The notes under the pieces: model-generated | Databases searched by the model: none | Told to the model about the DNA's origin: nothing | Seen by the model: the letters and a program-made list of their open reading frames with translations, nothing else | Assembly (NCBI RefSeq): GCF_000217995.1 | Contig: NC_015676.1 | Location: forward strand, 1,345,708-1,409,707 | Length of the DNA stretch: 64,000 nucleotides | DNA from: Methanosalsum zhilinae DSM 4017 | GTDB taxonomy: Archaea > Halobacteriota > Methanosarcinia > Methanosarcinales > Methanosarcinaceae | Reading direction: 5' to 3' | In this document: one piece after another, positions 1-64,000 of the stretch | Layout of the letters: each line of letters begins with the position of its first letter | Numbering within the stretch: position 1 is the stretch's first letter | Translations under genes and position numbers: made by a program

Positions 1-2
1 AG

Positions 3-1466
3 CACACTCAGATGCAGACAACATTTGGGATCATAAACCTGGCACTTGTTGACGATGTTCCAAAAGTACTAAACCTTAAAGACATCCTGAAGATATATCT
101 TGATCACCGAATTGATGTGATCCATAAGAGAAGCCAGTTTGAATTGAACAAGGCAGAAAAAAGAGCACATATTCTAAATGGTTTAAAAATAGCACTGGAT
201 CATATTGACGAAGTCATTTCGCTTATCAGGGCTTCCAGTACAACAGAAGAAGCAAAGCTGGGACTGATTGAAAAGTTCCCACTTGATGAGATTCAGGCAA
301 AGGCAATTCTTGAGATGCGCCTGCAGAGATTGACAGGTCTTGAAAGAAAGAAGATCGATGAAGAATATGATGAACTACTGAACACCATTAAGAAACTGCA
401 AGAAATACTTGGAAGTCTGGACAAAAAATATGAAATTATTCATCAGGAACTGATTGCTCTTAAAGAACAATATGCAGATAAGCGTAAGACAGTTATCAAA
501 AGATCCAGCTATGAAATTGAAGATGAAGACCTTGTACCTGAAGAAGACGTTGTTGTAACGATCACCCATGATGGTTACATCAAAAGATTACCCCAGGATA
601 CATATAGCAGCCAACATCGGGGAGGAAGGGGAATTCTTGGTATAGAGACTAAAGAGGGAGATTTTGTAGAAAACATCTTTGTTGCCTCCACCCATGACGA
701 TCTTCTGTTCTTTACTAATAAAGGTAGAGTATATTGTCAGAAAGTCTATGAGATACCCCAGGCAAGCCGTCATTCAAGAGGTAAAGCTATTGTTAACCTT
801 CTTGATCTTAAAGATGAGTTCATAACAGCAATGATCCCCATATCAGAATTTTCGGAGGACAGTTACCTTTTAATGGCCACAAAACAAGGTACTGTGAAAA
901 AATGTCAGCTTTCAGAGTTCAGCAATCTCCGAAAGACAGGTATCATAGCAATAAGCCTGAATGATGAAGATGAACTTTCAAATGTGATACTCACTGATAG
1001 CTCCAGAGATGTGATCCTTGTATCCAGAAATGGAAAAGCCATCCGTTTTTCAGAGTCTGATGTGAGAACCATGGGTAGAACTGCCCGGGGTGTGCGCGGA
1101 ATGAAGCTTGACGGAGATGACATGGTAGTGAGTATAGATGTGGTTGATGAAGATGATTCCACACTCCTGACAGTTACAGAAAAAGGTTTTGGAAAACGCA
1201 CCAGGTTTGGAGAATACAGAACCATGAGAAGAGGTGGCAGGGGGGTCATGACCATAGTTACAAGTATTCGAAACGGCCATGTAGTAAATATAAAATCTGT
1301 AAAAGACAATGATGAGGTCATGTTGACAACGTCTGAAGGAATAATTATAAGGATACCTGTTAAAGACATCCGGATTCAGGGAAGAAATACACAGGGTGTG
1401 AAAATAATGCATGTCCGTTCAGATGATAAAGTTGTGGATGTTGCAAAGATTCGAGCAGAAGATTGA
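3..1466 (+). CDS. gyrA: DNA gyrase subunit A, C-terminal portion (5'-truncated by window edge)
   Basis: The frame is open from the window edge. The translation covers the GyrA tower and C-terminal beta-pinwheel region, with repeated motifs such as GRGGRGI, GRTARGVRGM and RRGGRGV. It ends shortly before pdxS. Confidence 0.8.
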   Translation, partial: HTQMQTTFGIINLALVDDVPKVLNLKDILKIYLDHRIDVIHKRSQFELNKAEKRAHILNGLKIALDHIDEVISLIRASSTTEEAKLGLIEKFPLDEIQAKAILEMRLQRLTGLERKKIDEEYDELLNTIKKLQEILGSLDKKYEIIHQELIALKEQYADKRKTVIKRSSYEIEDEDLVPEEDVVVTITHDGYIKRLPQDTYSSQHRGGRGILGIETKEGDFVENIFVASTHDDLLFFTNKGRVYCQKVYEIPQASRHSRGKAIVNLLDLKDEFITAMIPISEFSEDSYLLMATKQGTVKKCQLSEFSNLRKTGIIAISLNDEDELSNVILTDSSRDVILVSRNGKAIRFSESDVRTMGRTARGVRGMKLDGDDMVVSIDVVDEDDSTLLTVTEKGFGKRTRFGEYRTMRRGGRGVMTIVTSIRNGHVVNIKSVKDNDEVMLTTSEGIIIRIPVKDIRIQGRNTQGVKIMHVRSDDKVVDVAKIRAED

Positions 1467-1534
1467 TTAGAAGAAGTAAGTGTTTTAACTATTGTTGCTA
1501 TTTAAACTTTGATCAAGTTTGAAATAAAGAAAGG

Positions 1535-2440
1535 ATGATTATAATGGAACTTGAAAATCTAAAACATGGAACTGAATTGATAAAAAGAGGTTTTGCCAAG
1601 ATGCAGAAAGGAGGCGTCATCATGGATGTGACAACTCCTGAGCAGGCAAAAATCGCAGAAGACGCAGGTGCAGTTGCAGTAATGGCACTTCAGGCAGTAC
1701 CAGCGGATATCAGAAAAGCCGGCGGTGTTGCAAGAATGGCAGATCCTGAGATTGTGGCCAATATCATTGATGCTGTTACAATACCAGTAATGGCAAAAGT
1801 GCGTATCGGACATTTTGTGGAAGCTGAGATCCTTGAAACTCTTGGTGTTGATATGATTGATGAGTCAGAGGTATTGACTCCGGCAGATGACCAGTACCAC
1901 ATTGACAAAACCAAATATACAGTACCTTTTGTATGCGGTGCACGAAACCTTGGTGAAGCACTTCGACGTATATCAGAAGGTGCTGCAATGATAAGGACAA
2001 AAGGTGAAGCAGGTACTGGTGATGTAAGTGAAGCTGTGCGCCACATGAAGCAGATCATGGGAGAAGTTCGAGAACTTGCCGGTAAGAATAAAGAAGAACT
2101 TACCATGGTGGCAAGGGATATTGAAGCTCCTGCAGATCTTTTAATCGAAACTGCAAAGCTCCAGCGCCTTCCTGTGGTAAACTTTGCTGCTGGCGGGATT
2201 GCTACTCCTGCAGATGCAGCACTGATGATGCGCCTTGGTGCAGATGGCATTTTTGTAGGATCAGGTATATTCAAGGCTGAAAATCCGGAAAAAATGGCCA
2301 GGTCTATTGTAAAGGCTGCTAACAATTACGACAAACCGCAAGTCCTGGCAGAGGTCTCAAAGGGCATAGGAGCAGGCATGAAGGGAATAAGTATCTCAAC
2401 AATAGCCCATGAAGAAAGCCTTCAACTACGCGGCTGGTAA
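1535..2440 (+). CDS. pdxS: Pyridoxal 5'-phosphate synthase lyase subunit PdxS
   Basis: The 301-aa product has PdxS/SNZ hallmarks ([27 protein letters not shown]; [16 protein letters not shown]; [21 protein letters not shown]). The start may be the internal Met at 1544. Confidence 0.9.
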
Positions 2441-2466
2441 TTATATTCAAGTCCTGGGAAAATAAT

Positions 2467-3078
2467 ATGCGCATAGGGATTATAGCATTACAGGGAGATG
2501 TAAGCGAGCATGAGAGAATGTTACAACTTACTCTCAATCAAAGAGAAGAAGAGTGCAATATAGTCCCTATAAAGCATAAAGGACTTGTTCCTTCATGTGA
2601 TGGATTAATCCTTACGGGGGGTGAGAGTACCACCCTGTCCCGTCTGTTAGTTACAGAAGGCATTGCTGAGGAAATCATAGATGCTAACATCCGTCAGGTT
2701 CCGATTATGGGAACGTGTGCAGGCATGATTGTAATAGCAAAAAGAGGGGACGAACAGGTTGAAAAGACTGGGCAGTATTTACTCTCAATAATGGATATCG
2801 GAATCAAAAGAAATGCATTTGGAAGACAGAAAGATTCTTTTGAGATAATGCTGGATATAGATCCTCTTGAAGACCCGTATAATGCTGTATTTATACGCGC
2901 CCCTGCAATCATTGAGTATGGGAAGGATGTGAAGCCACTAGCGTTGGTTGGAGACCTTACAGTTGCAGCAGAAGAGAAAAATATCCTGGCCCTTGCGTTT
3001 CATCCGGAACTTACAGATGATATAAGGATACATAACTATTTTTTAGATAAAGTTTCTAGCCTAGCAGACCAGGAATAA
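2467..3078 (+). CDS. pdxT: Pyridoxal 5'-phosphate synthase glutaminase subunit PdxT
   Basis: The 203-aa product is a class I glutamine amidotransferase with GTCAG around the catalytic Cys and a C-terminal HPEL motif. It lies immediately downstream of pdxS. Confidence 0.85.
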   Translation: MRIGIIALQGDVSEHERMLQLTLNQREEECNIVPIKHKGLVPSCDGLILTGGESTTLSRLLVTEGIAEEIIDANIRQVPIMGTCAGMIVIAKRGDEQVEKTGQYLLSIMDIGIKRNAFGRQKDSFEIMLDIDPLEDPYNAVFIRAPAIIEYGKDVKPLALVGDLTVAAEEKNILALAFHPELTDDIRIHNYFLDKVSSLADQE

Positions 3079-3210
3079 CTGCTAGTAAAAAAAACAAATA
3101 CATTAATTACAATAATTTAGGTTTATACAGAAGAAATTAGAATAGGAATAAAAATAAAAAAATGAAATGGCCGTTAACAACTACTGTACCATTCCTAAGA
3201 TTATTAAAAA

Positions 3211-3612
3211 TTACTCTTCGACTCCCTCTGCAGGGCTTCCACCCAGTATTTCGTCTATAGGTTTTTCACCATAACCGATTATTTTTGTATTGATCTGGAT
3301 AGTGTCTGTTGCAATTTCACGTCCATGCATGAGTTTTCTTCTACGGACACCATTGGATTTGGGCTTATAGCCAGTACTGGCAGAAAGCAGAATTTTACGC
3401 CTTTTTGGCCCTGGTATGTCACGTCTCATAACAACTCCGGTTTTATCGCTTCCACCGGTTATCTTTAGAGTATAACCTTTCAGGCCAACCACACCGCCAT
3501 CAATATTTTCTCCGATTGACTTTCCTATAAATTTATTTGCATCGGTCCCTTTTACATCAAACTGATAAGTTTTTGTTTTGGGATCCGAAACTACAACTTT
3601 AAAATCTGCCAT
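3211..3612 (-). CDS. rps6e: 30S ribosomal protein S6e
   Basis: The 133-aa product begins MADFKVVVSDPKTKTYQ and has a basic RRRK stretch. It is a typical archaeal S6e. Confidence 0.8.
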   Translation of the reverse strand: MADFKVVVSDPKTKTYQFDVKGTDANKFIGKSIGENIDGGVVGLKGYTLKITGGSDKTGVVMRRDIPGPKRRKILLSASTGYKPKSNGVRRRKLMHGREIATDTIQINTKIIGYGEKPIDEILGGSPAEGVEE

Positions 3613-3693
3613 AATTTATCCTCCAAATTGATATTTCTTGTTTTTCATTCAATATTTTGATTAATATTATAATATTTTGGAACTGTTCTTTTT

Positions 3694-5469
3694 TTATTTC
3701 GCCCAGAATGGATTATCTCTTCTTTTTATAGACAGAAATGATTCAAACGTTTCGACTTCATCAGCCGTGAGAGAATCATATAGTTCCTGTTCAAGCACTT
3801 TTGCATGTCTTTCAGGTATATTTACATAGAGAGTATCTTCTTCCTTAATCTGCCGTCCAACTGTAGGTCCTTCAAGTGCCATAGCAACTTCCATTCCAAT
3901 CGAGGCTTTGCTAATATTTTCTCCTTCAAGCTGTAAGCCCTTGACTTTCCCTACCACATCACCATCTTGAGTCGATATCTCTACATTGTTTTTCACACTT
4001 CCACCTACAATTTTTACACCAACAACAGCAGGCTTACTCTGTCTGAAAACACATCCTGGCATAATAGTAAATCTTCCAGGTTTGACTATCAATTCAGCAA
4101 TCGTCTTTTCAGATTGCTCTTTTTGTTTTTTAACCCAGTCCTTATAGTCATCTATCAAGCGGTAAATAATGTTACCCATAAATACTTTTATTTCAGAAGA
4201 CTGAATTTTTTCCCGGGCATCAGGCAGCATACTGACATTAAAGCCAATTATAACTGAATAATAAGGATCTTCAATAGCTGCCACTTCCACAATATCCCTG
4301 TGAGAAATATCTCCCACTCCTGCCTTTCTGATGGGGATCTCTTCTTTGGTCAGTTCATTGACAAGAGCTTCAAGAGACCCTATAGTATCAGCTTTGATCG
4401 CAACACCTGTACTTCCAGTTGGAAGTGTAACCTGTTCCAGTTCTGTTTTGATTTCCTTTGCAATTTCATCTGCATTATCAGAACCTGCAACTCTCACAGC
4501 TGTACCGGCCAGTGCTTTTTCAAGCGAGGGAGCCGCAATTTTCACACCTATTGCCGCAGTCACTTCATTAACAGACTTGAATTTTTCTTCAGTCTGTATT
4601 TCAGTAAGAGGACGTGGTTTCAGTAATGCCCTGACCTTTGTAATTATGGGATTCCCAAGACTTCCCACTACAATTGTGTCACCTTTTTTCAGGGTTCCAT
4701 CATAAAGGATCACATCAATTGTAGTTCCAAGCCCCTTTTCTTCCTTAATTTCCAGTACAGTCCCTGTACCGGGATTATTTGCATCGAAACGAAGGTTGGA
4801 TTCCAAAAATTTCTGTGCAAGACCCAGTAAGATCATCAAAATATCCGCAACCCCTTCTCCAGTTGCAGCACTTATTGGAACTATACCCACATTCTTCTGA
4901 AAGTCTGTAACTCTGTCATAGCGTTCTGAGTTGAATCCAAGTTTGTAAAGTTCACCAACCAGTTCATAGATTCTGGTATCTATTAACTGCTGTACATTCT
5001 CACTCTGATTCTTGAAAGATTCAGCAAAAGGTTTCTCTGGATTGGTTCTCCATCCTGGAATTCGGTCGATCTTGTTAGCAGCAACAACAAAAGGTGTTTT
5101 AAACCTTTTCAGAATCTGAAGACTTTCAATTGTTTGCGGCATAAAGCCTTCATTTATGTCAACGATTACTATAGCAAGGTCTGCAAGGGCTCCCCCACGG
5201 CTTCTAAGAGAAGTGAATGCATGATGTCCGGGAGTATCTATAAATAGAAGGCCGGGAACAATGAATTTATTTATTAACTGAGGTTGACCACACTTGTTTA
5301 CAATTATGTCTATTGGAACTTCGGTAGCACCAATATGCTGTGTTATAGCACCAGCTTCACCTGCTACTACAGCAGTGCCCCTGATTTTGTCAAGCAACGA
5401 GGTCTTTCCATGATCCACATGCCCCATTACACATACTATTGGTGTTCTAAGTTTTTTGTTCTCAGCCAT
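3694..5469 (-). CDS. infB: Translation initiation factor aIF5B (IF2 homologue)
   Basis: The 591-aa product has GTPase motifs (GHVDHGKTSLLD, DTPGH, NKID) followed by beta-barrel domains. Its size and position beside ndk are typical of aIF5B. Confidence 0.9.
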   Translation of the reverse strand: MAENKKLRTPIVCVMGHVDHGKTSLLDKIRGTAVVAGEAGAITQHIGATEVPIDIIVNKCGQPQLINKFIVPGLLFIDTPGHHAFTSLRSRGGALADLAIVIVDINEGFMPQTIESLQILKRFKTPFVVAANKIDRIPGWRTNPEKPFAESFKNQSENVQQLIDTRIYELVGELYKLGFNSERYDRVTDFQKNVGIVPISAATGEGVADILMILLGLAQKFLESNLRFDANNPGTGTVLEIKEEKGLGTTIDVILYDGTLKKGDTIVVGSLGNPIITKVRALLKPRPLTEIQTEEKFKSVNEVTAAIGVKIAAPSLEKALAGTAVRVAGSDNADEIAKEIKTELEQVTLPTGSTGVAIKADTIGSLEALVNELTKEEIPIRKAGVGDISHRDIVEVAAIEDPYYSVIIGFNVSMLPDAREKIQSSEIKVFMGNIIYRLIDDYKDWVKKQKEQSEKTIAELIVKPGRFTIMPGCVFRQSKPAVVGVKIVGGSVKNNVEISTQDGDVVGKVKGLQLEGENISKASIGMEVAMALEGPTVGRQIKEEDTLYVNIPERHAKVLEQELYDSLTADEVETFESFLSIKRRDNPFWAK

Positions 5470-5571
5470 AATACAATGCTCCCCTGTCTATTTCCGGTAA
5501 TCTCAGTTCAGTTACCAGTATAAGATCAAAGACCCGATCATTTCGTTAAAAAAGAAATATTAAGATCTTTC

Positions 5572-6021
5572 TTATTCGTATAGACAGACTTCATCAATCT
5601 TTCTGTAATCAACAGATTCCTTTTCACCGAAATGAATCGAAATCTCACGTCTGGCAGCTTCCTGTGAATCCGAGGCGTGTACAATATTTCGGCCGGTTTC
5701 AATGGCAAAGTCTCCGCGAATAGTGCCAGGACTGGCATCCACTGGATTAGTAGCGCCATTGATTGTCCTCATGATAGATATTGCATTTTTTCCCTGGACT
5801 ATCATTGAAACAGAAGGTCCGGATGTTACATATGCTATCAATGAATCAAAGAACGGCTTTTCTTTGTGTTCTGCATAATGTTCTTTTGCAGTATCCTCAT
5901 CAATAAAATTCATTCTGAGTGCAACTATTTTGAAACCTCTTCTTTCAATGCGGGATATTATCTCTCCTACGAGTCCTCTCTGAACTCCATCAGGCTTTAC
6001 CATTACATAAGTTTCTTCCAT
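5572..6021 (-). CDS. ndk: Nucleoside diphosphate kinase
   Basis: The 149-aa product has NDK motifs (ETYVMVKPDGVQRGL; NIVHASDS). Confidence 0.9.
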   Translation of the reverse strand: MEETYVMVKPDGVQRGLVGEIISRIERRGFKIVALRMNFIDEDTAKEHYAEHKEKPFFDSLIAYVTSGPSVSMIVQGKNAISIMRTINGATNPVDASPGTIRGDFAIETGRNIVHASDSQEAARREISIHFGEKESVDYRKIDEVCLYE

Positions 6022-6034
6022 GTATCTGCCTCAG

Positions 6035-6229
6035 TTATTTTTTGAGATAGATTCGCCCCTGCTCGGTCCAGGGAGTACGTCTTGAAAGTCTTCCAAGTTT
6101 ATAGTTGCCCTCGCATTTCGAAGAGCAAAAATAATAACTTGACCCATCCTTTTTGACGAATAAATTACCGCATCCTGGCTCAAGAAATTCACCACAGAAT
6201 GAGCATTTTCTCTGTTCCATTATCATCAC
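6035..6229 (-). CDS. rpl24e: 50S ribosomal protein L24e
   Basis: The product has the C4 zinc ribbon CSFCG...CSSKC typical of L24e. Its stop overlaps the start of the next gene. Confidence 0.8.
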
Positions 6230-6441
6230 CTTGTAGTTAATTTCTTGGCTTCTCTTGATGTTTCCAGCAACATAAAAACATCGCCAATTCTAACAGGACC
6301 AACGCAATTACGTGTGATAATTCTTCCCTTATCACGGCCTTCTAATACACGACACTGTATCTGGCTTGCTTCGCCATGCATGCCGGTGTTTCCAATAACG
6401 TCAATTACTTCAGCCGCATATCCTGTATTTTCATCTGCCAT
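6226..6441 (-). CDS. rps28e: 30S ribosomal protein S28e
   Basis: The 71-aa product contains [26 protein letters not shown]...[11 protein letters not shown], a conserved S28e core. Confidence 0.8.
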
Positions 6442-6474
6442 TCAGAATTTCTCCATTTGATTTTGATGTAGAAA

Positions 6475-6831
6475 TTATTTAAGTGAACTCATTTTTTCGA
6501 CGATATCATCAATCGTCTCTTTACCTTTACCAGCATCGGTGATAGCAACAGCAGCACATGCCACACCAATACCGCAGGCTGCCCCCAGTTCCTTTTGTTC
6601 TTTTACAAATATGTATGGTGTATTTTTTTCTTCACAAAGGACCGGTATATGAGCAATAATTTCTTCAGGACTTACGTCCTCTGCAATGATAGTAAGTTTT
6701 GTAACCCCTCTTTCAATTGCTTTTGTTGCTTCATTTGTTCCTTTCTTGACTTTGCCTGTATCTCTTGCCATCTCAAGCGCTTCTAATGCTTTATTGACCA
6801 GTTCTTCTGGAACATCTAATTTTTTCATCAT
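6475..6831 (-). CDS. rpl7ae: 50S ribosomal protein L7Ae (start probably at the internal MMKKLD Met; the ORF-track start at 6882 is likely over-extended)
   Basis: The product has the L7Ae/L30e fold signature ([13 protein letters not shown]...[10 protein letters not shown]...[18 protein letters not shown]). This gene completes the canonical L7Ae-S28e-L24e cluster. Confidence 0.8.
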
Positions 6832-7110
6832 TTTTTTTGTCTCCTTCAAAATCACAATACTGGTATCGTGATTTTTCATCATTCATTGCATTTTCAATAA
6901 ATATTCAGTTTGATGATAAACTGTAATCTTTCTGTCAGCTACATAATTTTGTAGTATATTCTGACATTAGGTTTTGTGATATGAATCATTTCATTTACAT
7001 AAATATTTTATGCTAAATCCATACAGTGCAGCTACAATAACATACTCACGTATAAACCTTCTGATTGAACCAAGTTAAAAAATTAAATTGAAAAAAGAAG
7101 ATGGTTTTCT

Positions 7111-7953
7111 TTACTGCATAGGTTCATTAATAAGAGTAAAGAAGTTGCCTTCCACTACAACTTTTGTAAATTCATCATCTTCTTCGATGCTATATGCAAG
7201 TCCACGTTCAGTACTGTTCGCCTCATAACTACCTATGAGATCCATAGTATCCTGTGAAAGATTCTGGTACACTACTGTACGGATATAATTCTGCCCATCC
7301 ATCTGACTAAAACCAATGTATACCTTGTCTGCATAGTTATCTTCACTGAGAGAATTTACTATCTGGAATTCTGAATCATTGTCTTGTGCATAGTTTAATA
7401 ATGAGTCAAACTGACTGGTGCTTTCCATGTCCGTGTTTACAATATCAATTATAGCTTCAACCTTGTCTCTTGGACCCAGAATGAGCGGAGATCCTATAAC
7501 ATTATATATATTTTCTGCACGAGGCAGCATAAAATATCCATCATATGTAACAGGTTCACCATACTGGAAGGCAACAACCTCAGGTCTTATGACATCAAGC
7601 TGGAACCAGGATTCTTCTTCATCATAATATGCAGAGTAAGTGCTCACTACCTGAGAACCATAAATAGAATCAAGTTCCTGTATATCCATCAGCATTTCAA
7701 GCGGAGTACCTTCAATGGATGATATGTCACGGTACTGTGCAGAGGTAACTCCCTCAGGAGTCATACTCAGAGCATCAGCTATTGATCCAAAAGGTTGATT
7801 GATCTTGTTACCAGGTATTGAATCAAAAGGTATCGCTTCCTGCGTATTCTCATCGTTTTCTGCAGGGGGAGATACGCCGCTGAACAGGATGGCAAATAAT
7901 GCTCCAACCATTATGACAGCCAGAAATATGGCAATTAATTTATTACTATTCAT
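7111..7953 (-). CDS. Membrane-anchored or secreted hypothetical protein
   Basis: The 280-aa ORF has an N-terminal hydrophobic anchor (LIAIFLAVIMVGALFAILF). The remainder is acidic and presumably extracellular, with no recognisable catalytic motif. Confidence 0.45.
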   Translation of the reverse strand: MNSNKLIAIFLAVIMVGALFAILFSGVSPPAENDENTQEAIPFDSIPGNKINQPFGSIADALSMTPEGVTSAQYRDISSIEGTPLEMLMDIQELDSIYGSQVVSTYSAYYDEEESWFQLDVIRPEVVAFQYGEPVTYDGYFMLPRAENIYNVIGSPLILGPRDKVEAIIDIVNTDMESTSQFDSLLNYAQDNDSEFQIVNSLSEDNYADKVYIGFSQMDGQNYIRTVVYQNLSQDTMDLIGSYEANSTERGLAYSIEEDDEFTKVVVEGNFFTLINEPMQ

Positions 7954-8064
7954 TAAAATACCCCTTTAGTGATATTACTCCTAATAAGAAAATACATTTT
8001 ATATTAAGTCTTCGCCAAATTTTTTATCTGCCATATATAATTCCATCAGGAATTTCAAAGTAGT

Positions 8065-8856
8065 TTAAACGTTTCGAAATATCTGCTTTTTTATGAGTCC
8101 ATAATTATCGAATCCACCATATATACTCATGAAAAGGCTAAGTGAGACAGTCAACATAGTTGATACATATATTCCGATCATTATTGCCATTTGATATTTT
8201 ATTGCAAGTATTGGAGATGCGCCTCCAAGAAGAAGACCGGTCATCATTCCCGGTAGTGTCACGATCCCAATAGTTACCATGCTTGCAAGTGTGGGCCTTA
8301 ATGAAACCAGAAGACTGTTTCTTATATATGGCATCAAAGCTTCATGCTTTTTTGCACCAAAAGATAACCTGTTAATATAGCTGACTTCATTATGTTTAAT
8401 ACTATTGAAAAAATCACTTACTCCTACAACATTTCCTCTAAGAGAATTGCCCAGAAACATACCCGCAATCGGGATAAGGTATCTAGCATCAAACAGATGA
8501 TCCAGACTGACAACAAAATGATTGAAATATAGAAGAATAAGAATATTGCCACCTAAAAACGAGCATACCATAGGAAAGTATAGCTCCTTCACTTTAAGAT
8601 TGATATTATCAATTGAAGTATAGGCTGCAACAAGAACCATTACAAGGACCCATGCCATATTGATGTAGCTGTTGTTCAGATCAAAAAGAAAAGTTAGAAA
8701 TAATCCTACCAGGAACAACTGGATAGCCATCCTGCCAACCGTAGTCATCGATTCCTGCATTATCTTTAATTTTGTTATGTAGCTGATAATTGCAGGGATT
8801 AATAGAAGCAATCCACACAGTACAAGTGAATAATTAGAAATATCATAGGTAGTCAT
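8065..8856 (-). CDS. Integral membrane protein, putative ABC-type permease partner
   Basis: The 263-aa product is highly hydrophobic with multiple predicted TM helices. It lies directly downstream of an ABC ATPase with a 1-nt gap. Confidence 0.5.
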   Translation of the reverse strand: MTTYDISNYSLVLCGLLLLIPAIISYITKLKIMQESMTTVGRMAIQLFLVGLFLTFLFDLNNSYINMAWVLVMVLVAAYTSIDNINLKVKELYFPMVCSFLGGNILILLYFNHFVVSLDHLFDARYLIPIAGMFLGNSLRGNVVGVSDFFNSIKHNEVSYINRLSFGAKKHEALMPYIRNSLLVSLRPTLASMVTIGIVTLPGMMTGLLLGGASPILAIKYQMAIMIGIYVSTMLTVSLSLFMSIYGGFDNYGLIKKQIFRNV

Positions 8857-9486
8857 TCAATCACCGATGTTTATAACTTTCATGTTGTCCATCTCCCATT
8901 GATTATCATGTGAAGCAACAATAAGAGTCCAGTCTTTATTCCCTACAAAATAGTTGATTACCTTTTCTTTCATATTCTGATCAAGAGATGAAGTGATTTC
9001 ATCAAGCAGATAAACATCCCTGTCCAGCAGGAGAGCTATAATTATACAGATCCTCTGTTTTTCACCACCTGAAAGTTCATCGTAATCTTGCTGTAATATC
9101 TTATGATCAAGATCAAAATATTCCAGAAAATATTCCAGTTTATTGCGATCAAACTTATCCAAATTTTTCCTGTAGGAAAATATCTCATCAAAGATATTTG
9201 TAACTGGCCCCTCCCATATATCCAGATATTGCGAGATATAACAAACCTGCTCTCTTACTTCCCATATATTATAGCAGTCAAGACAATTTCCATTAAAGTA
9301 TATCAATCCTTCAGAAGGAAAACTAAATCCCATAATCAATTTCAATAAAGTTGACTTTCCACTACCTGATCTACCTTTAAAGAGTATCTTATCTCCTTTT
9401 TTTACTTTCAGATTGAAATTATTAATTATTTTTTTATTTTCGTAATCAATATGGATATTTCTGTACTCTACCAGCACGTAGCTCAT
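8857..9486 (-). CDS. ABC transporter ATP-binding protein
   Basis: The product has Walker A (GRSGSGKST), the ABC signature (LSGGEKQR) and Walker B (YLLDE). Confidence 0.75.
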   Translation of the reverse strand: MSYVLVEYRNIHIDYENKKIINNFNLKVKKGDKILFKGRSGSGKSTLLKLIMGFSFPSEGLIYFNGNCLDCYNIWEVREQVCYISQYLDIWEGPVTNIFDEIFSYRKNLDKFDRNKLEYFLEYFDLDHKILQQDYDELSGGEKQRICIIIALLLDRDVYLLDEITSSLDQNMKEKVINYFVGNKDWTLIVASHDNQWEMDNMKVINIGD

Positions 9487-9760
9487 CTTCCTTCAATAAT
9501 ATTTGAATTGACACCTATGATTTACAAAAACACAAAATATCGAGCTATATTAAGAGATGTGGATTGGCTAATATATATTAGCATCAAGGATCAAATACAG
9601 GTTACACTTATTAACAAATATAGCAACTCTTATGAAAATATGTGCAGCTAGTATCATATAGAGAGAAAATATAATACATAATAATTAATTTTCATATGTT
9701 TGTTGTGAATTACTGCGCGCTGTGCGCCTGGACAGATTGAATTTACCGATAAGTATATGT

Positions 9761-9768
9761 TTTATAAA
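9761..9768 (+). promoter_or_regulatory. Archaeal TATA box (TTTATAAA) about 33 nt upstream of tRNA-Trp
   Basis: A TTTATAAA octamer sits at the expected distance upstream of the tRNA 5' end. This spacing is typical of archaeal tRNA promoters. Confidence 0.45.
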
Positions 9769-9800
9769 GTTTATTGGGAGGAGTACAATTACATCTAACA

Positions 9801-9993
9801 GGGGCTGTGGCCTAGTCCGGCATGGCGACGGGCTCCAGCGGATAAATGATGAACAACGGGTCTACTGAGGCCTTTCCGACGGGAAAGATCAATGAGGAAC
9901 CGTTGGAGCACTGATATGCTCATGAATTAAAGCTGTCACAGATAGCAATTCGGAGAGACCCGTCGATCGTGAGTTCAAATCTCACCAGCCCCA
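9801..9993 (+). tRNA. tRNA-Trp (anticodon CCA) interrupted by a ~119-nt intron at the canonical 37/38 position
   Basis: The acceptor stem is GGGGCTG/CAGCCCC with discriminator A. The T-arm is GTGAG-TTCAAAT-CTCAC. The anticodon stem is ACGGG/CCCGT with loop CT-CCA-G. The anticodon-stem halves lie about 120 nt apart, which implies a long intron. CCA is not encoded. Confidence 0.85.
9839..9957 (+). ncRNA. Box C/D sRNA embedded in the tRNA-Trp intron
   Basis: The intron carries box C ATGATGA (9846-9852), box D' CTGA (9865-9868), a C'-like ATGAGGA (9892-9898) and box D CTGA (9911-9914). The guide upstream of D is complementary to GCTCCA-CGG of the anticodon loop, placing the fifth nucleotide opposite C34. 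The guide upstream of D' is complementary to AGACCCGT, placing the fifth nucleotide opposite C39. Confidence 0.65.
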
Positions 9994-10000
9994 TTAACAC

Positions 10001-10007
10001 TTTTTTT
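10001..10007 (+). terminator. Oligo-T tract (T7) immediately downstream of tRNA-Trp
   Basis: A TTTTTTT run lies 8 nt after the tRNA 3' end. This is the usual archaeal intrinsic termination signal. Confidence 0.5.
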
Positions 10008-10045
10008 AAAATGAGAGAGACAAACCAAGTGGAGATGCCAAACAT

Positions 10046-10912
10046 ATGGAACTTAATGGTCAGGGCTATGCAACTGGTGCAGGAACTATCATAAATGCTA
10101 TTGCAACCTGGAAAGGTGCTGCTTTTGGAATTGATCTAAAAACATATGCCCAGGTTGATCTCTCACAGAAATATCCAGGTATAAAAGGTATTATCGAGAA
10201 CAATCCCGGTGCAGATACAAGACTTATAGAAAGAGCTGTTGAACTCGTTCTTGAACATTTTAATATGAAATTTGGAGGTACGGTCAGCACCACAACCCAG
10301 ATCCCTCTAGCCAGCGGCCTCAAAAGCAGTAGTGCTGCAGCAAATGCGTCAGTAATCGCAACCCTGGATGCAATCGGAGAAACAATGGATCCACTTGATG
10401 CTGTAAAAATTGGAGTGCAGGCTGCCCGGGACGTTGGAGTTACCGTGACAGGAGCTTTTGATGATGCCTGCGCATCACTTCTGGGAGGAGTAGTGATCAC
10501 TGATAATTCCAGTATGGAACTTATAAAAAGAGAAAATGTGGAAATGGAAGTCCTCATTCTCTCCCCGGACAGAAAAGCTTACAGTTCACAGACTGATGTA
10601 ATCCGTTCAAAACTCATGGCACCCTGGATAGATATTGCCTACGGCCTGGCACTGGAAGGAAAATATGAAAATGCAATGACACTCAACGGTTTTCTATACT
10701 GCAGTGCACTGGGATTTGATTCTGAACCACTGATGAAAGGTCTGGAAGCAGGAATAAATGGAGTCAGTCTGTCTGGCACAGGCCCTTCCTATGTAGCACT
10801 GGTAGATCATGATAAAGTCAGTACTCTTCAAAAATACTGGAATGAACTGAACATAAGCGGAAATATGATAAAGACCAAGATCAATAATGAACCTTCAATG
10901 AAATCTAGGTAA
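10046..10912 (+). CDS. Shikimate kinase, archaeal GHMP-kinase type
   Basis: The 288-aa product has a GHMP kinase motif (PLASGLKSSSAAANA). Its size and its neighbour chorismate mutase match archaeal shikimate kinase. Confidence 0.75.
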   Translation: MELNGQGYATGAGTIINAIATWKGAAFGIDLKTYAQVDLSQKYPGIKGIIENNPGADTRLIERAVELVLEHFNMKFGGTVSTTTQIPLASGLKSSSAAANASVIATLDAIGETMDPLDAVKIGVQAARDVGVTVTGAFDDACASLLGGVVITDNSSMELIKRENVEMEVLILSPDRKAYSSQTDVIRSKLMAPWIDIAYGLALEGKYENAMTLNGFLYCSALGFDSEPLMKGLEAGINGVSLSGTGPSYVALVDHDKVSTLQKYWNELNISGNMIKTKINNEPSMKSR

Positions 10913-10922
10913 GGCGAAACCA

Positions 10923-11210
10923 ATGAATCAGCTGAACGAAGCACGGGAAGAAATCCATGATATTGATACTGAAATCATCTCGCTTATAAAAAGAAGAGTA
11001 GACATGGCAGACAAAATTCTGAGATTCAAAAAAGAGGAAGGGATATCAATTAATGACGAGTCTCAGAATGAGGTCGTTCTAAGAAGAGCGACCGATATTG
11101 CTACAGAACTCAATCTTGATAGTGGTGCGGTAAGAAAAATTTTTAAAATACTTATACAGATGAACATAGATCGTCAACATGAATTAAGTGGAGAGGGGAA
11201 CCTCCCATAA
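10923..11210 (+). CDS. Chorismate mutase (AroQ class)
   Basis: The 95-aa all-helical product has an AroQ-like pattern (LNEAREEIHDIDTEIISLIKRR...RFKKEEGISINDESQNEVVLRR). Confidence 0.6.
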   Translation: MNQLNEAREEIHDIDTEIISLIKRRVDMADKILRFKKEEGISINDESQNEVVLRRATDIATELNLDSGAVRKIFKILIQMNIDRQHELSGEGNLP

Positions 11211-11251
11211 AATATACTGTGAAAATATAGAAATATCGAGGTGTAAAAAAT

Positions 11252-11650
11252 ATGGTAGATATATCAATTTTGATGGGATCCGAATCAGACAGAGCTATAG
11301 CAAACCGTGTCACATCAGTTCTTGAGAACAGTAACTACTCCTTTGAAGTAGAGGTCATCTCAGCACACAGGGATCCTGAAAAGCTTGAGGAATATATAAA
11401 AGAAAGTGATTCAAAAGTGTTTGTTGCCATTGCAGGCCTTTCAGCTGCATTGCCTGGAGTGATAGCATCAAAGACTAAAAAACCAGTAATTGGAGTTCCA
11501 GTAAATGCAAAACTTGGTGGATTGGATGCACTCCTTTCAATTGCCCAGATGCCACCCGGTGTACCTGTTGCAAGTGTTGGAATCGATAATGGTGCAAATG
11601 CAGCACATATGGCAATAAGAATACTGGACCTTTGTAAGGTTTCACAATAA
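11252..11650 (+). CDS. purE: PurE-family N5-CAIR mutase / AIR carboxylase catalytic subunit
   Basis: The product has strong PurE signatures (ILMGSESD; [11 protein letters not shown]; [26 protein letters not shown]; [18 protein letters not shown]). Confidence 0.8.
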
Positions 11651-11732
11651 ACGCCTTATCAGGATAGAAAAAATCCTGATTTCTTTTTTTTACTTATGTG
11701 TCTTTCAGATAAGAATTATTTTGAGGTAATAC

Positions 11733-12152
11733 ATGGAATCTGAATTATCAAGAATAGGAGTATCTATTCCAGTAGACCTTTTATCCAGATTTGATGAAAT
11801 TATGCATCAGACCGGCTATTCCTCTCGCTCCGAAGGGATTCGGGATTCCATCAAGAGTTATATCAAGTACTATGAATGGGTATGTGAGGTAAAAGGAGAA
11901 AGAGTGGGGATCATTTCTGTAATATATAACCCATCTCAGCATGGAATATCAGAAAAATTTTCATCAATCAAATATAGTTACCCTGAAATATTGATATCCA
12001 CCTCAAGTATATATATTTCTGAAAGAGAAATTCTCGAAGTTATCATACTTCAAGGAAATGCAGAAGAGATTAAATTATTCAATGAAAATATTATGGCTCA
12101 GAAGGGCGTCAAGTACGTAAGGCTCAGTACAATTGAGCTTACCAATGACTGA
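11733..12152 (+). CDS. NikR-family ribbon-helix-helix transcriptional regulator
   Basis: The N-terminus is an RHH fold (RIGVSIPVDLLSRFDEI...GYSSRSEGIRDSIKSYI) followed by an ACT-like C-terminal domain. The canonical H-x-H...C nickel-site cluster is not evident. Confidence 0.55.
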   Translation: MESELSRIGVSIPVDLLSRFDEIMHQTGYSSRSEGIRDSIKSYIKYYEWVCEVKGERVGIISVIYNPSQHGISEKFSSIKYSYPEILISTSSIYISEREILEVIILQGNAEEIKLFNENIMAQKGVKYVRLSTIELTND

Positions 12153-12531
12153 GCGAATGCAATCATTCTGACCGTATTTCTATTTAGTGATATGATATTT
12201 TTTACATCAGAATAAACAAAAACTACTTAAGGCATTAAATCTATTGCAATTATTGTGTGCTACAAAAAAACTTGTTTGTAACACTGGAGATTTATATTGA
12301 ATTTTATTTTTTTCAGGTTACAAAATTTCCAGCTTCCAAAAAACGGGTTGGGGTACAAATACCCCTCTTTCCTCCAATCCAACATATAATTTTCAGGAAA
12401 CCTTATAATGAATAATGGGAAATATACTACTATAAAACTGCGATAAAATAAAACAGTTATTTATTATTTACCTGTTACCTTCAAAATGTGATTTACATTT
12501 GAGGGCTACGACATTTAAATGGGGGAATTAA

Positions 12532-14256
12532 ATGAGTGTTGACCTTAACATAAAAATCGGAGGGGAGGCAGGCCAGGGTCTTCAGACTATCAGCTCTGTA
12601 CTTGCAAAAACCCTGCTGCGTGGAGGATATAATGTCTTTGAGTCTCAGTACTTTCTGTCACGTATACGAGGAGGGCATAACTATTCTGAAATACGTGTAA
12701 GCGATGAAGAAATACTTTCAAAGAAAGAAAATGTGGATATTCTGATAGCTCTTGATAGATCTTCAATAGATCAGCATATCGATGAGCTTTCCGATGGAGT
12801 AATACTGATCGATAAAAATGAAATAAACATTGAAGATGAGATATCTTCTATATTCCATGTTCCATTCTCAGATATCGCCGAAGATGTTAGCGGTAATAAA
12901 CTTTATACAAATACTGTTGCTACAGGTGCAGCTCTTGGATTGTTATGTTATGATTTTGAATATCTTGCAGAAGTGCTTACAGACTCTTTTAGTAGCAAGG
13001 GAGACGAAGTTGTACAGAAGAACATTGACGCTGCAAAAGCAGGATACGATTATTCACAGGAAAACTACAGTCAAAAATGCCATTTTTCACTTCAATCTAT
13101 TGATAATACATCCAAAAAAATGCTGATCACAGGTAACGAAGCAATTGGTCTGGGAGCAATATCTGCCGGTTTGAAGTTTCTGTCAGCCTACCCCATGTCA
13201 CCATCCACCGGTGCATTGACTTACGTGGCACAGAAAGCAGATCAATATAACATCATTGTTGAACAGGCAGAAGATGAAATAGCTGCCCTTAATATGGCAA
13301 TAGGAGCTTCATTTGCAGGAACAAGATCAATGGTTACCACATCCGGTGGGGGGTTTTCACTTATGGCTGAAGCCCTTGGACTTGCCGGTATAACTGAAAC
13401 ACCTGTTGTAATCTATATAGGACAAAGACCAGGGCCTGCAACCGGCCTTCCCACAATGACCGAACAGGGAGATCTGGAATTTGTAATCCATGCATCACAG
13501 GGAGAATTCCCAAGATGTATCCTTGCTCCGGCAACTGCAGAAGATGCATTTTACCTGACTGCCAGAGCATTCAATATTGCAGATAAGTATCAGATTCCGG
13601 TCTTTATTCTGGCTGACCAGTATCTTGTGGATTCATCTTTTACATCTAAAATATTTGAAACCTCCAGAATATCCAGAGACAGACACATATTATCTGCCGA
13701 TGAAATAGAATCAGCGGGTGAATACAAAAGATACAAAATAACAGATTCAGGAGTTTCACCAAGGGCAGTACCCGGAGTTACAAAAGAGCTGGTAATGGCT
13801 GATAGCGACGAACATAATGAGATTGGCCACATTGACCAGACTTCAGAGAACCGTATAAGAATGAACAATAAAAGGCTCAGGAAAATGGAAGGGTTAAAGA
13901 ATGAGATATACCCGCCCAGAATATACGGTTCAAAGAGGCCGGATCTAACATTTGTGGGATGGGGATCAACATATGGACCCCTGAAAGAATCAGTGGATAT
14001 CCTCAATAAAAACGGAGCTCATGTGAACCTAATACATTTCAATGAAGTATATCCTCTACCTGCAAAAGAAATACAGAATATATTCTCAGATGTAGAAAAG
14101 TGTGTCTGCGTAGAAAATAATGCTACAGGACAGTTTGCAAGAGTCTTGAAGATAGAAACAGGGGTTGAGATCTCAGATACTATACTAAAGTATGATGGGC
14201 TTCCCTTTACTGCAGATTATATCATAAACAAAGTTCATGAAAGGAAGATGATCTAA
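12532..14256 (+). CDS. korA: 2-oxoacid:ferredoxin oxidoreductase, fused gamma/alpha subunit
   Basis: The 574-aa product is immediately followed, with a 1-nt gap, by a TPP-binding beta subunit. It shows a pyruvate/ketoisovalerate oxidoreductase catalytic-domain pattern (ITGNEAIGLGAISAG...AYPMSPST). Confidence 0.75.
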   Translation: MSVDLNIKIGGEAGQGLQTISSVLAKTLLRGGYNVFESQYFLSRIRGGHNYSEIRVSDEEILSKKENVDILIALDRSSIDQHIDELSDGVILIDKNEINIEDEISSIFHVPFSDIAEDVSGNKLYTNTVATGAALGLLCYDFEYLAEVLTDSFSSKGDEVVQKNIDAAKAGYDYSQENYSQKCHFSLQSIDNTSKKMLITGNEAIGLGAISAGLKFLSAYPMSPSTGALTYVAQKADQYNIIVEQAEDEIAALNMAIGASFAGTRSMVTTSGGGFSLMAEALGLAGITETPVVIYIGQRPGPATGLPTMTEQGDLEFVIHASQGEFPRCILAPATAEDAFYLTARAFNIADKYQIPVFILADQYLVDSSFTSKIFETSRISRDRHILSADEIESAGEYKRYKITDSGVSPRAVPGVTKELVMADSDEHNEIGHIDQTSENRIRMNNKRLRKMEGLKNEIYPPRIYGSKRPDLTFVGWGSTYGPLKESVDILNKNGAHVNLIHFNEVYPLPAKEIQNIFSDVEKCVCVENNATGQFARVLKIETGVEISDTILKYDGLPFTADYIINKVHERKMI

Positions 14257-15111
14257 ATGACAACCGCTAAGGATTATTCTAACGATGTAGAAAATGAGTG
14301 GTGCCCGGGGTGTGGGAACTTTGGGATCCTTAAAGCTATCAAAAAGGCACTTTCAGATTTGGACAAAAAGCCTCACGAAGTGCTTATGTGCTCTGGCATC
14401 GGACAGGCAGGAAAGCTTCCCCACTATCTTAAATGTAATATATTCAATGGCTTGCACGGACGTGCAATTCCGGTAGCTACAGCGGCAAAAACTGCAAATC
14501 ATGATCTTACGGTTATTGCAGTTGGAGGAGATGGAGATATGTATGGTGAAGGAGGAAATCATTTCATACATAACATACGAAGAAACCCGGACATTACTTT
14601 GATAGCACATGACAATCAGATATATGGGCTCACAAAGGGTCAGGCATCTCCAACCAGTGATATCGGGATGAAGACAAAGCTGCAGCCGCATGGTGTCGTC
14701 AACACACCCTTCAATCCTCTTTCTGTGGCAATAGCCCTTGACTGCTCTTTTGTCAGCAGAGGATTTGCAGGAGATGTTGAGCATTTATCAAAGATCATTG
14801 GTCAGGCGATTGATCACAAAGGATTCTCTCTTGTGGATATACTTCAGCCATGTGTTACCTTCAACAGATTGAATACATTCAAATGGTATCGTGAAAGAGT
14901 ATACAAGCTGGACGAAACAGATCATGACCCATATAACCGAACCAAAGCATTCGAAAAAGCTCTTGAATGGGGAGAAAGGATTCCAACAGGTATATTTTAC
15001 AGAACAGATGATAAAGAAACATTCGAGGACATGAGAGGATTGGCATCAACACCCCTGGCGTACCTGGATGAAAATATTGACATAAGCACTTTGGTCAAAG
15101 AATTCATATAA
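14257..15111 (+). CDS. korB: 2-oxoacid:ferredoxin oxidoreductase, beta subunit (TPP-binding)
   Basis: The product has CPGCGNFG and GIGQAG motifs and a TPP-binding GGDGD-type region (AVGGDGDMYGEGGNH). Confidence 0.8.
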   Translation: MTTAKDYSNDVENEWCPGCGNFGILKAIKKALSDLDKKPHEVLMCSGIGQAGKLPHYLKCNIFNGLHGRAIPVATAAKTANHDLTVIAVGGDGDMYGEGGNHFIHNIRRNPDITLIAHDNQIYGLTKGQASPTSDIGMKTKLQPHGVVNTPFNPLSVAIALDCSFVSRGFAGDVEHLSKIIGQAIDHKGFSLVDILQPCVTFNRLNTFKWYRERVYKLDETDHDPYNRTKAFEKALEWGERIPTGIFYRTDDKETFEDMRGLASTPLAYLDENIDISTLVKEFI

Positions 15112-15151
15112 AATCTAAAATAAAGTCTGGTCATGAAATCAGGTATTTATT

Positions 15152-15754
15152 TCAGGTTTTTTTTGTTGCCCTTATAATAACAATCTCTTCAAAAAAATAT
15201 CTGGTACTTGCAACAATTTCAGGACACAGATCTTTATCCTTCATATTATTCATTATATGTTTAATATCTGCAAGAGAAGATGTTACCATCAAAATACTAG
15301 AATCATCTGACATATAGTATCCGGCGTTATCAAGAAAATCCTCTACTGTATCATTGCCACTGATTCCACCGTCAAATGCATAATTTAGCCACCCTTCTAT
15401 CTTTTCATCGTCTGTTGGAAGATATGGGGGGTTGAATATAATGAGATCAAATATAGGCAATCTTTTAATTCCTTTAAACAGATCAGTTCGGATTACATCA
15501 ATGCCGTTGCCCTTTGCACATCTAGCTGCATAAGGATTGATATCTGTTGCAATAATCATCTCAGGATTCAGATTTGCCCTGATCACTGCTGAAACTATAC
15601 CTGTACCGGTACCAATTTCAATTATTCTCATCCCATCATATGCATACTGCAATACCGCATCTGCCAGCAAAAAAGAATCTTCAGCCGGCTCGTATACATT
15701 ATCTGCAAGTTTTACTACTGATTTTTGGTATTCAATTTCAATCATTTTTAACAT
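15152..15754 (-). CDS. HemK/PrmC-family (Mtq2-like) protein N5-glutamine methyltransferase
   Basis: The product has a SAM-binding motif (EIGTGTGIVS) and the NPPY catalytic motif (IIFNPPYLPT). At 200 aa it matches archaeal Mtq2. Confidence 0.7.
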   Translation of the reverse strand: MLKMIEIEYQKSVVKLADNVYEPAEDSFLLADAVLQYAYDGMRIIEIGTGTGIVSAVIRANLNPEMIIATDINPYAARCAKGNGIDVIRTDLFKGIKRLPIFDLIIFNPPYLPTDDEKIEGWLNYAFDGGISGNDTVEDFLDNAGYYMSDDSSILMVTSSLADIKHIMNNMKDKDLCPEIVASTRYFFEEIVIIRATKKT

Positions 15755-15760
15755 TCTGCT

Positions 15761-16576
15761 TTATAGCTGTTTTATATCCTTAAGACCATTTGCTATATCA
15801 GCAAGCTCAAATGGTGACAGATTTTCCGGCCTCTTATCAATGATATCCTGCGGAAGCTGAATGATCATTTCTTTCACATCTTCTTTATTCAGGCCCAGCT
15901 TACTAGAATTATTCATTATAGAATTTTTCAGCTTTTTTCGCCTCTGTCCAAAAACCGCTGTAATGAATTTAAAGAAAAAGCTTTCATCCACCACTTTGTA
16001 GGGAAATGGCCTTGGGACCAGTTTCACAACTGCAGACATGACCTTTGGGGGAGGAGAAAATGCAGATGCAGGAATCTTCATTATAATCTCAGCATCTGCA
16101 TAGTATTGAGTAGCAACAGACAGTCTGCTATAGTCTTCTGAACCTGTACAGGCAACCATCCTCCTGGCAAACTCATACTGGTACATCAACACTCCCAGAT
16201 CAAAATCGTATCTTAAAAGTTTAAAGGTAACAGGAGAGGATATGGAATAAGGCAGATTTGCAACAACCTTATTGAAGGGAGGAAACTCAACTTCAAGAAC
16301 ATCTCCGGATATTATCTGAATCTCTTCATGATCTCCAAATCGATCATGTAATACATCTACCAGGTTTGGATCAAGTTCTATAGCTATTGTTTTTTTTGCC
16401 TTTGATGCTATTTTCTCAGTAAGATTCCCAACACCAGCTCCAATTTCAAGTACCACATCCTCGGGTCCGATCCTGGATTCTTCAATTATTCTCTCAAGTA
16501 TTCGGTTATCCACAAGAAAGTGCTGATCATGAGATCCTCCCTGTATCCCATACTTCTTTAAAAGCGATCTGACCAA
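15761..16576 (-). CDS. rsmA: 16S rRNA (adenine1518/1519-N6)-dimethyltransferase KsgA/Dim1
   Basis: The product has QHFLVD, EIGAGVGNLT and VANLPYSISSP motifs. Confidence 0.85.
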   Translation of the reverse strand: MVRSLLKKYGIQGGSHDQHFLVDNRILERIIEESRIGPEDVVLEIGAGVGNLTEKIASKAKKTIAIELDPNLVDVLHDRFGDHEEIQIISGDVLEVEFPPFNKVVANLPYSISSPVTFKLLRYDFDLGVLMYQYEFARRMVACTGSEDYSRLSVATQYYADAEIIMKIPASAFSPPPKVMSAVVKLVPRPFPYKVVDESFFFKFITAVFGQRRKKLKNSIMNNSSKLGLNKEDVKEMIIQLPQDIIDKRPENLSPFELADIANGLKDIKQL

Positions 16577-16597
16577 AATCTATTCTCACCTGTTAAA

Positions 16598-17191
16598 TTA
16601 GTCACCTTTGGGACGTTGGGGAGGAGTTGTGAATAAACGGTATTTTATATTTTTATCCTTTATCTCATCCTCAATCCTGTGTGAAATTGTCTTTTCAGGG
16701 GAATGTAGTCCACTTACCCTTTCCTGAAGATCTTTGAAACTCTTGAAGTTTCCTTTCTTTCTCTCATCAATTATAGCCCACATGAGTTTTTTGCCAATAC
16801 CTGGAAGGAGTTCCAGCATGTGCAGTCTGGTAGTGATCGAGTGTGCATCATTGAAAAATTTCACAAATTTATCTTCAGAGTATTTTACTATCTTTTCCAG
16901 AGCAAAAGGCAATTCAAGCTTAGCACCGTGTGTAAGATCTTCATACCGTATCCTGTGCTTAACATGATCTATAATTTCCCTTTCACCTTCACCAATATAT
17001 ATTCTGGACTGAATTTCTGGGATAACGCCTTCCTTGGGAACCATTTCCATCAGTACAAAATATTTTTCACCGACTGCCTGAATAAGAGGTTTTTTCTGAT
17101 ATGCAGGACGATTATCAGAAGGACTGCCATACGGCAGATAATCAAGTACCCATGCATATTCCTCTTTACCAGTAGTCTTTTTATTGATCAT
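16598..17191 (-). CDS. DUF655-family protein (conserved archaeal ksgA neighbour)
   Basis: The 197-aa protein has a helix-hairpin-helix-like C-terminal half. It sits in the conserved archaeal rpl21e-rpoF-DUF655-ksgA synteny. Confidence 0.55.
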   Translation of the reverse strand: MINKKTTGKEEYAWVLDYLPYGSPSDNRPAYQKKPLIQAVGEKYFVLMEMVPKEGVIPEIQSRIYIGEGEREIIDHVKHRIRYEDLTHGAKLELPFALEKIVKYSEDKFVKFFNDAHSITTRLHMLELLPGIGKKLMWAIIDERKKGNFKSFKDLQERVSGLHSPEKTISHRIEDEIKDKNIKYRLFTTPPQRPKGD

Positions 17192-17277
17192 AAATATATA
17201 CCCTCCAGTGGCCTGATTTTAATGATACGGTCATATTACAGGATCTCAAAAAGAAAATGAGATATAGAAATATAAAG

Positions 17278-17640
17278 TTACTCCATAGATTCTGTAACAA
17301 GGTCTATAATTTTATCAAGTTCTTCTTCAGTTAAAGTGTATCGCTCTTTTGCATACAGTGCCCTGAGTTCATCTCTTGAAAGTGGCATTATATCGGCAAT
17401 GCGGATTGCAATTTCCGGTTTCATCTTTTCCATTTCGAGTAGCTTACTCACCAGTTCTCTGGACTTTTGTCCATTTATCCTGGCAAACATATCCGCATGG
17501 TTGATAGCCTTTCGAAGTTCGTATTCCAGCTCTTCCTCATTATTTGAGCGCTCTTCCATAATCTCGTTAAGAATTTCCTTAACCTCTGCCAGAGTCAGCA
17601 GTTCTTCATCAACTATTTCCTTGACTATCATTGGATACAC
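17278..17640 (-). CDS. rpoF: DNA-directed RNA polymerase subunit Rpo4/F
   Basis: The 120-aa product is acidic and helical (LTLAEVKEILNEI...). The gene sits between rpl21e and DUF655/ksgA, as in other archaea. Confidence 0.65.
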   Translation of the reverse strand: MYPMIVKEIVDEELLTLAEVKEILNEIMEERSNNEEELEYELRKAINHADMFARINGQKSRELVSKLLEMEKMKPEIAIRIADIMPLSRDELRALYAKERYTLTEEELDKIIDLVTESME

Positions 17641-17837
17641 TCTTTTGATTTGAATAAATTTGAACTAAAACTGCGTGTTTTGAATGTTATGGAAACAGAC
17701 AAATGACACAGCAATATATATTTCTGCTTATATCTACACATCCAAATTAATATAGTTATCTATTTAGATGAAATAGTAACAACTATCCTGACAGTTGATT
17801 CATCTGATTTACACAGGATAGTAGATTAACTTATATT

Positions 17838-18134
17838 TTAGTTGTGCCTCTGAGGTTTGAGGTGCTCAGGAACGCATATTACTTCTTTGAGCGCGTTGCC
17901 ATCCCTTACCTGCAGAATATATGCACGGCCGCGCTGTCCAGTTACCTTTGCAGTCTTACCCTGGAACTTTGCATTAGGCATGCCTTTGTGTACACTGGGA
18001 TCAATATCTATATGAACCATCTGTCCCTGATCAAATTCCTGAATAGCTTTGACTACAGGGGATATTCCCCTCTCTCGTACTGATTTTTTTAGTTTGTATC
18101 TTGTACAGTATCTTTCACCTTGTGATTTAGACAT
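17838..18134 (-). CDS. rpl21e: 50S ribosomal protein L21e
   Basis: The 98-aa product begins [17 protein letters not shown] and contains [17 protein letters not shown]. Confidence 0.85.
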
Positions 18135-18232
18135 AACTTTTGCCTCCTGTGAGCATCAATATATTTGTGTGAATAAATTCATCAACTATATAACTTTAGT
18201 TATTATGACCAATAATTGAGCACCAGATATTA

Positions 18233-19480
18233 TTATATTTTTACATCCACAACATCCAGTTCCGCAACTTCAGCCTGGACACCAAGAATCCCGCTAAGAC
18301 TTGGAACTGTTCTTCCATCATCACTGGAAATCAGTTCCTTGACATACAGTCCACCGGCGCAGTGTACACGAATAATGGCATAATCCTCATTGATTTCCTC
18401 AAGTTCCATTTCATGAACATGCCTTTCTCTAACAATGTCCGCCCTTCGATGCACAACACGTAGAGGTGTCTGCTGTTTTATATCTGATCCTGCGAGATGC
18501 TCAACTGCATATATAAGGTTCTTTTCTGAAACCGGCTCTTTGAATGTAACTTTAAGGTTATAAACTTTATCCGCCTTTGAAGACTTTAGTGATTCAATTA
18601 CTTCTTTGGAAGCAAATTTAAGTCCTTCTACTTCAATTTTACCGCCAGATTTCTCATTTATTTTATTTTCAAGCAACCTGAGATCCGTTTCTCTGAAGAC
18701 AGGATCAACTGCTTCCACAACAAAAGGTCTGCCATTGCCAAGCATCAGGGCATCTATATCCTCACGGCCTGCACCATGAAATTTTGTCTCTGCACATCTT
18801 GTGGCCTCTATGACATGCTCACGTATTAATTCATCTACTGATACTGGATATTGTTTCCCGGTAAATTCACAGGATTCACAACCCCTGCCTCTGCATTTTC
18901 TACAGGGCCATCTTGTCTGAGGAATACCTCTGATAAGTTTGCGATACCTTCCGTAAATATATAGTGACCTTACCTGCAGTTTGACATTGTTTTCTGCTAT
19001 ATCCAGCATAACGACAACATCAGGATATTCAAAATTCACCTCTTTGCCTGTTTTCTGTGATATGATTTTACCGATCTCTCTGTTAAGTTCTGATTTAAGT
19101 GGTTCTGCATATAATGTTCCTGATTCGGTCCAGAGTATCTCTTCGTTTTCACTCAAAAGACCACTGATAATCGTACCAACCAGAAAAGTTGAATATTCAT
19201 ATTTGGAAAGTTTTGACAGTGCCATTTCAGCCCAAGTATCCAGTTCTTTAAAAAGGCCATTGCATACCCAGCATGTATTTCCTTCAGTGCTACTCAAAAA
19301 AGAACTGTCCATTCCTTCTTTTGAAAGTCTGTCAGCTTCCATTGTAATAGATAATTTCAATGCCCTCCCACGTTCATCATTTGTCAGGCCCGTGGACAAT
19401 TTACCAAATTGCCTTCCAAGACAGTGATCGCAGATAGGACCTTCTGCGATTATTTTCTTAGAAATCTCAAGTATATTCAT
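18233..19480 (-). CDS. pus10: tRNA pseudouridine(54/55) synthase Pus10
   Basis: The 415-aa product has N-terminal zinc-binding CxxC pairs (CDHCLGRQF...CWVCNG). It carries a THUMP-like region and a C-terminal catalytic domain. It is adjacent to trmY, as in other archaea. Confidence 0.8.
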   Translation of the reverse strand: MNILEISKKIIAEGPICDHCLGRQFGKLSTGLTNDERGRALKLSITMEADRLSKEGMDSSFLSSTEGNTCWVCNGLFKELDTWAEMALSKLSKYEYSTFLVGTIISGLLSENEEILWTESGTLYAEPLKSELNREIGKIISQKTGKEVNFEYPDVVVMLDIAENNVKLQVRSLYIYGRYRKLIRGIPQTRWPCRKCRGRGCESCEFTGKQYPVSVDELIREHVIEATRCAETKFHGAGREDIDALMLGNGRPFVVEAVDPVFRETDLRLLENKINEKSGGKIEVEGLKFASKEVIESLKSSKADKVYNLKVTFKEPVSEKNLIYAVEHLAGSDIKQQTPLRVVHRRADIVRERHVHEMELEEINEDYAIIRVHCAGGLYVKELISSDDGRTVPSLSGILGVQAEVAELDVVDVKI

Positions 19481-19614
19481 TTTATCACTCAGTCATCCTG
19501 TATATTATTGATACCAGTTTATCAGAAAAGGGAAAATGGTCTCCACACACTTAAGCTTAGCCAATAGACCGGCATGAAGTCTGAACCATTACTTTAGCTG
19601 ATCAGTTAAAGGAA

Positions 19615-20217
19615 TTATTTATCAACTACCAACCGGTCCAGTTCATTGTTTATAAGGGTTATGCAATGATCCGTATGCAATGAAAGAGGACCTAATGAAA
19701 TTACATAAGGTTCATAGCCAGAAATCAATTTTTCCTCATCTTCATTAACACCCATATCATCACCAAAAATAAAGATTCCATCATCCATAAGATGAGCAGA
19801 CGCCCTTATATCTATCTCATCCTCTTTCAAATAAAAAATATTGCGTCCTGTATCCCTGAACTCTTCCATAAGCATCTCAAGATTTCCTTTTCTAATCCAT
19901 ACACCAGGTGTTGATTGGACCTGGATATCACTTATATTTTTCTGAAGAGACTTTTTTATCAATGATCCACTACTTCGTTCATCTGGATTCAGATATTTTA
20001 AGGAGCTGCCCTCAAACCGAACAATAATTCCAGGATCCGGATCTCCAAGCAGAAGCAGGTGTACCCGTACATCCCTTCTCATATCATGAGAGAGGAACAA
20101 AGCAGAATTTATACATCTGCATAGCACATCCATCCTTCCTCCTGATCCGGGCAGATCATTCAATGAAAAATCCGGAGATGTAACAGCCCTGTGCCCAATA
20201 ATCACAAAATCGCGCAT
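19615..20217 (-). CDS. trmY: tRNA (pseudouridine54-N1)-methyltransferase TrmY (SPOUT, DUF358)
   Basis: The product is 200 aa, begins MRDFVIIGHRAVTSPDFSLNDLPGSGGRMDVLCRCINSA, and is conserved next to pus10. Confidence 0.7.
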   Translation of the reverse strand: MRDFVIIGHRAVTSPDFSLNDLPGSGGRMDVLCRCINSALFLSHDMRRDVRVHLLLLGDPDPGIIVRFEGSSLKYLNPDERSSGSLIKKSLQKNISDIQVQSTPGVWIRKGNLEMLMEEFRDTGRNIFYLKEDEIDIRASAHLMDDGIFIFGDDMGVNEDEEKLISGYEPYVISLGPLSLHTDHCITLINNELDRLVVDK

Positions 20218-20298
20218 GGTTTATAATTATATAAATGATATATTAACCTTTTGTATTGTTAGATAAATGTTAAATATTCCGGGAGGAAATAAGTAAAT

Positions 20299-21429
20299 AT
20301 GGGCATAAAAAATCTTGAAGAATTTGCCAGGAAATATGGTCAGGACTATGAACTATTTTACGACTATTTAATTATGAATGGTTTGAGTCGTAACTCAATA
20401 CAATCAAAAATGTTAGCTTTTAAAATATTAAAATCAATTACAGCAGGAATTGATCTTTCAAATCTTACTGAAAAAGATATTTTAAAAATCAGAACAAATA
20501 TAGTTAAAAGATATCCTCAAGAACAAACACAGGCAATGCTTCAGATTGTACTCAGGCAGTGGTTGGACTGTTCAGAACAGAAAGACCTGATTGAACTTGT
20601 TAAAATTTCCAGGATAAAAAGTAATAAAAAGCTTCCCGAGGAAGTATTGACTCGGGATGAAGTTCAAGCTCTTCTAGATAACTGCAATCATCCAAGAAAC
20701 TCAGCTTTAATTGCATTGATGTATGATTCGGGTTGCAGGGTTGGCGAATTACATGATATGAGAATAAAAGACGTAATCTTTGATGATAATGGTGCAGTTG
20801 TTACTTTTCCAACCGGTAAAACAGGCTGGCGTAAAAATAGAGTGGTTTTTGCTGCTTCTTATCTAAGGGTATGGTTAGATCATCATGAACACAAAGCCAA
20901 TCCGGAAAATCCACTATGGTATACATTCAAACGAGACTATAAAGGGAAAAAGGAAATACAGCCTCTGAAAGCAAGTGCTGTTAGAAAAATGATCAAAGAA
21001 ACTGCTGAAAGAGCAGGCATTCAAAAGAGAGTACATCCTCACCTATTCAGACATACCAGAGCAACCGAACTTGCAAATCATTTAACTGAACAGCAACTGA
21101 AAAAACAGTTTGGGTGGACACAGGCTTCCAACATGGCTGCCCAGTATGTTCACCTAACAGACAAAGATGTGGATAATGCAATATTGAAAGCATCCGGGGT
21201 TGAAGTTATTGAAAAAGAAAATGAAAGAGAACTTAAGCCAGTAAGATGTGAGAGATGTAAAGATCTAAATCCTCCCGGCACCAGTTTTTGTAATAAATGT
21301 GGATACCCAATGGCTGAAGAAGCATCCATAGAACCAACTACAGTACTTGCAGAAGCCATGGAAAATCCTGAGTTTAGAAATGAAGTTACTAAAATGCTGG
21401 CTGATATGTTTGAAAAGAGTAAAAAATAG
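20299..21429 (+). CDS. Tyrosine recombinase / phage-type integrase with C-terminal zinc ribbon
   Basis: The catalytic region is HPHLFRHTRATELANH...QYVHLTD (R-H-R-Y). A C-terminal CERCKDL...CNKCGYP C4 ribbon follows. The gene marks the transition from the core region to the AT-rich accessory DNA. Confidence 0.8.
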   Translation: MGIKNLEEFARKYGQDYELFYDYLIMNGLSRNSIQSKMLAFKILKSITAGIDLSNLTEKDILKIRTNIVKRYPQEQTQAMLQIVLRQWLDCSEQKDLIELVKISRIKSNKKLPEEVLTRDEVQALLDNCNHPRNSALIALMYDSGCRVGELHDMRIKDVIFDDNGAVVTFPTGKTGWRKNRVVFAASYLRVWLDHHEHKANPENPLWYTFKRDYKGKKEIQPLKASAVRKMIKETAERAGIQKRVHPHLFRHTRATELANHLTEQQLKKQFGWTQASNMAAQYVHLTDKDVDNAILKASGVEVIEKENERELKPVRCERCKDLNPPGTSFCNKCGYPMAEEASIEPTTVLAEAMENPEFRNEVTKMLADMFEKSKK

Positions 21430-21730
21430 TTAAAAAAATATCCCAAAACTATTCATGGACTCAGAGTAAGTTCAGGGATATTTTTCACATCTGTAAGTTA
21501 CAATGGCTGTGTTAGTCATCTCCATATAACTTGAGAAAAGCCTGAGCCATTGCTCTTTCAATGGGTACACCCGTTTCTGCCAGAATTTCAATAGTTTCTC
21601 TATTTTTGTTACAATATTCAGAAAATTTTGCTTTGTCAGTAGGCTGATTAGATTCCATATTTTCCTCACAGAATTCTATTTTCAGAAACTATTCACAACA
21701 GTTCTTTATATCATAACAAAAATTCATCCA

Positions 21731-21800
21731 GTCTTTCAATCACTCAAGTCTTTCAATCATTCAGCCATTCAACAATTCAAATCTTCAAGTTATTCAAAAG
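21731..21800. repeat. Degenerate tandem repeats (TCTTTCAATCAYTCAAG-like units) about 300 bp downstream of the integrase
   Basis: Three to five imperfect ~11-17-nt direct repeats read tctttcaatcactcaag / tctttcaatcattcagcc / attcaacaattcaa / atcttcaagttattcaa. Confidence 0.5.
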
Positions 21801-22702
21801 ACACTGTATATTTAAACTTGAATATCAAATATTTTTACAGACTTATTAAATCACCATACTTAGAAATTATTTAATTTATATTAAAAGTTACGTTCAATAA
21901 AGAATTATAGTTGTTTATTATTAATAATATACAATATTTGATGCTAAAATTGTATTATAGTGTTTAATATTAGTTTATATGTTTTTTGTAACAAATAATT
22001 GGTTTAAAATAAAAATAATATTCTTAAATAGCTTTAAAAATAATATTTATAAATTTAATGGATTCCATTGGAAAATGCATCCTATACAGTCAATAAAAAC
22101 AATTTTCAAAATTTAATTTTGTTTTTTTAGTGAAATATAATATAGTTCAACAAATCTGCTTTTAGATTGAACTTGATATATTTCAACTCTGTATATTCAA
22201 TTTATAATATGGATTTAATACACTTCAAGCATGATATAAGCAATTATTTTGAGAAACTATGTCCGATATAAGAATCCTAAAACACTTCAGTAATCAGTTT
22301 TAACTGAATTTAATATTAAAGTCAATCTTTTAGAAAAAACACTACAACTTTCAAATTAAAATCCAATGTTTCCCCTATTTAAAGCTCATGGTTGGATTTT
22401 TAGACTATAACCCATAGTTAACTATGGAGTTGATAATAAAATTTCAATAGAAGTTATTTTGAAGCTTTTTAAGAGAACTTGTTTCAAAAATATAAATTAT
22501 AACTTCCCTGAATCATAGTTTTGGGATGGATAGTGAATGGAGTTTAGGATCCCTGTGATGTCACCGGAGTGGTCTTTCACATAAGTGAAAGTGGGGTTCA
22601 GAAAACCGCCATGAAAGAATTAATGTAGTCTTTAAAGAACTACTAGACTTTGTATATTTCATTTTATGTTGGAAAAATGTATCAAGGCTTTAAATATGGA
22701 CA

Positions 22703-23041
22703 TCATTGTATTTCACTCATATCCAGCTTTTCAACATATTTATCTATTTCTTTGTTGTCAGCTACGTTGTTTAAGTCTTTCATGATTTTCTCTACATAAT
22801 TTTTTATGTCGTTTCTTTTTTCAATTCTTGCTATTTCAAAGACATTTTCTTCTATTGAGGCTTCAATTGTCACTAGATAGCATGAATAATAAGGCTCATT
22901 GCCTTTCTGAACTTCTAATAGAACATCAGATATGTAATTTCCCCACATCGAATAATGATCAGTTTCTTCCCCACAGGAAAACCAATTGTCCATTTCGCCA
23001 GTTAATCTTACTTTGTCATCATCTTTAATCTTAGATCCCAT
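22703..23041 (-). CDS. Hypothetical protein
   Basis: This 112-aa ORF is isolated within a long AT-rich non-coding stretch. It has no recognisable motif. Confidence 0.3.
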   Translation of the reverse strand: MGSKIKDDDKVRLTGEMDNWFSCGEETDHYSMWGNYISDVLLEVQKGNEPYYSCYLVTIEASIEENVFEIARIEKRNDIKNYVEKIMKDLNNVADNKEIDKYVEKLDMSEIQ

Positions 23042-23535
23042 AATTATCTAAAAATATTATGGATTAACTTTCATAAAAAGTTTCTTAATATAGCTCTGTA
23101 GAATTTCTTATTAAAATTCACTTGAATCAATAGCAACAATGTGTTATCTCAAAGAAAACTGAAAGTCGATCTAATATAGACTCTCTATGTAGTTTATACT
23201 CAGTTTCGTTGAAACTTTGTTTCAACTCAAGTCTTAAAGAAGTATTACGAAGGTGAGCAAACAAATCTGGATCATCATTCATGTTGTGAAATCTAAAATT
23301 ATGATTCTGTGAAATAAATTATCCGAACAATAATTATTAAGGAGTTATATATTTCTGTATTACGCATTAACATCTTGCATTTGACCTCTTTTTACCTGAT
23401 TTCTAAATAAAATATATGAGATTTTACAGCAAGATAGTGACGCTGTCGACTAATATCAACTGAACATTTAAATCCGAGATATAGGTACATTTAAAATATT
23501 ATTAGTTATATAACTAGATTGTTAAATAAATAGCC

Positions 23536-26097
23536 ATGTGGGGAAATAACGTGCTAAATATCAAAAAAGAACTAATTAGTAATATCGAAAAAGAATTGTA
23601 CGTTAAAGTGTTTCTAAATGAAGGAGTCATGGTTGAAGGTTACGTATCAAACTTTGATGATGATATGATCCTATTGAAAAATAAAAATGTTATTTCAGGT
23701 ATATCTCTAAGTTCAATACATTCATGGCAAGTCTATAATGATAAAGAGCAAAAAAATACACCACTTAAAGAAACTATATCTGATGAAGGCCAAAAAGAAA
23801 ACTACAACAAGATAAAGCTACAAGAGCCTTTTATTGATACATATAAAAAGCTATATTTATTCAAAGAATCAAACGATTCTATCCTTTTTAGAATGAATCC
23901 ATATGAGCCTATATCTAAAGTACCAGATTTCTTGAAAAATAATGATGATAGCTGTAGCAGGTCAATTTGGGATAGAGTTCTAGCTAAAATAAACATCCCT
24001 AATGTGCATAAAGATAAGGAAATCGAACAGCTTTCAAATGAATTTGCTACACTTCTAAAAAAATATCCGTCTCAAAGTATACTCGAATATAACCTTGGTT
24101 GCCTTAAACTAAAATCATCTAATTATCCTTCGGCAGCAAATCATTTTGACAATACTCATATTCTAAGTTCTGACAGAAAATCACTTTATAACTCAATTTA
24201 TGCTCATCTTCAAGCAGGTAACAAGGAAATGGTCACACTTAATTTAGCTAAATATCTTTATGCTGAAACTAATCTAATTGACAATAAATTTTGGTTTGAA
24301 TTTAGTTGTTTATGTAAAGAGAGCAAAGAGTACTGGATGTATACCTCAGTTGTTGATAGTATCTTAAATCATATAGAAGATATTGAAAACATTAATTTAA
24401 TATTTGGTTCACTCTTTTTTGTTTATGAGGACGTTTCTATTCTTCAAAATAAATTCCAAGAAAACGGTGAAGAAATAAAAGTGCTTAATAAAGATATGGA
24501 ATCTACAATAGCCGTTATCCAATCTTTTTTAGATGACGTTCAAGCAATGGACATATGGATCAAAAATGATAATTTCAATATTTGGATGATGGGAGAAAGT
24601 ACGGATTTAAGATCAGCAAAAGATACTGATATCACGCAGAATAATGATTCGTCTATTAACTTGGACTATGATTGGGAATATGATGTATTTAGGTTAAAAA
24701 GCCTATTCAATGAGTTTCATTATAATTTTAATCGAGGATCCATATATCGATGTATACCTGTAAGCCCTGATAATAAACTGGGTTATGGTTTTTTACGTGA
24801 TGATAGTACAATGAACGAAGTTCATTTCTTCTACGATAAAGTAATTGGACTTCAATACCTAACTACTACAGTCGAAATCAATGTTCCTGTACTTTATATG
24901 GCGGTACCTACAAATGAAAAAAATACATCTGTTGATTTATCAGCAACTATCATCATTCCAATTGAAACTTTGGATAATATTTGGGAATCAGCTTTTTTGT
25001 TTGCTAAAGAAAAAGATTATGAAAGTGCATTGAATGAACTGAATACCATCCTAAAATATCATCCGGAATATCCAGGAATAAATGATAGAAAGAAAAAATG
25101 GGAAAAGCTATTAGATAAAAATGAATGTCGTTTTAAAAGAAACTTTAATTTAAACTTTAAGCCAAAAAATGAACAAGATTGGACATGTTATATCAATACA
25201 TTATTTGATGAAAAACTTTATTCTGAAGCTATAAGTTATTATGATAAAATTTCAGCAACTCCAGCTAAATCTAGTTACTTATTTAGAATAGGTTTACATC
25301 ATTATCAGAAAAAAGATTTTAATGCAGCAATTAGTTTTTTGACAAAAGCAATTGATAAAAATCATTTTTATTATAATGCATATTTTGCAAGAGGATTAGT
25401 TTATTTTAAAATTGAGAAATACCATGAAGCTTTATCAGATTTTGCAAGAGCATTAGATCTCAGGCCGGATCATAAAGATGTATGGGTTCATTATGCATTA
25501 TCTCAACAACTCGTTGGTAAATATGATCATGCATTAAATAGTTATGAAAAAGCACAAGCAATCGATTCAACTGATTGGAATGTTCGTTCACTTAAAGCAG
25601 GGTTATATATAAAAATGAATAAGATTAGTGAAGCATTGAAAATTATTGATGATATTCTTGAAAATGGTGATCCAGAAAATCCAGAAACTTTGTTCTCTAA
25701 GGGCTATGCACTTCAAAAAATAAAAAAATATGACGAAGCCCTTTTTTACTTTGAAAAAAGTTTAGAGATTAAACCTAGCAACATTAAAGTTATCACAAAA
25801 AAGGCATACACATTAGCACGTCTTAACAGGTTCGATGAAGCTTTGTATGAAATTGACCATGCCATTAATATGAACCATTTTAATTCAAGGTCTTGGTATT
25901 ACAGAGGTGTGATTAATTACTTTGCAGGTAATTTTAAAACTGCTAAAAATGATTTTGAAGAATCACTGAAATTAAAACCAAATGTTTCACGCGTTGAAAG
26001 TTGTCTTGATAAAACCAAGTTGGAATTAAAAAGTATAAATGATGATGAGAATATAAAAGAATTAGTTAAAAATTGTAGTGATAAATGGTCACTTTAA
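23536..26097 (+). CDS. Large TPR-repeat protein
   Basis: The 853-aa product has multiple 34-aa TPR-like units in its C-terminal ~350 aa (repeated A..Y..A patterns, for example YYNAYFARGLVYFKIEKYHEALSDFARALDLRPD). The N-terminal 450 aa are unassigned. Confidence 0.55.
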   Translation: MWGNNVLNIKKELISNIEKELYVKVFLNEGVMVEGYVSNFDDDMILLKNKNVISGISLSSIHSWQVYNDKEQKNTPLKETISDEGQKENYNKIKLQEPFIDTYKKLYLFKESNDSILFRMNPYEPISKVPDFLKNNDDSCSRSIWDRVLAKINIPNVHKDKEIEQLSNEFATLLKKYPSQSILEYNLGCLKLKSSNYPSAANHFDNTHILSSDRKSLYNSIYAHLQAGNKEMVTLNLAKYLYAETNLIDNKFWFEFSCLCKESKEYWMYTSVVDSILNHIEDIENINLIFGSLFFVYEDVSILQNKFQENGEEIKVLNKDMESTIAVIQSFLDDVQAMDIWIKNDNFNIWMMGESTDLRSAKDTDITQNNDSSINLDYDWEYDVFRLKSLFNEFHYNFNRGSIYRCIPVSPDNKLGYGFLRDDSTMNEVHFFYDKVIGLQYLTTTVEINVPVLYMAVPTNEKNTSVDLSATIIIPIETLDNIWESAFLFAKEKDYESALNELNTILKYHPEYPGINDRKKKWEKLLDKNECRFKRNFNLNFKPKNEQDWTCYINTLFDEKLYSEAISYYDKISATPAKSSYLFRIGLHHYQKKDFNAAISFLTKAIDKNHFYYNAYFARGLVYFKIEKYHEALSDFARALDLRPDHKDVWVHYALSQQLVGKYDHALNSYEKAQAIDSTDWNVRSLKAGLYIKMNKISEALKIIDDILENGDPENPETLFSKGYALQKIKKYDEALFYFEKSLEIKPSNIKVITKKAYTLARLNRFDEALYEIDHAINMNHFNSRSWYYRGVINYFAGNFKTAKNDFEESLKLKPNVSRVESCLDKTKLELKSINDDENIKELVKNCSDKWSL

Positions 26098-26193
26098 GAG
26101 TTGTATTATTGAAAAATGAATGGAGAGTACCACAATAATTAATATACCCTCTAATTTAACCTATTTTTCAACATATTATTTACGAGGTTCAAC

Positions 26194-26526
26194 ATGAATA
26201 AGTTTCTATTCGTATGTACTGGAAACCTGCAAAGATCACCAACTTTTGAGATATGGTTCAAAAAAAACCGTCCAGAGTATGAAGCAAAGTCTGCAGGAAC
26301 AAGAACATTGCATTTTGATCCTGATACTAACCAGGTCAATGATGAACTCTTAGATTGGGCAGATATAATTTTTTGTATGGACTTGGAACAGCATTTATAC
26401 ATATATATAAATCATCCAACATATCGTGATAAATTAGAAGTTATAGGGGTTTCTGATCAGTACGATAGATTTTCTTTAAGACTTATAGATATCATAGAGC
26501 ATTGGGTTCAGCTAAAGAGGCTTTGA
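26194..26526 (+). CDS. Low-molecular-weight protein-tyrosine-phosphatase-like protein (short)
   Basis: The N-terminal P-loop CTGNLQRSPTFE matches the LMW-PTP / ArsC CxGNxxRS signature. At 110 aa it is shorter than canonical enzymes. Confidence 0.5.
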   Translation: MNKFLFVCTGNLQRSPTFEIWFKKNRPEYEAKSAGTRTLHFDPDTNQVNDELLDWADIIFCMDLEQHLYIYINHPTYRDKLEVIGVSDQYDRFSLRLIDIIEHWVQLKRL

Positions 26527-26605
26527 TAACTAAAATAATCTGCCAAAGCCCTTAAAAAATATATTCTTGTGCCTTAAAGATTAATGACTTTTTTGTTGTA
26601 ACTTT

Positions 26606-28024
26606 TTATCGACTTTTATGGTCTGTGCATATTTGGCTCCACCAAACATGATAAGGAACTCCAGTATCTTTTTCATGTTTTGCTTTATAGTGTGCATCTA
26701 TTCCATCCCAACCATTCCCTTTAAATATATGATTACAAATTGGACACCTTCTTGGATGTGTGATGTTTTTACCCCAACATGGACAATTTGGATTGCAATT
26801 TTCATTCACTTCTTCTTTATAATTACTATTGTTAGCTGATACTAAATTACTTCTTTGAACTATGCTATCTTCAATGACTACATTCACATCACAATTACCA
26901 TTAACATCGCACATATCTAACAAATTAGTATGTTGTACAACAGAATCTTTGACATATACATTAACAATCTTATTTTTTGAGATTGATTCCAAAGTTTGCT
27001 TTAACTCTCTTCCAATTTCAGCAAGTAGACCAGTTAAAGAGTCAGCATTATTAGTCGCTGCAAATAATTCAATTCTATTATTTCCAGAGAAAATAGAAAT
27101 TTTGATAATAATATCGTTGTTGTTTACCTTAGTCTTACCGTAATACCATATCTCAGATCTTCTTTTATCTCTTGAACTTAATGTGCTCACATGCTTAATA
27201 TCATGTTTTTGGAGAACTTTATGACTCAGATGAGTAATATTGTTGATATCAAACCCATCACTTATCTCATAAATACGGTTATCTCTACTTGGAAGCTTTT
27301 CAATAAATTCTTTAAGTCTCCCAATATTGATGTCCTGATCAGTCTTCATGATAGGACAAATAACTCTTATCTCTTTTGGCTCCATCCATGTGGACTGCAT
27401 GTTCCCCATATAATTTTGATATAGAACAATGCATTTAATATCAGTAGCTTTAGAGCAAGTGAGAGGTTCAAATAGAATCGTTAATGTCTTCGATTTACCA
27501 CCAGGAATAGTATCCAAGATAAATTTACCATTTTTTTTAGAAATTTTTTCATTTTCAACTATATGCAATAAAGCTTCATCATAAATGAAGTCTAGAGAAA
27601 CGTCACTAATTACATATTGGCTTTCATTACTGACCGAAATCTTGAACCTAATGTAACCTTGATAGAATTCTGTTTCTCTTTTGATATTAATGGGAAAATT
27701 TGTATAAGTTTCTGTTTTATGAGTATTAATATTGAGGTTGTTTTTAAAGCTTTTATCTAAATTATTAAATTTAGATGATTTGGAACCTGTAGGAGACTCA
27801 AATGCAACCCATCCATCTCCAAGTGAAACTTTATGTTTCTCAGCACTATTCATGTTACCAAACCTGGTTGCTTTCTTTCCACCTATACTGGCAGCAGGTT
27901 TTTTATTTCCATATTCCCCATCCTTATAAACATATTTCACTCCTTGATGGCAACCCCGCTCTTTAGCTTCTTCCACGACACTTTTGGGTACCGTTTTCCC
28001 TAACTCATTCTTCATCAAATACAC
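26606..28024 (-). CDS. Paralogue 1 of an uncharacterised domain family with a C-terminal Cys/His-rich zinc-binding tail
   Basis: The central ~250 aa align with the N-terminal domains of the 33057 and 35044 proteins (TLTILFEPLTCSK...EPKEIRVICPIM, then VKDSVVQHTNL / IEDSIVQRSNL). The tail is CNPNCPCWGKN...CPICNH...H...H. Confidence 0.5.
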   Translation of the reverse strand: MYLMKNELGKTVPKSVVEEAKERGCHQGVKYVYKDGEYGNKKPAASIGGKKATRFGNMNSAEKHKVSLGDGWVAFESPTGSKSSKFNNLDKSFKNNLNINTHKTETYTNFPINIKRETEFYQGYIRFKISVSNESQYVISDVSLDFIYDEALLHIVENEKISKKNGKFILDTIPGGKSKTLTILFEPLTCSKATDIKCIVLYQNYMGNMQSTWMEPKEIRVICPIMKTDQDINIGRLKEFIEKLPSRDNRIYEISDGFDINNITHLSHKVLQKHDIKHVSTLSSRDKRRSEIWYYGKTKVNNNDIIIKISIFSGNNRIELFAATNNADSLTGLLAEIGRELKQTLESISKNKIVNVYVKDSVVQHTNLLDMCDVNGNCDVNVVIEDSIVQRSNLVSANNSNYKEEVNENCNPNCPCWGKNITHPRRCPICNHIFKGNGWDGIDAHYKAKHEKDTGVPYHVWWSQICTDHKSR

Positions 28025-28054
28025 CTTTTTTTGTCGTTGAACTCATGTTTACTT

Positions 28055-29254
28055 CTAAATTTTAAATTTGTTAGTAATATACATAGAACTTCCAAAACCA
28101 AGTTCAATTATCCTATTTTCATTTAGTAGTCTATCAATCAGGTCTTTTGAAGATTTTAAATTCAGTCCAGTTTCCTTGGAAAGGTCATTCACAGTAAACT
28201 TTTCATTTTGGCCTAAAAATGTATTGATAATTTCATCTAAAGAATATATATTATCAATCTTGTTATGCCAGAAAGAAAAATAAGTACTGCAGTTCACATT
28301 TTGATTGAATACAATAACATCGTGGTCAAGTTCATATAACAATAGAATTAAGCGAGGATGCATATATTCTCTAGCCCAAATCGTAATATCTTTATTCCAG
28401 CTAGAATTGATAAGACATAATGTTAAATATTGATTCTTGGGAACCGAACTAGAAATTGATTGTACGTATTTAATTATTTGAGTTAGATCATTTATAGGGT
28501 ACCATACAGTATTCAACTTAAGTTTTATATTCAAAATCCCATCTTTTATCTTTCCAGTAATACTTTCTGAGGATACGTCAACTATCCATTTGTTTGAACC
28601 AACATAATCACCATTGGGTGTCATCTCTGGCTGATGATCTGAGTATTTACATTCAAGGCAATTAATATAAGTATTTAATTTAGATAACGTTTGAGGGGTA
28701 AATTTTTCTTCAATATTTTTGTGGTCCATATTTGTGTCAGTAGTAGTAGTAGTAGAGAAATTATTAGTAAAAGTACTATTGTCAATCACAGAACAATTAA
28801 TATTATGATCTTCATTACTAAGGTTTAAATTGGCTTTGCAATTAAAATTATCAACAACTATCTGCTCAATCTTAATTCGATTTTTTATAGTTTTTTCAAA
28901 ATCAAATAGGTCCTGCTCTATTGAAAATGCATCAATATCCCTGGTAAGCATCTCCATAGTTTTAGCAAGTCTTGACGAAACATCTACAAGTTCGTGTTCT
29001 CTCTCATAAAACTGGTCAAGATCACCATCATCTGATCCAAATTTGTATGTATTAGCAGAATCCATATCTAATATTAGCTGAGAGATAAGAGCCCTGATAT
29101 CCCTTAGTTTGCAGCTGGTTTCTATATCCTTATTATGATACGTTCTCTGGATCAGCCGTTCTACAGTTTTATGTGCTCCTTTTAGTGAATTAAACGCAAT
29201 CTGAGTATTATTTTTTTGAATTTGTAGAAGCTCGCTAGGAACATTTTTTTTCAT
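28055..29254 (-). CDS. Hypothetical protein with a probable C-terminal winged-helix
   Basis: This 399-aa ORF lies in the same operon as the AAA ATPase. It contains a Thr run encoded by (AGT)n and a C-terminal segment LSKETGLNLKSSKDLIDRLLNENRIIELG. Confidence 0.4.
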   Translation of the reverse strand: MKKNVPSELLQIQKNNTQIAFNSLKGAHKTVERLIQRTYHNKDIETSCKLRDIRALISQLILDMDSANTYKFGSDDGDLDQFYEREHELVDVSSRLAKTMEMLTRDIDAFSIEQDLFDFEKTIKNRIKIEQIVVDNFNCKANLNLSNEDHNINCSVIDNSTFTNNFSTTTTTDTNMDHKNIEEKFTPQTLSKLNTYINCLECKYSDHQPEMTPNGDYVGSNKWIVDVSSESITGKIKDGILNIKLKLNTVWYPINDLTQIIKYVQSISSSVPKNQYLTLCLINSSWNKDITIWAREYMHPRLILLLYELDHDVIVFNQNVNCSTYFSFWHNKIDNIYSLDEIINTFLGQNEKFTVNDLSKETGLNLKSSKDLIDRLLNENRIIELGFGSSMYITNKFKI

Positions 29255-29294
29255 AGGCCAGACCTACCCTATCTTATTTTTATTATGTTTGATA

Positions 29295-30476
29295 TTAAGC
29301 TACACGTTCAAGTATGTCTTTAAAAATGCTTTCTTCGCCGCTATTTTTTATTGACCTTTGAGCTCCAATATACCAACTTTTTATTGAGGGACTTCTACGC
29401 AGAATGACTGTAGTAAAATCTCTGAGCTCAATATTGCGTATAAGTCCACCTTTTAATGCTTCATTTAGTGGTATATCCGCTGCTTCCTTACAAATTGATG
29501 AAATATCAGCACCAGAATATCCCTCAGTGTTTGCTGCTAGCTCATCCAGGCATAAATGTGGGTCGATCGGTCTTGACTCAAGATATATATTAAAAATAGC
29601 TAATCTTGCATCATGGTCGGGTTCAGGTATGAAAAGAAGTTTACTAAACCTACCAGGTCTTCTTAGCGCGGGATCAATATTCCACGGTTCATTTGTAGCT
29701 GCAAGGACAAGAATATCACTGTCAATTTGCTCGACACCGTCCATTTGTGCTAGCAACTCGTTGACCATTCTTTTAGAATAGTCTTTACTATCACTTCTTT
29801 TCCCAGCAATAGAATCAATCTCGTCAAAGAAAATTATAGCCTTTTTCGATTTCCTGGCAGTCTCAAATATCTGTTTAATATTTTTTTCAGATGATCCTAC
29901 CCATTTACTAACTATATTGCTGGTCTTTACATTAATGAACTCAGCATCACATTCTTTAGCAGCTGCTTTTGCCATAAGGGTCTTGCCACAACCAGGGGGT
30001 CCATATAGAAGTATACCTTCTCCTGCTTTTTGGCCATAGTGCTGGTATAGTTCTTTATGTGTAAATGGATATATCATAGCTTTACGAATATCTTCTTTTA
30101 CATCATTTAATCCACCAATGTCATCAAAACCTATTTTTGGTATTTCTTTTAAAACAAAATCGCTTTTTGATATAGACTCTTCATCTTGTTGATCGTTGAA
30201 ATTATGATTTTCAGTCTCAACCTTAGTTGAATTGGGTGAATTGCTCTTAAGTGACTGTGCTTTTGAAAATAGGTGTTGTGCAATGTCACGCTGAGTGTTA
30301 CGTTCGGTTCTATCAGTATTTATGCTGGATGCTTCATTGTACAGTTTAGAAGACTTAAGGTACAGTTCTCTAGCTTTTACAAACTGTCCCTTATCTTCAA
30401 AATCTTTTGCAGCTTTTGAATAGCCCCGCGCTTGAGCAGCTAATTTTATAGCAGATGTCAATTGAGTACCCCACAT
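29295..30476 (-). CDS. MIT-domain AAA+ ATPase (Vps4/CdvC-like, meiotic-clade AAA)
   Basis: The N-terminal ~75 aa form a three-helix MIT-like module (AIKLAAQARGYSKAAKDFEDKGQFVKARELYLKSSKLY...). The AAA core carries Walker A GPPGCGKT, Walker B IIFFDEID, sensor ATNEPWNIDPALRRPGRF and a C-terminal helix. Confidence 0.75.
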   Translation of the reverse strand: MWGTQLTSAIKLAAQARGYSKAAKDFEDKGQFVKARELYLKSSKLYNEASSINTDRTERNTQRDIAQHLFSKAQSLKSNSPNSTKVETENHNFNDQQDEESISKSDFVLKEIPKIGFDDIGGLNDVKEDIRKAMIYPFTHKELYQHYGQKAGEGILLYGPPGCGKTLMAKAAAKECDAEFINVKTSNIVSKWVGSSEKNIKQIFETARKSKKAIIFFDEIDSIAGKRSDSKDYSKRMVNELLAQMDGVEQIDSDILVLAATNEPWNIDPALRRPGRFSKLLFIPEPDHDARLAIFNIYLESRPIDPHLCLDELAANTEGYSGADISSICKEAADIPLNEALKGGLIRNIELRDFTTVILRRSPSIKSWYIGAQRSIKNSGEESIFKDILERVA

Positions 30477-30518
30477 ACGGTTCCTTACTTATACTCATTA
30501 ATTTACATTAAATCAGGA

Positions 30519-31091
30519 TTACTCATTTTTTTCAATCTCAGAATTGATCTTTTTTGCTAGTTCATCCTGCTCAGAAGTTTCGCTACTAAGCTCTGCCAAA
30601 AGTTCAGACCTTAAAGAATCCTGCATGTCATTGAGTTCTTCACTACCTCCCATAGCTGCATCCATTGTAGTTGTCATCATTGTACTTGCAGTATTAACTT
30701 TATCCATCGACATACGGATGTTAGTAACAGCGCTTTCAAGCTTATCTGTATCAAATCCAAGTTGTTTTTGCCAATGACCTAGATCTTCTCCGATAGATAC
30801 CACTTCTTTAAGGCCCATTTGCATTTCTATAACATCTTTCATAGACTGAGCCATTTCAACCATGCTGCTTATGGTATTAACTTGTCCTTCCACCAAAGAA
30901 TATCTCCTTGACGCAACCCTGTACTCTCGGTCATTACCGCTAGCTAAAGCTTCTTTTGCTTCTTCACGCGCTTTTTTTTGTTTGGATTTAAGTTCCTTTT
31001 CTCTTGTGGTAAGTCTTTGCTCAGAAACTGCTAATTTTGTTTTAAGTTCATCAGGAGACACTTCTTTTTTGAAAGGGTTCTTAATATTCAT
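30519..31091 (-). CDS. ESCRT-III/Snf7-like (PspA/Vipp1/ESCRT-III superfamily) coiled-coil protein
   Basis: The 190-aa product has a basic N-terminus (KNPFKK...KELKSKQKKAREEAK) and a long helical hairpin. Its C-terminus is acidic (SEELNDMQDSLRSELLAELSSETSEQDELAKKINSEIEKNE) and resembles an MIM-like tail. It lies immediately upstream of the MIT-AAA ATPase. Confidence 0.5.
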   Translation of the reverse strand: MNIKNPFKKEVSPDELKTKLAVSEQRLTTREKELKSKQKKAREEAKEALASGNDREYRVASRRYSLVEGQVNTISSMVEMAQSMKDVIEMQMGLKEVVSIGEDLGHWQKQLGFDTDKLESAVTNIRMSMDKVNTASTMMTTTMDAAMGGSEELNDMQDSLRSELLAELSSETSEQDELAKKINSEIEKNE

Positions 31092-31246
31092 TACATCTCA
31101 TCCTCCATTTTGTTCTGTTTTGCATATCTTATGCAAATTTTTAGAGCCTCTGAACGGTTGATAGCTATTCCCATTTCCACTAATTTATCAAGATAATCCT
31201 TACTATCTTCTGAGACTCTTGCACTAACTGGATATGATCTACCCAT
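31091..31246 (-). CDS. Ribbon-helix-helix (CopG/Arc-like) small DNA-binding protein
   Basis: A beta-strand (RSYPVSARVSEDSKDYLDKL) is followed by helices (GIAINRSEALKICIRYAK). The likely start is the internal Met, which would make the ORF-track start at 31294 over-extended. The stop overlaps the start of the ESCRT-III-like gene. Confidence 0.45.
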   Translation of the reverse strand: MGRSYPVSARVSEDSKDYLDKLVEMGIAINRSEALKICIRYAKQNKMEDEM

Positions 31247-31342
31247 ATTTCTCACATTTAAATTTTTGTACCTACTGTATACAATGGAAAACATTATATA
31301 TAATACTTACTAAATAATTATATCAAGTATATTCATTTTAAG

Positions 31343-32644
31343 GTGGTATTGTTAATAATGACATTCAAATGGCAACGTGACAAGGATGAAGTCGCGAGAC
31401 TTATTCCTAAAAAAATAGTTAAAGGGATTTTCAATAAACAGATTATACTGTCACCAAATGAAAGAGCTGTTCTTGTCAAAAATGGAGTAGTACAGGAGAC
31501 AATCACTGATGGTAAGCTAAGTATTGGTGGCTTGCTCAACTTTAGGTCAATTGGAAAAGATATTGATATTGTGTTATTAGACATTAGTCCAAAAGATATC
31601 TCATGGGAAAAAGAAGAGTTATGGACTGCAGATTCTCATAAGGTCAACTGTAAAGGTATACTAAGGCTCAGGATAATAGATCCTACAAAAACTTTCAAGA
31701 TGCTTTATGGTCATATGGTTGCTGAAAGTGATAATGGAAAATCATTATCAACTAAAGATATCTATACTGTCTTCGAAAGTGAATTGCTTTCACATGTACT
31801 TGAACCTGAAGTGAGAGCCTTAAATGCCCAGGAACTTTATGGTAATAAAGACATACAAGTAAAGATGGAGAGCGAGCTTGAAGTAAAACTTAAATCAACT
31901 CTATCTCTATGGGGTCTTGAGCTTCTCAAATATAATCTACAATGGGACCTTGGTACCTATGAAGATATCATGCATGCAAACCAAGAGTTTCAAGTAAAAG
32001 AAGAAATTGATGAACTTGAGACTCTTGCTGTCGAGGGTGAAGCTGAAAGAACTGGAAGGCTGAATGTAGCTCGGATTCGAGCTGACCAAGCACTTTCTAG
32101 TGAAAAAAACAATTTTGTACGTGATCAGAAATATAAAGATGTTAGATCTCAAGTAGGTATTGAGAAAATGCAGTTCGAAGCTGATATACAACAAGCAAGA
32201 GAAGCTATCGCATTAAAAGAGGAGCTAAAACTTGCAAAAACTCGAGGTAAAAGGACAGAACTTGAAGTCGATCAAGATATGAGAGACCGTGAGCATGGTA
32301 GAGATCTTGAGTATTTGAGTAAACTCGCTGAAGCCGGTGGTCCCGAAGTAGCTAAGACTGTTAGTGAGGGTAGAGAGTTAAGTAGAATGACAGCAGAACA
32401 AATCGAAGCAATTGCTAAAGTAAAACAGAGTGAAGTCTTAGCTAGAGAGAATAAAATCGAGTTTATGAAAGAGGTAGAAGACCGTGAACGCATGAATTCA
32501 TACAGGCGCCAGGAACTCGATGCTGCAATGATGTCTGCTGCAAATAGCAATGATAAGTATATAATTTCTAAAAAATGCTATGAATGTGGTACAAGAATAT
32601 CTTCAGATGCAAGATTTTGTAGCCAATGTGGGAGAACACTCTAA
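31343..32644 (+). CDS. SPFH/band-7 (flotillin/stomatin-like) protein with coiled-coil and a C-terminal zinc ribbon
   Basis: The SPFH core reads ERAVLVKNGVVQ...LRLRIIDPTKTFKML...TKDIYTVFESELLSHVLEPEVRALNAQELYGNKDIQ...LWGLELLKYNL. A long charged coiled coil follows, then CYECGTRISSDARFCSQCG. An alternative start lies at 31358. Confidence 0.6.
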   Translation: MVLLIMTFKWQRDKDEVARLIPKKIVKGIFNKQIILSPNERAVLVKNGVVQETITDGKLSIGGLLNFRSIGKDIDIVLLDISPKDISWEKEELWTADSHKVNCKGILRLRIIDPTKTFKMLYGHMVAESDNGKSLSTKDIYTVFESELLSHVLEPEVRALNAQELYGNKDIQVKMESELEVKLKSTLSLWGLELLKYNLQWDLGTYEDIMHANQEFQVKEEIDELETLAVEGEAERTGRLNVARIRADQALSSEKNNFVRDQKYKDVRSQVGIEKMQFEADIQQAREAIALKEELKLAKTRGKRTELEVDQDMRDREHGRDLEYLSKLAEAGGPEVAKTVSEGRELSRMTAEQIEAIAKVKQSEVLARENKIEFMKEVEDRERMNSYRRQELDAAMMSAANSNDKYIISKKCYECGTRISSDARFCSQCGRTL

Positions 32645-33056
32645 AAATATTTATATAATTAAATTGTTTTATTTTTTAACTCAAAGAAATTAAGATTTTG
32701 ATTCATTTATCAGTATCATTTATTATTCCTTATATATAAAAATAAATTAAATTGTAGTGAAGGCTTAAACTAGATTGATATGATTAAAGATGCAAATGAA
32801 AATAACCCTTTAAGCAACAGGACATAATAAGTTATAAAGTGATGACGAATTATCATTTTAATAAATACATAGATTGTGTCACCATTTTGCTGTAAACTCT
32901 TCTGTCTTTCACTTTACTTAACTAGTCAATATTTATCTGTACGTATCTATACTTAGAGCTTGGATTACTGATAGAGTAGTTCTTTTTTAAATTTAAGGAA
33001 ATCGAACTATTCCAAAATATACTTATAGTCTGAAACTATCTACTTTTAGAAACAAA

Positions 33057-34943
33057 ATGACAGATATTGACATTAAAAGAGGTTATGAGATTTTAACTGA
33101 TAATAGTTTAAGGTTAGGTATTCGTATAACTAACAACACTAATTCAGTTATTAATAAAGTGCAAGTACTACTTGACTATAACGACTCTTTATTTCAGCTC
33201 ATAGGTGAACGATTTCAGAGTGTTGATAGTATTCCCCCAACTGTTCCTAGAACACTCGAATTTATTCTGAAACCAATTGGATGTGTTCATAAAGAATATA
33301 TTGAAGCCACCATTACATATCGTGATCAAGAATGGAAAAAGCATATCTTGACGATGGAACCTAAAGAAATTCATTGTGTATGCCCATTCTTACGAGCAAA
33401 ACCAATGTCAACTTCTAAATTCCTAGAAATATTTTCTACAGGAACTTCGGTTGATAAAGGATTGAACATTGATGGGATTGGTATAGATAAGATTAGATCT
33501 ATGTTCATGGAAACATGTAATAATCGGTTATACCAGGTTGCAGAGCGCAATATAGAAGACGGAAAAATCTTATATTTATCTAGCGAGTCCATTGGTGAGA
33601 AAGCAACTTATCTGCTTACTGTTTTGATTAAAGAAAATTCGGGTATTACTCAGGTAATGTTAAGGGCAGTTTCAGATAAAGAGCATGGATTGCATGGATT
33701 TGTTAATGAGATTATCACAGAAATACAACATTTAATATCTACACAAAATTCTGCAAAAGAGATTGGCCATATTAAGAACGAACAGGTAATAAACATTATA
33801 GATTCTGTTGTTCAAAGGAGTAATTTTGAAACCCGCGACAATAAAAAGAATATTAATGTCGAAGAGAGCATAATTCAAAGCAGTTCTTTTACAGGCCTTC
33901 CAAGTAAATCCAATTTTTCTGGAATGGAAGATATTAGTCTACATATGGATAAACCAGTAAAAAATGAAGATAATATAAATGCACTTTCTTCCCAAAAAGA
34001 ATATGCAAATTACTCTTCAAAAAGAGGTTTGTCTTTAAAAGATTCAGGCAAATCAATAATTCCTTATATAGGTGCAATTGGACTTATATTGGTATCTTCA
34101 ATTGTTTTTATTTCTTTCATGGGTTTTGAGCCTGTATCTGATGTAGATGTGAGTTCAAATTTAATGGCTCAAGAAAAAGATATGTCAGCTACAATTGGAT
34201 ATGTTACATGGGATGGAGAAGTTGCAAGTACAAATGTAATGAAGCAGGTACTTGAACAGGCAGGATATGATGTAGAGATCATAGCTGTGGATGCAGGACC
34301 TCTTTATCAGGGACTTGCACAGGGCCAGTTTGACTTTACCACCTCAGCATGGCTTCCACATACCCACGGTCACTACATGGACCAGTATGGTGACAACTTT
34401 GTAGAAGTATCCACAAATCTTGAAGGCTGTAAGATCGGTCTTGTGGTACCTCAATATGTAACTATTGATTCAATCGAAGAGATGAACGATGTAGTCGATG
34501 AGTTTGATGGAAGGATTGTGGGTATTGAACCAGGTGCCGGTATTATGACCGCAACCGAGAATGCAATTGATGTATATGATCTTGAATATGAACTTGTGGC
34601 AAGCAGCAGTGCAGGCATGGCTGCAGAACTCAGGACCGCAGTAGCCAATGATGAATGGGTTGTTGTTACCGGCTGGAGCCCTCACTGGAAATTTGACCGC
34701 TGGGAACTGAAATACCTTGAGGACCCAGAACTGGTCTATGGTGAGGAAGAATATGTTGCAACCCTTGCACGTGCAGGACTCCAGGAAGATAAACCAGAAC
34801 TCTATGACATAATATCAAGATTCTACTGGACCCAGGATGATATCCAGTCTGTTATGATGGATATTGAAGAGGGAATGGCTCCTGAGGATGCTGCTGCAAA
34901 GTGGGTGCGAGAAAATTCTCATAAAGTTAATAGATGGATATGA
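33057..34943 (+). CDS. Paralogue 2: N-terminal uncharacterised domain, single TM, and C-terminal OpuAC-like glycine-betaine-type solute-binding domain
   Basis: The N-terminus (MTDIDIKRGYEIL...HCVCPFL...IIDSVVQRSNF...VEESIIQSSSF) is shared with the 35044 and 26606 proteins. The TM helix is IPYIGAIGLILVSSIVFISFMGF. The C-terminal ~280 aa resemble ABC glycine betaine/proline SBPs (GYVTWDGEVASTNVMKQVLEQAGYDVEI...WLPHTHG...GIEPGAGIM). Confidence 0.6.
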   Translation: MTDIDIKRGYEILTDNSLRLGIRITNNTNSVINKVQVLLDYNDSLFQLIGERFQSVDSIPPTVPRTLEFILKPIGCVHKEYIEATITYRDQEWKKHILTMEPKEIHCVCPFLRAKPMSTSKFLEIFSTGTSVDKGLNIDGIGIDKIRSMFMETCNNRLYQVAERNIEDGKILYLSSESIGEKATYLLTVLIKENSGITQVMLRAVSDKEHGLHGFVNEIITEIQHLISTQNSAKEIGHIKNEQVINIIDSVVQRSNFETRDNKKNINVEESIIQSSSFTGLPSKSNFSGMEDISLHMDKPVKNEDNINALSSQKEYANYSSKRGLSLKDSGKSIIPYIGAIGLILVSSIVFISFMGFEPVSDVDVSSNLMAQEKDMSATIGYVTWDGEVASTNVMKQVLEQAGYDVEIIAVDAGPLYQGLAQGQFDFTTSAWLPHTHGHYMDQYGDNFVEVSTNLEGCKIGLVVPQYVTIDSIEEMNDVVDEFDGRIVGIEPGAGIMTATENAIDVYDLEYELVASSSAGMAAELRTAVANDEWVVVTGWSPHWKFDRWELKYLEDPELVYGEEEYVATLARAGLQEDKPELYDIISRFYWTQDDIQSVMMDIEEGMAPEDAAAKWVRENSHKVNRWI

Positions 34944-35043
34944 TATTATTTCAAAACCTAATTACATTAACATGCATCCTCACAGTTATTAAATAAAATT
35001 AAATAATATCAATCCTAAATAAATTTTAGAGTTAATCATATAT

Positions 35044-36693
35044 TTGGAGAAATCCATGGCGGATATTGATATTAAAAGAGGGTATGAGATACTGCCAGAC
35101 AACAGTATCAAATTTGGAATTAGAGTCACTAACAATACGGTAACTACTATTTCTGAAGTTGAAACTATTTTGGATTACTCGGAAGAACTTTTTAAATTAG
35201 AGGGGGTCAAAATTAAACGGTTAGGTCAGCTTCCACCAAAATCTGAACGTACTGCTATATTTATCTTAAAACCATTAACATGCATTCATAATGAAAAAAT
35301 CACGGCAACCGTTCTTTACAAAGATTCTAAGTGGGAACTGAACGTTGAAAAGATGAAAAGTAAATGTGTTGATTGCGTTTGTCCTTTTCTAAAAGAGAAA
35401 CAATTAAGCCGAAAACATTTCATTGAAAAAAACTCACATGGAAAATCACTAAAACAATATCTTTATTTTAAAGGCATTTCTACCTCTCACCTGATCTCAC
35501 TATTAAACGATGTTTGTGCTAATCGCTTATATAAAATTGAAGAATTTGAATTCAATGATGGGATAATGGTATATTATTCTGCCGAGTCAATCAGTGATAA
35601 TGTAGATTATCTATTAACAGTTTTTGTAAAAAATATAGATGATCTTTGCGTAGTATACTTTAAAGCAGCATCAAATAAAGAGCATGGTTTATCAGGCTTC
35701 TTGAGCGAGATCTCATCAGAACTTAATCAAGTTGTTAGTACTGTAAAAAGTGCACAGGAAATTAGCTTTGTAAAAAAAGAAAATATAATCAACATTAAAG
35801 ATTCTGTAATTCAACGAACAAATTTCAATAATAATCAGGATGTTTCAAATCTATGCATAGAAGATAGTGTTATACAAAACACTCATTTTTCTTCAACTAA
35901 ACCTTCTAATAGCATAGACAATGAATATACAAGTCCCTTCGAATCCATTGAATCAGAAAACTCTGGCACAAATAGTGAATATTTTAGCGAAAAAAAGAGA
36001 GCAAATAATTTTGACAATAAAAAAACTTTTTTTTCAATATTCTTTCTACTTGTTATAATTTTGTCCATGGTACCTTTATTCGAAACCACATACGAAGTAA
36101 AAAAACCGATCTACACAACTGAAACATATATCAGTACTGAGCCACAAGAAAAAATCGAAACTTACATAGAACAAGAACCTTATGAAGTTTTAGAACAAGA
36201 TTCGCGTACTATAGTTGATGAAAAAAGAACAGTTAGACCTGGTTACTATCTTTATTTTAAAAGATATATAGATAGTGATAGCAAAGTTAAAAATACTATC
36301 ACTGGCAAAATTGTTGAAACTGCAGGCTATGATATAAATTTTTTTGTTTTCGATGAAACTAATTTTAAAAATTGGGCAAGTGGCTCTTCTTCTTCAAGGT
36401 ACGTTAGTGCTACAAGAGTTAGTTCACATAATTTCCAATTTACTCCAAAGCAATCTGGGAACTATTATTTTGTCTTAGATAATCGATATTCATGGTTCAC
36501 TAATAAAGTTCCTGAGATTACGGTTGAATGGAAATATGAGCACATTTTAACAAAATATCGAGATGTTGAAAGAGAAAGAACAATAATAGAATATGTAGAT
36601 GTTGAGAAAGAGAGGGAAGTCACAAAATATGTTGCTGTTCAAGATAAGAAAAAGGCAAATTTAATTGAACTCTTAGTCGCTCATGATTGGTAA
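35044..36693 (+). CDS. Paralogue 3: N-terminal uncharacterised domain, single TM, and C-terminal beta-rich ectodomain
   Basis: The N-terminus reads MADIDIKRGYEILPDNSIKFGIRVTNNT...DCVCPFL...IKDSVIQRTNF...IEDSVIQNTHF. The TM helix is FFSIFFLLVIILSMVPLF, and the C-terminal region is Tyr/Thr-rich. The start is probably at 35056. Confidence 0.5.
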   Translation: MEKSMADIDIKRGYEILPDNSIKFGIRVTNNTVTTISEVETILDYSEELFKLEGVKIKRLGQLPPKSERTAIFILKPLTCIHNEKITATVLYKDSKWELNVEKMKSKCVDCVCPFLKEKQLSRKHFIEKNSHGKSLKQYLYFKGISTSHLISLLNDVCANRLYKIEEFEFNDGIMVYYSAESISDNVDYLLTVFVKNIDDLCVVYFKAASNKEHGLSGFLSEISSELNQVVSTVKSAQEISFVKKENIINIKDSVIQRTNFNNNQDVSNLCIEDSVIQNTHFSSTKPSNSIDNEYTSPFESIESENSGTNSEYFSEKKRANNFDNKKTFFSIFFLLVIILSMVPLFETTYEVKKPIYTTETYISTEPQEKIETYIEQEPYEVLEQDSRTIVDEKRTVRPGYYLYFKRYIDSDSKVKNTITGKIVETAGYDINFFVFDETNFKNWASGSSSSRYVSATRVSSHNFQFTPKQSGNYYFVLDNRYSWFTNKVPEITVEWKYEHILTKYRDVERERTIIEYVDVEKEREVTKYVAVQDKKKANLIELLVAHDW

Positions 36694-37276
36694 GATAGTC
36701 CAACATGAATCCGTATAGAGTTTTATATCAAATTTTTTTATATGCTTATAATTTGTAGATGTTAGATGTTGTATGCTTCACTTTGTGTTGCAAAAAGCGT
36801 ATCTGGAGTTTTGAGAGTAGTTCCTACTAAAGAAAACATAAGTTGGGCACAAAAATATTTCCCCTGTTTGACTTTGAGATGTACGCCCGCAAAAATGGTT
36901 CTTTTTTTTTGAAAGAAAGTATGGAGAAGATATTAAGTTCAGAAAATTTTGAAGTCAGGTAAAAAATCAAATGCAAAATAATAATATCGAAAGGCACAAC
37001 TGATTTTATAATTGTTATCCAAATAAGCACATCTACTGAGCTTTAATTTGCATCCTTCACATATTTTACATTCATTTTGTCAAATCAAACATTACTCTAA
37101 GTGTCCAAAATATTATAAGAAATATTGACAATAATGGGAAGGCGAAAAATAAATAATGCCTCATTATACAGGTTTGACGGTTTTAAACTAATTTTAAATA
37201 GAATTTCTTCTAGCATATTTCAAATTTTCATTTTCTTGCCAAATAAACTTATTTAAACTGTGGGTTTCGGGTTAAA

Positions 37277-38008
37277 TCATATCTTCATAAAATACTTAAT
37301 ATACCAATTATCCTCAATATCATAATATCCGATACAAACAGATTCTAAATTTTTGAAACTGATTCTATTAAGCATGTTCTGGATTTGCGTTAAAGAAACC
37401 TCTGTTTCCTTATCATACAAAAATATGATTCTGGGTAGTATATGTCCGTGGTAATTCTTTATTATCATTTCTTCAAAGGACTTGTCAAATCTCTTTACTT
37501 TGTCAATTACAGTTTCGGGTGTTGTTTTGGTTTCAAATTCAATTATATTAGTTATTGAGAAGGCTGAATTTGTATTTGGATCATGCAGACAATATATTAT
37601 ATCAGGCAATATCAATCTTGACTCTCTTGTGCATGGATATGGTAGGCTGTTACTTCCCATTACTTTTTTCCAGTCCAGTTGATTGGATTTTTTAGTAACG
37701 GTTTTCCTGATTTTATCAAGCGCGTCATTGTGGGACAATTGTTTTGTAGTACAATCTTTGTATCCTTCACTACCATTTAATGTAATTGTAGCTTTGTGTG
37801 TCAGGCACTCCCTTTTCAATGAATGTGGACGATTGTGCTTTAGACACCAAAAATATTGTGGAGTTTCGGAATTTGTCTGATCTAAATCAATGTATTGTTT
37901 GTGATCCTCCCAAGTTTTCTTTTTTGGTCTGTGCCATGCTACCTTATGTTCTGTACTACATAACGAACAAGAATAATACATTTTTTTATTTAATTCCATG
38001 TTAATCAT
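37277..38008 (-). CDS. Hypothetical protein, possible PD-(D/E)xK-like nuclease
   Basis: This 243-aa ORF has an N-terminal CxxC and a weak D...E-x-K-like pattern (LPDIIYCLHD...IIEFETK). No solid motif is present. Confidence 0.3.
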   Translation of the reverse strand: MINMELNKKMYYSCSLCSTEHKVAWHRPKKKTWEDHKQYIDLDQTNSETPQYFWCLKHNRPHSLKRECLTHKATITLNGSEGYKDCTTKQLSHNDALDKIRKTVTKKSNQLDWKKVMGSNSLPYPCTRESRLILPDIIYCLHDPNTNSAFSITNIIEFETKTTPETVIDKVKRFDKSFEEMIIKNYHGHILPRIIFLYDKETEVSLTQIQNMLNRISFKNLESVCIGYYDIEDNWYIKYFMKI

Positions 38009-38014
38009 CTTCTT

Positions 38015-38560
38015 TTATTGAGCAAAGTATTCTTTTAAGCGATACATTGTTACATAGTCTAAGTATTCCACATTATCATATTTTGCACATTCATCAATCA
38101 TTAACTGGGATGTTGTATCCTGAATTCCGACTACAACGATTTGTTTTTGTAGTTTATACATGGAAATATGACGGACAACAGGAACGAAATCTTTATCTCC
38201 ACTCACCAAAAAAAATGTGTTGATATGCGGCTGTTCATACAATATTTTTAACATATCGCAAATAATCATTGGGTCTGCAAGACTTTTTTTATCTCCACCA
38301 GGAATTTCAAAAGATGGAGCATATTCAGTCTTGATACCTTTTAAGTAAAGATTGTATTGTAGACTACGATTATGTTTGCGTGTAGTATCTAAGTATAGAT
38401 TGCTTAACACAATATGGCCATATTTTTTAGCTTCATCTACTATAATGTCAAAGTCACAGTATGTGTTGATAGCTTCATGTGACCCAATGTTAATATTGTC
38501 ATAATCAATGAACATGGCGACATTTGATCCATCTGTTTCTGAGCTAGCCATTTGGATCAC
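38015..38560 (-). CDS. NYN-domain (LabA/DUF88-like, PIN-fold) putative RNase
   Basis: An N-terminal VAMFIDYDNI motif and downstream FLVSGDKDFVPVV match the NYN acidic-residue pattern. Its start overlaps the stop of the upstream gene by 4 nt. Confidence 0.6.
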   Translation of the reverse strand: MIQMASSETDGSNVAMFIDYDNINIGSHEAINTYCDFDIIVDEAKKYGHIVLSNLYLDTTRKHNRSLQYNLYLKGIKTEYAPSFEIPGGDKKSLADPMIICDMLKILYEQPHINTFFLVSGDKDFVPVVRHISMYKLQKQIVVVGIQDTTSQLMIDECAKYDNVEYLDYVTMYRLKEYFAQ

Positions 38561-39381
38561 TCCAATTGTGGATTTGAATCAAAATAATTCCTACATGTTT
38601 CAGCAATGAATTCTTTCCTTGATTTATTATCTCTGGCTAATTCAATGACCGATGAAAGTGGCATAGGCATTGACAATGTGATAACTTCGGACTGCTTTAC
38701 CCGTATTTTAAGCATTTCTGCAAGCATCCTGGAAATTGAACATATTATGTCATATATTTCAAGTTCATGCGAATAAATTGCCGAATTTTGATAGTCATCA
38801 TTAGAAAGAGATTTTCTGACCAAGTTTGCCTTTTCATTTGCATCAAAAGAATCCGGAAGTAAATCACTATTAGAAACTAAAGTGTCATAAATGATTTTTT
38901 GTACATCTTCTAAGTATTCCAAGTTAGTACCTTGGAAAAAAAGACCATCATTTATAATCTCAATTCCATAGGTACCCAGGTCTAAAATTCTACCATTATC
39001 GCTTAAAACATCATTAAATATAGATTTAAATTCGGATGCATAATCACTTAATTTATATATTTCCTCAAAAAACAAATCATATGCATCGCCACCATACATA
39101 GAATCATTCAAATAACTATCAATAAGTCTATTACTATCAATGGAATCATCGTACAGAGCATCAAAAAAATCTTCTACCTCATCTAAATCTTCCAGAATGA
39201 AAAAACCAATTTCATATTCTATAGTGCACGTACTATTTTCAGAAGTAAGGTCAAAGACACAGTAGGCATATTGCTCAGTAAAGTTGCCATCAACGATGCG
39301 AATCAATTTATCAGTTAGGTTTACAGCATCTTTTTTGTCTATACCTCTCTCAGAACATTCTTTGAGGAAGAGTTCTCTCAT
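38557..39381 (-). CDS. Acidic hypothetical protein translationally coupled to the NYN nuclease
   Basis: The 274-aa product is Asp/Glu-rich and shares an ATGA overlap with the NYN gene. It has no known motif. Confidence 0.4.
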   Translation of the reverse strand: MRELFLKECSERGIDKKDAVNLTDKLIRIVDGNFTEQYAYCVFDLTSENSTCTIEYEIGFFILEDLDEVEDFFDALYDDSIDSNRLIDSYLNDSMYGGDAYDLFFEEIYKLSDYASEFKSIFNDVLSDNGRILDLGTYGIEIINDGLFFQGTNLEYLEDVQKIIYDTLVSNSDLLPDSFDANEKANLVRKSLSNDDYQNSAIYSHELEIYDIICSISRMLAEMLKIRVKQSEVITLSMPMPLSSVIELARDNKSRKEFIAETCRNYFDSNPQLE

Positions 39382-39853
39382 GTATTTTTGGATGTAATTA
39401 TGAAATGTTCCAACTATTGCATAATCGAGGCCTATACCTTAATTCCATCAAAATAAACTCCTGTTTTTCTGATTGAGCCCTTTTAAAGACGCAAATAAAA
39501 TAAAATTTATCACATTCGGTCTATCAAAAATAGCGGTTGATAGAGTTCTAAATAATCTTAATTATTATTTCTACAACAAAAAAGAAGTTTTGAAATAGGT
39601 TCATTAGAAACAAAGACCATCTTTTTAGTAACAGCTTTTAATTTAGTGCACCAGAAAATCTTATTTTTACTTCACCTTAAGATCTCATGTATTGTGGATT
39701 TTGCAATAAAAAAGTGATTTAAGTTTACTGAAATGAAGAATTCAAACTAACCTGAAGTTATTGCTATAAGTTACAACAGTTAGGTTCCTAAAACATTTTC
39801 ATAATGTTTATATTCTATAAGCATATAAATTTTATTTTGGTATTAAAAAAATA

Positions 39854-42800
39854 TTGTGTAACTTCAAATGGAATTATGGAGTTGGGGTATTGGAGTTAAA
39901 CCGTGATTGTGATTCTGGGGTAAATGAAAATGAATACAGATCTCAGCAGCAACTAAAGAGTCATTCAACTGATAAAAAAAGTGATGCTGTAAATTATTCC
40001 AATGAAAAGGAAATACTTCAGAGAATTGAAGATTTATTGACCGATATCATAAAAAAGAAAACTGAGTTGCAGCTTGATACTTTCTTTAATCATTTAAATG
40101 ATGAACATGAGAGTTATTATAATTACGGTCTTGGTTTATTCTATTTAAAGCAAAATGACAAGAAGAGGTCATTGAAACATCTTTTATTCTCATACGACCA
40201 ATTCAAAGCCACTGATAAATATGTCAGTGCCGCAATTGCATGTTCGAAAAGCATTGAGCAGAATCCTAAAAATGCTGAATTGCATAGAAGGATGGCAGAG
40301 ATGCATCATCAATATGGTGCTTACAAAAAATCACTTGACTCGTATCTTGAAGCTATAGAGATATACAAGCAACAAAGAGAATGGACAAAAATAAAAAATC
40401 TATGTAATATTGCAGAATCGATCGATTCAAATAATCCTCTAATTTGTGAGATGTATGGGTATGCTTACAAGAACACTGCCGGAAAAAAGCCTGAAGCTAT
40501 AAGCTACTATGAAAAAGCAAAGCAGATATATCTTAACTGTGGACAAAAAAAAGATGCTGAAAGGTGTAACAAAATAATGAATGAGATAATGTCAAGTTCG
40601 CGGGTTCAGGAACTTGATATTTCATATTTCACATCATATAAAAGAGATAACATTAATACAGTAGCTATAAGTGACGGCATACCTGTTGATGAATGGATAA
40701 ACAGTAATCATACCAGTTCAAATGTATTAAAATTAGCCGAATCTGATGATATGCTATTGGATTATGATATTTATAAAGTGGATCGATCCATATGTCTTAC
40801 CTTGGAAAGGACCAATGGAAGTTATAGACAATCATATTCAAAACTTGAGGATTTTTTCTTAAACCTCTTTTTCGAGATGCTTAGTCTAAGACAAGAGTCC
40901 TTTAATGATAGTAACAAGAGTTTCAACTATGATGAGTATTATACCGTGAAATCAGAATTCCTTGAGTTCAGGCAAATAATAAATCAGGCATTGGGTCAGG
41001 CTTACATGAACCAGGATTCTAGTTCTATTGGCACGATCTATACCACCCCTGCACTCTCATTATTGAAGAAACTGCTCAAATCAATTGACCCTGACCTTAA
41101 TGAGGTACAGCTGGAATATATTGAGCAAGCTAAACATATTGCTGTACCAGGGAGTGCTTTATTTTACTTAGAACTGTTCACTCAATTAAAAAGAAAGGAT
41201 ATTATCTTAAAACTGCAGAGGTACACCAGTGATTATGGTTATAATGAGATATCGGGTTTGATTGATATACCTGTACTCCTTCTCAAACCATGGGACCATC
41301 AACTGGAAGCTTTCAAAGCATGGAAGAACAATCGATCAAGAGGAATAGTTGAAATGGCTACTGCAACTGGTAAGACTGTAGTCGGGTTCATGGCAATAGA
41401 AAATTTAGTGAACACAAACCAAAAGAATAGAAAAATAATTGTTCGGATAATAGCAAGTTCTACAGCTATACTGAACCAATGGAGACGTGAACTCATAGAG
41501 AAAATGGGGTTAATGGCAGATCCGAAATTAGATTATACATCCAGTATAATCTGTAAGGGTGCTCATATTAATTTCCAAACAGTTCAGCTTGTTATGAAAA
41601 GACCCGAGAGTTATGCATGTGATCTTTTAATAGTGGATGAAGTACACCATTTTGCTGCGGAATCTTTCAGAAACGCCTTAAAAGTTCCAACACCCAGAAA
41701 AATGGGTCTTTCAGCTACAATTGAAGGTAAAACTAAACTAGATTATTTGGCTAAATATCTGGGTCCCATAATTTATAGGTTCGACCTTGAAAGTGCAATT
41801 AAAGCCGATATACTCCCTAAGTTCGAGTGGAAATTGAATGTGGTATACCTTTCAGTAACAGAAGAAGAGGATTTTGAACAAATATCAAAACAGATATTAT
41901 CATTATTCAACCAAGTTTCAAAGGATTATGCTACTATCAGGAAGATAAGTAAATCTGAGATTACTATCACTAACTTATATCATTTTGTAAGATTAACTGA
42001 AATTGCTAGATATAAAAAAATAGGATTGCCAGATGAATGGAAGGCACTGCAGGCTAAATTGCAGGAAAGAAGGTGGATCATCCATAGGTCACAACCTAAG
42101 ATCAACAAGGCAATTGAACTTGCTTCTTACTATCTGGAACTAAAAAAGAAAATAATCCTTTTTGTCATGGATATTAATACTTGTGATCTGGTGGCCAGTG
42201 AACTAGAAAAGAAATACTCGAATGTTTATGTAGCACATTCCAGAATGAAGGATGCTAATAGAAGCATACTATATTTCAAGAAGGCGGCTTCGGGGATACT
42301 CATTGGAGCTAAGATGCTTGATGAAGGTATTGATATACCCGATGCAGAGGTTGGGATAAATGTATCCTCTACTGAATCCAAACTACAGCTTGTACAGAGG
42401 CTAGGTAGAGTATTAAGGAAAAAAGAGAATAAAATTCCGATATTCCATCATTTCATTGGACTACCTTCAACTGGCTCTTATGTGAATTATGAAGATAATA
42501 TCAAGTTTATGGAAGAGCTGTCTAATATCCAGGATATTGCGCTTCATTTAGGTGTTGAGACGGAGATGAATTACGAGACTGATCAGCTCCTAGATGTTCA
42601 TAACAGTGCCGAAACAATGGTCCATGAAACTAATTTTGGTGATAAGGTAGGTACTTTATATTTAGGTAATATTCTAAAACAATTTAAAGAAAAAGAAGTC
42701 CACCAAACCATATTGAGACGATTGGGCCTATTTGATCCTGATAAAAAGATATCAGATGAGGAATGGAGGCAGATAGTGCGAGAAGCGTTTGGAATTAAAG

Positions 42801-42898
42801 ATGAACTATACTTGAACGTACCTGGATATTGGTGGGTGCTTGTTATCGGAGATAGGAATGCTAAGAAGATATCAAAGCTGCTAAAGAGTCGGTGTTAG
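39854..42898 (+). CDS. TPR-like N-terminal domain fused to an SF2 helicase (ResIII/XPB-like DEVH)
   Basis: The helicase core has Walker A ATATGKT, DEVH (LLIVDEVHH), motif III SAT and motif VI QRLGRVLR. The N-terminal 450 aa are TPR-like helical repeats. Confidence 0.65.
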   Translation: MCNFKWNYGVGVLELNRDCDSGVNENEYRSQQQLKSHSTDKKSDAVNYSNEKEILQRIEDLLTDIIKKKTELQLDTFFNHLNDEHESYYNYGLGLFYLKQNDKKRSLKHLLFSYDQFKATDKYVSAAIACSKSIEQNPKNAELHRRMAEMHHQYGAYKKSLDSYLEAIEIYKQQREWTKIKNLCNIAESIDSNNPLICEMYGYAYKNTAGKKPEAISYYEKAKQIYLNCGQKKDAERCNKIMNEIMSSSRVQELDISYFTSYKRDNINTVAISDGIPVDEWINSNHTSSNVLKLAESDDMLLDYDIYKVDRSICLTLERTNGSYRQSYSKLEDFFLNLFFEMLSLRQESFNDSNKSFNYDEYYTVKSEFLEFRQIINQALGQAYMNQDSSSIGTIYTTPALSLLKKLLKSIDPDLNEVQLEYIEQAKHIAVPGSALFYLELFTQLKRKDIILKLQRYTSDYGYNEISGLIDIPVLLLKPWDHQLEAFKAWKNNRSRGIVEMATATGKTVVGFMAIENLVNTNQKNRKIIVRIIASSTAILNQWRRELIEKMGLMADPKLDYTSSIICKGAHINFQTVQLVMKRPESYACDLLIVDEVHHFAAESFRNALKVPTPRKMGLSATIEGKTKLDYLAKYLGPIIYRFDLESAIKADILPKFEWKLNVVYLSVTEEEDFEQISKQILSLFNQVSKDYATIRKISKSEITITNLYHFVRLTEIARYKKIGLPDEWKALQAKLQERRWIIHRSQPKINKAIELASYYLELKKKIILFVMDINTCDLVASELEKKYSNVYVAHSRMKDANRSILYFKKAASGILIGAKMLDEGIDIPDAEVGINVSSTESKLQLVQRLGRVLRKKENKIPIFHHFIGLPSTGSYVNYEDNIKFMEELSNIQDIALHLGVETEMNYETDQLLDVHNSAETMVHETNFGDKVGTLYLGNILKQFKEKEVHQTILRRLGLFDPDKKISDEEWRQIVREAFGIKDELYLNVPGYWWVLVIGDRNAKKISKLLKSRC

Positions 42899-43150
42899 TA
42901 GATAGAGAATAGTTGGAACCAACAATTACTCTAAGTCATTTATGGAAAAGACTTAGTTTCCTGAGATGATACCTTAAAGATGTCTCATAAGAAATCTCAG
43001 GATAGTGTTTTGATACAGAATGAACTGGACTTTATCCACTGCCATACATATAGCAGTGTAGAATATATCTTTGGAGCTAAGTTGACCGTTTATCTTGATA
43101 TCGATATTATTGGAAATATGCAGCAATTTAAATCAACATATTAGAGCTAG

Positions 43151-46100
43151 TTATATTATATTTCCATTTTCATTTGTACGATGACACCAACTGGGTCTCC
43201 GTAATAAATTGAAAGTATCAATGAATTTAGGACTCTCATCCCTATCACCTTTTAATTCATTTATTGCCTCTTTAAAAATACCCGTTGGGTTATTTACATC
43301 CCATAATGGATGAACTACTAATGCTGAATATGAATCTGTAAAAATACATGGAAGTTTCCCTCTTAGCTCAACATTACCATTGAATGCAAAAGCATAACTT
43401 TCAGCCTCCCTATAAATAAAATTTAACCAATCATTCCCATAAATATTGGTAAATTCAGGATAATGATAGTCTGCTTCTTTAAGCCCACAGGAATATGATG
43501 ATGATTGTAGTACCCTAAGGTATGAAGTACCTAATCTCCAGTCTAACAACCCGTGGTAATGCATGTTCCTATATGACATAATGCAATTATAACATGCAGA
43601 ATCACAACTATTAGCATGCTTTTCAGAGAATAATTGAGATGAGAAGGAACTGGCATACTTTGGATGCAATATATCATCTAGAATATGTTCAAAATTATCA
43701 TTTATCCAGCTTGCAAAGCCTGAACCGTTCTGTAACCTATCGCTCAATGTAATATCCCCAACATATATGTTGGAAGCAATCTCAGCTCGCTGGAAATTAC
43801 AAAGTTCTATTTCCTCTGTATCTATGTCCAGTAAATTTGAAAGATAAGATTTTATTATAAAACTAGCTGAGTAAAGTGCCGCTCTAACACCACCAAAAAC
43901 CATATAGTTTGCTTTTGGTCCAGTGATATTTTTCACTGGGTCCAAGGTGATACCAGGAATGATTTTTTTGGGTCTAATTTTAAGGACATCGGTTATTTTA
44001 CTTGAAGCAAGTCCAATCTTTTCAAAATTAATATTTGAAATGTCTGATTCATCGGCAACCTGGTCAATATACTCTTTTGCTATCCATTGATTGTTAAACC
44101 TTAAATAACGTCTTTCATTGATTTTTTGAGTATCTGAAAGGTCATCATTTGAATATCTATTTTTGTTGGTAGTAATGGTGGCTCCTTCAAAAAGTAGTCC
44201 ATTATTATCATTTATCGACCATGTATGGCATGCGGGTTCAAAGCTGGTTTCACAATTTAAGCCATTTCTTTCATTGAATCTTGGATTTCTAATGTCAGCT
44301 AACGATAATTTAAATTTGAAGCTACTAGTAGTGAATTTCTTTTTTTCATTACCTAATGAAAAATTAGTTCTGAATGCAAGAGGTGTAGCAATTTCTATAG
44401 ATTGAACAAGCTTCTCATCATTTGCTTTACAATAAGGACAAACATATTTCTCTTTGCATGGTAGATTATCAACTTCCACTCGTCCACACACTTTACATCT
44501 ACTTAAACACCATCTATATGGGAGAGGAGGCGCTGTAGGATTCACCAGATTCCATCCACCTTTATGGCTGTACTTGATTGGTTGTGTGAAGCCTATTGCA
44601 GTATGAACAGCCTTATCTTTAGTTTTTTGGGCACCCGGTGCAAAATCACTGATTGCAATTTCAAGGTCTCGATCTATGACCTTAGCTTTCTTCTTTTTAA
44701 ACCCATGATAGAGCAACCTTTGTTTTGAAGGAAGACCATATAAGGGAAGTATTCCTGCCTCTGAAAGCCTTTCTGCAAGGGAAACACTTGTAAATTCTTG
44801 ATTATTTACAGCTGAAGTGATTAAATCAGGTAAATCATCACTTAGATAATCTAATAGCTCGCTCTCAATATCAGGGTCATTAGAATCTATAAGGGCTAAT
44901 ATTATTGACTTTTTAATATCTAATGTCATAGAATTGCTTTTATCAAGCCAGGAGCTTATTTTTGGTCCAGTTTTGTCCCATGTCAGATCTGATTGAGTAG
45001 AGTTTTCGGCATCTTCAAGAAATGCATACCCAAATTCTCCATGAATGTCGCCTTTATTCTGACAATGCCACCACCTAATACCTATAGCATAAAAAGCGAC
45101 TTTTAAACATTCTTTGGATAGCAGTCTTTTGACTATTTGAAGCTGGTCTTTACCCGTGGTTATAAAAGGAACTGGTGGCGGGTCTATTATGATTCTTTTT
45201 GGATTTTCGTAATAATAATCGTCATGAGTTCTACCTCCACGACAAAGGGTCAAAGCTATTGAGAAAGGATGCTCTCTTCTTCCTGCTCTACCCACTCTTT
45301 GTTGGTAATTGAATCTTTCTGGTGGCATGTTGGCAAGCATAACTGATTGTAAGGTTCCAATATCAACACCTACTTCCATTGTTGTAGTCACACTCAACAT
45401 ATCAATAGTATTTATTTTTTCATTATAACCATCGTTATCAGATTCCAAGAAAAAACCACGGAAAAGCCTTTGTCTCCCATGTTGATCATCCGTTTGACCT
45501 GTGAGCTCTTCACAATGGAGTCTTGTAGGTTCACGACCTTGAATTGCTGGCAATGCAAGATAGTTAGATGCCCAAATATCATGACACTTAGCCGTTGGCT
45601 CTTTAGCTAGTTTTGATTGACAATTTGAGCACACACCTGCTGAAAAGTGTAAATGTATTCTTCCACAGTTGGAACAAGTCCATACAGGATCATTTCGTTC
45701 ACTTGATTTTATCCAGAGTTCTCCTGTAATCAAAAATGCTTTATTGTGTCCAGCTTCTTCAATAGTTCTATAAAGAACGTCTAAAAAAACACTTTCTTCA
45801 ACACAGCGAGGATACTTTTTTACGACTTTAGTAACATAATGCTTTACTTTTGGCAATCCAGATTCAAAGCTGTGAATATTATAATCTCTATATTGAGGAT
45901 TTGAGTTTTCATGCCGCCATTGGTCTCCTAAAATACGAATAATAGATGAGCAAATTTGTTCTAATGATAGTGAATCAATTCCACATTCATTAGCAATTTC
46001 ATCCAAACGTTCTTCAGTAAAGCCAACTGTAGGATAACCCAATCCAGATGATTCAAAGTTAAAATATAATCTATCAAATAGAATTCGTGCAATTTGGCTT

Positions 46101-49100
46101 CTAACGGATTGATACATTCTATTTTTTTGAGCAGTAAAATCAGGCGAATATATCTTTTTCCAGGTAAGATTGTTTAAATCAAATAACTCATGCCATGGTT
46201 TCCATTCATTATTCCATTTAAAGTATTGATCTTTAATAGTAGGTCCAGCAGGGTTAATACCCAACTGAATCATGTCATGAATTAGAACACCACATGTCTC
46301 TTCGCTGGAATTTGGTGGTCTATCGATTAAAGAAGATAATTTTATTTTGTTTGTCTCAGATGTCTTTTGAAGAGTGGATAAATCAACTTTTGCAAGTTCT
46401 GCCTTTTCTTTAAATAATTCCTTATAGACCTCATTACTTTCATTTGCAAATATCTCTATAGTTTGATATTTCTCAAATATTTCTTTAGCTTTAATATGGT
46501 TCTCACGGATAAAGTCCGTTATTTCACATGTATTTTCAATCTTTTCTGATTCAATCATTGAATATAGAATGTCAAAAGTGATGTCAACTATTCTTATATC
46601 CTTGTTCAAATTTTTGATGAAATTTAAAAAAGTATAAGATGAATTGGTGGAATTTCTAATATGTTTTACAAATAAATCTCTAAAAAGCTCTGAGAAGTGG
46701 CTTGATTCGATGTCTAAAGCCAAGTCTGCGGCATCCTGGCGACTGTCTGAGAAAATAACAGTCTTTCTCAAATCTTCTGGGAGCTGTGTGAACATCTCTT
46801 TTGCCAGTAATTGGCTGACTTTCCCAAATCCTGTCCTAAAAGAGCGAACTGGTGACATGAGACTAGTAGTTTCACTACTAGATTTACTGTAATCAATCCC
46901 ACAGTTAGCACAAATTGATGGTAGTGCTGAAAATAACTCAGATATTTCTGGGTTATCTAGCATAAAGACATATCCGCTAACAAAACCATTATTTCCATAA
47001 GCTATATTCTTCGTACTTCTATCGATAACAACCCTACCAGTTTGAGGGTTCAGATGTGCTCTTTTCCATTTTGAGTAAGCTACTCTCCCATTTTTAGATC
47101 TGTGAGGTTTTTCTTTCTTAGCATTATCATTTAGTATTTGATTTCCAGTGGGCCAAAATATAATATGTTCAAAATAGGTTTTTTGTGTTAGAAAAGGATT
47201 GGACATTTTCTCAGGAATGCCCTCAATATCGGGATCAGTCGGTAATATTTCAAATTCAGTATCACTAACTTTGAGTCTGTTTCCACCATAATATAAAGTT
47301 CCACAATGTTCACAATAGTAAACAGCTAAAACTCGAAATCCGTCATTATCAGTTATTTGCGGTTTAAGATATAGTTTACCTACAGTCCTATCATCTTCAT
47401 AATTAGCAATATTAGTAGATGCCCAGAGCCCATCAATATTCCTTACAAACCAATGAAATCTAAATGTTGGAAGATTCGAAGTCTTGGTTCTTATTCCATC
47501 TGTATTTTCATTACTTATATATTTATTACATAATGAACGGGCAACAAACAACCCACGTGTAGCTTTTTCAAGAACGTCTTCGCTATGGTCTCCAAACAAA
47601 TTATACCCAAACTTCAATAAAGGAACAGCAGGAACATTTTGTGAGAGGTCACAAGAGTGAGACAATCTTTTTTTCATCTCAAGAGATGGGGATTCCATAA
47701 CTTTTACAAGAGAATTTAAACCGTTGTTAGTATCAATATCAGGGTCAAAAAAAAGTGCAAAATCTATCATTTCGTCTTCTTTTGGTAAACGATTGGACTC
47801 AATCAGTTTAGTGAAAGGAACAGGGTTCAAATGCTTATCCCCTTCTATTTCAGTAACTTGCTCTTTCTCACCACATATTATGTTGAAGTCACAGTTCTTA
47901 CCAAAAAAGTCATCCAAAAACTTCCTGCTCTTTTCGTCATCACTTTCAATAGATGCACTTGATGAAATTATTCGTAACTGCGGATGACCAGGTTTTAGAT
48001 CCAAGCGTCTTAAAAATAATTTCAACAGATAGCTAATCTCTGCTCCTGATGTACCTCTATATAAGTGGAGTTCATCTATTACTAAATGGAAGATATTATT
48101 TTTATCTTTTTCAAGCCACTTTCTTGTTTTTTTAAAAATTTGCTCATCTTCCTCTCGCATCATCATTACGTTAAGCATAGAAAAGTTAGTAACTAAAATG
48201 TCAGGTGGTTGCTCTTGCATATCCCATCTAGACCTCATTTCAGCGCCGTTCAAGCTTGGCCAGAAATATCTTATTTTATCGTAATCAGATGACTGAAATG
48301 TATGTAGTTTCTTTGATGCTTTTAGTGCTTCATGATATTGTTTTTCATTCTCACGTAATATTTTTTGTAAATGTTCGATTTTTTTCTTGTTAGGAGTACG
48401 TTTTCCACTTGAAGTATATTTATACTCGTGTCCAGGAACAGGCGTTGAGCTATTGTAACGACCAAAATAAAATAGATTACCATTCCTTGTTTTTTCAAGT
48501 AAGCTTTTAATATTATCTGAATCTAAAGCTTTCCTAAGTCTTGTAAGCTGATCTTCTACAAGTGCATTCATTGGATAGATTATTAGTGCCCTTAACGCTG
48601 CATCTCTATTTTCATGTTCACGTTGTGGCACTCGAATTGAAACTTTATTCTGGTTATTATTGCATTCCTCAATCCATTTTTTATTGCTCCACCAATTTTT
48701 ATAATTTGGATGGGGGGGTTTTGGTCTTGTCCAGTTCTTAGACTCTTTTATTAGCATGGCAAATATAGGTAAAAGAAAAGCTTCGGTCTTTCCAGATCCT
48801 GTTCCTGTTGTTATTATACAATTATTCCCATTTAATGAAGATTTTAAAAGCTCTATTTGATGATCATAAAGTTCAAAATTCCCTAAAAGACCGCATAACG
48901 TAATTTCTTTAAAATCATTAATTAATTTCTCGTCCATACCTGGTAAATCATCAATAACAAGATCATTTGGAGTTTTACCAGAAGATTTGTATTTTTGAAC
49001 GACTTCAACCCATGGTTCCTTATAGACGTTATCATTAGACATAAGTAGCTTCTTTCTTTCTTCTTCAACTGAAGGGAAGCGGGAAAAAAATCTAGTTTTA

Positions 49101-49165
49101 ATATATAGAATGAAGTTTCCTTTAATTGTATTAAAACTACCAATTGGATCGTCCATTGAAATCAA
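43151..49165 (-). CDS. Giant 2004-aa SF2 helicase with a split helicase core and C-terminal DUF1998-like Cys clusters (DruE / DrmA-DrmB-like)
   Basis: The N-terminal half carries motif I TGTGSGKTEAF, motif Ia YPMNALVEDQ and motif II DELHLY. Helicase-C motifs V/VI (TTMEVGVDIG...QQRVGRAGRR) appear about 800 aa further downstream. The C-terminus has CxxC...CxxC clusters (CEHCG, CSNCG...CSNC, CKVCG...CPYC). Confidence 0.65.
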   Translation of the reverse strand: MISMDDPIGSFNTIKGNFILYIKTRFFSRFPSVEEERKKLLMSNDNVYKEPWVEVVQKYKSSGKTPNDLVIDDLPGMDEKLINDFKEITLCGLLGNFELYDHQIELLKSSLNGNNCIITTGTGSGKTEAFLLPIFAMLIKESKNWTRPKPPHPNYKNWWSNKKWIEECNNNQNKVSIRVPQREHENRDAALRALIIYPMNALVEDQLTRLRKALDSDNIKSLLEKTRNGNLFYFGRYNSSTPVPGHEYKYTSSGKRTPNKKKIEHLQKILRENEKQYHEALKASKKLHTFQSSDYDKIRYFWPSLNGAEMRSRWDMQEQPPDILVTNFSMLNVMMMREEDEQIFKKTRKWLEKDKNNIFHLVIDELHLYRGTSGAEISYLLKLFLRRLDLKPGHPQLRIISSSASIESDDEKSRKFLDDFFGKNCDFNIICGEKEQVTEIEGDKHLNPVPFTKLIESNRLPKEDEMIDFALFFDPDIDTNNGLNSLVKVMESPSLEMKKRLSHSCDLSQNVPAVPLLKFGYNLFGDHSEDVLEKATRGLFVARSLCNKYISNENTDGIRTKTSNLPTFRFHWFVRNIDGLWASTNIANYEDDRTVGKLYLKPQITDNDGFRVLAVYYCEHCGTLYYGGNRLKVSDTEFEILPTDPDIEGIPEKMSNPFLTQKTYFEHIIFWPTGNQILNDNAKKEKPHRSKNGRVAYSKWKRAHLNPQTGRVVIDRSTKNIAYGNNGFVSGYVFMLDNPEISELFSALPSICANCGIDYSKSSSETTSLMSPVRSFRTGFGKVSQLLAKEMFTQLPEDLRKTVIFSDSRQDAADLALDIESSHFSELFRDLFVKHIRNSTNSSYTFLNFIKNLNKDIRIVDITFDILYSMIESEKIENTCEITDFIRENHIKAKEIFEKYQTIEIFANESNEVYKELFKEKAELAKVDLSTLQKTSETNKIKLSSLIDRPPNSSEETCGVLIHDMIQLGINPAGPTIKDQYFKWNNEWKPWHELFDLNNLTWKKIYSPDFTAQKNRMYQSVRSQIARILFDRLYFNFESSGLGYPTVGFTEERLDEIANECGIDSLSLEQICSSIIRILGDQWRHENSNPQYRDYNIHSFESGLPKVKHYVTKVVKKYPRCVEESVFLDVLYRTIEEAGHNKAFLITGELWIKSSERNDPVWTCSNCGRIHLHFSAGVCSNCQSKLAKEPTAKCHDIWASNYLALPAIQGREPTRLHCEELTGQTDDQHGRQRLFRGFFLESDNDGYNEKINTIDMLSVTTTMEVGVDIGTLQSVMLANMPPERFNYQQRVGRAGRREHPFSIALTLCRGGRTHDDYYYENPKRIIIDPPPVPFITTGKDQLQIVKRLLSKECLKVAFYAIGIRWWHCQNKGDIHGEFGYAFLEDAENSTQSDLTWDKTGPKISSWLDKSNSMTLDIKKSIILALIDSNDPDIESELLDYLSDDLPDLITSAVNNQEFTSVSLAERLSEAGILPLYGLPSKQRLLYHGFKKKKAKVIDRDLEIAISDFAPGAQKTKDKAVHTAIGFTQPIKYSHKGGWNLVNPTAPPLPYRWCLSRCKVCGRVEVDNLPCKEKYVCPYCKANDEKLVQSIEIATPLAFRTNFSLGNEKKKFTTSSFKFKLSLADIRNPRFNERNGLNCETSFEPACHTWSINDNNGLLFEGATITTNKNRYSNDDLSDTQKINERRYLRFNNQWIAKEYIDQVADESDISNINFEKIGLASSKITDVLKIRPKKIIPGITLDPVKNITGPKANYMVFGGVRAALYSASFIIKSYLSNLLDIDTEEIELCNFQRAEIASNIYVGDITLSDRLQNGSGFASWINDNFEHILDDILHPKYASSFSSQLFSEKHANSCDSACYNCIMSYRNMHYHGLLDWRLGTSYLRVLQSSSYSCGLKEADYHYPEFTNIYGNDWLNFIYREAESYAFAFNGNVELRGKLPCIFTDSYSALVVHPLWDVNNPTGIFKEAINELKGDRDESPKFIDTFNLLRRPSWCHRTNENGNII

Positions 49166-49293
49166 CTCATTAAAACAATACTACATTTACCATAATATTT
49201 TTAAGTGAATTGGTATATATAAAAATATTGTTTAAATAATGCAGTTTCAATGGGGATTTTTATCTGACTGATAAACCTGTAATAGAAGATTTA

Positions 49294-51381
49294 ATGAAAC
49301 GCTCTATCCTGATATATAGAGAAGAAAATATTGAGATCTCAAATGCAGAAATAGAGTTAGTCAGACAAGTCTATCGAAATATTCGAAAGAATAGAAGAGC
49401 TGGGTTGATAATAGATTTTAGTGAAGATAACAATTTGTTGTTAAGGCTGATAGTTTCTGAACTTATGTATAAATATTATGAGTTAAAAACGCCATTTGCA
49501 TTTATTACAGATAGTACAGGAAAGCGATTTGTGAATGAATCCTTAAAAGAACTTAGAACTAAAAGAGATAGTTCTAGTCTTTATAGACTACTAATTCAAA
49601 ATCCTATCAAACAAAACAAAGTGTTCGACATAAACAGAGATACTAAAAATCTAAAAATATTTAACTATTTTATATTTTTTAGAGTTCCTAATATTTTTGA
49701 GTCTCTAAATGAATTTTATGGTCATAAAGTTTTGATTTTAACTAAAAGAGACAAAAATAAAGTTGGTGACAGAATAAAATCCATTGTGTCAGACTTAAAA
49801 CACAGTGGTTGGGCTTACCTGGAAGTAAGTGTTAAAAATAAAAATAAAAGACAGATTGAGAAAGATGATGTTAAAATTAGTTTAATAGATGATCACGATT
49901 TAAGCTCCTTGCTAAAAGAAATACTGGACGCACTTTCGAATTCTAATGGGTCAACTAATGATATAGAGGCACTAATAAATTTCTACTTTACTTTACCAAT
50001 AAAGCTCAAAAGCTATAACGAGTTGCAGTATGAACATACTCATAATAGCAATTTAGAACAATTGCCTAGTGAACAAATAGCAAAAAATAATAAATTGTGT
50101 CCACGAGACTCATTGATGTTTAACCTTCTATTTCAAAAAATGGAAAACCATCTATTAGATACAAATTTAAAATTTAATCATGTTCTACTAAGAGCAAAAG
50201 CTTTAAATGAGCTAGGTAAAACTGTTTCGCTTTTACTTCCCAATAGAAACTATTCAGAAATGTTTAGTGAGGTTATTGCAGATACGGACTATAAAAATAT
50301 AATTGAAGCCGACAATATTTGGTATCCTGAGCTGATATCCCGAGATGTATTGATGGATGAAATCATAATTGATACGATCATGATTCCTTTTGTTCCTTCT
50401 AATACCGTATTAGATGATGTGTTAACCATTGCAGAAGACGTGATTTTTGTACTTTATCCTGAAGAAGTTCTCATTCTGGAACATTTTACTAATATGTCTC
50501 AAGATGATAATATAATGCACGATTCAACAGAGTTCAATTCAAATCTTAAAATTAACCAAAGGGGCTGTAGTTCTACTAAAACTTCTAAATTTACAGATTT
50601 AAAAAAATATATGAATAACAACTTTAGAGATTTTAAAAGGGGTTTTCATTACACTTCATATAGTGGATTTTTGCGAAGTCTCGATGCTGATGACGACATT
50701 GAAGAAGTATCAGACTTGGATGATATGAATAGGTCAATTAATTATAAAATTATTTGTGCTGAAGGAAATATTATAGAATCTTCAAGCTTAGAACATGTTA
50801 TTCTTTTCGAAAAAGGTTTTTATTCCCCAATTTATGCTAGTAAACTAAAGAAGAACCAAGAGTTTATAGTTATTAGTTCAGAGACTAAATTAAAGTATCT
50901 AGAGAGAGAAATTGAAAGTCACCGTAATAATAGACTACTATCAAATATGGAATATGAAAGTTTGATAGGTTATATTGCAGAATGGAAAAGTGCACTTAAA
51001 TCTGTATTAAAAGAATATGAATTAAAGGAGATTTATAGTAAATTAAACCATGATGGTTATAGATATAACTATGTAACTATCAAAAACTGGTTTAAAGGAC
51101 TTGAAAATGACCCTAAAAAATCTGCAATAAACTCAATACTTAATACTAATACTAATATAGGTCCACGAGATGAAGAAACTATTAAAATTTTTGGGGAAAT
51201 TTTTGATTTACCTCAATTGATTCAAAACTATCGGTTTATTAGTGCTTCTATGAAACATTTTAGAACAAACAATCGCATTGCTGGAAGGAGAGCAATGAAA
51301 AATATAGTTATGGATCTCAAACAAGGAAACCTTGAGTTACCAAAACATAAAGTAAAAAAGATAACTTCTAAAGAACAATAA
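49294..51381 (+). CDS. Hypothetical 695-aa protein, divergent from the giant helicase
   Basis: This long, Lys/Asn-rich ORF has no recognisable catalytic motif. Its start is 129 bp from the start of the 2004-aa gene. Confidence 0.4.
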   Translation: MKRSILIYREENIEISNAEIELVRQVYRNIRKNRRAGLIIDFSEDNNLLLRLIVSELMYKYYELKTPFAFITDSTGKRFVNESLKELRTKRDSSSLYRLLIQNPIKQNKVFDINRDTKNLKIFNYFIFFRVPNIFESLNEFYGHKVLILTKRDKNKVGDRIKSIVSDLKHSGWAYLEVSVKNKNKRQIEKDDVKISLIDDHDLSSLLKEILDALSNSNGSTNDIEALINFYFTLPIKLKSYNELQYEHTHNSNLEQLPSEQIAKNNKLCPRDSLMFNLLFQKMENHLLDTNLKFNHVLLRAKALNELGKTVSLLLPNRNYSEMFSEVIADTDYKNIIEADNIWYPELISRDVLMDEIIIDTIMIPFVPSNTVLDDVLTIAEDVIFVLYPEEVLILEHFTNMSQDDNIMHDSTEFNSNLKINQRGCSSTKTSKFTDLKKYMNNNFRDFKRGFHYTSYSGFLRSLDADDDIEEVSDLDDMNRSINYKIICAEGNIIESSSLEHVILFEKGFYSPIYASKLKKNQEFIVISSETKLKYLEREIESHRNNRLLSNMEYESLIGYIAEWKSALKSVLKEYELKEIYSKLNHDGYRYNYVTIKNWFKGLENDPKKSAINSILNTNTNIGPRDEETIKIFGEIFDLPQLIQNYRFISASMKHFRTNNRIAGRRAMKNIVMDLKQGNLELPKHKVKKITSKEQ

Positions 51382-51388
51382 AAAAATA

Positions 51389-52389
51389 GGCTCTGTAGAA
51401 ATCTTATGTAAATAATAATTGTAAATGAGTTATACTTTTCGATATTATGTGTTAAATCTTACATTTACTTCCTTTACCTGGTTTCTGTACTTTCTTGACT
51501 TAATTTCTTCACCACATTTTCTTTTCAGAACGGAGAACATTGTTTCTACCAGGTTTCTCGAATGGTAGAGTTTCTCATCAAACTCTTCAACCATTTTCCT
51601 ACGGTATTTGCCATTTATTTTCTTTCTTTTCCTCTGTCTTACAGGGATAAGAGGACTTGAATTCATGTTCTCTCGTTTGAGAACATGAATTTGTTCAGAG
51701 TCATACCCTTTATCCAGGACATCGTATTCTGAATGACGAAGTCTATGGCATTGCTTCAGCAATGTTTGTGCGTGTTTCGTATCGTGTACAGGTTTACTTG
51801 AGACCTTAAACCCAGTAACAATAAATTTTTCAACATCAATTGCTATACTTGTTTTTAGATATGATCTCCTTTTCTTTCCAGTCCTCATTGAATAATTGTA
51901 ACTACAATGTCCACCCGTAAATCCACTTGAATCAATAGCAGTGAGATATATTCTTTCACCATGATAATAAAAGAGTTTTAGAGTTTGTTTCAATATGCTG
52001 TTAAAATATACTGATGGTATTCTACTCATGAATTTTTGTAATGTTGTAAAATGTGGTACCTGTTTTATTCCAAGTTTATTCTGTACTTTATCCATTAATT
52101 CAATGAGTTCAACGAAGTTTCTATAGTCCTCATTTAAGTATTCTTTTAGTAAAACCAGTGTCATTAACTGGTGCTGAGTATATTTTCACTTAGAATACTT
52201 ACTGCTATACAATGGAAGATGAGATATTCCTGAGACAGCAATGGCTGTATCATAAAGTTTAAGTATTTTCTTGACAAAAATATTCATCCCCCTGTTGTTT
52301 TTGTTTGTTTACCAAAAAAACACAGGGGACTTATCCTTTTTATAACATTAGGTTGAAGTGGTAATAGAAAATAGGATTTCTACATAGCC
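51389..52389. mobile_element. IS5/IS4-family insertion sequence (~1.0 kb) with 15-bp terminal inverted repeats
   Basis: The left end GGCTCTGTAGAAATC (51389-51403) and the right end GATTTCTACATAGCC (52375-52389) match as inverted repeats at 14 of 15 positions. Between them lies a DDE transposase ORF. Confidence 0.6.
51445..52164 (-). CDS. IS4/IS5-family DDE transposase
   Basis: The 239-aa product has DDE_Tnp_1-like motifs (AIDSSGF; DKGYDS; ETMFSVLKRK). Confidence 0.7.
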   Translation of the reverse strand: MTLVLLKEYLNEDYRNFVELIELMDKVQNKLGIKQVPHFTTLQKFMSRIPSVYFNSILKQTLKLFYYHGERIYLTAIDSSGFTGGHCSYNYSMRTGKKRRSYLKTSIAIDVEKFIVTGFKVSSKPVHDTKHAQTLLKQCHRLRHSEYDVLDKGYDSEQIHVLKRENMNSSPLIPVRQRKRKKINGKYRRKMVEEFDEKLYHSRNLVETMFSVLKRKCGEEIKSRKYRNQVKEVNVRFNT

Positions 52390-52568
52390 GACTTTTCATC
52401 CCTTTAAAATATAAATGGAACATATTCTATGGTTCCGGCTTTTCTTTTCAATCAATATCTGGTTTACAATAAACCAACAAAAAATTACTCAGGGTCATAT
52501 TTTGAAGATTAACTTGAGACTTCATATTATCTTAATAATTGTTGTATTAACCCTGTTTTTTGATAACT

Positions 52569-52979
52569 CTAAGAAAGCTTGCTCCTAGCTGCCTTATACT
52601 TCTCTATCCTGAGTTTATCTTCAGGTGTAGGGTCTGGAATCCGAGATAAAACCAGGTTATCTTCAATATCTGCTAGCTTCACCCTACAAGCGATATAATT
52701 TTGCGAAATTCTGTCAATGAACAGGCTATAATCTTCCCCTTCTTTTTTTGTTAGATGAGTAAGCACTTCAATCACTTCTTCTGAAAAGCCTTCATCTTTA
52801 AGTTCTTTAAACGTTATTGATGAATCTTCCACAACATCATGTAACACTGCACATATTCTCTCAATATCTGTATTCATCTTCATCATGATTCTTAGAGGAT
52901 GAAGGATGTAAGGCTCCCCGCCTTTATCTCTCTGCCCATAATGTGCTTTGCAAGCAATTAATATAGCCTTATTCAACAA
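52569..52979 (-). CDS. HD-domain protein resembling the RelA/SpoT (p)ppGpp hydrolase domain (small alarmone hydrolase-like)
   Basis: The N-terminal motif AHYGQRDKGGEPYILHPLRI matches the SpoT-hydrolase A-H-x-G-Q-x-R-K-x-G-x-PY-x-x-HP signature. An HD dyad (LHDVVED) and a downstream KLADIEDN follow. Confidence 0.6.
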   Translation of the reverse strand: MLNKAILIACKAHYGQRDKGGEPYILHPLRIMMKMNTDIERICAVLHDVVEDSSITFKELKDEGFSEEVIEVLTHLTKKEGEDYSLFIDRISQNYIACRVKLADIEDNLVLSRIPDPTPEDKLRIEKYKAARSKLS

Positions 52980-53159
52980 TACAGATTCCTCTTTGTAGTA
53001 AGTCTATTTTGCTTTCATTCTACTTATTATTGCCTTTAGTATTGTAACTCTATAGAAATTGTCATCTGAATAATAGTTGCAAACGAGTTATACTTTTTAG
53101 GTATTTAATGTCTTAGATTTAACTTCCTTTATCTTATTTATAAAAAATCTAATTAATTC

Positions 53160-53912
53160 TCACTTTAATTGCAAAAAAATTTCATCCAGACCATAAGTAA
53201 TTACATTTATTCGGTTTGACTTATTTGAGATGTAATCAACTGATATCATAGATAACTGAAATGGAAAAAGTGCAGGTGAACTTGTTATCATTTTAAAACA
53301 TCCTTTATTTTCTGGTATTGCATACAATACTGACTCTACAAGCAAAACAACAATTTCATCATCGTGTACGTTTAGTTGATTTGCTTTTACATAACATCCT
53401 TTACATTCTGAATCCTTTAAAATACCCCATTCTACGAGAGAACGAATCACATATCTGGCATACCTGCTAATAGTTTGTCTATCACCATATTGCTCTTTGA
53501 GTCTGTTGGTTATCTGATGTAGAGTAATCTGATCTTGAAGGTTCAAAAGTCTCCCCACCTGCAAAGATACGTTATACCAAAAAGGATAAGCTGCACAAAT
53601 CATTGCCCAGTGTATTGCAAGAGATTCAGAAGGATATTTGCGTAGCTGCTCTAAGGCAGAATCCCGTAAACCTAAAAGCTCAGGTTCAGGAGATACCCAG
53701 GTTTTCATTAGATTGGCAACGACAAATTTGCATGTGTTCTTACTTCGTTGATCTTCAGAACCACCGCATCTATAATGCATTAGATACTCATTAAACTCTG
53801 AACGTATTGATTTCTCATCCATTCCTGCAAGAAGCATACTAGCTGTTTTTTCCATCCATTCATAACGAATAACCTGCTTTATTCCAATGGAATCATACCT
53901 TTTACTCATCAA
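53160..53912 (-). CDS. Hypothetical protein, terminal gene of the defence operon (BrxA-like by position only)
   Basis: This 250-aa ORF overlaps the stop of the PglZ gene by 4 nt. It has no motif I can assign. Confidence 0.3.
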   Translation of the reverse strand: MMSKRYDSIGIKQVIRYEWMEKTASMLLAGMDEKSIRSEFNEYLMHYRCGGSEDQRSKNTCKFVVANLMKTWVSPEPELLGLRDSALEQLRKYPSESLAIHWAMICAAYPFWYNVSLQVGRLLNLQDQITLHQITNRLKEQYGDRQTISRYARYVIRSLVEWGILKDSECKGCYVKANQLNVHDDEIVVLLVESVLYAIPENKGCFKMITSSPALFPFQLSMISVDYISNKSNRINVITYGLDEIFLQLK

Positions 53913-55909
53913 CGACTCCTCTTTTCAAATTTTACCAAAGGAACAATTACTTCTTCCATTGAAATTCCACCGTGACCAACTATAGTTTCTCCTTCCTTGA
54001 CAAATGCATCGTCTCCCTCAGTTACCAACGGGAAATAACCAGGTGGTAAGCCTATAGGATTCCATTTTATTGCAAATGGTAATGTTTTGGCAACTGAATC
54101 TCTAAGTTCCAAAGTAGGATAAATCCTTGCTCTCTCGCCACGATTTTCGGCTATAGATCCTTCAAATGAACGTCCTTTTCCATTACATTCTATATTGCCA
54201 TGATCTGATGTTAACCATACTTGATAATTGTTATCTAAGAGGTATTCAATTAGAGAAAAAAGAAAACCTCCTTCGCACCATTGTTTAATCTGATTGTGCA
54301 TTCCAGAAGCACCGAGTTGCATACCATGCATAATCTTGTCGACCTTGTCAACGACCAAACCAATGACCTTTGTTTGGTTTAGATTGAAACTATCATCAAG
54401 AATCTCGCAAACATTACCATCTCCCAAGCTACGCTGATAAGCAATTTTCTGACGTGATACACCATTGTCTTCCCAGAACTGGCGCCACAGGTTTCCTTCA
54501 TTGTTTGTTGTGTTAATTGATTTTGGATAGGAAATAGGTGTTCTTCCCGAGAAAACTGCCTGTCTTGATACGGAAGTCAATGTAGGTATCCAGGCAAAAG
54601 TTGCTGATTCTTTCATAACCAAATTAGGATCTTGTTCATGGAGAACTTTTTTTATAGTGACCCACTGGTCAAGAGATAGACCATCAACAACAACAAGAGC
54701 CAAACTCATGTTTTTTTCAGATTCAAGTTCCCTAACCATTCGGCGAGGAACATGATGAAGCATTGCAGGATTTGTTGGAGGAAGATTAATCAGACCAGCA
54801 TAGCGTTCAAGCATCCAGTTTGTGAACTTATTGTTGACTAAAGTACTGATCTGCTTGAATCGTTCCAATTCATTAACTTGATTGGTTGTGTGAATAAGTG
54901 CTCTTAATTCTGCCCATTTCATTGCGAAGTCGATCCATTCTGAATAAAGTGACTCTGGAACGGGAATTTCATTTTCGATAATCTCAAGAAGACCATTAAT
55001 ACGAATGTTAGGATCATTGTCATTTGTTTCAGATACACCGCTTTTTATCCAGGGATTTGTTTCTATATTTGTGCCAGATTTTTGAACTGGAATGAGCTTG
55101 CCTTCAACAAAAAGATTGTCAATGTAAACACGGATGTCCTCATGATCAAATGGTAATGTGGTTGGTCCTCCATATTTCAGATTGTAAGCTGATGTTTCTT
55201 TAATGATATGGTTTCCGTGAGCCAGCACATCAAGGAATGGGGGCCAACGTTCTTGTAGAAACGCAAAAAAGGCTCCATCATCGGAGACGATAATTTCAAG
55301 TGGCCAATCATTAAAACGACTGTTACCTTTTAAGATTTGAACCAGTCGACCAGACAAGATTGGCGGTAGTTTAAGCTTATTGTAATGAATCCTAAGCAGT
55401 GTACGAAGTAGTTCAACATCGTTGGTGATAAGATATGGTACAATACCAAAAACATATTGGATTACAAAATCCTTGGTGTCATTATTACCTAGTTTACGTG
55501 GAGAATATTTGTTTTGAGCAGCAAATAATTCGTCCAGGAAACTGCTATCAAGTTTCTCAATTATAGAATAACTTAGATTGGGGAAAATATTACCAAGGGT
55601 AAATTTCAATATTCTTCCAGCTTTGAGGAGATCATAAGGCAGGGCATCCCACTGGGAGTTACACACACGAATCACAACTGTCTGTTTGGTCTGTTGTCCC
55701 TGGTCCCATAGAGTTCTGTATCCTGATTCATAGGCATACCTGAATTCAACAGAGTCTTTGAAATCAATAAGATCAAAACCACGGTTTTTGAGTTCAAGCG
55801 AGAGTTTTTCTTCGGTCAGCAGGTCATCAGGATCGATTACAATGATGACTTTGCTTATATTTGGCACAAACTCGTTAAGTATACTATCTCTCCAAGTACA
55901 TGGACTCAT
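53909..55909 (-). CDS. PglZ-domain protein (alkaline-phosphatase superfamily; BREX PglZ-like)
   Basis: The C-terminal domain has LALVVVDGLSLDQW and WLTSDHGN motifs (a PglZ-type TADHG-like metal-binding site). The gene is coupled to the SNF2 helicase gene. Confidence 0.55.
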   Translation of the reverse strand: MSPCTWRDSILNEFVPNISKVIIVIDPDDLLTEEKLSLELKNRGFDLIDFKDSVEFRYAYESGYRTLWDQGQQTKQTVVIRVCNSQWDALPYDLLKAGRILKFTLGNIFPNLSYSIIEKLDSSFLDELFAAQNKYSPRKLGNNDTKDFVIQYVFGIVPYLITNDVELLRTLLRIHYNKLKLPPILSGRLVQILKGNSRFNDWPLEIIVSDDGAFFAFLQERWPPFLDVLAHGNHIIKETSAYNLKYGGPTTLPFDHEDIRVYIDNLFVEGKLIPVQKSGTNIETNPWIKSGVSETNDNDPNIRINGLLEIIENEIPVPESLYSEWIDFAMKWAELRALIHTTNQVNELERFKQISTLVNNKFTNWMLERYAGLINLPPTNPAMLHHVPRRMVRELESEKNMSLALVVVDGLSLDQWVTIKKVLHEQDPNLVMKESATFAWIPTLTSVSRQAVFSGRTPISYPKSINTTNNEGNLWRQFWEDNGVSRQKIAYQRSLGDGNVCEILDDSFNLNQTKVIGLVVDKVDKIMHGMQLGASGMHNQIKQWCEGGFLFSLIEYLLDNNYQVWLTSDHGNIECNGKGRSFEGSIAENRGERARIYPTLELRDSVAKTLPFAIKWNPIGLPPGYFPLVTEGDDAFVKEGETIVGHGGISMEEVIVPLVKFEKRSR

Positions 55910-58836
55910 CAGTCTCTCCTTTGTATTTGCATTAGCAAAAGTGGTTTTATATCTGGTACTGTCTCTTTTGCAATTTCAAGTTCTTTTTTCCATACGTTCT
56001 CTTCGGAAATACATTTATCTAAACGATATTGACGAACCTCGGGGAGACCAAGACGTCCTATGGCTTTTCTCCGTGCTTCAAATGCATGATGACCTCTTAT
56101 TTCTTCATGTTCAATTGCAGAGCTATGTTCTTGCTTAAGGGTATTAAATAATGCCTGCCCAGCAGATTCAGCAGCATTGGTAACTTTATCATATGCATCA
56201 ATGGATGCTTTGTGGTCAAGAGAATGTAAAATCTTTAGCTCTGCTGTCTGCATGATGTCCCATATATGGCGGGCAGTTGGAAGGAATATATTCCCTTCGT
56301 CGGATACAAAGACACTGAGATATCGTCTCCTTATTTGTGGAATAGTCATAGTATGGTTGCTATTGTATGTGCCCGATACTATACGAATCTCGAACAATCC
56401 CCAAAAGCCAGATATCTTGGATGATAATTCATCTATAGATACGCATGGAATTGGCTGCCCGGAAGCAATCATTGGTAGGTTAAGTGCAAGTCCTCTTATC
56501 TTGTTATCTTCCAGATTAAGTAACACGACATCATCTTTAAGTTGCGATCGATGTGAATTGAAGGTGCAATTCATAGGAACTTTACTGTCAGGCCACATAA
56601 GGTCCCATGATTCTCTTTTACGTATTGCATGACCGCCGTGGGATTTAATATAACCTACTGTCATACGTTCGACCCAATAGGGAAGTGGATGTGATCGTAG
56701 ACGATCTGCAGTTTGCAGGTCAGGTTCTTCCGAAATACCAAAGATCGGTGATGATTCACGAATCTCATGGATCTCTTCTCTAATCTTGGATACTGTATTA
56801 TCAACTGAAGCTTCAACATTATCAGGATCAAGAATTGCAGAAGCAAAAATACCTTCGAATAATTCCCCAGCCTGAGCGGAGTCAAGTACATCTCCTGTTT
56901 TGTCGATTCCAAATTCATTAAGGATTATTGAAAGTTTCTGTTCGAGAACTTCTCGGACCCTGAATTCTATAGATTCCTGGAAAAGGAAGTTTATTGCTCT
57001 TACAACTTTGGCCTGACCGATACGATCAACACGACCTATACGTTGTTCCAGTCTCATTGGGTTCCATGGGATATCATAGTTTATGACAACATGACAGAAC
57101 TGAAGGTTCAGGCCTTCACCACCTGCATCAGTAGAAATGAGTACACGTACTTTGTCACAGAAATCATCCTGGGCCTTTTTTCGTTCGTCCATATCCATGA
57201 AGCCATTAAGTGTTACTACAGAAATACCTCGGGCTTCAAGGAATTCTTTAAGCATCTGTTGGGTTGGAACGAATTCGGTGAATATCAGTAATTTGAGGTC
57301 TGCTTCATTCTCTTCTGCCTGGAGCTGATAGATCCATTCTATCAGTGATTCTGCTTTGGCATCAGGTGCTTGCTGCTCACATTGGTAAGCCGTTTCAAGA
57401 AGGTTTTCCACCTGGATCCTTTCGTTCTGCATGGCAGAAATACGGGATTTAAGAAGCTCATCGAGCAGTTCCTGTCCATCCATCTCATAAAGTTCATCAA
57501 CTTCATCACCAGAATCTGTAATCTCTTCCAGACGCTGGGAAGTTCGAATTTCTATGTCTTTGAGAACTTCAAGCCTACGTTCCAGTGTAGTGCGAATGGC
57601 CCTTGTACTTGAAACCACAAGTCTCTGCATGAGTATCATCAGAAAGCCAATGTGCTGCTTCTTTTCCCTTAGTGCCTGATTGTACCCTTCACGGACGTAT
57701 TTTGTTACTTCCTCATAGAGCATTTGCTGTGATCTGTGTCGTTCTTCCCATGTAACAGGTGCCATCTTTGTAACACGTGGTTTGAATAGTGGATTGCCAT
57801 CTCCATCAACTGCTCTACGTTTCTCTGTACGGATCACATAAGCTGCCACTCGTTCACGAGTAACGCTATCCATGTCAGGAAAGGTTTTGTCATCCAACAA
57901 GCTCATCAAACGATGAAATGCATCACTTTTACCCTGATGTGGGGTTGCTGAAAGCAATAGAAGATATGGTGCAGCCTCTGCAAGTCCTCTTCCAAGCTTG
58001 TATCTGGCAACCTGATCCGTACTGCCCCCTAGCCTGTGTGATTCATCAACCACGACCATATCCCACCCGGCAGTGATCAGATCTTCAAATCTGGAGCGGT
58101 TATACTCATCAATACGTTCCTGACTCCATCCCCTGCGTTTATCCATGGGCTTGACAGAGTCAAGGGATACTATCACCTGATCGAACATCCTCCATGGATT
58201 TGCATGCTGCAGTTCATCAGGTTCATCCAGGAACCGGAGCTTAGTACCCTGTGCCCAATAGCGAGAATGGTTACCACTGATTATTCTTTTTATCGTTGCA
58301 AGGTCTTCGCCGAAAACAAGCTGGAAATCCTCGTTGAAGTGCGTATGCATCTCGCTGACCCACTGAGTAGCCAGACCCTTCGGCGCAACAACCAGAATAC
58401 GACGAACCAAACCTCGTAATTTGAGCTCACGCATGATAAGTCCTGCTTCAATTGTCTTCCCCAGACCAACCTCATCAGCTAGCAGATAACGTACCTTATC
58501 TCCAGAAACAGCTCTTGAGAGAACACGTATCTGATGCGGAAGCGGAATGACATTTGATTCCATCGGAGCAAGAAGCACAGGCCCATCCGAATCATGTGAA
58601 CCGCCCTCCAGCACTTCAGCTACCTTTGCTGCTGCAGCAACATACGTAATTCGGTTTGCTTCGATCTCCGGCTGAATCTCTGCAGTCAATGGTCGCAGTG
58701 CTGACTGCGGAACCCTGACCACAGTATCCTGATTTGGAAGCCAGATACGGTAAACTATGTTTCCCCACAGGTTTTGTTCTTCGATTACTTTGCAGGGTGA
58801 GTTGTGGATGGTGGAGTATTGCCATTCTTTAATCAT
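55909..58836 (-). CDS. SNF2-family helicase (COG0553-type; BrxHII/DrmD-like)
   Basis: The product has SNF2_N motifs (LLADEVGLGKTIEAG; VVDESHRLGG), a helicase-C region (LISTDAGGEGLNLQ...QRIGRVDRIGQ) and a C-terminal extension. Confidence 0.8.
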   Translation of the reverse strand: MIKEWQYSTIHNSPCKVIEEQNLWGNIVYRIWLPNQDTVVRVPQSALRPLTAEIQPEIEANRITYVAAAAKVAEVLEGGSHDSDGPVLLAPMESNVIPLPHQIRVLSRAVSGDKVRYLLADEVGLGKTIEAGLIMRELKLRGLVRRILVVAPKGLATQWVSEMHTHFNEDFQLVFGEDLATIKRIISGNHSRYWAQGTKLRFLDEPDELQHANPWRMFDQVIVSLDSVKPMDKRRGWSQERIDEYNRSRFEDLITAGWDMVVVDESHRLGGSTDQVARYKLGRGLAEAAPYLLLLSATPHQGKSDAFHRLMSLLDDKTFPDMDSVTRERVAAYVIRTEKRRAVDGDGNPLFKPRVTKMAPVTWEERHRSQQMLYEEVTKYVREGYNQALREKKQHIGFLMILMQRLVVSSTRAIRTTLERRLEVLKDIEIRTSQRLEEITDSGDEVDELYEMDGQELLDELLKSRISAMQNERIQVENLLETAYQCEQQAPDAKAESLIEWIYQLQAEENEADLKLLIFTEFVPTQQMLKEFLEARGISVVTLNGFMDMDERKKAQDDFCDKVRVLISTDAGGEGLNLQFCHVVINYDIPWNPMRLEQRIGRVDRIGQAKVVRAINFLFQESIEFRVREVLEQKLSIILNEFGIDKTGDVLDSAQAGELFEGIFASAILDPDNVEASVDNTVSKIREEIHEIRESSPIFGISEEPDLQTADRLRSHPLPYWVERMTVGYIKSHGGHAIRKRESWDLMWPDSKVPMNCTFNSHRSQLKDDVVLLNLEDNKIRGLALNLPMIASGQPIPCVSIDELSSKISGFWGLFEIRIVSGTYNSNHTMTIPQIRRRYLSVFVSDEGNIFLPTARHIWDIMQTAELKILHSLDHKASIDAYDKVTNAAESAGQALFNTLKQEHSSAIEHEEIRGHHAFEARRKAIGRLGLPEVRQYRLDKCISEENVWKKELEIAKETVPDIKPLLLMQIQRRD

Positions 58837-60688
58837 TTAGCAACCCCATCTCCTTTAAAAAACGAGAAGGTTGCTTATGCCATCCAAAATATTCGTTTGC
58901 ATAACTCAAATACAGAGATTTTGATGCACGAGTAATTGCTACAAAACAGTTTCTTCTCTCTTCTTCTATTGATTTATTTCCACTTCTAATTGCAAAATAA
59001 GTTGGGAACTGCTCTTCAGCTAATCCTATAATAAAAACATGATCGAACTCCATTCCTTTTGCAGAGTGAACTGTTTGTAATCGGACGCAATCTTTTCCAA
59101 TTGACTTCAACTTGGGCGTTAAATCCATTTCTTGGAGAAATACGTGGAGTCCAACATTTCCTTCATAAGTATCCTCAATGTCCTGTGCAATTCTCGTCCA
59201 ATTTTCTTTATCGTCTTTGTAATCAGGAAATAAATCATCTTTTTCATCGTCAGTATTCAAGTAATCGAAATGATTAATGTATATCTCAATAAATTTTTGA
59301 AATTGGATTGTATCACAAAGATAACTGATTCCGGCATTACAAACTGGATTCAATATTTCACTTTGAGAAGCAGTATCAAAAAAAGCACGAAGCAAAGAAC
59401 TACCTTCAACATGTGCTTTTGCAGAGATGTCTTCAGCTGATAGTACTAAACCGTTTATGTCAGTTGCTGATGCACAAAGCTTGTTGAGAACACTACGAGA
59501 GTTAGCTGCATTGGCCAATTTAAGGCAAAAATACATTGTCAGTAGAATAGGACTTGAAAAATCTTGATTCTTGCTGACGATTTCTGCATTTATACTATGT
59601 TCATTTAAGTACTTATTTGCAGCAGTAAGTAGTTTATTGCTTCTTGCTATCAATAAACATTTATCTCTACTTTTTAGAGGAATTACGTTAATCTCATCAA
59701 CTAAACCTGAAAGTTCATGGTCAAAATTTTCATATGATGTTAATTTAACTGTACCACTTTCATCACTAAACGGAATTCCAGGTTTTTTTGTATGGATTCT
59801 ATAGGAATTATGTTCAATGAGCTTATTTGCTATTTCTACGATTTCCTTTTGGCAACGATAATTATATGGAAGTTGCAGGACTTCTATATTGTAATCGCTT
59901 TTAAGAGATTCCAATCTTTTTGGATCAGCTCCATTCCACTGGAAGATAATCTGGTCTTCATCTGCGACAATAAAAAGATTTGCATTTTCGGTGGGAGCTA
60001 ACAATTTGAGTATTAAATATTGAGCTAGATTTGTATCTTGGAATTCATCTACACAGATATACTTGTACACTGTTCTTAGTTGTCGAGCAATGCGTGGTTT
60101 CGTTTCAAGAAGTTGTCTTGTGAAGTAGAGCATAGACCCAAAATCTAGTTGATTTTCCTTTGAAAGTGCTTGAATGTATTGATTAAATATTGTTTGTAAA
60201 TCGTAACACTCAGTTTGATTTTCAGGAGTGAAATACTTTGGTAGTTCCTCAACAGATATCCCGTGAGTAAACATGGTATCTATTCTGCTTAATATATCTT
60301 CAGGATTATCAACATCAAGTTCCTTAAGGATGGCAATTCGATCCTTTTCATCAGTTATCACTGAAAAGTCCGGCTTAAGGTTGAGATGACTCCCATGTTG
60401 ACGCAATAAATCAGTACAAAATGCATGAAAGGTACGCAGCTGAACTCTATTATCCATATTCCCAAGCAGCATATTTATCCGGTCTTTCATTTCCTTGGCT
60501 GCTTTCACAGTGAATGTTAGACCAAGGATACGGAAATTTTCATCGGGACTGTTTTTTATAATGTTTGCGATTCTCATCGTCAAAACAGCAGTTTTACCAG
60601 ATCCCGGTCCGGCAAGTACGAGAAGGGATTTCTCTCCCCATTCAACTGCTTGGCGTTGACTTTCATTTAGCTGAAAAACTGATATCAT
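58829..60688 (-). CDS. UvrD/PcrA/Rep-like SF1 helicase (GajB-like)
   Basis: Motif I reads LNESQRQAV...LVLAGPGSGKT, followed by UvrD-type Q-motif and helicase motifs. The start overlaps the upstream OLD-family gene by 4 nt. Confidence 0.7.
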   Translation of the reverse strand: MISVFQLNESQRQAVEWGEKSLLVLAGPGSGKTAVLTMRIANIIKNSPDENFRILGLTFTVKAAKEMKDRINMLLGNMDNRVQLRTFHAFCTDLLRQHGSHLNLKPDFSVITDEKDRIAILKELDVDNPEDILSRIDTMFTHGISVEELPKYFTPENQTECYDLQTIFNQYIQALSKENQLDFGSMLYFTRQLLETKPRIARQLRTVYKYICVDEFQDTNLAQYLILKLLAPTENANLFIVADEDQIIFQWNGADPKRLESLKSDYNIEVLQLPYNYRCQKEIVEIANKLIEHNSYRIHTKKPGIPFSDESGTVKLTSYENFDHELSGLVDEINVIPLKSRDKCLLIARSNKLLTAANKYLNEHSINAEIVSKNQDFSSPILLTMYFCLKLANAANSRSVLNKLCASATDINGLVLSAEDISAKAHVEGSSLLRAFFDTASQSEILNPVCNAGISYLCDTIQFQKFIEIYINHFDYLNTDDEKDDLFPDYKDDKENWTRIAQDIEDTYEGNVGLHVFLQEMDLTPKLKSIGKDCVRLQTVHSAKGMEFDHVFIIGLAEEQFPTYFAIRSGNKSIEEERRNCFVAITRASKSLYLSYANEYFGWHKQPSRFLKEMGLLND

Positions 60689-62517
60689 TGGGCACCTCCA
60701 GAAATACCATTGACTTTTTCAAGAATCTGTTTTATTTCTTCTGGGACACCATCTGCTCCTCTATCTTTAATTAACATAATTGCATTAAGTGAAGCAGCAG
60801 GCTTTGAAAAGTGTCTTTTGAGGCAAGCATATACCTGATTCCAATATTCAGGAGTTTCCTCTTCTGCTGTAATTTCAGGATTAGATCTGTCTTCTAGTTT
60901 TCTGGCTACATTCAAAGCTTGACCTGGTTTCTCGGGAAAAGTTTCTTTTATTTCTTCTAATACTTGTTCCCAAGTAGCAGTTGGATAAGTAGTAGTATTA
61001 GTACTTATTCCATCTAAATAAGGATCTCCGTAACCTGCAACACAAAGAAGAACATCCATGTTTGACTCAGAAAGTTTTGTAATATATGTAGACTCGTCTC
61101 TTCCATTCAACAAATTCTTTGCACTTCTAATATACTTATCTCCGGCTTGATCATTATCTGCTAACAAATGCCAATCAATACCAAGGGAATCTGCCACTTT
61201 GATAAATAAACCAGGACCACCTGCTTGACTATATTCGACAATTCGCAGACCACATTGATGTATATCAATTTCTAATATTTGAGCACATTCGGACACTACA
61301 GAAACGTCAGTCTCACCCTCAACAAGTAACCATTTTTTAGCAAATAGTAATTCTCCACGATTTCTTCTAACTTGGTGATTAAATTTCCTCAACTCTTCAG
61401 GAGTCAAGCAATCCTTTTGAATTATATTGCATTCGCATACATTTGACATTCTATTCATTCTTCTAAGATTTTCAACAGGCACCTCCGACAGAATGTCACC
61501 TGAATGAGTTGCAATAATCTTTTGCCCTGGCAAATTACCTAAAATAGGCCAAATTGCACGGATTGCATTGGGGTGCAAGTGTGCTTCTGGTTCTTCAATC
61601 GCAATTATTGGCTCTGCTAAACGATTTACATCGACTTTTATCCGGGTTTTTAAATATGCACTAAAAAGAAGAAGCACGCAAAGACTCTGAGTACCTTCTC
61701 CATGGTTATAGATAGGAACTTTTGTATTAGTGACGGTAGGAATGTTTACATCTGTGTATCGTATTGTTTTATAAAAATCAGCTGGTTTAGGATCTATGCT
61801 AACATTATTAGCATCTCCTACAGAAATAAGAGTTGAAAGCTGCTTTACTTCGGTAACAACGTCCTGAAATGACAAGTGAGAACCAACAATTTTTTTATTT
61901 ACTTCTTCTAGTTCAGATTCTAATTCGATTCTGGTATCATCATTTAGGCTTTTACTTTTTAAAAAAGCTGACCAAAATGTAGCTTGGCTACGAAATTCTT
62001 CTTTTGCATCTCTAAGTGCAGAAAGATAATAAAAAGGACGTAGTTTTCTTATTTCTTTAAGAAAAGACTGCTTACCTACCATTTCATTACCAGCATCGTC
62101 TAAAAAGCAATAACTTTGTTTTAATTCACCATCTTCTTCATCAAACCAACCACTTATACGCAATTTAATCTTTGAGTAATCATCACCAACAATTACCTCG
62201 TTTAATGATTGTACGATTTTATCGTTCCATTGATGTTCTTCTGTTTCCTCAAATGTAAATGTGAGATTTATTGGTAAAAACTGCTCTTTCTTCTTTATTT
62301 CATTGTCACGGTAAAAATCATATTCTGAAAAATTAAAAGTTCGATCAGACTTTATTAAATCCATACCTATGCGTAATGCCTCTAGTACAGAAGTTTTTCC
62401 GCTGTTATTTTCCCCAATCAGAACGGTAATGTCATGATCAAATTCAATCTCTAATGAACTAACACCACGAAAATTTTCAATCTGGACTTTTGTTAGGAAC
62501 ATCTCATTCCCCTCCAA
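60685..62517 (-). CDS. OLD-family ATPase-TOPRIM nuclease (GajA-like)
   Basis: The N-terminal ABC-type ATPase reads FRGVSSLEIEF...VLIGENNSGKTSVLEAL. The C-terminal TOPRIM reads LLVEGETD. The 610-aa size and the adjacent UvrD-like helicase are typical of Gabija. Confidence 0.75.
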   Translation of the reverse strand: MEGNEMFLTKVQIENFRGVSSLEIEFDHDITVLIGENNSGKTSVLEALRIGMDLIKSDRTFNFSEYDFYRDNEIKKKEQFLPINLTFTFEETEEHQWNDKIVQSLNEVIVGDDYSKIKLRISGWFDEEDGELKQSYCFLDDAGNEMVGKQSFLKEIRKLRPFYYLSALRDAKEEFRSQATFWSAFLKSKSLNDDTRIELESELEEVNKKIVGSHLSFQDVVTEVKQLSTLISVGDANNVSIDPKPADFYKTIRYTDVNIPTVTNTKVPIYNHGEGTQSLCVLLLFSAYLKTRIKVDVNRLAEPIIAIEEPEAHLHPNAIRAIWPILGNLPGQKIIATHSGDILSEVPVENLRRMNRMSNVCECNIIQKDCLTPEELRKFNHQVRRNRGELLFAKKWLLVEGETDVSVVSECAQILEIDIHQCGLRIVEYSQAGGPGLFIKVADSLGIDWHLLADNDQAGDKYIRSAKNLLNGRDESTYITKLSESNMDVLLCVAGYGDPYLDGISTNTTTYPTATWEQVLEEIKETFPEKPGQALNVARKLEDRSNPEITAEEETPEYWNQVYACLKRHFSKPAASLNAIMLIKDRGADGVPEEIKQILEKVNGISGGAQ

Positions 62518-63979
62518 CCCTTGTCACAGCCTGATCATACCACATCAGCAACTTTGGATCCTCTTCCAGAACCTTGTTCGGAATCAGATCAGCCACCTTA
62601 ATTATCGTAGAATAATCCCTCTCCTGCCATGCCTTCTTAAAACCAGCCTGTACAGCCTCCATCCTGAATACTTTGAGCTTCTTAGTAGACTGCCTGTACT
62701 CCTCGAACTCTTTCAGCAGTGACTTCTCACGCAGTTTCTCCAGGTCCCCTGCCTTGTTGGGATCTGGTACATACCATCTATCCTTAGCCTTAGCCACCAA
62801 TCCCGGATCATTCTTCTGCAGGTTACGCATCTCCGGCCAATTCGTAGAAAGATAGCCATGTATCTGGCTTGGCACGTCACCAATACCATTGTAGCTGAGG
62901 AAGTTCTGGTTCAGCAGTTCCCTAAGGTCCAGTTGCTCTTCGTTCTTGCTCCAGCCACCAAGCTCCTGCATGAACTGCGGATTAATATCCTGGAATGTCT
63001 GTGGTTTTACCTTGAGAAGCTGACGTAACCACTGAATTGCAGAAGCCTCGTCAGACACGAAAAGTTTTGTTTGGATGAAGTGTCCGGATGTCAGTTTCTT
63101 ACGATCATACTCTGCAGCCTGCTCTGGTAAGAAGTACATACCATCACGCTCAATGAACCGCTGCCCAAGTCCTATCTGAAAATCCTGACTAGAAATTGGT
63201 ACGGGATATCCTTTGCGGACGTAGTAGGCTACCATCTGATCGAAAAGAATACGCGAATCACGTTCGGGAATTAATTGCATTAAAGCTCCCTGGTATTTGG
63301 TGACTGGAAGATATTCCAAATGAGTACGGATAAAGTCCCATACACCGTCTTCAGTTTCTGCTTCATTCTGGAAGCGTTGCTCGAAGCCGCCATTGGGTTT
63401 GTAAGCAGAGATAACAAGATCTTGTTTAACGGCTGTTGGTGTAGTAACCGCTTTAAAACTTCTCTGTTGTTTATCTAAAGAGGAAACGTTTGCAGCAATG
63501 AATCCAGCTTCTAATAATGCTGTTTGAATACTATTCCAAACAGAAGCATTTGTATTAGAGAATTCAACTGTCATCCAGCGTCCAGGTTTAAGTGCCTTAT
63601 ATTTTTCCCTGAAACATTCCGTCATCAGATGACGATAATCATCTAAGCTCTTGCCTTGAGATTTGTTTTCTATAGCTTCAACTTCATTTTTTGTTTTTAA
63701 TCTTAGCCACTCTTCCCAAAGAGAACTCAACTCAGAATAATTTAGATTAGAACCAAATGGAGGATCTGTAAAAACATAATCAACTTGTCCACAGAAGGAA
63801 TCGGTACTTGATTTTGTACTTATCAACGTAGATAATTCAACATCTTTAAAAGCTAAACACAGTTTCTTCAGTTTATTGTAATAAGCAACAAATACATTAG
63901 ATTCTGAAATTTGTGATCCAATATAAAAAGTCCCACTCAAAGGATTGTAAGGGAATGAATACTCCAGGTCTATAACGGT
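62504..63979 (-). CDS. N6-adenine DNA methyltransferase, C-terminal portion (HsdM/gamma-class-like motif IV DPPFG); the N-terminal motifs are not in this frame
   Basis: Motif IV VDYVFTDPPFGSN is followed by LKPGRWMTVEFSN (motif V/VI-like), then a long C-terminal region. The reading frame is closed by an in-frame TAA at 63980-63982 and contains no ATG upstream of the motif. The adjacent minus-strand frame stays open to the window edge. Confidence 0.55.
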   Translation of the reverse strand, partial: TVIDLEYSFPYNPLSGTFYIGSQISESNVFVAYYNKLKKLCLAFKDVELSTLISTKSSTDSFCGQVDYVFTDPPFGSNLNYSELSSLWEEWLRLKTKNEVEAIENKSQGKSLDDYRHLMTECFREKYKALKPGRWMTVEFSNTNASVWNSIQTALLEAGFIAANVSSLDKQQRSFKAVTTPTAVKQDLVISAYKPNGGFEQRFQNEAETEDGVWDFIRTHLEYLPVTKYQGALMQLIPERDSRILFDQMVAYYVRKGYPVPISSQDFQIGLGQRFIERDGMYFLPEQAAEYDRKKLTSGHFIQTKLFVSDEASAIQWLRQLLKVKPQTFQDINPQFMQELGGWSKNEEQLDLRELLNQNFLSYNGIGDVPSQIHGYLSTNWPEMRNLQKNDPGLVAKAKDRWYVPDPNKAGDLEKLREKSLLKEFEEYRQSTKKLKVFRMEAVQAGFKKAWQERDYSTIIKVADLIPNKVLEEDPKLLMWYDQAVTRVGGE

Positions 63980-64000
63980 TTAACTTACTTATATTAATTA

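What the first reader, a model, noticed from the sequence alone, without database searches (positions are those of the whole stretch)
26606..36693. Three paralogues of an unrecognised ~250-aa domain with conserved C-x-C-P and tandem DSV(I/V)QRxNF motifs, each fused to a different output domain, bracketing the membrane-remodelling cassette
Proteins 26606-28024(-), 33057-34943(+) and 35044-36693(+) share a domain that begins (M)xDIDIKRGYEIL...LxYxxxLF in the two plus-strand copies. All three carry a T/G-C-x-H/K...EPKEI/MKSKC-x-C/ICP-F/I-L/M block and two copies of a short [IV]x[DE]S[IV][IV]Q[RNH][ST][NHS][FL] motif. The fused outputs differ. One copy has a Cys/His-rich zinc tail, one has a TM helix plus an OpuAC-like solute-binding ectodomain, and one has a TM helix plus a Tyr/Thr-rich beta ectodomain. 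I cannot assign the shared domain to any family from memory. Triplication with domain shuffling next to ESCRT-III/Vps4/SPFH suggests cargo, adaptor or sensor roles. One example would be a receptor that couples extracellular ligand binding to membrane remodelling.
Basis: seen in the sequence. Interest (0 to 1): 0.8.

Follow-up and report, generated by a model that had tools for sequence, protein, structure and literature searches.

The report
Known archaeal adaptin-like ESCRT receptor module
The three proteins really share a ~285-residue module, but it is the adaptin-appendage-like domain already published in 2024 from this exact Methanosalsum zhilinae ESCRT locus; what is new here is a third copy hidden by a truncated gene model and two conserved sequence signatures the paper does not describe.

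Summary
A (26606-28024, -), B (33057-34943, +) and C (35044-36693, +) share about 285 residues (BLASTP 3e-13, 3e-19, 2e-84). Six DSV(V/I)Q motif hits occur in the window, all in these proteins, against about 0.07 expected.

Additions to the paper:
- B is a third family member. The paper treated it as stand-alone ProX because RefSeq truncated the gene.
- B's OpuAC ectodomain is a recent, Methanosalsum-specific copy of a core-genome binding protein.
- The tandem VINIIDSVVQR(S/T)xF hairpin and a Cys/His signature (CHHCCPCH) are family-wide but undescribed.
- The family has 602 representatives at E<=1e-10. Its members are single-pass receptors, mostly encoded away from ESCRT genes.

The function (ESCRT-linked cargo receptor or adaptor) remains inferred.

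The parts
26606..28024 (-). Protein A (472-aa ORF; 469 aa from the annotated start at 28015) = WP_013898571.1 / Mzhil_1280. Soluble paralogue: N-terminal ~108 aa of unknown fold, appendage-like region, tandem motif, Cys/His zinc tail.
   Evidence: no hydrophobic stretch (maximum KD19 1.16)
26984..27700 (-). A: adaptin appendage-like region (aa ~109-347). A-type signature C-K-R-V-C-P, lacking the His/His/Cys of the B/C type.
   Evidence: BLASTP alignments; signature table; HHpred 98% to 2IV8_A for residues 100-340 in the published table
26843..26947 (-). A: tandem motif segment (VKDSVVQHTNL ... IEDSIVQRSNL).
26609..26812 (-). A: Cys/His-rich tail (aa ~405-472), including CPIC-x14-H-x4-H. The paper calls it a Zn ribbon.
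   Evidence: sequence
33057..34943 (+). Protein B (628 aa) = AEH61140.1 / UniRef100_F7XN28. Third paralogue. RefSeq models are truncated: 274 aa starting at 34119 in the paper's table, and a 512-aa model, WP_245527528.1, starting at residue 117.
33057..33776 (+). B: appendage-like region (aa 1-240): beta-sandwich 1-107 plus alpha/beta platform 112-240.
33282..33386 (+). B: Cys/His signature C76-x-H78 ... H106-C107-V-C109-P110, together with C154 and H225 further on. Candidate metal site.
33801..33890 (+). B: tandem motif segment (VINIIDSVVQRSNF - loop - NINVEESIIQSSSF).
34056..34124 (+). B: single TM helix (aa 334-356). Lys/Arg lie before it and Glu/Asp after it, so N-terminus in, C-terminus out.
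34191..34913 (+). B: OpuAC glycine-betaine-type binding ectodomain. GC 0.446 against 0.319 for the N-terminal part.
35044..36693 (+). Protein C (549-aa ORF; 545 aa from ATG 35056) = WP_013898578.1 / Mzhil_1287.
35056..35775 (+). C: appendage-like region.
   Evidence: HHpred 98% to 5NZR_B and 2IV8_A in the published table
35800..35889 (+). C: tandem motif segment (IINIKDSVIQRTNF ... LCIEDSVIQNTHF).
36025..36081 (+). C: single TM helix (aa 328-346).
36298..36573 (+). C: GOLD/p24-like ectodomain.
   Evidence: PF01105, 1.8e-5
28055..29254 (-). Coiled-coil plus C-terminal winged-helix protein (399 aa, WP_013898572). It lies immediately upstream of A; the same gene pair occurs in all six ESCRT-linked loci examined.
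29295..30476 (-). Vps4-type AAA ATPase with a weak MIT match.
30519..31091 (-). ESCRT-III (Snf7-like).
31343..32644 (+). SPFH plus coiled coil plus zinc-ribbon protein.

Best explanation
Identity (shown, about 0.9). A, B and C are three paralogues of the archaeal adaptin appendage-like family (arCOG15284) in the published 'Meth_adaptin' ESCRT locus of Methanosalsum zhilinae. The shared module is an IG-like beta-sandwich plus a TBP-like platform, followed by a very conserved tandem 'VINIIDSVVQR(S/T)xF' segment. B and C are single-pass membrane proteins. The module faces the cytoplasm and a ligand-binding domain faces outward: a betaine-type OpuAC in B and a GOLD domain in C. A is a soluble copy with a zinc tail. 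Mechanism (inferred, about 0.45). The cytoplasmic module acts as a docking platform that links these proteins to the machinery encoded between them. The most likely direct partner is the coiled-coil/winged-helix protein, which would then lead to ESCRT-III and Vps4. The receptors and whatever their ectodomains hold would thereby be gathered at sites of outward membrane budding, scission or repair. The tandem motif is the best candidate for the contact surface, and A would be a soluble adaptor.
Against: No experiment exists for any component. Only about 6 of 61 distinct family loci have ESCRT genes within 10 kb. Methanolobus psychrophilus and M. tindarius have family members, but no Vps4 is listed for them in the published table. 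The module therefore cannot depend strictly on ESCRT. The proposed contact with the wH protein rests on gene order alone. I could not run a complex prediction. B's ectodomain is a very recent acquisition, so its role may not be settled.
Confidence: 0.6

Rival explanations
1. The module is a general cytoplasmic signalling or oligomerisation domain of single-pass archaeal receptors and works independently of ESCRT. In M. zhilinae the three copies merely lie beside the ESCRT genes, or they feed an envelope or osmotic-stress signal into them, with B sensing external betaine.
For: Most family loci lack ESCRT neighbours. Some genomes have the family with no Vps4 listed. The family shows typical receptor architectures in both orientations, with varied ectodomains: FGE-sulfatase-like in 24 of 43 of one type, plus flagellin/pilin-like, S-layer, PEGA, PQQ propeller, laminin-G, CARDB and TPR. 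For the osmotic theme: B binds betaine-type ligands, and the Vps4 orthologues of Methanoperedens loci carry a diadenylate cyclase domain. From general knowledge, c-di-AMP controls osmolyte uptake.
Against: Family genes are interleaved with ESCRT genes in six independent loci, with a conserved wH-family gene pair. No output domain such as a kinase, cyclase or DNA-binding domain is fused to the module itself. Eukaryotic appendage domains are interaction hubs of vesicle coats, not signalling enzymes.
Confidence: 0.28
2. B is a recent, non-functional chimera, and only the short OpuAC part is expressed, as in the RefSeq model. There would then be only two working paralogues.
For: The OpuAC part is 98% identical to the stand-alone M. 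zhilinae binding protein AEH61545.1 and has a different base composition from the rest of the gene. RefSeq chose internal starts.
Against: The ORF is uninterrupted for 628 codons, and its N-terminus aligns from residue 1 with homologues. The same fusion, including TM helix and OpuAC start, occurs in M. natronophilum, where the N-domain has diverged to 76% identity; that indicates selection on the fused gene. The RefSeq start at 34119 falls at the end of the TM helix and would give a binding protein with no export signal or anchor.
Confidence: 0.05
3. The locus belongs to an anti-virus defence island, and the three proteins are surface sensors of a defence system.
For: The locus lies in a low-GC island (about 21.5-52.5 kb) that has a tyrosine integrase, a transposase, a Druantia DruE helicase (1724 bits) and a PbeA-like helicase.
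Against: None of A, B, C, the wH protein, ESCRT-III or SPFH matches any PADLOC model; Vps4 gives only generic AAA matches. No relatives were found in viral contigs. Co-location in an island is weak evidence.
Confidence: 0.05

Closest known systems
[quoted passage not shown] 2024, mBio 15:e00335-24)
   Same: A and C are the two example proteins of that paper (WP_013898571.1 and WP_013898578.1), and the window is the example locus. The domain assignment, GOLD, SPFH, the wH protein and the cargo-sorting idea are all published.
   Different: The paper counts two appendage proteins plus a stand-alone ProX, whereas the full-length gene makes ProX the ectodomain of a third member. The paper does not mention the DSVVQR tandem motif, the Cys/His signature, the FGE-sulfatase-dominated receptor family, or the fact that most members lie outside ESCRT loci.
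Eukaryotic AP-2 alpha/beta2, AP-4 beta and COPI beta/gamma appendage ('ear') domains
   Same: Both have a two-subdomain fold, a beta-sandwich followed by a TBP-like platform. These domains are the best structural matches in the PDB by two methods. They are protein-interaction hubs in vesicle formation.
   Different: Sequence identity is only 9-14%, and plain HMMER detects no similarity. The subdomain orientation differs (rmsd 6-13 A, TM about 0.3). The archaeal domain is not attached to a HEAT-repeat trunk by a hinge. It sits directly on membrane receptors and carries its own conserved C-terminal motif pair. I did not test whether the peptide-binding pockets (for DPF/W, FxDxF and WxxF motifs) are conserved.
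Eukaryotic p24/TMED cargo receptors
   Same: Like C, they are single-pass proteins with a GOLD domain on the non-cytoplasmic side and a cytoplasmic part that meets coat proteins.
   Different: p24 proteins have a short cytoplasmic tail that binds COPI/COPII. In C the cytoplasmic part is itself a coat-appendage-like domain. The orientation in the chain is also reversed: the GOLD domain is C-terminal.
OpuAC/ProX glycine betaine binding proteins of ABC transporters
   Same: B residues 375-628 are 98% identical to the M. zhilinae stand-alone binding protein and match L. lactis OpuAC at E=7e-68.
   Different: There are no adjacent permease or ATPase genes. The domain is anchored by a TM helix to a 330-residue cytoplasmic module instead of a signal peptide or lipid anchor.

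Membership tests
Adaptin/COPI appendage domain (fold level) | N-terminal IG-like beta-sandwich subdomain | tested here: met
   The model has eight strands over residues 4-107 at high confidence. They align to the sandwich subdomains of adaptins, GGA/GAE and TRAP-beta.
Adaptin/COPI appendage domain (fold level) | C-terminal TBP-like alpha/beta platform directly following the sandwich | tested here: met
Adaptin/COPI appendage domain (fold level) | Detectable sequence homology to adaptin ear families | tested here: inconclusive
   HMMER with a 76-sequence profile against PDB sequences, and Pfam scans, find nothing. The published HHpred probability is 98%. I could not run HHpred against PDB or Pfam.
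Adaptin/COPI appendage domain (fold level) | Peptide-motif binding pockets on the platform and sandwich (conserved Trp/Tyr) | not tested
Adaptin/COPI appendage domain (fold level) | Attachment to a HEAT/solenoid trunk through a flexible hinge | tested here: not met
   The domain starts at residue 1 in B and C and is followed by a TM helix. A has only about 108 unrelated residues before it.
arCOG15284 / Meth_adaptin ESCRT system | Sequence membership of the family | tested here: met
   A and C are listed members. B is 44% identical to C over 286 residues, E=2e-84.
arCOG15284 / Meth_adaptin ESCRT system | Neighbourhood containing Vps4, ESCRT-III, SPFH and a coiled-coil/wH protein | tested here: met
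   The same set recurs in L012, L013, L019, L021 and L053.
OpuAC substrate-binding domain (B ectodomain) | Full-length match above the Pfam threshold and to solved betaine-binding proteins | tested here: met
   PF04069 at 2.3e-70 and 237.6 bits, covering profile positions 4-257 of 257; 3L6G at 7e-68.
OpuAC substrate-binding domain (B ectodomain) | Works with an adjacent ABC permease and ATPase | tested here: not met
   The ORFs I scanned against Pfam between about 20 and 52 kb gave no ABC-transporter (OpuAA/OpuAB-type) match; not every ORF in that stretch was scanned.
GOLD/p24 domain (C ectodomain) | Match to PF01105 | tested here: inconclusive
   25.3 bits, just under the 25.9 cut-off, E=1.8e-5. 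The published HHpred probability is 98%.

The most novel reading that the evidence does not exclude
The tandem VINIIDSVVQR(S/T)xF segment would be an archaeal counterpart of a 'late domain'. It would be a portable peptide element by which hundreds of different single-pass receptors recruit the winged-helix/ESCRT-III/Vps4 machinery. In Methanosalsum the betaine-binding receptor B would make this an osmolyte-responsive membrane-remodelling system. That would fit the diadenylate cyclase domain fused to Vps4 in the Methanoperedens versions.
Probability: 0.15. Interest if true: 0.75.

Novelty: already known. Interest (0 to 1): 0.35.

Why it matters
The system matters for the origin of eukaryotic vesicle traffic, because coat-appendage, GOLD, SPFH and ESCRT parts sit together in a methanogen. 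That point has already been published. This check adds a corrected parts list. ProX is not a free binding protein but the outer domain of a third receptor. The receptors share an unusually conserved motif pair and a probable metal site, both of which give concrete targets for mutagenesis. The family is large and mostly unlinked to ESCRT genes, which cautions against reading every member as an ESCRT component. The check also shows how start-site choices in automated annotation hid the domain, both here and in at least one related locus.

Tried and rejected
1. Pfam, NCBIfam and PADLOC scans of the shared region found no match.
2. A 76-sequence HMM against all PDB sequences gave only low-complexity hits such as poly-Q TBP and huntingtin. 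Plain sequence methods do not reach adaptins.
3. Single-sequence AlphaFold of C gave pLDDT 42 and was unusable, which cost one of two jobs. The alignment-based run succeeded.
4. A profile of the motif segment alone, searched against 5.8 billion proteins, returned only 45-95-residue proteins. These carry the end of the platform helix plus the motifs, with or without a zinc ribbon, and are probably fragments or truncated calls. I found no evidence that the motif occurs on unrelated proteins.
5. A viral contig scan found no relatives.
6. The defence-system reading was rejected for lack of any model match beyond generic AAA.
7. All-against-all clustering of 832 ORFs around 64 loci found no neighbour family shared by more than 8 loci. 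Apparent Fic and T2SSE/PIN neighbours reflect synteny among close relatives.
8. The search for other appendage-OpuAC fusions found none outside Methanosalsum.
9. I could not measure Cys/His distances or motif packing, because model coordinates are not exposed.
Full report
**Observation**

The three ORFs are present as stated. A three-way alignment and pairwise BLASTP show a shared region of about 285 residues:
- A-B: 22% identity, E=3e-13.
- A-C: 28% identity, E=3e-19.
- B-C: 44% identity over 286 residues, E=2e-84.

The short motif occurs six times in the six-frame translation of the whole window. There are two copies in each protein and none elsewhere. Shuffled sequence gives 0.06-0.08 on average.

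- A has no hydrophobic helix and ends in a Cys/His-rich tail.
- B has one TM helix and an OpuAC domain (Pfam 2.3e-70).
- C has one TM helix and a beta-rich ectodomain that scores as GOLD/p24 (1.8e-5, just under the Pfam cut-off).
- In both B and C, basic residues precede the helix and acidic residues follow it. The shared module should therefore be cytoplasmic and the C-terminal domains external.

**Where the window comes from**

Exact-sequence look-up identifies A as WP_013898571.1 (Mzhil_1280) and C as WP_013898578.1 (Mzhil_1287). The 628-residue B is GenBank AEH61140.1 / UniRef100_F7XN28. All are from Methanosalsum zhilinae DSM 4017. Every gene coordinate in the published neighbourhood table equals the window coordinate plus 1,345,707.

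**What is already known**

Makarova et al. 2024 (mBio 15:e00335-24; PMC10936438) describe this locus as the representative of a 'Meth_adaptin' ESCRT system. According to the paper, the locus holds Vps4, ESCRT-III, an SPFH/coiled-coil/zinc-ribbon protein and a coiled-coil/winged-helix protein. [quoted passage not shown] These two are WP_013898571.1, with a zinc ribbon and an uncharacterised N-terminal domain, and WP_013898578.1, fused to GOLD through a TM linker. The paper lists a separate ProX gene as well. The supplementary tables give HHpred probabilities of 98% to COPI beta (5NZR_B) and AP-2 beta (2IV8_A) appendages, and they place the family in arCOG15284. A full-text search found no later paper on the subject.

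**Independent test of the fold**

Plain HMMER does not reach adaptins. No Pfam, NCBIfam or PADLOC model matches the shared region, and a 76-sequence profile against PDB sequences returns only low-complexity noise. A single-sequence AlphaFold run failed.

With an alignment of 76 homologues, the model of B residues 1-300 has mean pLDDT 80.6. It is confident over residues 1-240, showing a beta-sandwich (strands 4-107) and an alpha/beta platform (112-240).
- The top 16 Foldseek matches are all COPI or AP-2 appendages. They align over 233-250 columns spanning both subdomains, at E=1e-9 to 1e-6. BBSome and TRAP-beta hits follow.
- The high rmsd and low TM-score show that the relative orientation of the two subdomains differs or is poorly predicted.

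The published assignment therefore stands.

**The third paralogue**

The paper's table lists ProX as WP_048815665, at record positions 1379826-1380650. That equals window 34119-34943, or 274 residues, and it leaves about 1.5 kb upstream without a gene. Another RefSeq model in the collection, WP_245527528.1, has 512 residues and starts at Met117 of the full-length ORF.

In the window the ORF is open from 33057, and its first residues align with the N-termini of homologues. The 34119 start falls at the last residues of the TM helix, which would give a binding protein with no signal or anchor. The partial M. natronophilum homologue has the same order (module, motifs, TM helix, OpuAC start), and its module has diverged to 76% identity. 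B is therefore a real third family member. ProX is its ectodomain, not a free binding protein.

The ectodomain is young:
- It is about 98% identical to the stand-alone M. zhilinae binding protein AEH61545.1.
- Its GC content is 0.446 (GC3 0.357), against 0.319 (GC3 0.232) for the rest of the gene.
- No other module-OpuAC fusion appears among 380 strong relatives.

The closest solved structure is the betaine-bound L. lactis OpuAC (E=7e-68).

**Signatures not described in the paper**

Across homologues the most conserved stretch of the whole protein lies just after the platform. It reads V-I-N-I-I-D-S-V-V-Q, each position at least 90% conserved. It is followed by R-(S/T)-x-F, a glycine-rich loop and a second copy, VNIxDSVVQRTEF. 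AlphaFold gives this stretch low confidence. In every architecture it lies between the platform and whatever comes next: a TM helix, a zinc ribbon or the chain end. The paper's HHpred queries stop at residue 220 for C and residue 340 for A, before the motif pair in either protein, and its text has no 'DSVV'.

A second signature is C76, H78, H106, C107, C109, P110, C154 and H225. This 'CHHCCPCH' pattern is present in 131 of the roughly 190 distinct domains tabulated. The A-type loses H78, H106 and C107 together (C-K-[SKR]-V-C-P). A third type keeps only C109-P110. The joint loss suggests one metal site in the B/C type. This is an inference, because I could not inspect coordinates.

**The wider family**

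A profile search of 1.84 billion representative proteins finds 1029 members at E<=1e-3, 602 at E<=1e-10 and 160 at E<=1e-30. In 63 genomic loci, from Methanolobus, Methanosarcina, Methanoperedens, ANME-2 and other Methanosarcinales, I found 102 ORFs with the domain, often in tandem. Two mirror-image architectures dominate:
- Module, TM helix, ectodomain. The ectodomain is FGE-sulfatase-like in 24 of 43; others are flagellin/pilin-like, S-layer or cyclophilin.
- Signal or TM helix, ectodomain, TM helix, module, zinc ribbon. Here the ectodomains are PEGA, PQQ propeller, laminin-G, CARDB or TPR.

This is a receptor-like family with a constant cytoplasmic module.

**Link to ESCRT**

Only about six of 61 distinct loci carry clear Vps4, ESCRT-III, SPFH or wH homologues within 10 kb: L012, L013, L019, L021, L053 and possibly L062. 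In five of these loci (L012, L013, L019, L021, L053) and in the window (six loci in all), the coiled-coil/wH gene is directly followed by a family gene. In two of them Vps4 is also directly followed by a family gene.

Against a strict link, the published table lists family members for Methanolobus psychrophilus and M. tindarius but no Vps4 for them. Complete Methanolobus genomes also show solitary family genes. Clustering of 832 neighbouring ORFs found no other recurrent partner.

**Most likely mechanism**

Shown:
- The fold, the topology and the ligand-binding ectodomains.
- The conserved motif pair.
- Interleaving with ESCRT genes in six loci.

Inferred:
- The module docks the receptors to the ESCRT machinery, probably through the wH protein, and the motif pair is the contact.
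- B and C, with whatever they bind outside, are collected where ESCRT-III and Vps4 bud or repair the membrane.
- A acts as a soluble adaptor.

I put the identity at about 0.9 and this mechanism at about 0.45.

The main rival (about 0.28) is that the module is a general receptor domain independent of ESCRT, perhaps part of an envelope or osmotic-stress response. Two observations support it: the many unlinked family members, and the osmotic hints below. The other rivals are minor: a non-functional chimera for B, and a defence-system reading.

**Verdict**

The shared domain is already known, and from this very locus. The increments are a third paralogue hidden by annotation, two undescribed conserved signatures, and the breadth and ESCRT-independence of the family. 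They are useful but modest.

Noticed in passing
window 32645-34118 (upstream part of B); record NC_015676.1 1378352-1379825: RefSeq gene models of B are truncated. The model used by the 2024 paper has 274 aa and starts at 34119; another RefSeq model, WP_245527528.1, has 512 aa and starts at Met117. The GenBank/UniProt model (AEH61140.1, F7XN28) has the full 628 aa. The truncation hid the third appendage-like domain.
   Followed up: yes
window 34179-34943: The OpuAC part of B has GC 0.446 (GC3 0.357), against 0.319 (0.232) for the rest of the gene. It is about 98% identical in protein sequence to a stand-alone binding protein encoded elsewhere in the genome (AEH61545.1). This points to a recent intragenomic copy or gene conversion into the receptor gene.
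   Followed up: yes
window ~21500-52500: The ESCRT locus lies in a low-GC island (0.324, against 0.385 and 0.394 in the flanks). The island has a tyrosine integrase at 20299-21429, a DDE transposase at 51445-52164, a Druantia DruE helicase at 43151-49165 (1724 bits), a PbeA-like helicase at 39854-42898 and an NYN-domain gene at 38015-38560. There is no tRNA gene in the window. This may be a horizontally acquired island.
   Followed up: partly
L019:8253-9935, L053:14485-16164, L046:11831-13627, L010:932-2722: In Methanoperedens loci the Vps4 orthologue (51-52% identical to the window's Vps4 over 98% of its length) carries a C-terminal diadenylate cyclase (DAC, PF02457, 57-59 bits) domain. A second AAA/Vps4_C/DAC paralogue sits directly upstream of family genes. 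The 2024 paper does not mention this, and the fusion is absent from the window. It suggests a link between this ESCRT type and c-di-AMP signalling.
   Followed up: partly
window 28055-29254 with 26606-28024; L012:3789-7129, L013:7468-9693, L021:8792-11509, L053:7334-10843, L019:1234-5148: The coiled-coil/winged-helix gene is immediately followed by an appendage-family gene in all six ESCRT-linked loci examined. This makes it the best candidate for a direct partner.
   Followed up: partly
L003:11528-13456 (called gene 12707-13459): The same kind of start-site truncation occurs in a Methanoperedens assembly. The public gene call is a 250-aa FGE-sulfatase protein, but the open frame is 643 aa with the appendage-like module and a TM helix in front.
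   Followed up: partly
proteins P0048, P0068, P0077, P0087, P0097, P0336: Several relatives with no OpuAC domain (P0336 has an FGE-sulfatase domain; most others have no Pfam hit) are named 'glycine betaine/proline transport system substrate-binding protein' in JGI. The name was apparently transferred from the M. zhilinae fusion protein through the shared N-terminal module.
   Followed up: no
window 26194-26526 (+): A short (110 aa) low-molecular-weight phosphatase-like gene (CTGNLQRS motif; Pfam LMWPc matches only residues 4-39) lies convergent to A, 80 bases away. It is not conserved in the other ESCRT-linked loci.
   Followed up: partly
window 23536-26097 (+): An 853-aa TPR protein lies immediately upstream of the locus. 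Some family members elsewhere carry TPR domains themselves. Related loci gave only generic TPR matches.
   Followed up: no

Follow-up and report, generated by a model that had tools for sequence, protein, structure and literature searches.

The gene Mzhil_1285 of Methanosalsum zhilinae DSM 4017 encodes a cytoplasmic, anchor-less protein in which an SPFH domain is followed by a long coiled coil and, at the C terminus, a zinc ribbon. Throughout the Methanosarcinaceae and Methanoperedenaceae, this gene and an RHH/ESCRT-III operon stand head to head, separated by a promoter block that is nearly invariant. An ESCRT-III gene invariably accompanies the SPFH gene. Our preferred interpretation, which we regard as reasonably probable, is that the SPFH component of the Meth_adaptin ESCRT system provides a membrane scaffold for ESCRT-III and that the two are coupled via a shared control region. 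That an SPFH scaffold should be linked to ESCRT-III in methanogens that divide with FtsZ is relevant to the pre-eukaryotic organization of ancient membrane-remodeling machinery.

The association of SPFH and ESCRT-III at this locus has been known since 2024, when precisely the M. zhilinae locus served as the exemplar of the Meth_adaptin ESCRT system (Makarova et al. 2024, mBio 15:e00335-24, PMC10936438). The product of Mzhil_1285, WP_013898576.1, is listed in Tables S1 to S3 of that paper with SPFH assigned to residues 1 to 212, and its family, arCOG15283, is labeled "SPFH family protein, ESCRT system component"; Table S2 places the gene at NC_015676.1 1377065..1378351, that is, the positions used here plus 1345707 (we analyzed a window of 64 kb, the whole stretch of DNA to which all coordinates below refer). 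The same paper also drew attention to the coiled coil and zinc ribbon appended to the SPFH domain, to a connection with YdjI/PspA, and to the neighboring Vps4, ESCRT-III, adaptin-like, GOLD, and ProX genes. The protein described here is therefore, without any difference, the arCOG15283 component of the Meth_adaptin system: a gene for a Vps4-like AAA ATPase adjoins the ESCRT-III gene, and the arCOG15283 SPFH protein of the locus is the listed WP_013898576.1 itself. The original prediction that the SPFH, ESCRT-III, and Vps4 proteins form a membrane-remodeling toolkit is supported, yet it had already been published for this exact locus. We found no follow-up literature on the Meth_adaptin system, and PMC10936438 is the sole publication found to name it. 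The 51-aa RHH gene is absent from the M. zhilinae rows of its Table S2, and neither the promoter/palindrome block, nor the 628-aa ORF containing ProX, nor the nonadjacency of Vps4 in Methanoperedens-type loci was found in its main text or in the locus rows of Table S2. We add a defined cis-element (36 bp) together with a small candidate regulator (51 aa), which make the regulation directly testable, a corrected gene model for the ProX component, and evidence that ESCRT-III is more constantly paired with SPFH than with Vps4.

The genetic linkage is strict. Across the Methanosarcinaceae and Methanoperedenaceae, the SPFH proteins share 44 to 58% identity, and the RHH/ESCRT-III genes are divergent from the SPFH gene wherever a genome locus includes upstream sequence. 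The exact 27-nt pattern of the promoter block occurs on 17 metagenome contigs, and at these loci, retrieved by the DNA motif alone, the RHH/ESCRT-III genes adjoin it in 17/17 cases; on all 14 of the contigs that extend far enough in both directions, the SPFH gene lies on the other side, with the block in between. The co-occurrence with ESCRT-III for which a check in other genomes had been proposed is seen at all genome loci with upstream sequence and at 14/14 metagenome loci. More distant ESCRT-III/Vps4 lineages also have a gene for an SPFH or SPFH/zinc-ribbon protein close by, in other gene orders, and in some of them it is co-directional with ESCRT-III and Vps4 in one apparent operon, which suggests coexpression. 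Methanoperedens loci have no Vps4 gene within ∼7 kb, and the MIT domain is carried there by an adaptin-like protein; a fixed SPFH/ESCRT-III/Vps4 machine is thus not universal. As judged from these gene arrangements, the invariant core appears to be RHH/ESCRT-III facing SPFH, with Vps4 not always adjacent.

At the M. zhilinae locus, the RHH, ESCRT-III, and Vps4 genes lie on the minus strand, divergent from the SPFH gene, as originally described. Since the RHH protein is 51 aa long in homologs, with its ATG at 31246, the start-to-start gap is 111 bp, and this intergenic control region (31247..31357) is delimited by start codons fixed by homologs; the spacing of about 50 bp proposed earlier has to be revised, because 48 bp separate only the longest possible ORFs (31294 to 31343). 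The supposition of a shared control region held up, in that the region contains a near-invariant block with the appearance of a promoter and a palindrome. This block comprises an 8-bp palindrome, TGTATACA (31276..31283), a candidate operator for the RHH protein with a TGTAC half-site upstream at 31267, followed on the plus strand by a BRE-like GGAAAAC, a symmetric TATA box, ATTATATATAAT, and an ATACTTA flank (31284..31309). In our alignment A2 of 15 loci from the two archaeal families, these elements are conserved, 23 columns are invariant, and the near-invariant block extends over roughly 27 to 36 bp, whereas the proteins encoded at these loci are just 44 to 56% identical. The palindrome is present as a single copy in the window and occurs once per locus, always within the divergent SPFH/RHH spacer, in 15/18 related genome loci; two Methanococcoides loci have a second copy elsewhere. 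A 34-mer of the conserved block is unique in the window, with 0 occurrences expected by chance. The distance from the TATA box to the start codons varies across loci for both SPFH (44 to 86 nt) and RHH (∼49 to 122 nt), so this spacing carries no information on which gene or genes the box serves.

The small gene on the leftward side (31091..31246, minus strand) encodes an RHH protein of the CopG/Arc/MetJ type (Pfam RHH_1, PF01402, 22.8 bits for a cutoff of 20.5), which a newer RefSeq name designates as a CopG-family protein. Its stop codon overlaps the start of the ESCRT-III gene by 1 nt (TAATG), and the two genes are translationally coupled. The RHH gene was found at every related locus examined, where it is conserved at 69 to 86% identity, and 22 homologs at 73 to 100% identity all come from the same taxa; their N-terminal beta-strand motif SYPVSARVSED is nearly invariant and is followed by two helical segments (alignment A3). 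Most likely, the 51-aa protein binds the neighboring palindrome TGTATACA. Since this palindrome separates the TATA box from the RHH/ESCRT-III genes, we propose that the RHH protein autoregulates its operon and influences the SPFH promoter. The symmetric TATA box, with conserved A-rich elements on both flanks, could direct transcription both ways.

A different reading of the block, possible but on balance doubtful, is that it is simply a strong basal promoter of the SPFH gene made of BRE, TATA box, and upstream element, with no operator; the RHH/ESCRT-III genes would then have a separate promoter, and the RHH protein would bind elsewhere or regulate neither unit. The textbook archaeal TATA box, which follows an A-rich BRE-like element and is oriented toward SPFH, is consistent with this, as are the extra TATA-like sequences found nearer to RHH in the long intergenic regions of loci L004 and L012. 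However, no alternative TATA-like sequence was seen between the palindrome of the block and the RHH start in the Methanolobus loci. Moreover, base-for-base conservation over 27 to 36 bp is not normal for a basal promoter between families whose proteins are ∼45% identical, and the 17 nt located 5′ of the TATA box, including the perfect 8-bp palindrome, are themselves nearly invariant in A2. The DNA-reading strand of the RHH protein is conserved in parallel with the DNA block, which further argues for an operator.

The longest ORF at the SPFH locus runs on the plus strand from a GTG at 31343 to 32644 (433 aa), and the 428-aa database protein is 100% identical to it from ATG 31358 onward. The start is most likely this ATG, because a Shine-Dalgarno-like AAGGTGG (31341..31347, plus strand) lies 10 nt upstream; similar GGTG sites are present in the orthologous SPFH loci. 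Mzhil_1285 thus extends over 31358..32644 (428 aa plus stop). An oligo-T tract, TTTTATTTTTT (32667..32677, plus strand), located 23 nt 3′ of the stop codon, is likely an archaeal terminator as far as the sequence tells; a scan for sigma-70 promoters and intrinsic terminators, a tool unsuited to an archaeon, returned no terminators.

The SPFH (Band-7) domain occupies about aa 1 to 200 (31358..31957). The SPFH identity put forward in the original prediction was confirmed by a match to PF01145 above the cutoff (29.2 bits for 23.6, E value of 1.1e-6, aa 35 to 200), and an SPFH domain is precomputed for most homologs of WP_013898576.1. The AF2 model, with an overall pLDDT of 73, contains alpha/beta elements at aa 2 to 197 (block pLDDT mostly 80 to 92), followed by a long coiled-coil region (about aa 201 to 396, 31958..32545) modeled as helices 201 to 326, 330 to 342, and 346 to 396, with low confidence at aa 299 to 344 (pLDDT <50). 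Foldseek matched the protein with a probability of 1.00 to flotillin, stomatin, HflK/C, prohibitin, erlin, and the major vault protein (best matches 9bq2, 9oh9, 9cz2, 8rrh, and 7vhq), with E values from 1.8e-9 to 1e-6 for the SPFH domain against the first four. In this fold comparison, 388 columns were aligned with the flotillin chain 9bq2_A (402 aa). By sequence alone, nothing significant was found in the PDB with the SPFH protein, the SPFH profile, the ESCRT-III protein, or the ESCRT-III profile, and no NCBIfam model represents the SPFH protein. The predicted zinc ribbon was recovered at the C terminus (32567..32641), with CxxC motifs at aa 407 to 410 and 421 to 424 and a match to Zn_Ribbon_1 (PF13240, 25.8 bits for a cutoff of 25, aa 411 to 432 of the 433-aa ORF). 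Among 22 SPFH homologs, C410, C421, and C424 are invariant and C407 nearly so. With the protein family conserved at 44 to 58% identity across two archaeal families, the feature as a whole is far beyond chance.

The protein shares with flotillin, stomatin, HflK/C, and prohibitin the SPFH alpha/beta domain followed by a long helix, which forms the cage wall and cap in the solved complexes. In contrast to these proteins, it has no N-terminal transmembrane (TM) helix or hydrophobic hairpin, and it differs from the cage-forming SPFH proteins by its C-terminal zinc ribbon and by having no NfeD or protease partner. Indeed, no transmembrane segment was detected, the maximal 19-residue Kyte-Doolittle value being 1.02, with no window above 1.6, versus 2.46 and 2.58 for two TM-bearing neighbor proteins. 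There was no flotillin-domain family among its Pfam matches at E values of up to 0.1, and the likeness to flotillin is one of fold and architecture only. The ribbon, which had been called unusual for flotillins, is not confined to this protein: YdjI has a C-terminal zinc finger, and a ribbon also occurs in a Caulobacterales MAG protein.

The closest experimentally studied analog is the YdjI-PspA pair of Bacillus subtilis. [quoted passage not shown] YdjI relies on two neighboring membrane proteins and is encoded next to pspA in a pspA-ydjGHI operon (Scholz et al. 2021, PMC8581546). Drawn from this published description, the likeness comprises an anchor-less SPFH protein, a C-terminal zinc motif, and a neighboring gene of the ESCRT-III superfamily. 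Since YdjI likewise has no anchor, the missing anchor does not exclude the archaeal protein from the SPFH superfamily. YdjI differs in being bacterial, in having PspA rather than a Snf7/CdvB-type ESCRT-III protein as a partner, in the absence of Vps4, and in its co-directional, sigma-W-dependent operon, whereas the archaeal SPFH gene is divergent from the RHH gene. A search with the SPFH profile yielded 217 cluster representatives at E values of up to 1e-10, some of them full-length with ribbons; none of 12 distant matches inspected was YdjI. A 613-aa ORF from a Caulobacterales MAG (L021, 7962 to 9803) has the same order of anchor-less SPFH domain, long charged coiled coil, and CxxC...CxxC ribbon, but lies in a different context: its neighbors are zinc-ribbon proteins and a Ser/Thr kinase with a zinc ribbon, and neither an ESCRT-III nor a Vps4 gene was seen. 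The SPFH domains of the bacterial SPFH/coiled-coil/zinc-ribbon proteins are only 24 to 25% identical to that of the archaeal protein.

On the minus strand, the RHH gene is followed by the ESCRT-III-like gene (30519..31091, 190 aa, WP_013898574.1, arCOG00454; Table S2 of PMC10936438). The Pfam Snf7 match of its product is below the cutoff (20.3 bits for 27.3, E value of 4.8e-4), its AF2 model consists of four long helices, and the top Foldseek matches are CdvB, Asgard ESCRT-IIIB, CdvB2, CHMP1B/IST1, Snf7, and Vipp1, with weak E values of 0.016 and above. The next gene (29295..30476, minus strand, WP_013898573.1, also in Table S2) encodes a Vps4/CdvC-like AAA ATPase with an N-terminal MIT-like region; its AAA match is strong (155 bits), its MIT match is weak (17.2 bits, below the cutoff), and the NCBIfam CdvC model aligns full-length over aa 8 to 369 with 239 bits for a model cutoff of 650. 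[quoted passage not shown] The adaptin-appendage assignments in the cassette are HHpred results of Makarova et al. (2024, Table S3), and an N-terminal region is common to three adaptin-like proteins of the cassette, including WP_013898571.1.

The two others follow the SPFH gene on the plus strand. RefSeq and PMC10936438 give ProX as only the C-terminal 275 aa (34119-34943) of what is a single uninterrupted ORF of 628 aa (33057..34943), and as read from this ORF, the "ProX" gene appears in fact to encode a fusion of an adaptin-like N-domain, a TM helix, and ProX (OpuAC): the first 286 aa are 44% identical to the adaptin-GOLD protein (E value of 2e-84), a hydrophobic segment begins at about aa 332, and OpuAC matches over aa 379 to 619 with 237.6 bits. 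The adaptin-GOLD protein itself (35056..36693, plus strand, WP_013898578.1, arCOG15284) combines the adaptin-like N-domain with a hydrophobic segment from about aa 325 and a GOLD-like domain, whose EMP24_GP25L match of 25.3 bits is just under the cutoff of 25.9.

Our working hypothesis is that the SPFH protein is a scaffold for ESCRT-III. We infer that its coiled coil probably drives oligomerization, as in other SPFH proteins, and that the resulting ring or cup would sit on the cytoplasmic side of the membrane, where it would recruit ESCRT-III or confine its polymerization in the manner of YdjI with PspA. With no anchor of its own, it may associate with the membrane peripherally or be tethered there by the single-pass adaptin/TM/ProX and adaptin/TM/GOLD proteins. 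The zinc ribbons would come together at the top of the coiled-coil cap and might form a multivalent dock for cassette proteins, several others of which also contain zinc ribbons. Vps4 would afterwards remodel or disassemble the ESCRT-III polymer, and the shared control region would couple the expression of scaffold and polymer. A bolder proposal, which we offer as tentative, is that the invariant RHH/ESCRT-III-SPFH unit serves as an inducible switch for membrane stress or repair that regulates itself and corresponds, in archaea, to the bacterial PspA/YdjI response. The RHH repressor would leave its operator and so release scaffold and polymer together; Vps4 and the adaptin-like cargo proteins would then be lineage-specific add-ons.

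The SPFH protein might conversely act as a brake that cages or sequesters membrane patches or ESCRT-III subunits, the RHH protein setting the ratio reciprocally: it would repress the ESCRT-III operon to which it belongs, and the SPFH promoter would stay on or be activated by it. In HflK/C and prohibitin, the SPFH cages restrict client proteases, and both of these client-restricting cages are among the fold matches of the SPFH protein. The palindrome is downstream of the TATA box in the leftward direction and upstream of the BRE in the rightward direction, so that opposite effects on the two units are conceivable. However, YdjI promotes rather than opposes the formation of PspA foci (PMC8581546), and SPFH is co-directional with ESCRT-III/Vps4 in distant lineages; we consider a brake rather unlikely.

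The scaffold hypothesis also has to be weighed against the very improbable view that the cassette is a mobile or defense island, with SPFH serving antivirus or element-related membrane functions. A low-GC stretch from about 21 to 54 kb of the window (28 to 35%, versus about 40%) starts beside an XerC/D integrase gene and holds NYN, TPR, and giant YprA-like helicase genes, and the AAA ATPase matches PADLOC IetA models. This match nevertheless reflects generic classical-AAA similarity, PADLOC returned no match for the SPFH, RHH, ESCRT-III, or adaptin-like proteins, and we abandoned the defense-system reading. A viral origin was likewise dropped, as a scan of 2.9 million viral contigs yielded no relatives; co-occurrence in viruses, which had been proposed as a check, was not observed. 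As to direct repeats marking an integrated element, just short two-copy matches of doubtful significance were found. The chromosomal synteny of the cassette is stable, and the cassettes of Methanolobus and of the MAG locus L004 adjoin core genes (S6e, IF-2, NDK, and ribosomal proteins). Lastly, although some database homologs are named "regulator of protease activity HflC," the idea of an ordinary stomatin/HflC-type housekeeping gene with coincidental ESCRT neighbors is effectively refuted by the co-occurrence data: the adjacency is kept at every locus examined, in two families and in rearranged distant lineages. There is also no NfeD partner, TM anchor, or nearby protease gene.

The ORF on the + strand at 31343-32644 was originally predicted to encode an SPFH/flotillin-like protein with a terminal zinc ribbon, an assignment confirmed by Pfam matches to Band_7 (PF01145; 29.2 bits, cut-off 23.6) and Zn_Ribbon_1 (PF13240; 25.8 bits, cut-off 25) and by a flotillin fold match. 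The longest form (433 aa) starts at a GTG at 31343, and the ATG at 31358 is the start of the 428-aa Mzhil_1285 (WP_013898576.1; 100% identical in a public protein search); on reading the sequence, AAGGTGG (31341-31347) precedes this ATG. The match places the window on the Methanosalsum zhilinae DSM 4017 chromosome NC_015676.1, and genome coordinates follow by adding 1345707 to window coordinates. The AlphaFold2 model of the protein (mean pLDDT 73; input, 22 homologs) comprises an alpha/beta domain (residues 1-200), long helices (201-326, 330-342, and 346-396), and finally a small ribbon. Its best Foldseek match in the PDB is flotillin 9bq2 (E 1.8e-9, 388 aligned columns), and stomatin, HflK/C, prohibitin, erlin, and major vault protein are also matched, all with probability 1.00. 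Three of the four zinc-ribbon cysteines are invariant in the homolog alignment and the fourth is nearly so. The protein contains no hydrophobic segment, its top 19-residue hydropathy being 1.02 versus 2.46 and 2.58 for the TM helices of two downstream neighbors. A 21-nt near-identical repeat, AT[C/A]TCAAGTATATTCATTTTA, has one copy in the predicted SPFH 5' leader (31320-31340) and another at the start of a 415-aa ORF on the - strand (18233-19480; repeat at 19464-19484), probably by chance.

Five genes on the - strand read away from the SPFH gene, in the order RHH, Snf7-like, AAA ATPase, and those of a 399-aa and a 472-aa protein, fourth and fifth from the SPFH gene. The RHH protein (31091-31246; RHH_1, 22.8 bits, above cut-off) has 51 aa and an ATG at 31246 according to its homologs, which do not support the 67-aa version given by the longest ORF. 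The RHH stop and the ESCRT-III start overlap by one base (TAATG), and the two genes are translationally coupled. The strand SYPVSARVSED, the would-be DNA-reading strand, is nearly invariant in the RHH alignment, and a database search returned only 22 cluster representatives of the family, all from taxa bearing the cassette (the SPFH gene, this divergent operon, and adaptin-like, GOLD, and ProX genes). The 190-aa Snf7-like protein scores below the Snf7 cut-off (20.3 bits), and its model consists of four long helices (pLDDT 72.8), with CdvB, Asgard ESCRT-IIIB, CdvB2, CHMP1B/IST1, Snf7, and Vipp1 as the best PDB fold matches; the E-values are weak (at least 0.016), as is usual for helical hairpins, and ESCRT-III superfamily members dominate the list. 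The 393-aa ATPase matches AAA at 155 bits and MIT weakly, and its CdvC-like match, although full-length, scores under the cut-off set for the CdvC model.

The two units were thought to share a control region of ~50 bp. Their divergent layout stands but the spacing does not, since the 51-aa RHH start puts the genes 111 bp apart, start to start; 48 bp is the gap between the longest ORFs. Intergenic comparison uncovered a conserved block, TGTATACAATGGAAAACAWTATATATAATACTTAYC (31276-31311), which is kept almost base for base while the remaining intergenic DNA diverges, with 23 invariant columns in an alignment of 15 loci from two families. It combines a perfect 8-bp palindrome, a BRE-like GGAAAAC, and a symmetric TATA box, and a TGTAY half-site often lies ~10 bp upstream of the palindrome. 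The block occurs once in the 64-kb window. When 241 million metagenome records were scanned for the exact pattern, 17 contigs carried the motif, which in 17/17 adjoins RHH/ESCRT-III genes and has a BRE-to-TATA direction pointing away from them; SPFH lies on the far side in all 14 contigs long enough to span both sides.

Archaeal TATA boxes are nearly symmetric, their direction being set by the BRE. Across loci, the TATA box lies 44-86 nt from the SPFH start and ~49-122 nt from the RHH start, and no second TATA-like element was seen on the way from the block to the RHH gene in the Methanolobus loci. Given that BRE/TATA elements of a related Methanolobus species lie ~19-22 nt from mapped starts, with a median leader length of 55 nt (PMC5378194), one TATA box could serve both genes. 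The conserved A-rich flanks on both sides of the TATA box fit such bidirectional use. In leftward transcription, the palindrome would fall between TATA box and start site, a typical position for archaeal repressors. We infer that the RHH protein would bind the palindrome; on this particular question, we consider it possible, if somewhat unlikely, that the block is a basal promoter devoid of an operator.

ProX is listed as a 275-aa protein (34119-34943) both by RefSeq and by Makarova et al. (2024; PMC10936438; Table S2), but the ORF on the + strand runs without interruption over 628 aa (33057-34943), of which the listed protein forms the C-terminal part. Residues 1-286 of this ORF share 44% identity (E 2e-84) with the GOLD protein's adaptin-like N-region, and the adaptin-like domain is followed by a TM helix from ~aa 332 and then by OpuAC. 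Because of this order, an adaptin-like/TM stalk probably presents the solute-binding domain on the outside of the cell, parallel to the GOLD protein. Since the 628-aa ORF carries an adaptin-like N-domain, the adaptin-like proteins of M. zhilinae number three, and two of these cross the membrane once and carry an outside domain.

The domain architecture, the lack of an anchor, the gene linkage, and the cis-block are observed features, around which a mechanism can be proposed if solved SPFH cages and Bacillus subtilis YdjI are taken as analogs. The SPFH protein would oligomerize at the cytoplasmic face of the membrane, where single-pass adaptin-like proteins, or peripheral contacts, may tether the assembly; this assembly would nucleate or confine ESCRT-III, and the zinc ribbons at the coiled-coil tips, which also end other cassette proteins, could be docking modules. 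We doubt that the SPFH protein is rather a brake on ESCRT-III. As regards a nucleating or confining assembly, YdjI is, like the M. zhilinae protein, an SPFH protein that lacks an anchor, and it has a zinc finger at the C-terminus; PspA, with which it interacts, requires YdjI to form membrane foci, and YdjI in turn relies on two membrane proteins (PMC8581546). Associations of PspA with band-7 proteins are also on record more widely in bacteria (PMC11237479). The ribbon on the coiled coil had been called unusual for flotillins; it is present, but it is not exclusive, bacterial proteins sharing the SPFH/coiled-coil/zinc-ribbon architecture in a different gene context. The SPFH profile search gave 217 cluster representatives at E<=1e-10. 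In a Caulobacterales MAG (L021, 7962-12595), a 613-aa protein consists of SPFH, a charged coiled coil, and a C-terminal zinc ribbon; the genes that follow encode a 393-aa protein whose N-terminus has cysteine-rich motifs and a 533-aa protein in which a zinc ribbon at the start precedes a Ser/Thr-kinase-like region. Neither ESCRT-III nor Vps4 was seen.

Makarova et al. illustrated the "Meth_adaptin" system with WP_013898571.1 and WP_013898578.1, drew the YdjI/PspA parallel, and suggested a lid-forming SPFH assembly (PMC10936438). Their Table S2 lists, for the same neighborhood, adaptin-like arCOG15284, coiled-coil/wHTH, Vps4, ESCRT-III, WP_013898576.1 ("SPTH [sic] family protein, ESCRT system component," arCOG15283), ProX, and adaptin-like/GOLD. 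The original prediction of a linked membrane-remodeling set of SPFH, ESCRT-III, and Vps4, supported by the conserved ESCRT-III/SPFH linkage, is therefore correct but a rediscovery, observation and interpretation having both been published before on this very locus; our literature search found no later paper on the system. The RHH gene is missing from this neighborhood in Table S2, yet it is present in every related locus (69-86% identity). The value of the reexamination lies in this candidate RHH regulator, in the conserved block of promoter and palindrome, in the corrected ProX model, and in the constant ESCRT-III/SPFH pairing, which make an uncharacterized system easier to test.

A mobile or defense-island origin of the cassette would agree with its location here in a low-GC stretch beside an integrase, but it is very improbable given that the cassette adjoins ribosomal-protein genes in Methanolobus and is without PADLOC or viral support. 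A XerC/D-type integrase gene (20299-21429) immediately precedes the low-GC stretch (~21000-54000; 28-35% versus ~40% outside), which contains the ESCRT cassette, two large TPR proteins, an NYN-domain gene, and a 2004-aa YprA-like helicase. The S6e/IF-2/NDK cluster that the cassette abuts in Methanolobus is at ~3200-6000 in M. zhilinae. Most of the low-GC stretch lies between two copies of a 22-nt direct repeat, AAATYCACTTGAATCAATAGCA (23114-23135 and 51919-51940), which are separated by 28.8 kb and differ by one mismatch; the repeat may be due to chance or be an old attachment-site pair.

Cassette proteins were mapped by tblastn on orthologous regions from species-representative genomes and assemblies of Methanolobus, Methanococcoides, Methanosarcinaceae and Methanosarcinales MAGs, and Methanoperedenaceae. 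The expected co-occurrence was found in all genome loci that retain upstream sequence, where RHH/ESCRT-III is divergent from and adjoins SPFH (RHH, 69-82% identity; ESCRT-III, 63-80%; SPFH, 44-56%), as in the 14 long metagenome contigs, but a scan of viral contigs gave no relatives and Vps4 is not always adjacent. It is adjacent in Methanosarcinaceae loci, several kb away in another locus (L011), and not found within ~7 kb of ESCRT-III in two Methanoperedens loci (L015 and L016). In the former (Candidatus Methanoperedens sp.), a 774-aa adaptin-like protein (14885-17209, +) has an MIT match (PF04212) whose 29.1 bits fall slightly short of the cut-off (30), and in Methanoperedens the ESCRT-III-binding module may have been transferred to another protein. 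Searching from the ESCRT-III side, distant ESCRT-III/Vps4 pairs (40-55% identity) still had an SPFH-type gene nearby in other arrangements, either divergent with one gene between (L054) or three genes downstream in the same orientation, where it encodes a 432-aa SPFH/zinc-ribbon protein (L056 and L057); the functional link is thus independent of the divergent layout. A coincidental ESCRT/SPFH adjacency can practically be dismissed. In the metagenome contigs L056 (7810-12347) and L057 (426-4846), a 50-aa cysteine-rich protein (CPEC motif) replaces the RHH gene and is followed on one strand by ESCRT-III, Vps4, two small genes, and the 432-aa SPFH gene, with ThiF (E1-like) and E2-CBASS-like genes upstream.

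What the first reader, a model, noticed from the sequence alone, without database searches (positions are those of the whole stretch)
43151..49165. 2004-aa split-core SF2 helicase with DUF1998-like zinc-ribbon clusters (DruE / DrmA-DrmB fusion-like), apparently solitary
The helicase N-lobe (motifs I, Ia, II DELH) and the C-lobe (motifs V/VI) are separated by about 800 aa of inserted sequence. The C-terminal 700 aa carry multiple CxxC pairs, as in DUF1998. The size and architecture fit Druantia DruE or a fused DISARM DrmA+DrmB. The usual same-strand partners (DruH; DrmC PLD) are not evident, however. The neighbours are a convergent TPR-helicase and a divergent 695-aa unknown. This could be a reduced or novel variant.
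Basis: partly seen in the sequence, partly recalled or inferred. Interest (0 to 1): 0.65.

Follow-up and report, generated by a model that had tools for sequence, protein, structure and literature searches.

The report
Druantia helicase with new partner gene
The giant gene is a genuine DruE anti-virus helicase in an archaeal defence island, and it is not alone: it forms a conserved head-to-head pair with a rare 695-aa helicase-like protein that replaces the usual Druantia accessory genes, an arrangement no paper in the searched library describes.

Summary
The 2004-aa ORF (43151-49165, minus strand; likely ATG start at 49156, 2001 aa) is real and intact. It matches PADLOC DruE profiles end to end (1724 bits). 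It has intact helicase motifs, seven CxxC motifs (0.8 expected by chance) and a C-terminal module whose best structural match is MrfA, the DUF1998 helicase. So the DruE call is right.

"Solitary" is wrong. The divergent 695-aa neighbour (49294-51381) is a conserved partner:
- In 8 DruE lineages, a full-length homologue sits head to head with DruE.
- The two proteins co-diverge (r = 0.88, Mantel p = 0.0004).
- In Methanoplanus limicola a 123-nt direct repeat brackets exactly this pair.

Partner-linked DruEs form one clade nested among 80 canonical loci. Those carry DruF-DruL-DruE-DruK-DruM (PADLOC type IV-like) and never the partner. The partner is rare (about 12 full-length cluster representatives among 1.84 billion). 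It has an SF2-helicase-like fold with degenerate ATPase motifs and a C-terminal domain of the DISARM DrmE_C type.

The window lacks DruF, DruL, DruK, DruM and any remnants of them. I read it as a reduced two-gene Druantia variant without methylase or nuclease. Defence function and mechanism are inferred, not shown.

The parts
43151..49156 (-). druE: 2001-aa YprA/MrfA-family SF2 helicase, the Druantia signature gene. The stop codon is at 43151-43153. The ORF can also be read from a TTG at 49165.
   Evidence: PADLOC DruE2 at 1724 bits covers residues 1-1994 against profile positions 1-1922 of 1928, and DruE4 scores 1652 bits. There are 6330 homologues at E<=1e-20. PDB 9wae_A, a 1970-aa 'Helicase', matches at 777 bits over residues 3-1988.
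47897..48874 (-). DruE RecA1 lobe (about residues 95-420), with motif I GSGKT (120) and motif II DELH (361).
   Evidence: Pfam DEAD scores 58 bits. The motifs are invariant in 17 homologues.
45557..47896 (-). DruE inter-lobe insert (about residues 421-1200), with paired CxxC clusters at 615/749 and 1161/1176. In published DruE architectures this region holds a BrxA-like domain, a beta-barrel zinc module and a MarR-like domain.
   Evidence: The domain names are taken from PMC12458937 and were not tested structurally here.
45152..45556 (-). DruE RecA2 lobe motifs (about residues 1201-1335), including motif VI QRVGRAGR (1286).
   Evidence: Pfam Helicase_C matches at 1249-1294. This stretch also matches the type III DruE structure 9tu7 and MrfA 6znp.
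43154..44665 (-). DruE C-terminal OB-CON-MZB (DUF1998) module plus terminal domain (residues 1498-2001). It has a zinc module at C1554/C1557/C1573/C1576 and the MZB Cys cluster C1851/C1855/C1858 (nt 43583-43606).
   Evidence: The AlphaFold2 model has pLDDT 78.5 and pTM 0.80. Foldseek's top hit is MrfA 6znp_A (E = 1.6e-5, probability 1.0), and DrmB 7s9v_B ranks third. Pfam MZB scores 14.4 bits at 1769-1859.
49157..49293 (.). A 137-bp AT-rich divergent intergenic region shared by druE and the partner gene. It presumably holds both promoters.
   Evidence: The sequence was read. The head-to-head gap is 83-232 bp in 7 of 8 loci. The sigma-70 scan was uninformative, and the host is archaeal.
49294..51381 (+). 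Partner gene: a 695-aa degenerate SF2-helicase-like protein. It has a RecA-like core (about residues 1-400, nt 49294-50493), a small beta-barrel (482-525, nt 50737-50868) and a helical DrmE_C-type C-terminal domain (529-695, nt 50878-51378).

Best explanation
Window 43151-51381 holds a two-gene Druantia-type defence cassette in an archaeal defence island. It consists of an intact DruE helicase and a divergently transcribed 695-aa partner, which takes the place of the DruF-DruL accessory pair of PADLOC type IV / type II-like Druantia.

**Shown**
- DruE identity and integrity.
- Conservation, co-divergence and cassette-like mobility of the pair.
- The partner's helicase-like fold, its degenerate ATPase motifs and its DrmE_C-type C-terminus.
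- Absence from the window of DruF, DruL, DruK, DruM and of any methylase or nuclease partner.

**Inferred, by analogy with type III DruE and DISARM DrmAB**
- DruE loads on exposed single-stranded DNA or ss/ds junctions of invading DNA and unwinds it 3'-to-5' using ATP.
- The catalytically dead helicase-like partner acts as a DNA-binding sensor, adaptor or regulator that licenses or restrains DruE. This is the role proposed for DruH, and possibly for DrmE, which is essential in class 2 DISARM.
- No methylase is present, so self versus non-self would be decided by DNA structure rather than by modification.
- No dedicated nuclease is present, so clearance would rely on unwinding or immobilisation, or on host or neighbouring nucleases.
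For: - **DruE identity:** full-length PADLOC DruE match, invariant helicase motifs and Cys clusters, and an MrfA/DrmB-like C-terminal module.
- **Conserved pairing:** the partner is found head to head with DruE in 8 lineages, at 23-56% partner identity and 33-64% locus GC.
- **Co-divergence:** r = 0.88, Mantel p = 0.0004.
- **One clade:** partner-linked DruEs form a single clade nested in the DruF/DruL-type radiation. None of 80 canonical loci has the partner, and they carry DruF, DruL, DruK and DruM instead.
- **Cassette:** a 123-nt direct repeat brackets exactly the pair in M. limicola.
- **No decay:** no DruF, DruL, DruK or DruM remnants in six-frame translations of the window.
- **Context:** a dense defence island with BREX type 3, Gabija and an IetA-like gene.
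- **Mechanistic precedent:** type III DruE is a 3'-to-5' ssDNA-triggered helicase (10.64898/2026.05.13.724758, 10.64898/2026.05.12.722862). DrmAB is triggered by DNA structure (PMC9142583). drmE is essential in class 2 DISARM (10.1101/2021.12.28.474362).
Against: - No experiment exists on this subclade, so defence activity is inferred from homology and context only.
- The closest relatives (L093, L091, L089, L087) keep a DruK-like nuclease, Vsr and/or a C5 methylase downstream. The window's two-gene state could therefore be a crippled remnant rather than a self-sufficient system.
- Four independent lineages do share the minimal form: the window, L001, L002 and L005.
- Reverse association is only partly tested. 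About 7 of about 12 full-length partner-family representatives have unknown genomic context.
- No effector nuclease was identified.
- One DruE of the clade (L090) shows no partner, but its contig is short.
Confidence: 0.68

Rival explanations
1. This is a decayed remnant of a type IV-like Druantia operon. DruE survives as an orphan after loss of DruF, DruL, DruK and DruM, perhaps through the nearby IS element, and the locus no longer defends.
For: All four canonical accessory genes are absent. A DDE transposase and an HD-domain fragment lie 60-1600 bp beyond the partner gene. Sister loci keep DruK, Vsr or a methylase.
Against: - DruE is full length and retains every invariant residue of the family.
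- No pseudogene traces remain.
- DruF/DruL loss is ancestral to the whole clade, not local.
- The same minimal pair recurs in L001, L002 and M. limicola, where it is bracketed by a 123-nt repeat as an inserted unit.
- The partner is intact and conserved.
Confidence: 0.17
2. This is a reduced DISARM class 2-like system rather than Druantia. The big protein acts as a fused DrmA+DrmB, and the 695-aa protein is a DrmE orthologue.
For: The partner's C-terminus matches Pfam DrmE_C (24-32 bits). More distant proteins sharing that domain hit PADLOC DrmE through their C-termini. DrmA, DrmB and DrmE are the essential class 2 genes (10.1101/2021.12.28.474362). DrmB ranks among the top structural matches of the DruE C-terminus.
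Against: The helicase scores 1724 bits on DruE against 39 bits on DrmA. The full-length PADLOC DrmE profile finds none of six partners even at E<=1. There is no PLD (DrmC) and no DrmMII. The DruE tree places the helicase inside the DruF/DruL-type Druantia radiation.
Confidence: 0.1
3. This is a housekeeping DNA-repair helicase of the MrfA/YprA or Lhr type, unrelated to defence.
For: It is an SF2 helicase with an MZB module, as in MrfA. Some database sources label homologues 'Lhr-like helicase' or 'YprA'.
Against: MrfA matches at only 36.6 bits over about 90 residues. The protein is 2001 aa and has the Druantia-specific insert. It sits in a low-GC island among BREX, Gabija and other defence genes. 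Its distribution across phyla is patchy. No MrfB-like partner is present.
Confidence: 0.03

Closest known systems
Druantia type IV (PADLOC: DruE4 + DruF4 + DruL4, often with DruK and DruM) and the related type II
   Same: DruE is of this lineage: 1652-1724 bits on the DruE4 and DruE2 profiles, nested in the tree among DruF/DruL-linked DruEs. Some sister loci keep a DruK-like PD-(D/E)xK nuclease, Vsr and a C5 methylase.
   Different: There is no DruF and no DruL, which are the defining accessory genes. They are replaced by an unrelated (hhalign probability 0.1%), divergently transcribed 695-aa gene. In the window DruK and DruM are also missing.
Druantia type III (DruH + DruE)
   Same: It is also a minimal two-gene organisation, a giant DruE helicase plus one large accessory protein without a methylase. 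It is the only Druantia type with a worked-out mechanism: an ssDNA- or fork-triggered 3'-to-5' helicase (10.64898/2026.05.13.724758, 10.64898/2026.05.13.724313).
   Different: DruE3 profiles score only 174-267 bits. The type III DruE structure 9tu7 matches at 108 bits in RecA2 only. No DruH profile hit was found at E<=1. The partner is about 700 aa and helicase-like, whereas DruH is about 1100 aa. The genes are divergent rather than co-directional. The PLD-like C-terminal domains were not seen.
DISARM class 2 (DrmA, DrmB, DrmC, DrmMII, DrmE)
   Same: The YprA-family helicase plus DUF1998 module are fused here. The accessory protein carries the DrmE_C domain, and DrmE is essential and of unknown function in class 2 DISARM.
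   Different: The helicase is DruE-type rather than DrmA-type. The partner matches DrmE only in its C-terminal roughly 150 aa. There is no PLD nuclease and no methylase.
MrfA/YprA DNA-repair helicase (PDB 6znp)
   Same: The SF2 core and the OB-CON-MZB 'canopy' module are shared, and MrfA is the best structural match of the C-terminal region.
   Different: This protein is about 2.7 times longer, with a zinc-rich insert of roughly 800 aa and extra zinc modules. It lies in a defence island and has no MrfB partner.

Membership tests
DruE (Druantia signature helicase) | Full-length match to a DruE profile | tested here: met
   PDLC00014 scores 1724 bits, covering residues 1-1994 against profile positions 1-1922 of 1928. 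PDLC00051 scores 1652 bits.
DruE (Druantia signature helicase) | Intact SF2 ATPase/helicase motifs | tested here: met
   GSGKT at 120, DELH at 361 and QRVGRAGR at 1286, all invariant across 17 homologues.
DruE (Druantia signature helicase) | OB-CON-DUF1998 (MZB) module C-terminal to RecA2 | tested here: met
   The model of residues 1498-2001 matches MrfA 6znp_A (E = 1.6e-5, probability 1.0), and DrmB ranks third. The Cys cluster C1851/C1855/C1858 is invariant. Pfam MZB alone is sub-threshold at 14.4 bits against 24.2.
DruE (Druantia signature helicase) | Zinc-rich insert between the RecA lobes (BrxA-like, beta-barrel zinc module, MarR-like; PMC12458937) | tested here: inconclusive
   An insert of about 800 aa with invariant CxxC pairs at 615/749 and 1161/1176 is present. 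The domain folds were not modelled here.
Druantia type IV (PADLOC) | DruF and DruL encoded next to DruE | tested here: not met
   No DruF or DruL hits among the neighbours or in six-frame translations of the whole window. By contrast, 72 of 80 canonical loci have DruF.
Druantia type II | DruM, DruF and DruG with DruE | tested here: not met
   None was detected in the window.
Druantia type III | DruH adjacent, and a DruE of the type III clade | tested here: not met
   DruE3 profiles score 174-267 bits against 1724 for DruE2. No DruH hit was found for the partner or its five orthologues at E<=1.
Druantia type I | DruA-DruD with DruE | tested here: not met
   No DruA-DruD hits were found. The DruE1 profile gives only a partial match of 574 bits.
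DISARM class 2 | DrmA-type helicase with a separate DrmB, a PLD DrmC and a DrmMII methylase | tested here: not met
   DrmA profiles score 33-39 bits in RecA2 only. No PLD or C5 methylase lies within the surveyed ORFs.
DrmE | Full-length match to the DrmE profile (PADLOC PDLC02635, 790 positions) | tested here: not met
   No hits for any of six partner orthologues at E<=1.
DrmE | DrmE_C domain (Pfam PF24957) | tested here: inconclusive
   The window's partner scores 24.3 bits, below the cutoff of 27. The M. limicola orthologue scores 31.9 bits over positions 37-176 of 181, above the cutoff, and two others score 25-26 bits.
MrfA/YprA housekeeping helicase | A helicase of about 750 aa without the large insert, often with MrfB | tested here: not met
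   This protein is 2001 aa. MrfA matches at 36.6 bits over about 90 residues, and there is no MrfB-like neighbour.
Active SF2 helicase (partner protein) | Walker A GxGK[ST] and Walker B DExx | tested here: not met

The most novel reading that the evidence does not exclude
DruE plus the DrmE_C-bearing pseudo-helicase is an autonomous, methylation-independent two-gene defence system. It would be a fifth Druantia type, found mainly in archaea, in which a dead SF2 helicase took over the sensor or regulator role of DruF/DruL. It would link Druantia to class 2 DISARM in the way ARMADA links Druantia to class 1 DISARM.
Probability: 0.4. Interest if true: 0.62.

Novelty: new variant of a known kind. 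Interest (0 to 1): 0.5.

Why it matters
Druantia is widespread, but only type III has a worked-out mechanism, and the roles of the accessory genes of types I, II and IV are unknown. This locus shows that the DruF/DruL pair can be swapped for a single unrelated protein with a dead helicase fold and a DrmE-type domain. It also shows that the nuclease and methylase can be dropped.

That offers three things:
- a minimal type II/IV-lineage system of about 8.2 kb for dissecting what a DruE accessory protein must do;
- a handle on DrmE, which is essential in class 2 DISARM yet has no known function;
- an archaeal example for a family studied only in bacteria.

If the pair defends by itself, current detection tools miss it. 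PADLOC v2 would report an orphan DruE.

Tried and rejected
- **First genome scan:** scanning genome contigs with the single DruE protein found nothing, so the species is not among the GTDB representatives. The second scan, with an alignment, worked.
- **Word-index search for the partner:** both the single-sequence and the alignment query returned only a self-fragment. The exhaustive phmmer search was needed.
- the partner alignment could not be handed to the search of protein representatives because it held non-window sequences.
- **AlphaFold database unavailable:** the afdb50 fold library was not on the machine. I could not compare the partner with predicted DrmE, DruF or DruH structures.
- **Partner as a diverged, inverted DruF, DruL, DruK or DruM:** rejected, hhalign probability 0.1%.
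- **Convergent TPR/PbeA-like helicase as the partner:** rejected, because it is absent from all related loci except the same strain.
- **A conserved small third gene beyond the partner:** rejected, because the ~80-aa ORFs are unrelated to one another.
- **Promoter scan:** at chance level (47 sites against 41.7 expected) and not suited to an archaeon.
- **Flanking repeats in the window:** none convincing.
- **Literature gaps:** Ofir et al. 2018 (PMC5739279) is not held. No paper was found for PDB 9wae. The search for DruL/DruK returned only noise.
Full report
**Observation.** The ORF at 43151-49165 on the minus strand is real, uninterrupted and 2004 codons long from a TTG. An ATG at 49156 gives 2001 aa and aligns with the N-termini of homologues. 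Motif I (GSGKT, residue 120), motif II (DELH, 361) and motif VI (QRVGRAGR, 1286) are present and invariant in 17 homologues. The two helicase lobes are thus separated by about 850-900 aa. There are seven CxxC motifs against 0.8 expected from the Cys content. They form paired clusters at 615/749, 1161/1176 and 1554/1573, plus the 1851/1855/1858 cluster.

**What the big protein is.** PADLOC profiles for DruE match end to end: DruE2 at 1724 bits over residues 1-1994, DruE4 at 1652, DruE1 at 574 (partial) and DruE3 at 174-267. DrmA reaches only 33-39 bits. Pfam finds DEAD and Helicase_C, but MZB/DUF1998 scores only 14.4 bits against a cutoff of 24.2.

The best structural match is MrfA, the founding DUF1998 helicase (6znp_A, E = 1.6e-5, probability 1.0), and DISARM DrmB ranks third. 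Many homologues also carry a precomputed PF09369 hit. The module is therefore present.

The 'split core with zinc clusters' is the architecture published for DruE and its relatives in the YprA-family survey PMC12458937. That architecture runs NTR, RecA1, then an insert (BrxA-like domain, beta-barrel zinc module, MarR-like domain), RecA2, a helical domain, and OB-CON-DUF1998 with inserted zinc modules. A solved structure of a full-length relative exists (PDB 9wae, 1970 aa, 777 bits). I found no paper for it.

**Host and setting.** The window is archaeal. It encodes aIF-2, Pus10, an archaeal-type shikimate kinase and a XerA-like recombinase. It also has a tRNA whose intron holds the C/D-box sRNA sR3. 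A gyrase A gene suggests a euryarchaeon. G+C drops from about 0.40 to 0.28-0.36 between roughly 20 and 54 kb, starting next to the recombinase gene. That stretch and its flank form a defence island. It holds a BREX type 3 operon (PglXI, BrxHI, PglZ, BrxA) with Gabija GajA/GajB inserted in it, an IetA-like ATPase, a PbeA-like TPR-helicase and a NYN-domain gene.

**Is it solitary? No.**
- None of the ORFs between 23.5 and 64 kb matches DruA-D, DruF, DruG, DruH, DruL, DruK or DruM. Six-frame translations of the whole window contain no remnant of DruF, DruL, DruK or DruM.
- The loci of the closest DruE relatives all show the same thing: a gene of about 700 aa transcribed divergently from DruE, 83-664 bp away. 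This holds for L001, L002-4, L005-6 (the complete Methanoplanus limicola genome), L087-88, L089, L091 and L093.
- These proteins are full-length homologues of the window's 695-aa ORF at 49294-51381 (23-36% identity).
- A scan of species-representative genomes gave 80 further DruE loci at 33-44% identity. A profile of the partner hits none of them.
- Instead, 72 of the 80 have a co-directional DruF, usually followed by DruL (fused to DruF in Bacteroidota). Often DruK (a PD-(D/E)xK nuclease) and DruM (a C5 methylase) follow DruE. This is PADLOC's type IV, a relative of type II (PMC8565338).
- Profile-profile comparison finds no relation between the partner and DruF, DruL, DruK or DruM (probability 0.1%). 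No PADLOC model hits any of six partners at E<=1.

**Three further tests of the coupling.**
1. In a neighbour-joining tree of 91 DruE proteins, all partner-linked DruEs form one clade nested within the DruF/DruL-linked radiation. This is consistent with a single replacement event.
2. Pairwise identities of DruE and the partner across eight loci correlate (r = 0.88, Mantel p about 0.0004). Both have the same nearest neighbours, and the loci span 33-64% G+C.
3. In M. limicola a 123-nt direct repeat (97% identical) lies at 7520-7642 and 15932-16054. It brackets exactly the partner (7727-9877) and DruE (10001-15913), which marks the pair as one inserted unit.

**Variation within the clade.** L093 and L091 have a DruK-like nuclease and Vsr after DruE. 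L091 also has a convergent C5 methylase. L089 has Vsr and a methylase, and L087 has a methylase. The window, L001, L002 and M. limicola have only the pair. One clade member, L090, shows a methylase, DruE and a nuclease without a visible partner, but its contig is short.

**What the partner is.**
- Rarity: reading all 1.84 billion cluster representatives with HMMER gave 30 hits. About 12 are full length. The rest share only the C-terminal roughly 170 aa, some within proteins of 1200-1400 aa. Several of those hit PADLOC DrmE through their C-termini.
- DrmE_C signal: Pfam DrmE_C scores 24.3 bits on the window's protein, below the cutoff of 27, and 31.9 bits on the M. limicola orthologue.
- Dead ATPase: the family has no GK[ST] P-loop and reads 'LTLRD' where DExx should be. 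It is most likely a non-catalytic helicase-like scaffold.
- No PDB sequence relative exists.

**How it probably works (inferred).** Type III DruE is a dimeric helicase that engages exposed ssDNA or ss/ds junctions and unwinds 3'-to-5'. DruH acts as an ssDNA binder, exonuclease or sensor, depending on the study (10.64898/2026.05.13.724758, 10.64898/2026.05.12.722862, 10.64898/2026.05.13.724313). DISARM DrmAB is autoinhibited and is released by DNA structure rather than by sequence (PMC9142583). drmE is of unknown function but is as essential as drmA and drmB in class 2 DISARM (10.1101/2021.12.28.474362).

By analogy, I propose that this DruE loads on invader-specific DNA structures. The dead-helicase partner would bind DNA and/or DruE to license or restrain it. 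With no methylase in the window, discrimination would rest on DNA structure. With no nuclease partner, clearance would depend on unwinding or immobilisation, or on other nucleases. PMC12458937 predicts that the terminal domain of type I and II DruE is an inactivated Vsr fold. I did not test this here.

**Rivals.**
- A decayed orphan (0.17) is disfavoured. DruE and the partner are intact, there are no remnants, DruF/DruL loss is ancestral to the clade, and the minimal pair recurs in four lineages.
- A DISARM class 2-like reading (0.10) captures the DrmE_C link, but it fails on the helicase type, on the full-length DrmE profile, and on the absence of PLD and methylase genes.
- A housekeeping MrfA/Lhr role (0.03) is contradicted by size, architecture and context.

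**Known versus new.** DruE itself is known. Its architecture is published and a close structure is deposited. What I could not find is this pairing. PADLOC v2 has no model for the partner. The YprA survey does not mention DrmE. No paper in the library holds DruE and DrmE together. I therefore rate it a new variant of a known kind.

**Caveats.**
- There are no functional data on this subclade.
- Reverse association is untested for about 7 of about 12 partner representatives.
- The afdb50 library was unavailable, so I could not compare the partner with DrmE, DruF or DruH models.
- Newer releases of detection tools may already include this arrangement.

**Verdict.** Interest is 0.5.

Noticed in passing
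window 53160-63940 (- strand): A BREX type 3 operon runs PglXI (62504-63940, cut by the window end), BrxHI (55909-58836), PglZ (53909-55909) and BrxA (53160-53912). A complete Gabija pair, GajA (60685-62517) and GajB (58829-60688), is inserted between PglXI and BrxHI with overlapping stop and start codons. This is a defence system nested inside another operon.
   Followed up: no
window 9801-9993 (+): A tRNA gene carries an intron that holds the C/D-box sRNA sR3 (9842-9916, 60 bits). This is a classic euryarchaeal arrangement and helped to identify the host as an archaeon.
   Followed up: partly
window 20299-21429 (+) and 20000-54000: A XerA-like tyrosine recombinase sits exactly where G+C falls from about 0.39 to 0.28-0.36. 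This suggests that the roughly 34-kb defence-rich stretch is an integrated element. No att sites were searched for.
   Followed up: no
L005 7520-7642 and 15932-16054 (Methanoplanus limicola CM001436.1): A 123-nt direct repeat (97% identical) brackets exactly the partner + DruE pair. The repeat is the 3' end of a small ORF, so the pair appears to have been inserted as a cassette, with no integrase inside it. The mechanism of insertion is unknown.
   Followed up: partly
window 49840 vs L092 (Logan SRR060055 contig 66): An independent assembly of the same locus is 99.99% identical over 11.5 kb. It lacks one A in an A5-T-A5-T-A4 tract inside the partner gene, which splits it into 196 + 490 aa there. 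This is most likely a homopolymer sequencing error, but phase variation is not excluded.
   Followed up: partly
window 39854-42898 (+) and 37277-39381 (-): The convergent 1014-aa TPR + ResIII/Helicase_C protein matches PADLOC PbeA (200 bits). Divergent from it is a three-gene minus-strand set that includes a NYN-domain protein (38015-38560). It is not conserved next to DruE elsewhere, so it may be a separate, uncharacterised module.
   Followed up: partly
window 51445-52979 (-): An IS-type DDE transposase (239 aa, 51445-52164) and a 136-aa HD_4 fragment (52569-52979) lie between the partner gene and BrxA. They are signs of rearrangement at the junction of the two systems.
   Followed up: no
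window 28055-32644: An IetA-like AAA ATPase (29295-30476, 150 bits) has an unannotated 399-aa gene downstream, which may make an IetAS-like pair. Next to it are a Snf7-like gene (ESCRT-III/PspA type) and a Band7/SPFH gene with a zinc ribbon.
   Followed up: no
L034, L036, L039 and about 30 other Bacteroidota loci: In Bacteroidota, DruF and DruL are fused into one protein of about 940 aa upstream of DruE. DruK and DruM follow DruE almost invariably. In cyanobacteria the operon is usually DruF-DruL-DruE without DruK or DruM.
   Followed up: partly
PDB 9wae (and 9waf, 9wds, 9wdu-9wdy): Seven deposited structures of a 1970-aa 'Helicase' match this DruE over its full length (777 bits). That is far closer than the type III DruE structures at 108 bits. 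No paper in the library cites the entry.
   Followed up: partly
P0142, P0144, P0146, P0149, P0150 (1200-1400 aa): Longer proteins share the partner's C-terminal DrmE_C-type domain. In some cases about 440 aa align at 21-24% identity, and several touch the PADLOC DrmE profile only at their C-termini. This may be a broader, unnamed superfamily. Their genomic contexts could not be looked up.
   Followed up: partly

Follow-up and report, generated by a model that had tools for sequence, protein, structure and literature searches.

Near one end of a 64,000-nt stretch of the Methanosalsum zhilinae DSM 4017 genome (the window), a closely packed run of minus-strand genes at positions 53160–64000 raises two questions: to which defence system the run belongs, and why a gene pair for an OLD-type nuclease and a UvrD-like helicase stands in its middle. 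The run belongs to a type 3 BREX operon, of which it forms the promoter-distal part, and the pair is a Gabija system that is probably carried as independent, quickly swapped cargo in a fixed slot of that operon.

Gene organization and assignment to type 3 BREX

The six minus-strand ORFs of the original prediction (62504–63940/63979, 60685–62517, 58829–60688, 55909–58836, 53909–55909 and 53160–53912) are all present and correspond to pglXI (3′ part only), gajA, gajB, brxHII, pglZ and brxA respectively. Their domain content agrees with the description given there, namely a fragment of an N6_N4 methyltransferase, an OLD-type ABC ATPase with a TOPRIM domain, UvrD, SNF2 and PglZ domains, and a 250-aa protein that we identify as BrxA. 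Each of the six has a strong PADLOC family match (Table 1).

Table 1. Features of the minus-strand run, in window coordinates
Feature	Coordinates	Strand	Basis
pglXI, piece upstream of frameshift	63958..64000	-	Frame offset from downstream ORF; continues past window edge
pglXI, +1 frameshift site	~63958..63959	-	Window edge compared with L008, L079 and L050, both as nucleotides and as protein
pglXI, 3′ part	62504..63957	-	Catalytic DPPF motif, C-terminal region, stop codon 62504–62506; PADLOC PglXI PDLC02541, 793 bits, profile positions 437–918 of 919
gajA, class 2 OLD nuclease (ABC ATPase + TOPRIM), 605 aa from ATG	60685..62502	-	Pfam DUF2813 179, AAA_15 117, OLD-like_TOPRIM 48 bits; PADLOC PDLC00094, 911 bits; motifs GENNSGKT (Walker A), EEPEAHLH, LLVEGETD (TOPRIM), DNDQAG
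gajB, UvrD/PcrA/Rep-like SF1 helicase, 619 aa	58829..60688	-	Pfam UvrD-helicase 223, UvrD_C 121 bits; PADLOC PDLC00114, 908 bits; structures; motifs GSGKT, DEFQD
brxHII, type 3 BREX helicase of the SNF2 family, 975 aa	55909..58836	-	PADLOC PDLC02500, 1591 bits, positions 4–931 of 933; Pfam SNF2-rel_dom, Helicase_C; intact motifs GLGKT, DESH, SATP, QRIGRVDRIGQ
pglZ, BREX-3 phosphatase/nuclease-family protein, 666 aa	53909..55909	-	Pfam; PADLOC PDLC02558, 1079 bits; NCBIfam
brxA, 249 aa from ATG or 250 aa from TTG at 53912	53160..53909	-	PADLOC PDLC02444, 395 bits, positions 1–248 of 251; position
T6 run	53142..53147	-	13 nt past brxA stop codon, read from sequence

The order pglXI–brxHII–pglZ–brxA had been read as that of a type 3 BREX in its distal half, and that reading had been staked beforehand on a profile search with PglZ and on the identity of the upstream genes; both came out in its favour. 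PglZ matches Pfam PF08665 with 125 bits (cut-off 25) and scores 916.5 bits with NCBIfam NF033449 (BREX_PglZ_3), for which the curated BREX-3 cut-off is 250, and the RefSeq name of the protein is 'BREX-3 system phosphatase PglZ'. The last gene is assigned to brxA by its PADLOC match and by its position, which is terminal here as in all related loci, although the Pfam DUF1819 match that had been anticipated did not appear, and the profile search gave neither a Pfam nor an NCBIfam match for this protein.

The operon begins outside the window edge, where two and a half of its genes fall (brxF, brxC and the 5′ part of pglXI). As had been expected of the sequence above 64 kb, brxF and brxC occur in the same strain, on a read-set contig whose end lies within the 5′ part of pglXI. 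The two read sets that gave L001 and L092 also gave contigs L095 and L096, on which brxF, brxC and 84 codons of pglXI are present. BrxF (L095:538–1014) scores 195.7 bits with NCBIfam NF033453, the BREX-3 BrxF model (cut-off 50), and BrxC is the 1246-aa protein P0246, named M. zhilinae DSM 4017, which lies on L095 ahead of the pglXI 5′ end and shares 91% identity with the BrxC of L002, itself scoring 2061 bits with the PADLOC BrxC model. We infer that L095 is contiguous with the window. The same two genes stand directly upstream in the syntenic locus of Methanolobus bombayensis, and the eight-gene order is common to M. bombayensis (88% nucleotide identity) and a Methanolobus MAG, so that the full operon is likely to run brxF–brxC–pglXI–[gajA–gajB]–brxHII–pglZ–brxA. 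An IS-like sequence is present upstream of brxF on L095.

Overlaps of 1–14 nt had been claimed for all junctions, and as read from the sequence this is correct for four of them: 4 nt (ATGA) at gajA/gajB, 8 nt at gajB/brxHII, 1 nt (TGATG) at brxHII/pglZ, and 1 nt from the ATG start or 4 nt from the TTG start at pglZ/brxA. The exception is pglXI/gajA, where the 14-nt overlap arises only with an upstream TTG; if the start of gajA is taken to be the ATG at 62502, as in the L001 gene call, and this is also the point at which profile matches begin, a 1-nt spacer (TGA-G-ATG) separates the two genes. A GGAGG-like (Shine–Dalgarno-like) motif precedes each start. The T6 run after brxA is possibly an archaeal oligo-T terminator at the end of the operon. 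The next ORF on the same strand begins about 180 nt beyond this run.

A BREX/DISARM hybrid had been offered as an alternative, in which the SNF2 helicase and the adenine methylase would be DrmD and DrmMI, partnered by a giant, DrmA/B-like helicase at a distance of 6 kb. BREX-3 and DISARM do have related SNF2 helicases, and BrxHII obtains 333 bits with PADLOC DrmD and 368 bits with NCBIfam DISARM_DrmD, but the latter score does not reach the curated cut-off of 610 and is far under the 1591 bits of the BrxHII model; the methylase is PglXI by its PADLOC match. The giant helicase (43151–49165, 2004 aa) proves to be DruE of Druantia, with 1724 bits compared with 33–39 bits for the DrmA models, and the ORFs scanned from 23.5 to 64 kb gave no match to DrmB (DUF1998) or DrmC (PLD), so that no class 1 DISARM core is seen there. 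A 695-aa ORF (49294–51381) does have a weak match to DrmE_C, although at 24.3 bits it is below the threshold of 27. Between DruE and the BREX genes lie a gene transcribed divergently, an IS transposase and an ORF with an HD domain. We consider the hybrid extremely improbable.

The interruption of pglXI in this assembly

The methylase had been taken for an HsdM-like protein complete at 478 aa; it is instead a PF01555-type N6-adenine methyltransferase, PglXI, and the 478-aa ORF is the 3′ part of a pglXI gene of about 930 codons whose reading frame is broken near codon 437 by a single-base insertion. Stops are present in frame upstream of the ORF, and its product is 78% identical to residues 449–931 of the M. 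bombayensis PglXI. The frame-2 peptide INISKLNRYRPGV matches INISKLNRYRPGVSFP in PglXI of L008 and L010 (87.5% identity over 16 aa, E 4e-5) and also matches inside the pglXI genes of L078 and L079. At the site itself the window reads GGA GTA T TCA TTC CCT, where the homologues have GTN TCA TTC CC, and it contains neither a homopolymer tract nor a slippery heptamer. The frameshift is known from one assembly, and the contigs of independent read sets end before reaching it; it could therefore be an assembly error. If it is genuine, BREX, as the layer that depends on methylation, is probably switched off, which would leave Gabija as the working layer.

A frameshift in this gene, with a DDE transposase gene (51445–52164) just downstream and an IS-like sequence upstream of brxF too, could also mean that the locus is a decaying remnant, an inactivated island segment with no present defence function. 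This seems to us improbable, given that the other five genes are full-length, with intact motifs, and are colinear with their relatives across 10.6 kb without frameshifts, and that the window is 100% identical to an Illumina-type read-set contig; loss of the methylase would, moreover, leave Gabija enabled. Losing just the methylase is a common and reversible off-switch for BREX-like systems.

The Gabija module and the slot between pglXI and brxHII

The domains of the OLD/UvrD pair had been recognized correctly, although neither its identity as Gabija nor its standing as exchangeable cargo, as opposed to a BREX component, had been seen. By its predicted domains the pair is a Gabija module, consisting of a class 2 OLD nuclease and a UvrD-like helicase: following the definition in PMC10568477, GajA has an OLD ABC ATPase fused to TOPRIM, and gajB lies immediately downstream. 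The nearest solved structure to GajA is that of the class 1 protein TsOLD (6P74), and a phmmer search with GajA did not reach Bacillus cereus GajA at E<1e-3; for GajB the nearest structures are those of PcrA and UvrD (E 1e-63 to 1e-62), with B. cereus GajB at 4e-14. NTP-inhibited DNA nicking and the GajA:GajB supramolecular complex are described, in PMC8136825, 10.1101/2023.05.02.539174 and PMC10568477, from the biochemistry of the B. cereus pair only, and since the M. zhilinae GajA is far from that characterized protein, ATP-gated nicking here is an extrapolation.

The segment between pglXI and brxHII is filled in all 65 related metagenomic BREX-3 loci that were found through BrxHII, in each case with co-oriented ORFs (1072–7481 nt, median 2804). 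At least 14 kinds of cargo, unrelated to one another, occur in it, including NsnB-like, Ppl, PARIS-like, Ietswaart, Thoeris, AbiU, HEC-03, PDC-S19 and the published BxaP; in L053, L060 and L090 a PD-T7-3-like cargo of 505–514 aa appears to be of the BxaP kind. On the BrxHII tree the kinds of cargo lie scattered, and one of the closest relatives (L012, BrxHII 87% identical) has Thoeris in place of Gabija. Unrelated cargo is found even in backbones that are 94–98% identical in brxC and in brxHII–pglZ–brxA, where homology ends at the pglXI stop codon and restarts at the brxHII start codon; because such backbones hold different cargo, turnover is fast. We think it likely that the slot holds a self-contained defence module in nearly all related BREX-3 loci.

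The slot could alternatively be wired to BREX, with GajAB as a plug-in BREX-3 effector that is triggered by BREX components (e.g. by PglZ nicks or BrxHII translocation), that acts on DNA engaged by BrxHII or PglZ, or that fires when BREX is inhibited; BREX-3 would then be a sensor and marking chassis with interchangeable effectors, not the host of unrelated hitch-hikers. Functional coupling of this sort also fits the near-universal occupancy (65/65), the constant orientation of the cargo, the way in which gajB is translationally coupled to brxHII, and the kinship of GajA, whose close relatives among 5.8 billion proteins are BREX-3-embedded in five of six sampled cases, with two Methanolobus loci in addition. 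Embedded nucleases have been proposed as auxiliary or back-up effectors that act after PglZ nicking (PMC12839542), and L011 keeps gajAB in the absence of brxHII, although that locus looks degraded, with an N-terminally shortened gajB. Against such wiring, which we regard as unlikely, the kinds of cargo are mechanistically unrelated, and stand-alone action is known or has been proposed for them (Thoeris, Ietswaart, PARIS-like, AbiU and Gabija); they turn over fast and show no co-phylogeny with BrxHII. The slot of Methanosarcina lacustris is empty, a stand-alone gajAB pair (L007) nests within the BREX-embedded GajA/GajB clade, and BxaP from the same slot functions without BREX. The stand-alone pair, the empty slot and the precedents of BxaP and BrxU make autonomy of the cargo the reading that we favour with reasonable confidence.

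If Gabija is such an independent cargo, the operon would comprise two defence layers that are transcribed together. Going by the protein families, PglXI would mark host DNA at N6-adenine, and BrxC, BrxF, BrxA, BrxHII and PglZ would stop unmarked incoming DNA, although we know of no worked-out mechanism for type 3 BREX. GajA and GajB would form an autonomous, nucleotide-gated nuclease–helicase complex that fires on NTP depletion or on DNA ends arising from infection, and would act as a back-up when BREX is evaded or inhibited; the module is probably exchanged quickly through recombination in the conserved flanks of the slot.

Relationship to known systems

The locus of Methanosarcina lacustris Z-7289 (L093) has the same six BREX gene families in the same order, with a BrxHII that is 71% identical and a PglZ that passes the BREX-3 model. 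It differs in that pglXI and brxHII are separated by 44 nt, whereas M. zhilinae has the 3.7-kb gajA–gajB pair there, and in having a 602-aa gene between brxC and pglXI instead; the pglXI frameshift is a feature of M. zhilinae. Compared with the Gabija of B. cereus VD045, the M. zhilinae module has the same two-gene architecture, an ABC ATPase with TOPRIM and after it a UvrD-like SF1 helicase, but it is archaeal and embedded in the operon of another system, its GajA is very distant in sequence, and its GajB is larger (619 aa vs about 494 aa), PcrA/UvrD-like and similar to B. cereus GajB over only part of the protein.

A precedent for the slot is BxaP (ORF376), which sits as an insertion between PglXI and BrxHII in a type 3 BREX and protects E. 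coli without BREX (Nat Commun 2024, PMC10799925). The position is identical and a non-BREX defence gene likewise lies within the operon, although the M. zhilinae cargo is a two-gene Gabija. The BxaP insertion was treated as rare and surprising (0.29% of BREX-bearing MAGs; PMC10799925), and a slot that is almost always filled, with many alternatives, is a view that the present analysis adds to that report.

Type 3 BREX has been called 'less explored' (PMC12839542), and in the main text of that paper we found no fixed pglXI–brxHII slot, near-universal occupancy or rapid exchange in near-identical backbones, and no cargo of a non-nuclease kind, of which Thoeris, Ietswaart and AbiU are examples. 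Both systems combined here are of known kinds, and BREX-embedded effectors, including Gabija-like ones, have been described in 2024–2026: OLD-ABC/TOPRIM, GmrSD, Schlafen and other modules are regarded as 'auxiliary/back-up effectors' embedded in BREX loci, and the modules named as recruited by BREX include OLD modules of the PARIS and Gabija types (NAR 2026, PMC12839542), and BrxU acts independently of its type 1 BREX (PMC12707154). These modules, BrxU, and PrrC in EcoprrI all resemble the M. zhilinae Gabija in being a second defence module within a restriction–modification-like operon.

The BREX-3 operon and its surroundings

The six consecutive minus-strand ORFs of the original prediction are present at the right edge of the window and encode PglXI (3′ part), GajA, GajB, BrxHII, PglZ and BrxA. 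The PglZ assignment holds in both Pfam and PADLOC searches; that of the small terminal gene to brxA is supported by PADLOC, although its Pfam search was empty. The first gene, described earlier as an HsdM-like methylase, is called PglXI by PADLOC, and PF01555 is its sole Pfam signal. Exact matches in Methanosalsum zhilinae DSM 4017 are AEH61152 (BrxHII), AEH61153 (GajB) and AEH61151 (PglZ), the last being named 'BREX-3 system phosphatase PglZ' in RefSeq. The junctions are tight and a GGAGG-like motif lies 5′ of every start; read from the sequence, the overlaps are 4 nt (gajA/gajB), 8 nt (gajB/brxHII), 1 nt (brxHII/pglZ) and, for pglZ/brxA, 1 nt with an ATG or 4 nt with a TTG start. Overlaps of 1–14 nt had been proposed throughout, and the downstream genes do overlap, but the 14 nt pglXI/gajA overlap needs an unsupported TTG; provided that gajA begins at ATG, as supported by the gene call in L001 (a read-set contig of the same strain) and by where the profile matches begin, the two genes are separated by a 1 nt spacer. 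A T6 run lies 3′ of the brxA stop codon. The small ORF between brxA and a transposase gene has a match just below cut-off to HD_4, a ppGpp-hydrolase-like HD domain, and it is not conserved there in the Methanolobus relatives.

Features of the window and of comparison loci, with profile matches
Feature	Location	Strand	Matches
Six-gene operon	53160–63979	−	
ORF 1, pglXI (3′ part)		−	Pfam partial N6_N4 methylase (PF01555); PADLOC PglXI 793 bits
ORF 2, gajA		−	Pfam DUF2813, AAA_15, OLD-like_TOPRIM; PADLOC GajA 911 bits
ORF 3, gajB		−	Pfam UvrD-helicase, UvrD_C; PADLOC GajB 908 bits
ORF 4, brxHII		−	Pfam SNF2-rel_dom, Helicase_C; PADLOC BrxHII 1591 bits
ORF 5, pglZ		−	Pfam PglZ; PADLOC PglZ 1079 bits
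ORF 6, brxA		−	no Pfam match; PADLOC BrxA 395 bits
Transposase-related short repeats	53048–53134; 36912–37041		
Small ORF	52569–52979	−	HD_4, 26.2 (Pfam cut-off 27.2)
Transposase gene	51445–52164	−	DDE_Tnp_1
695 aa ORF	49294–51381	+	DrmE_C, 24.3 bits (threshold 27)
druE, 2004 aa	43151–49165	−	PADLOC DruE2/DruE4, 1724 bits
PbeA-like helicase, 1014 aa	39854–42898	+	200 bits
IetA-like ATPase gene and neighbouring ORFs	26606–32644		
IetA-like AAA ATPase	29295–30476		150 bits
PbeA-like helicase (742 aa) and Cas4-like nuclease, M. bombayensis	L002 40–2818		
Two pglXI paralogues, Methanolobus MAG	L003 741–9999		
gajA and shortened gajB	L011 10001–15867		
349 aa partner of NsnB-like ATPase	L043 8934–9983		no Pfam or PADLOC match
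495–509 aa family member	L079 8403–9905		no Pfam or PADLOC match
Hachiman pair, Nitrosomonas ureae	L094 15676–19606		HamA, DEAD helicase
Transposase-like sequence	L095 1–326		

The brxF and brxC genes predicted beyond the 64 kb edge are found on same-strain contigs L095 and L096, which derive from the read sets of L001 and L092. A query with Methanolobus bombayensis BrxC recovered a 1246 aa M. zhilinae protein (91 % identity) on both, and a 158 aa product scores 196 bits against NCBIfam BREX-3 BrxF (cut-off 50); brxF and brxC are followed by the 5′-most 84 codons of a pglXI, and we infer that these contigs are physically contiguous with the window. The M. bombayensis locus (L002), 88 % identical in nucleotide sequence to the window over 10.6 kb, has the order brxF–brxC–pglXI–gajA–gajB–brxHII–pglZ–brxA with an intact PglXI of 931 aa. 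We adopt the published definition of the canonical six-gene type 3 BREX (PMC10799925; PMC12839542).

The two independent read-set assemblies share break points (at about 62612, about 250 nt into pglXI, and at 52196, beside the insertion sequence). Breaks within pglXI point to another genomic copy that has exact k-mers in common with most of this gene and may be a second pglXI, like that of L003; a second copy, sought within the window as the cause, was not found there. Some BREX-3 loci (L003, L013, L061 and L087) have pglXI, or its 3′ end, in duplicate; in the BrxHII sample described below, two 3′ ends were counted in three loci. In L003 a RecD-like PDC-S68 gene (1212 aa) is flanked by two full-length pglXI paralogues and lies 5′ of gajAB, a layout consistent with cassette insertion through recombination within pglXI. 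The DDE_Tnp_1 transposase gene lies directly downstream of the operon, a segment upstream of brxF on L095 is 76 % similar to transposase sequence in the same orientation, and short related repeats occur in the window; the BREX-3 locus may thus be bracketed by IS-family copies.

A BREX/DISARM hybrid had also been considered, on the basis of the SNF2 helicase and a DrmA/B-like giant helicase nearby. The former reaches 368 bits on NCBIfam DISARM_DrmD (cut-off 610) and 333 bits on PADLOC DrmD versus 1591 on BrxHII, the latter is DruE, and neither DrmB nor DrmC was seen among the window ORFs scanned; on these results we reject the hybrid. DruE is adjoined by no other Druantia gene on its strand, and its divergent 695 aa neighbour has a sub-threshold DrmE_C match only; the locus may represent a Druantia-like system that is solitary or atypical. 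Convergent to DruE is a PbeA-like helicase gene, and since another lies with a Cas4-like nuclease gene directly upstream of brxF in L002, such a gene recurs near the BREX-3 locus in two genera. Farther left, in the low-GC (28–35 %) stretch of the window, two ORFs (399 and 472 aa) with neither Pfam nor PADLOC match come after an IetA-like ATPase gene and share its strand; beyond them are a Snf7-like 190 aa ORF and a gene for a zinc-ribbon SPFH/Band7 protein. Together these may form an uncharacterized defence or membrane-remodelling cluster.

A frameshift in the assembled pglXI

The 478 aa pglXI ORF aligns to positions 437–918 of the 919-position PglXI profile, is 78 % identical to residues 449–931 of M. 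bombayensis PglXI, and has three stop codons upstream in its frame. The peptide INISKLNRYRPGV, encoded in another frame by the 43 nt at the right-hand end of the window, matches PglXI of L008/L010 and L078/L079 directly before their SFPYNPLSGT segment, and GGA GTA T TCA TTC in the window corresponds to GTN TCA TTC in the homologues. Judged from this alignment, pglXI in this assembly carries one added base at about 63958–63959; the extra base and the frame-split matches indicate a gene of about 930 codons whose frame is interrupted near codon 437 and which extends past the window. With neither a slippery heptamer nor a repeat tract at the site, we do not favour programmed frameshifting or phase variation. 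Both read-set contigs over the locus end at about 62612, 110 nt from gajA and the pglXI stop codon and short of the frameshift site. Should the frameshift be real, BREX would probably be silent in M. zhilinae DSM 4017 and Gabija would be the layer still working, a natural case of a methylation layer turned off with the embedded layer intact.

Cargo exchange between pglXI and brxHII

Scanning metagenomes with an alignment of BrxHII yielded 80 loci (66–87 % identity), whose broad taxonomy reflects the unusually strong conservation of BrxHII, about 70 % identical from Methanosarcina to Nitrosomonas, Lentisphaeria and Actinomycetota. Sixty-five of these loci include the 3′ end of pglXI as well as the start of brxHII, and in every one of them 1072–7481 nt (median 2804) of co-oriented ORFs intervene. 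Clustering and annotation of these 65 together with eight GajA-derived loci (L002–L010) revealed a wide range of cargo kinds in this slot.

Cargo of the pglXI–brxHII slot in 73 loci
Cargo	Loci
NsnB/HEC-03B-like OLD-type ATPase with DUF3696 + unannotated 349 aa partner	17 alone, 1 stacked with Ppl + Schlafen
Gabija	3 of 65 BrxHII-centred, 11 of 73 overall
Ppl	6 alone, 3 with Schlafen-HATPase gene
PDC-S19 (DUF3644)	5
PARIS-like AriA + AriB	5 alone, 1 stacked with Thoeris
HEC-03 (ATPase, HEC-03A, RNA ligase)	5
IetA–IetS	4, plus 1 (L031) with IetS alone called
625 aa OLD-type protein	4
Unannotated ~500 aa protein	4
PD-T7-3-like 505–514 aa protein	3
Thoeris ThsA + ThsB	2 (1 alone, 1 stacked with PARIS-like)
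AbiU/AIPR	1

Cargo types are scattered across the BrxHII tree, and locus pairs that are 94–98 % identical in nucleotide sequence over brxC and over brxHII–pglZ–brxA carry unrelated cargo, homology stopping at the pglXI stop codon and restarting with the first codon of brxHII. The specificity region, which forms the middle of pglXI, diverges between these pairs too. One of the backbones closest to that of the window (L012, BrxHII 87 % identical) has Thoeris in place of Gabija. In this sample of 65 metagenomic loci and a few genomes, which is not a census, the junction has cargo almost without exception and, by sequence comparison, behaves as a hotspot of recombination. It is not obligatory, since in Methanosarcina lacustris Z-7289 the slot is empty and pglXI and brxHII are 44 nt apart. 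Cargo is also found between brxC and pglXI, a second slot that is used less often: 12 of 58 loci have more than 1 kb there, often with a Schlafen/HATPase_c_4 gene.

Given the recurrence of unannotated cargo, new defence genes could be sought in the slot through guilt by position. By position, the 349 aa partner of the NsnB-like ATPase (18 loci) and the 495–509 aa family (four loci) are candidates; a 495 aa ORF without Pfam match in the same slot of Nitrosomonas ureae may be related to the latter. The N. ureae locus also has a Hachiman pair directly after brxA and an ArdA anti-restriction gene upstream.

Gabija as a probable embedded defence layer

Both features of the Gabija definition are present in the gajA–gajB pair, and the Walker A, EEPExxLH, TOPRIM E and DxD motifs of GajA are intact. 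Both proteins are distant in sequence from those of Bacillus cereus Gabija: the nearest solved structure to GajA is class 1 TsOLD 6P74 (E-value, 2e-11), BcGajA not being reached in that search, and GajB matches PcrA/UvrD at about 1e-63 and is much less like BcGajB (4e-14). Two reports describe NTP-inhibited nicking by GajA, and DNA-end sensing with (d)ATP and (d)GTP hydrolysis by GajB (PMC8136825; 10.1101/2023.05.02.539174); applying the B. cereus mechanism to the M. zhilinae pair is an extrapolation by analogy. One operon would express two layers, a BREX-3 layer in which self DNA would be marked via PglXI and unmarked DNA blocked by BrxC, BrxF, BrxA, BrxHII and PglZ, and Gabija, which would act alone as a nucleotide- or DNA-end-gated nuclease–helicase back-up.

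Among five GajA homologues (55–63 % identity) whose genomic context was inspected, a sample drawn independently of the BrxHII scan, four are embedded in BREX-3, between pglXI and brxHII (L004, L005/L006 and L008–L010) or between pglXI and pglZ (L011), and two Methanolobus loci are further embedded cases. L011 has a shortened gajB (522 aa) and no brxHII, with pglZ directly next; either it derives from a deletion or its UvrD-like helicase replaces the brxHII product. The fifth homologue, L007, belongs to a stand-alone gajAB pair that nests inside the BREX-embedded GajA/GajB clade (GajA 75 % identical to L005). We reject the reading of Gabija as a monophyletic, co-diverging component of BREX-3, as Gabija-bearing loci are polyphyletic on the BrxHII tree.

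Near-universal occupancy of the slot, translational coupling of the genes and the proposal that embedded nucleases act after PglZ nicking (PMC12839542) all speak for a cargo functionally coupled to BREX-3, a reading we nevertheless consider unlikely. We favour a Gabija cargo that would be independent of BREX-3, since the alternative cargos are mechanistically unrelated and known or proposed to stand alone, cargo turnover is fast, an empty slot exists in M. lacustris and the L007 pair stands alone within the embedded clade. Analogy points the same way: BxaP, from the same slot, protects E. coli without BREX (PMC10799925), and BrxU is independent of its BREX (PMC12707154).

Type 3 BREX has been reported in 919 taxa, 28 archaea among them, and OLD-ABC/TOPRIM modules (PARIS and Gabija are named), GmrSD, Schlafen and others are embedded in BREX loci and viewed as auxiliary or back-up effectors (PMC12839542, January 2026); a single gene between PglXI and BrxHII was earlier deemed rare (PMC10799925, 2024). 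We did not find in the texts of these two papers any statement that nearly every such junction is occupied, that near-identical backbones swap their cargo or that non-nuclease systems use the slot, and we found no literature on BREX in M. zhilinae. The locus itself is ordinary, its PglZ being already assigned to BREX-3 in RefSeq and Gabija-type modules in BREX having been reported. The gain is a clearer architecture, in which near-identical backbones carry many cargos, BxaP-like and unidentified genes included, together with a methanogen, and thus archaeal, example of layered defence.
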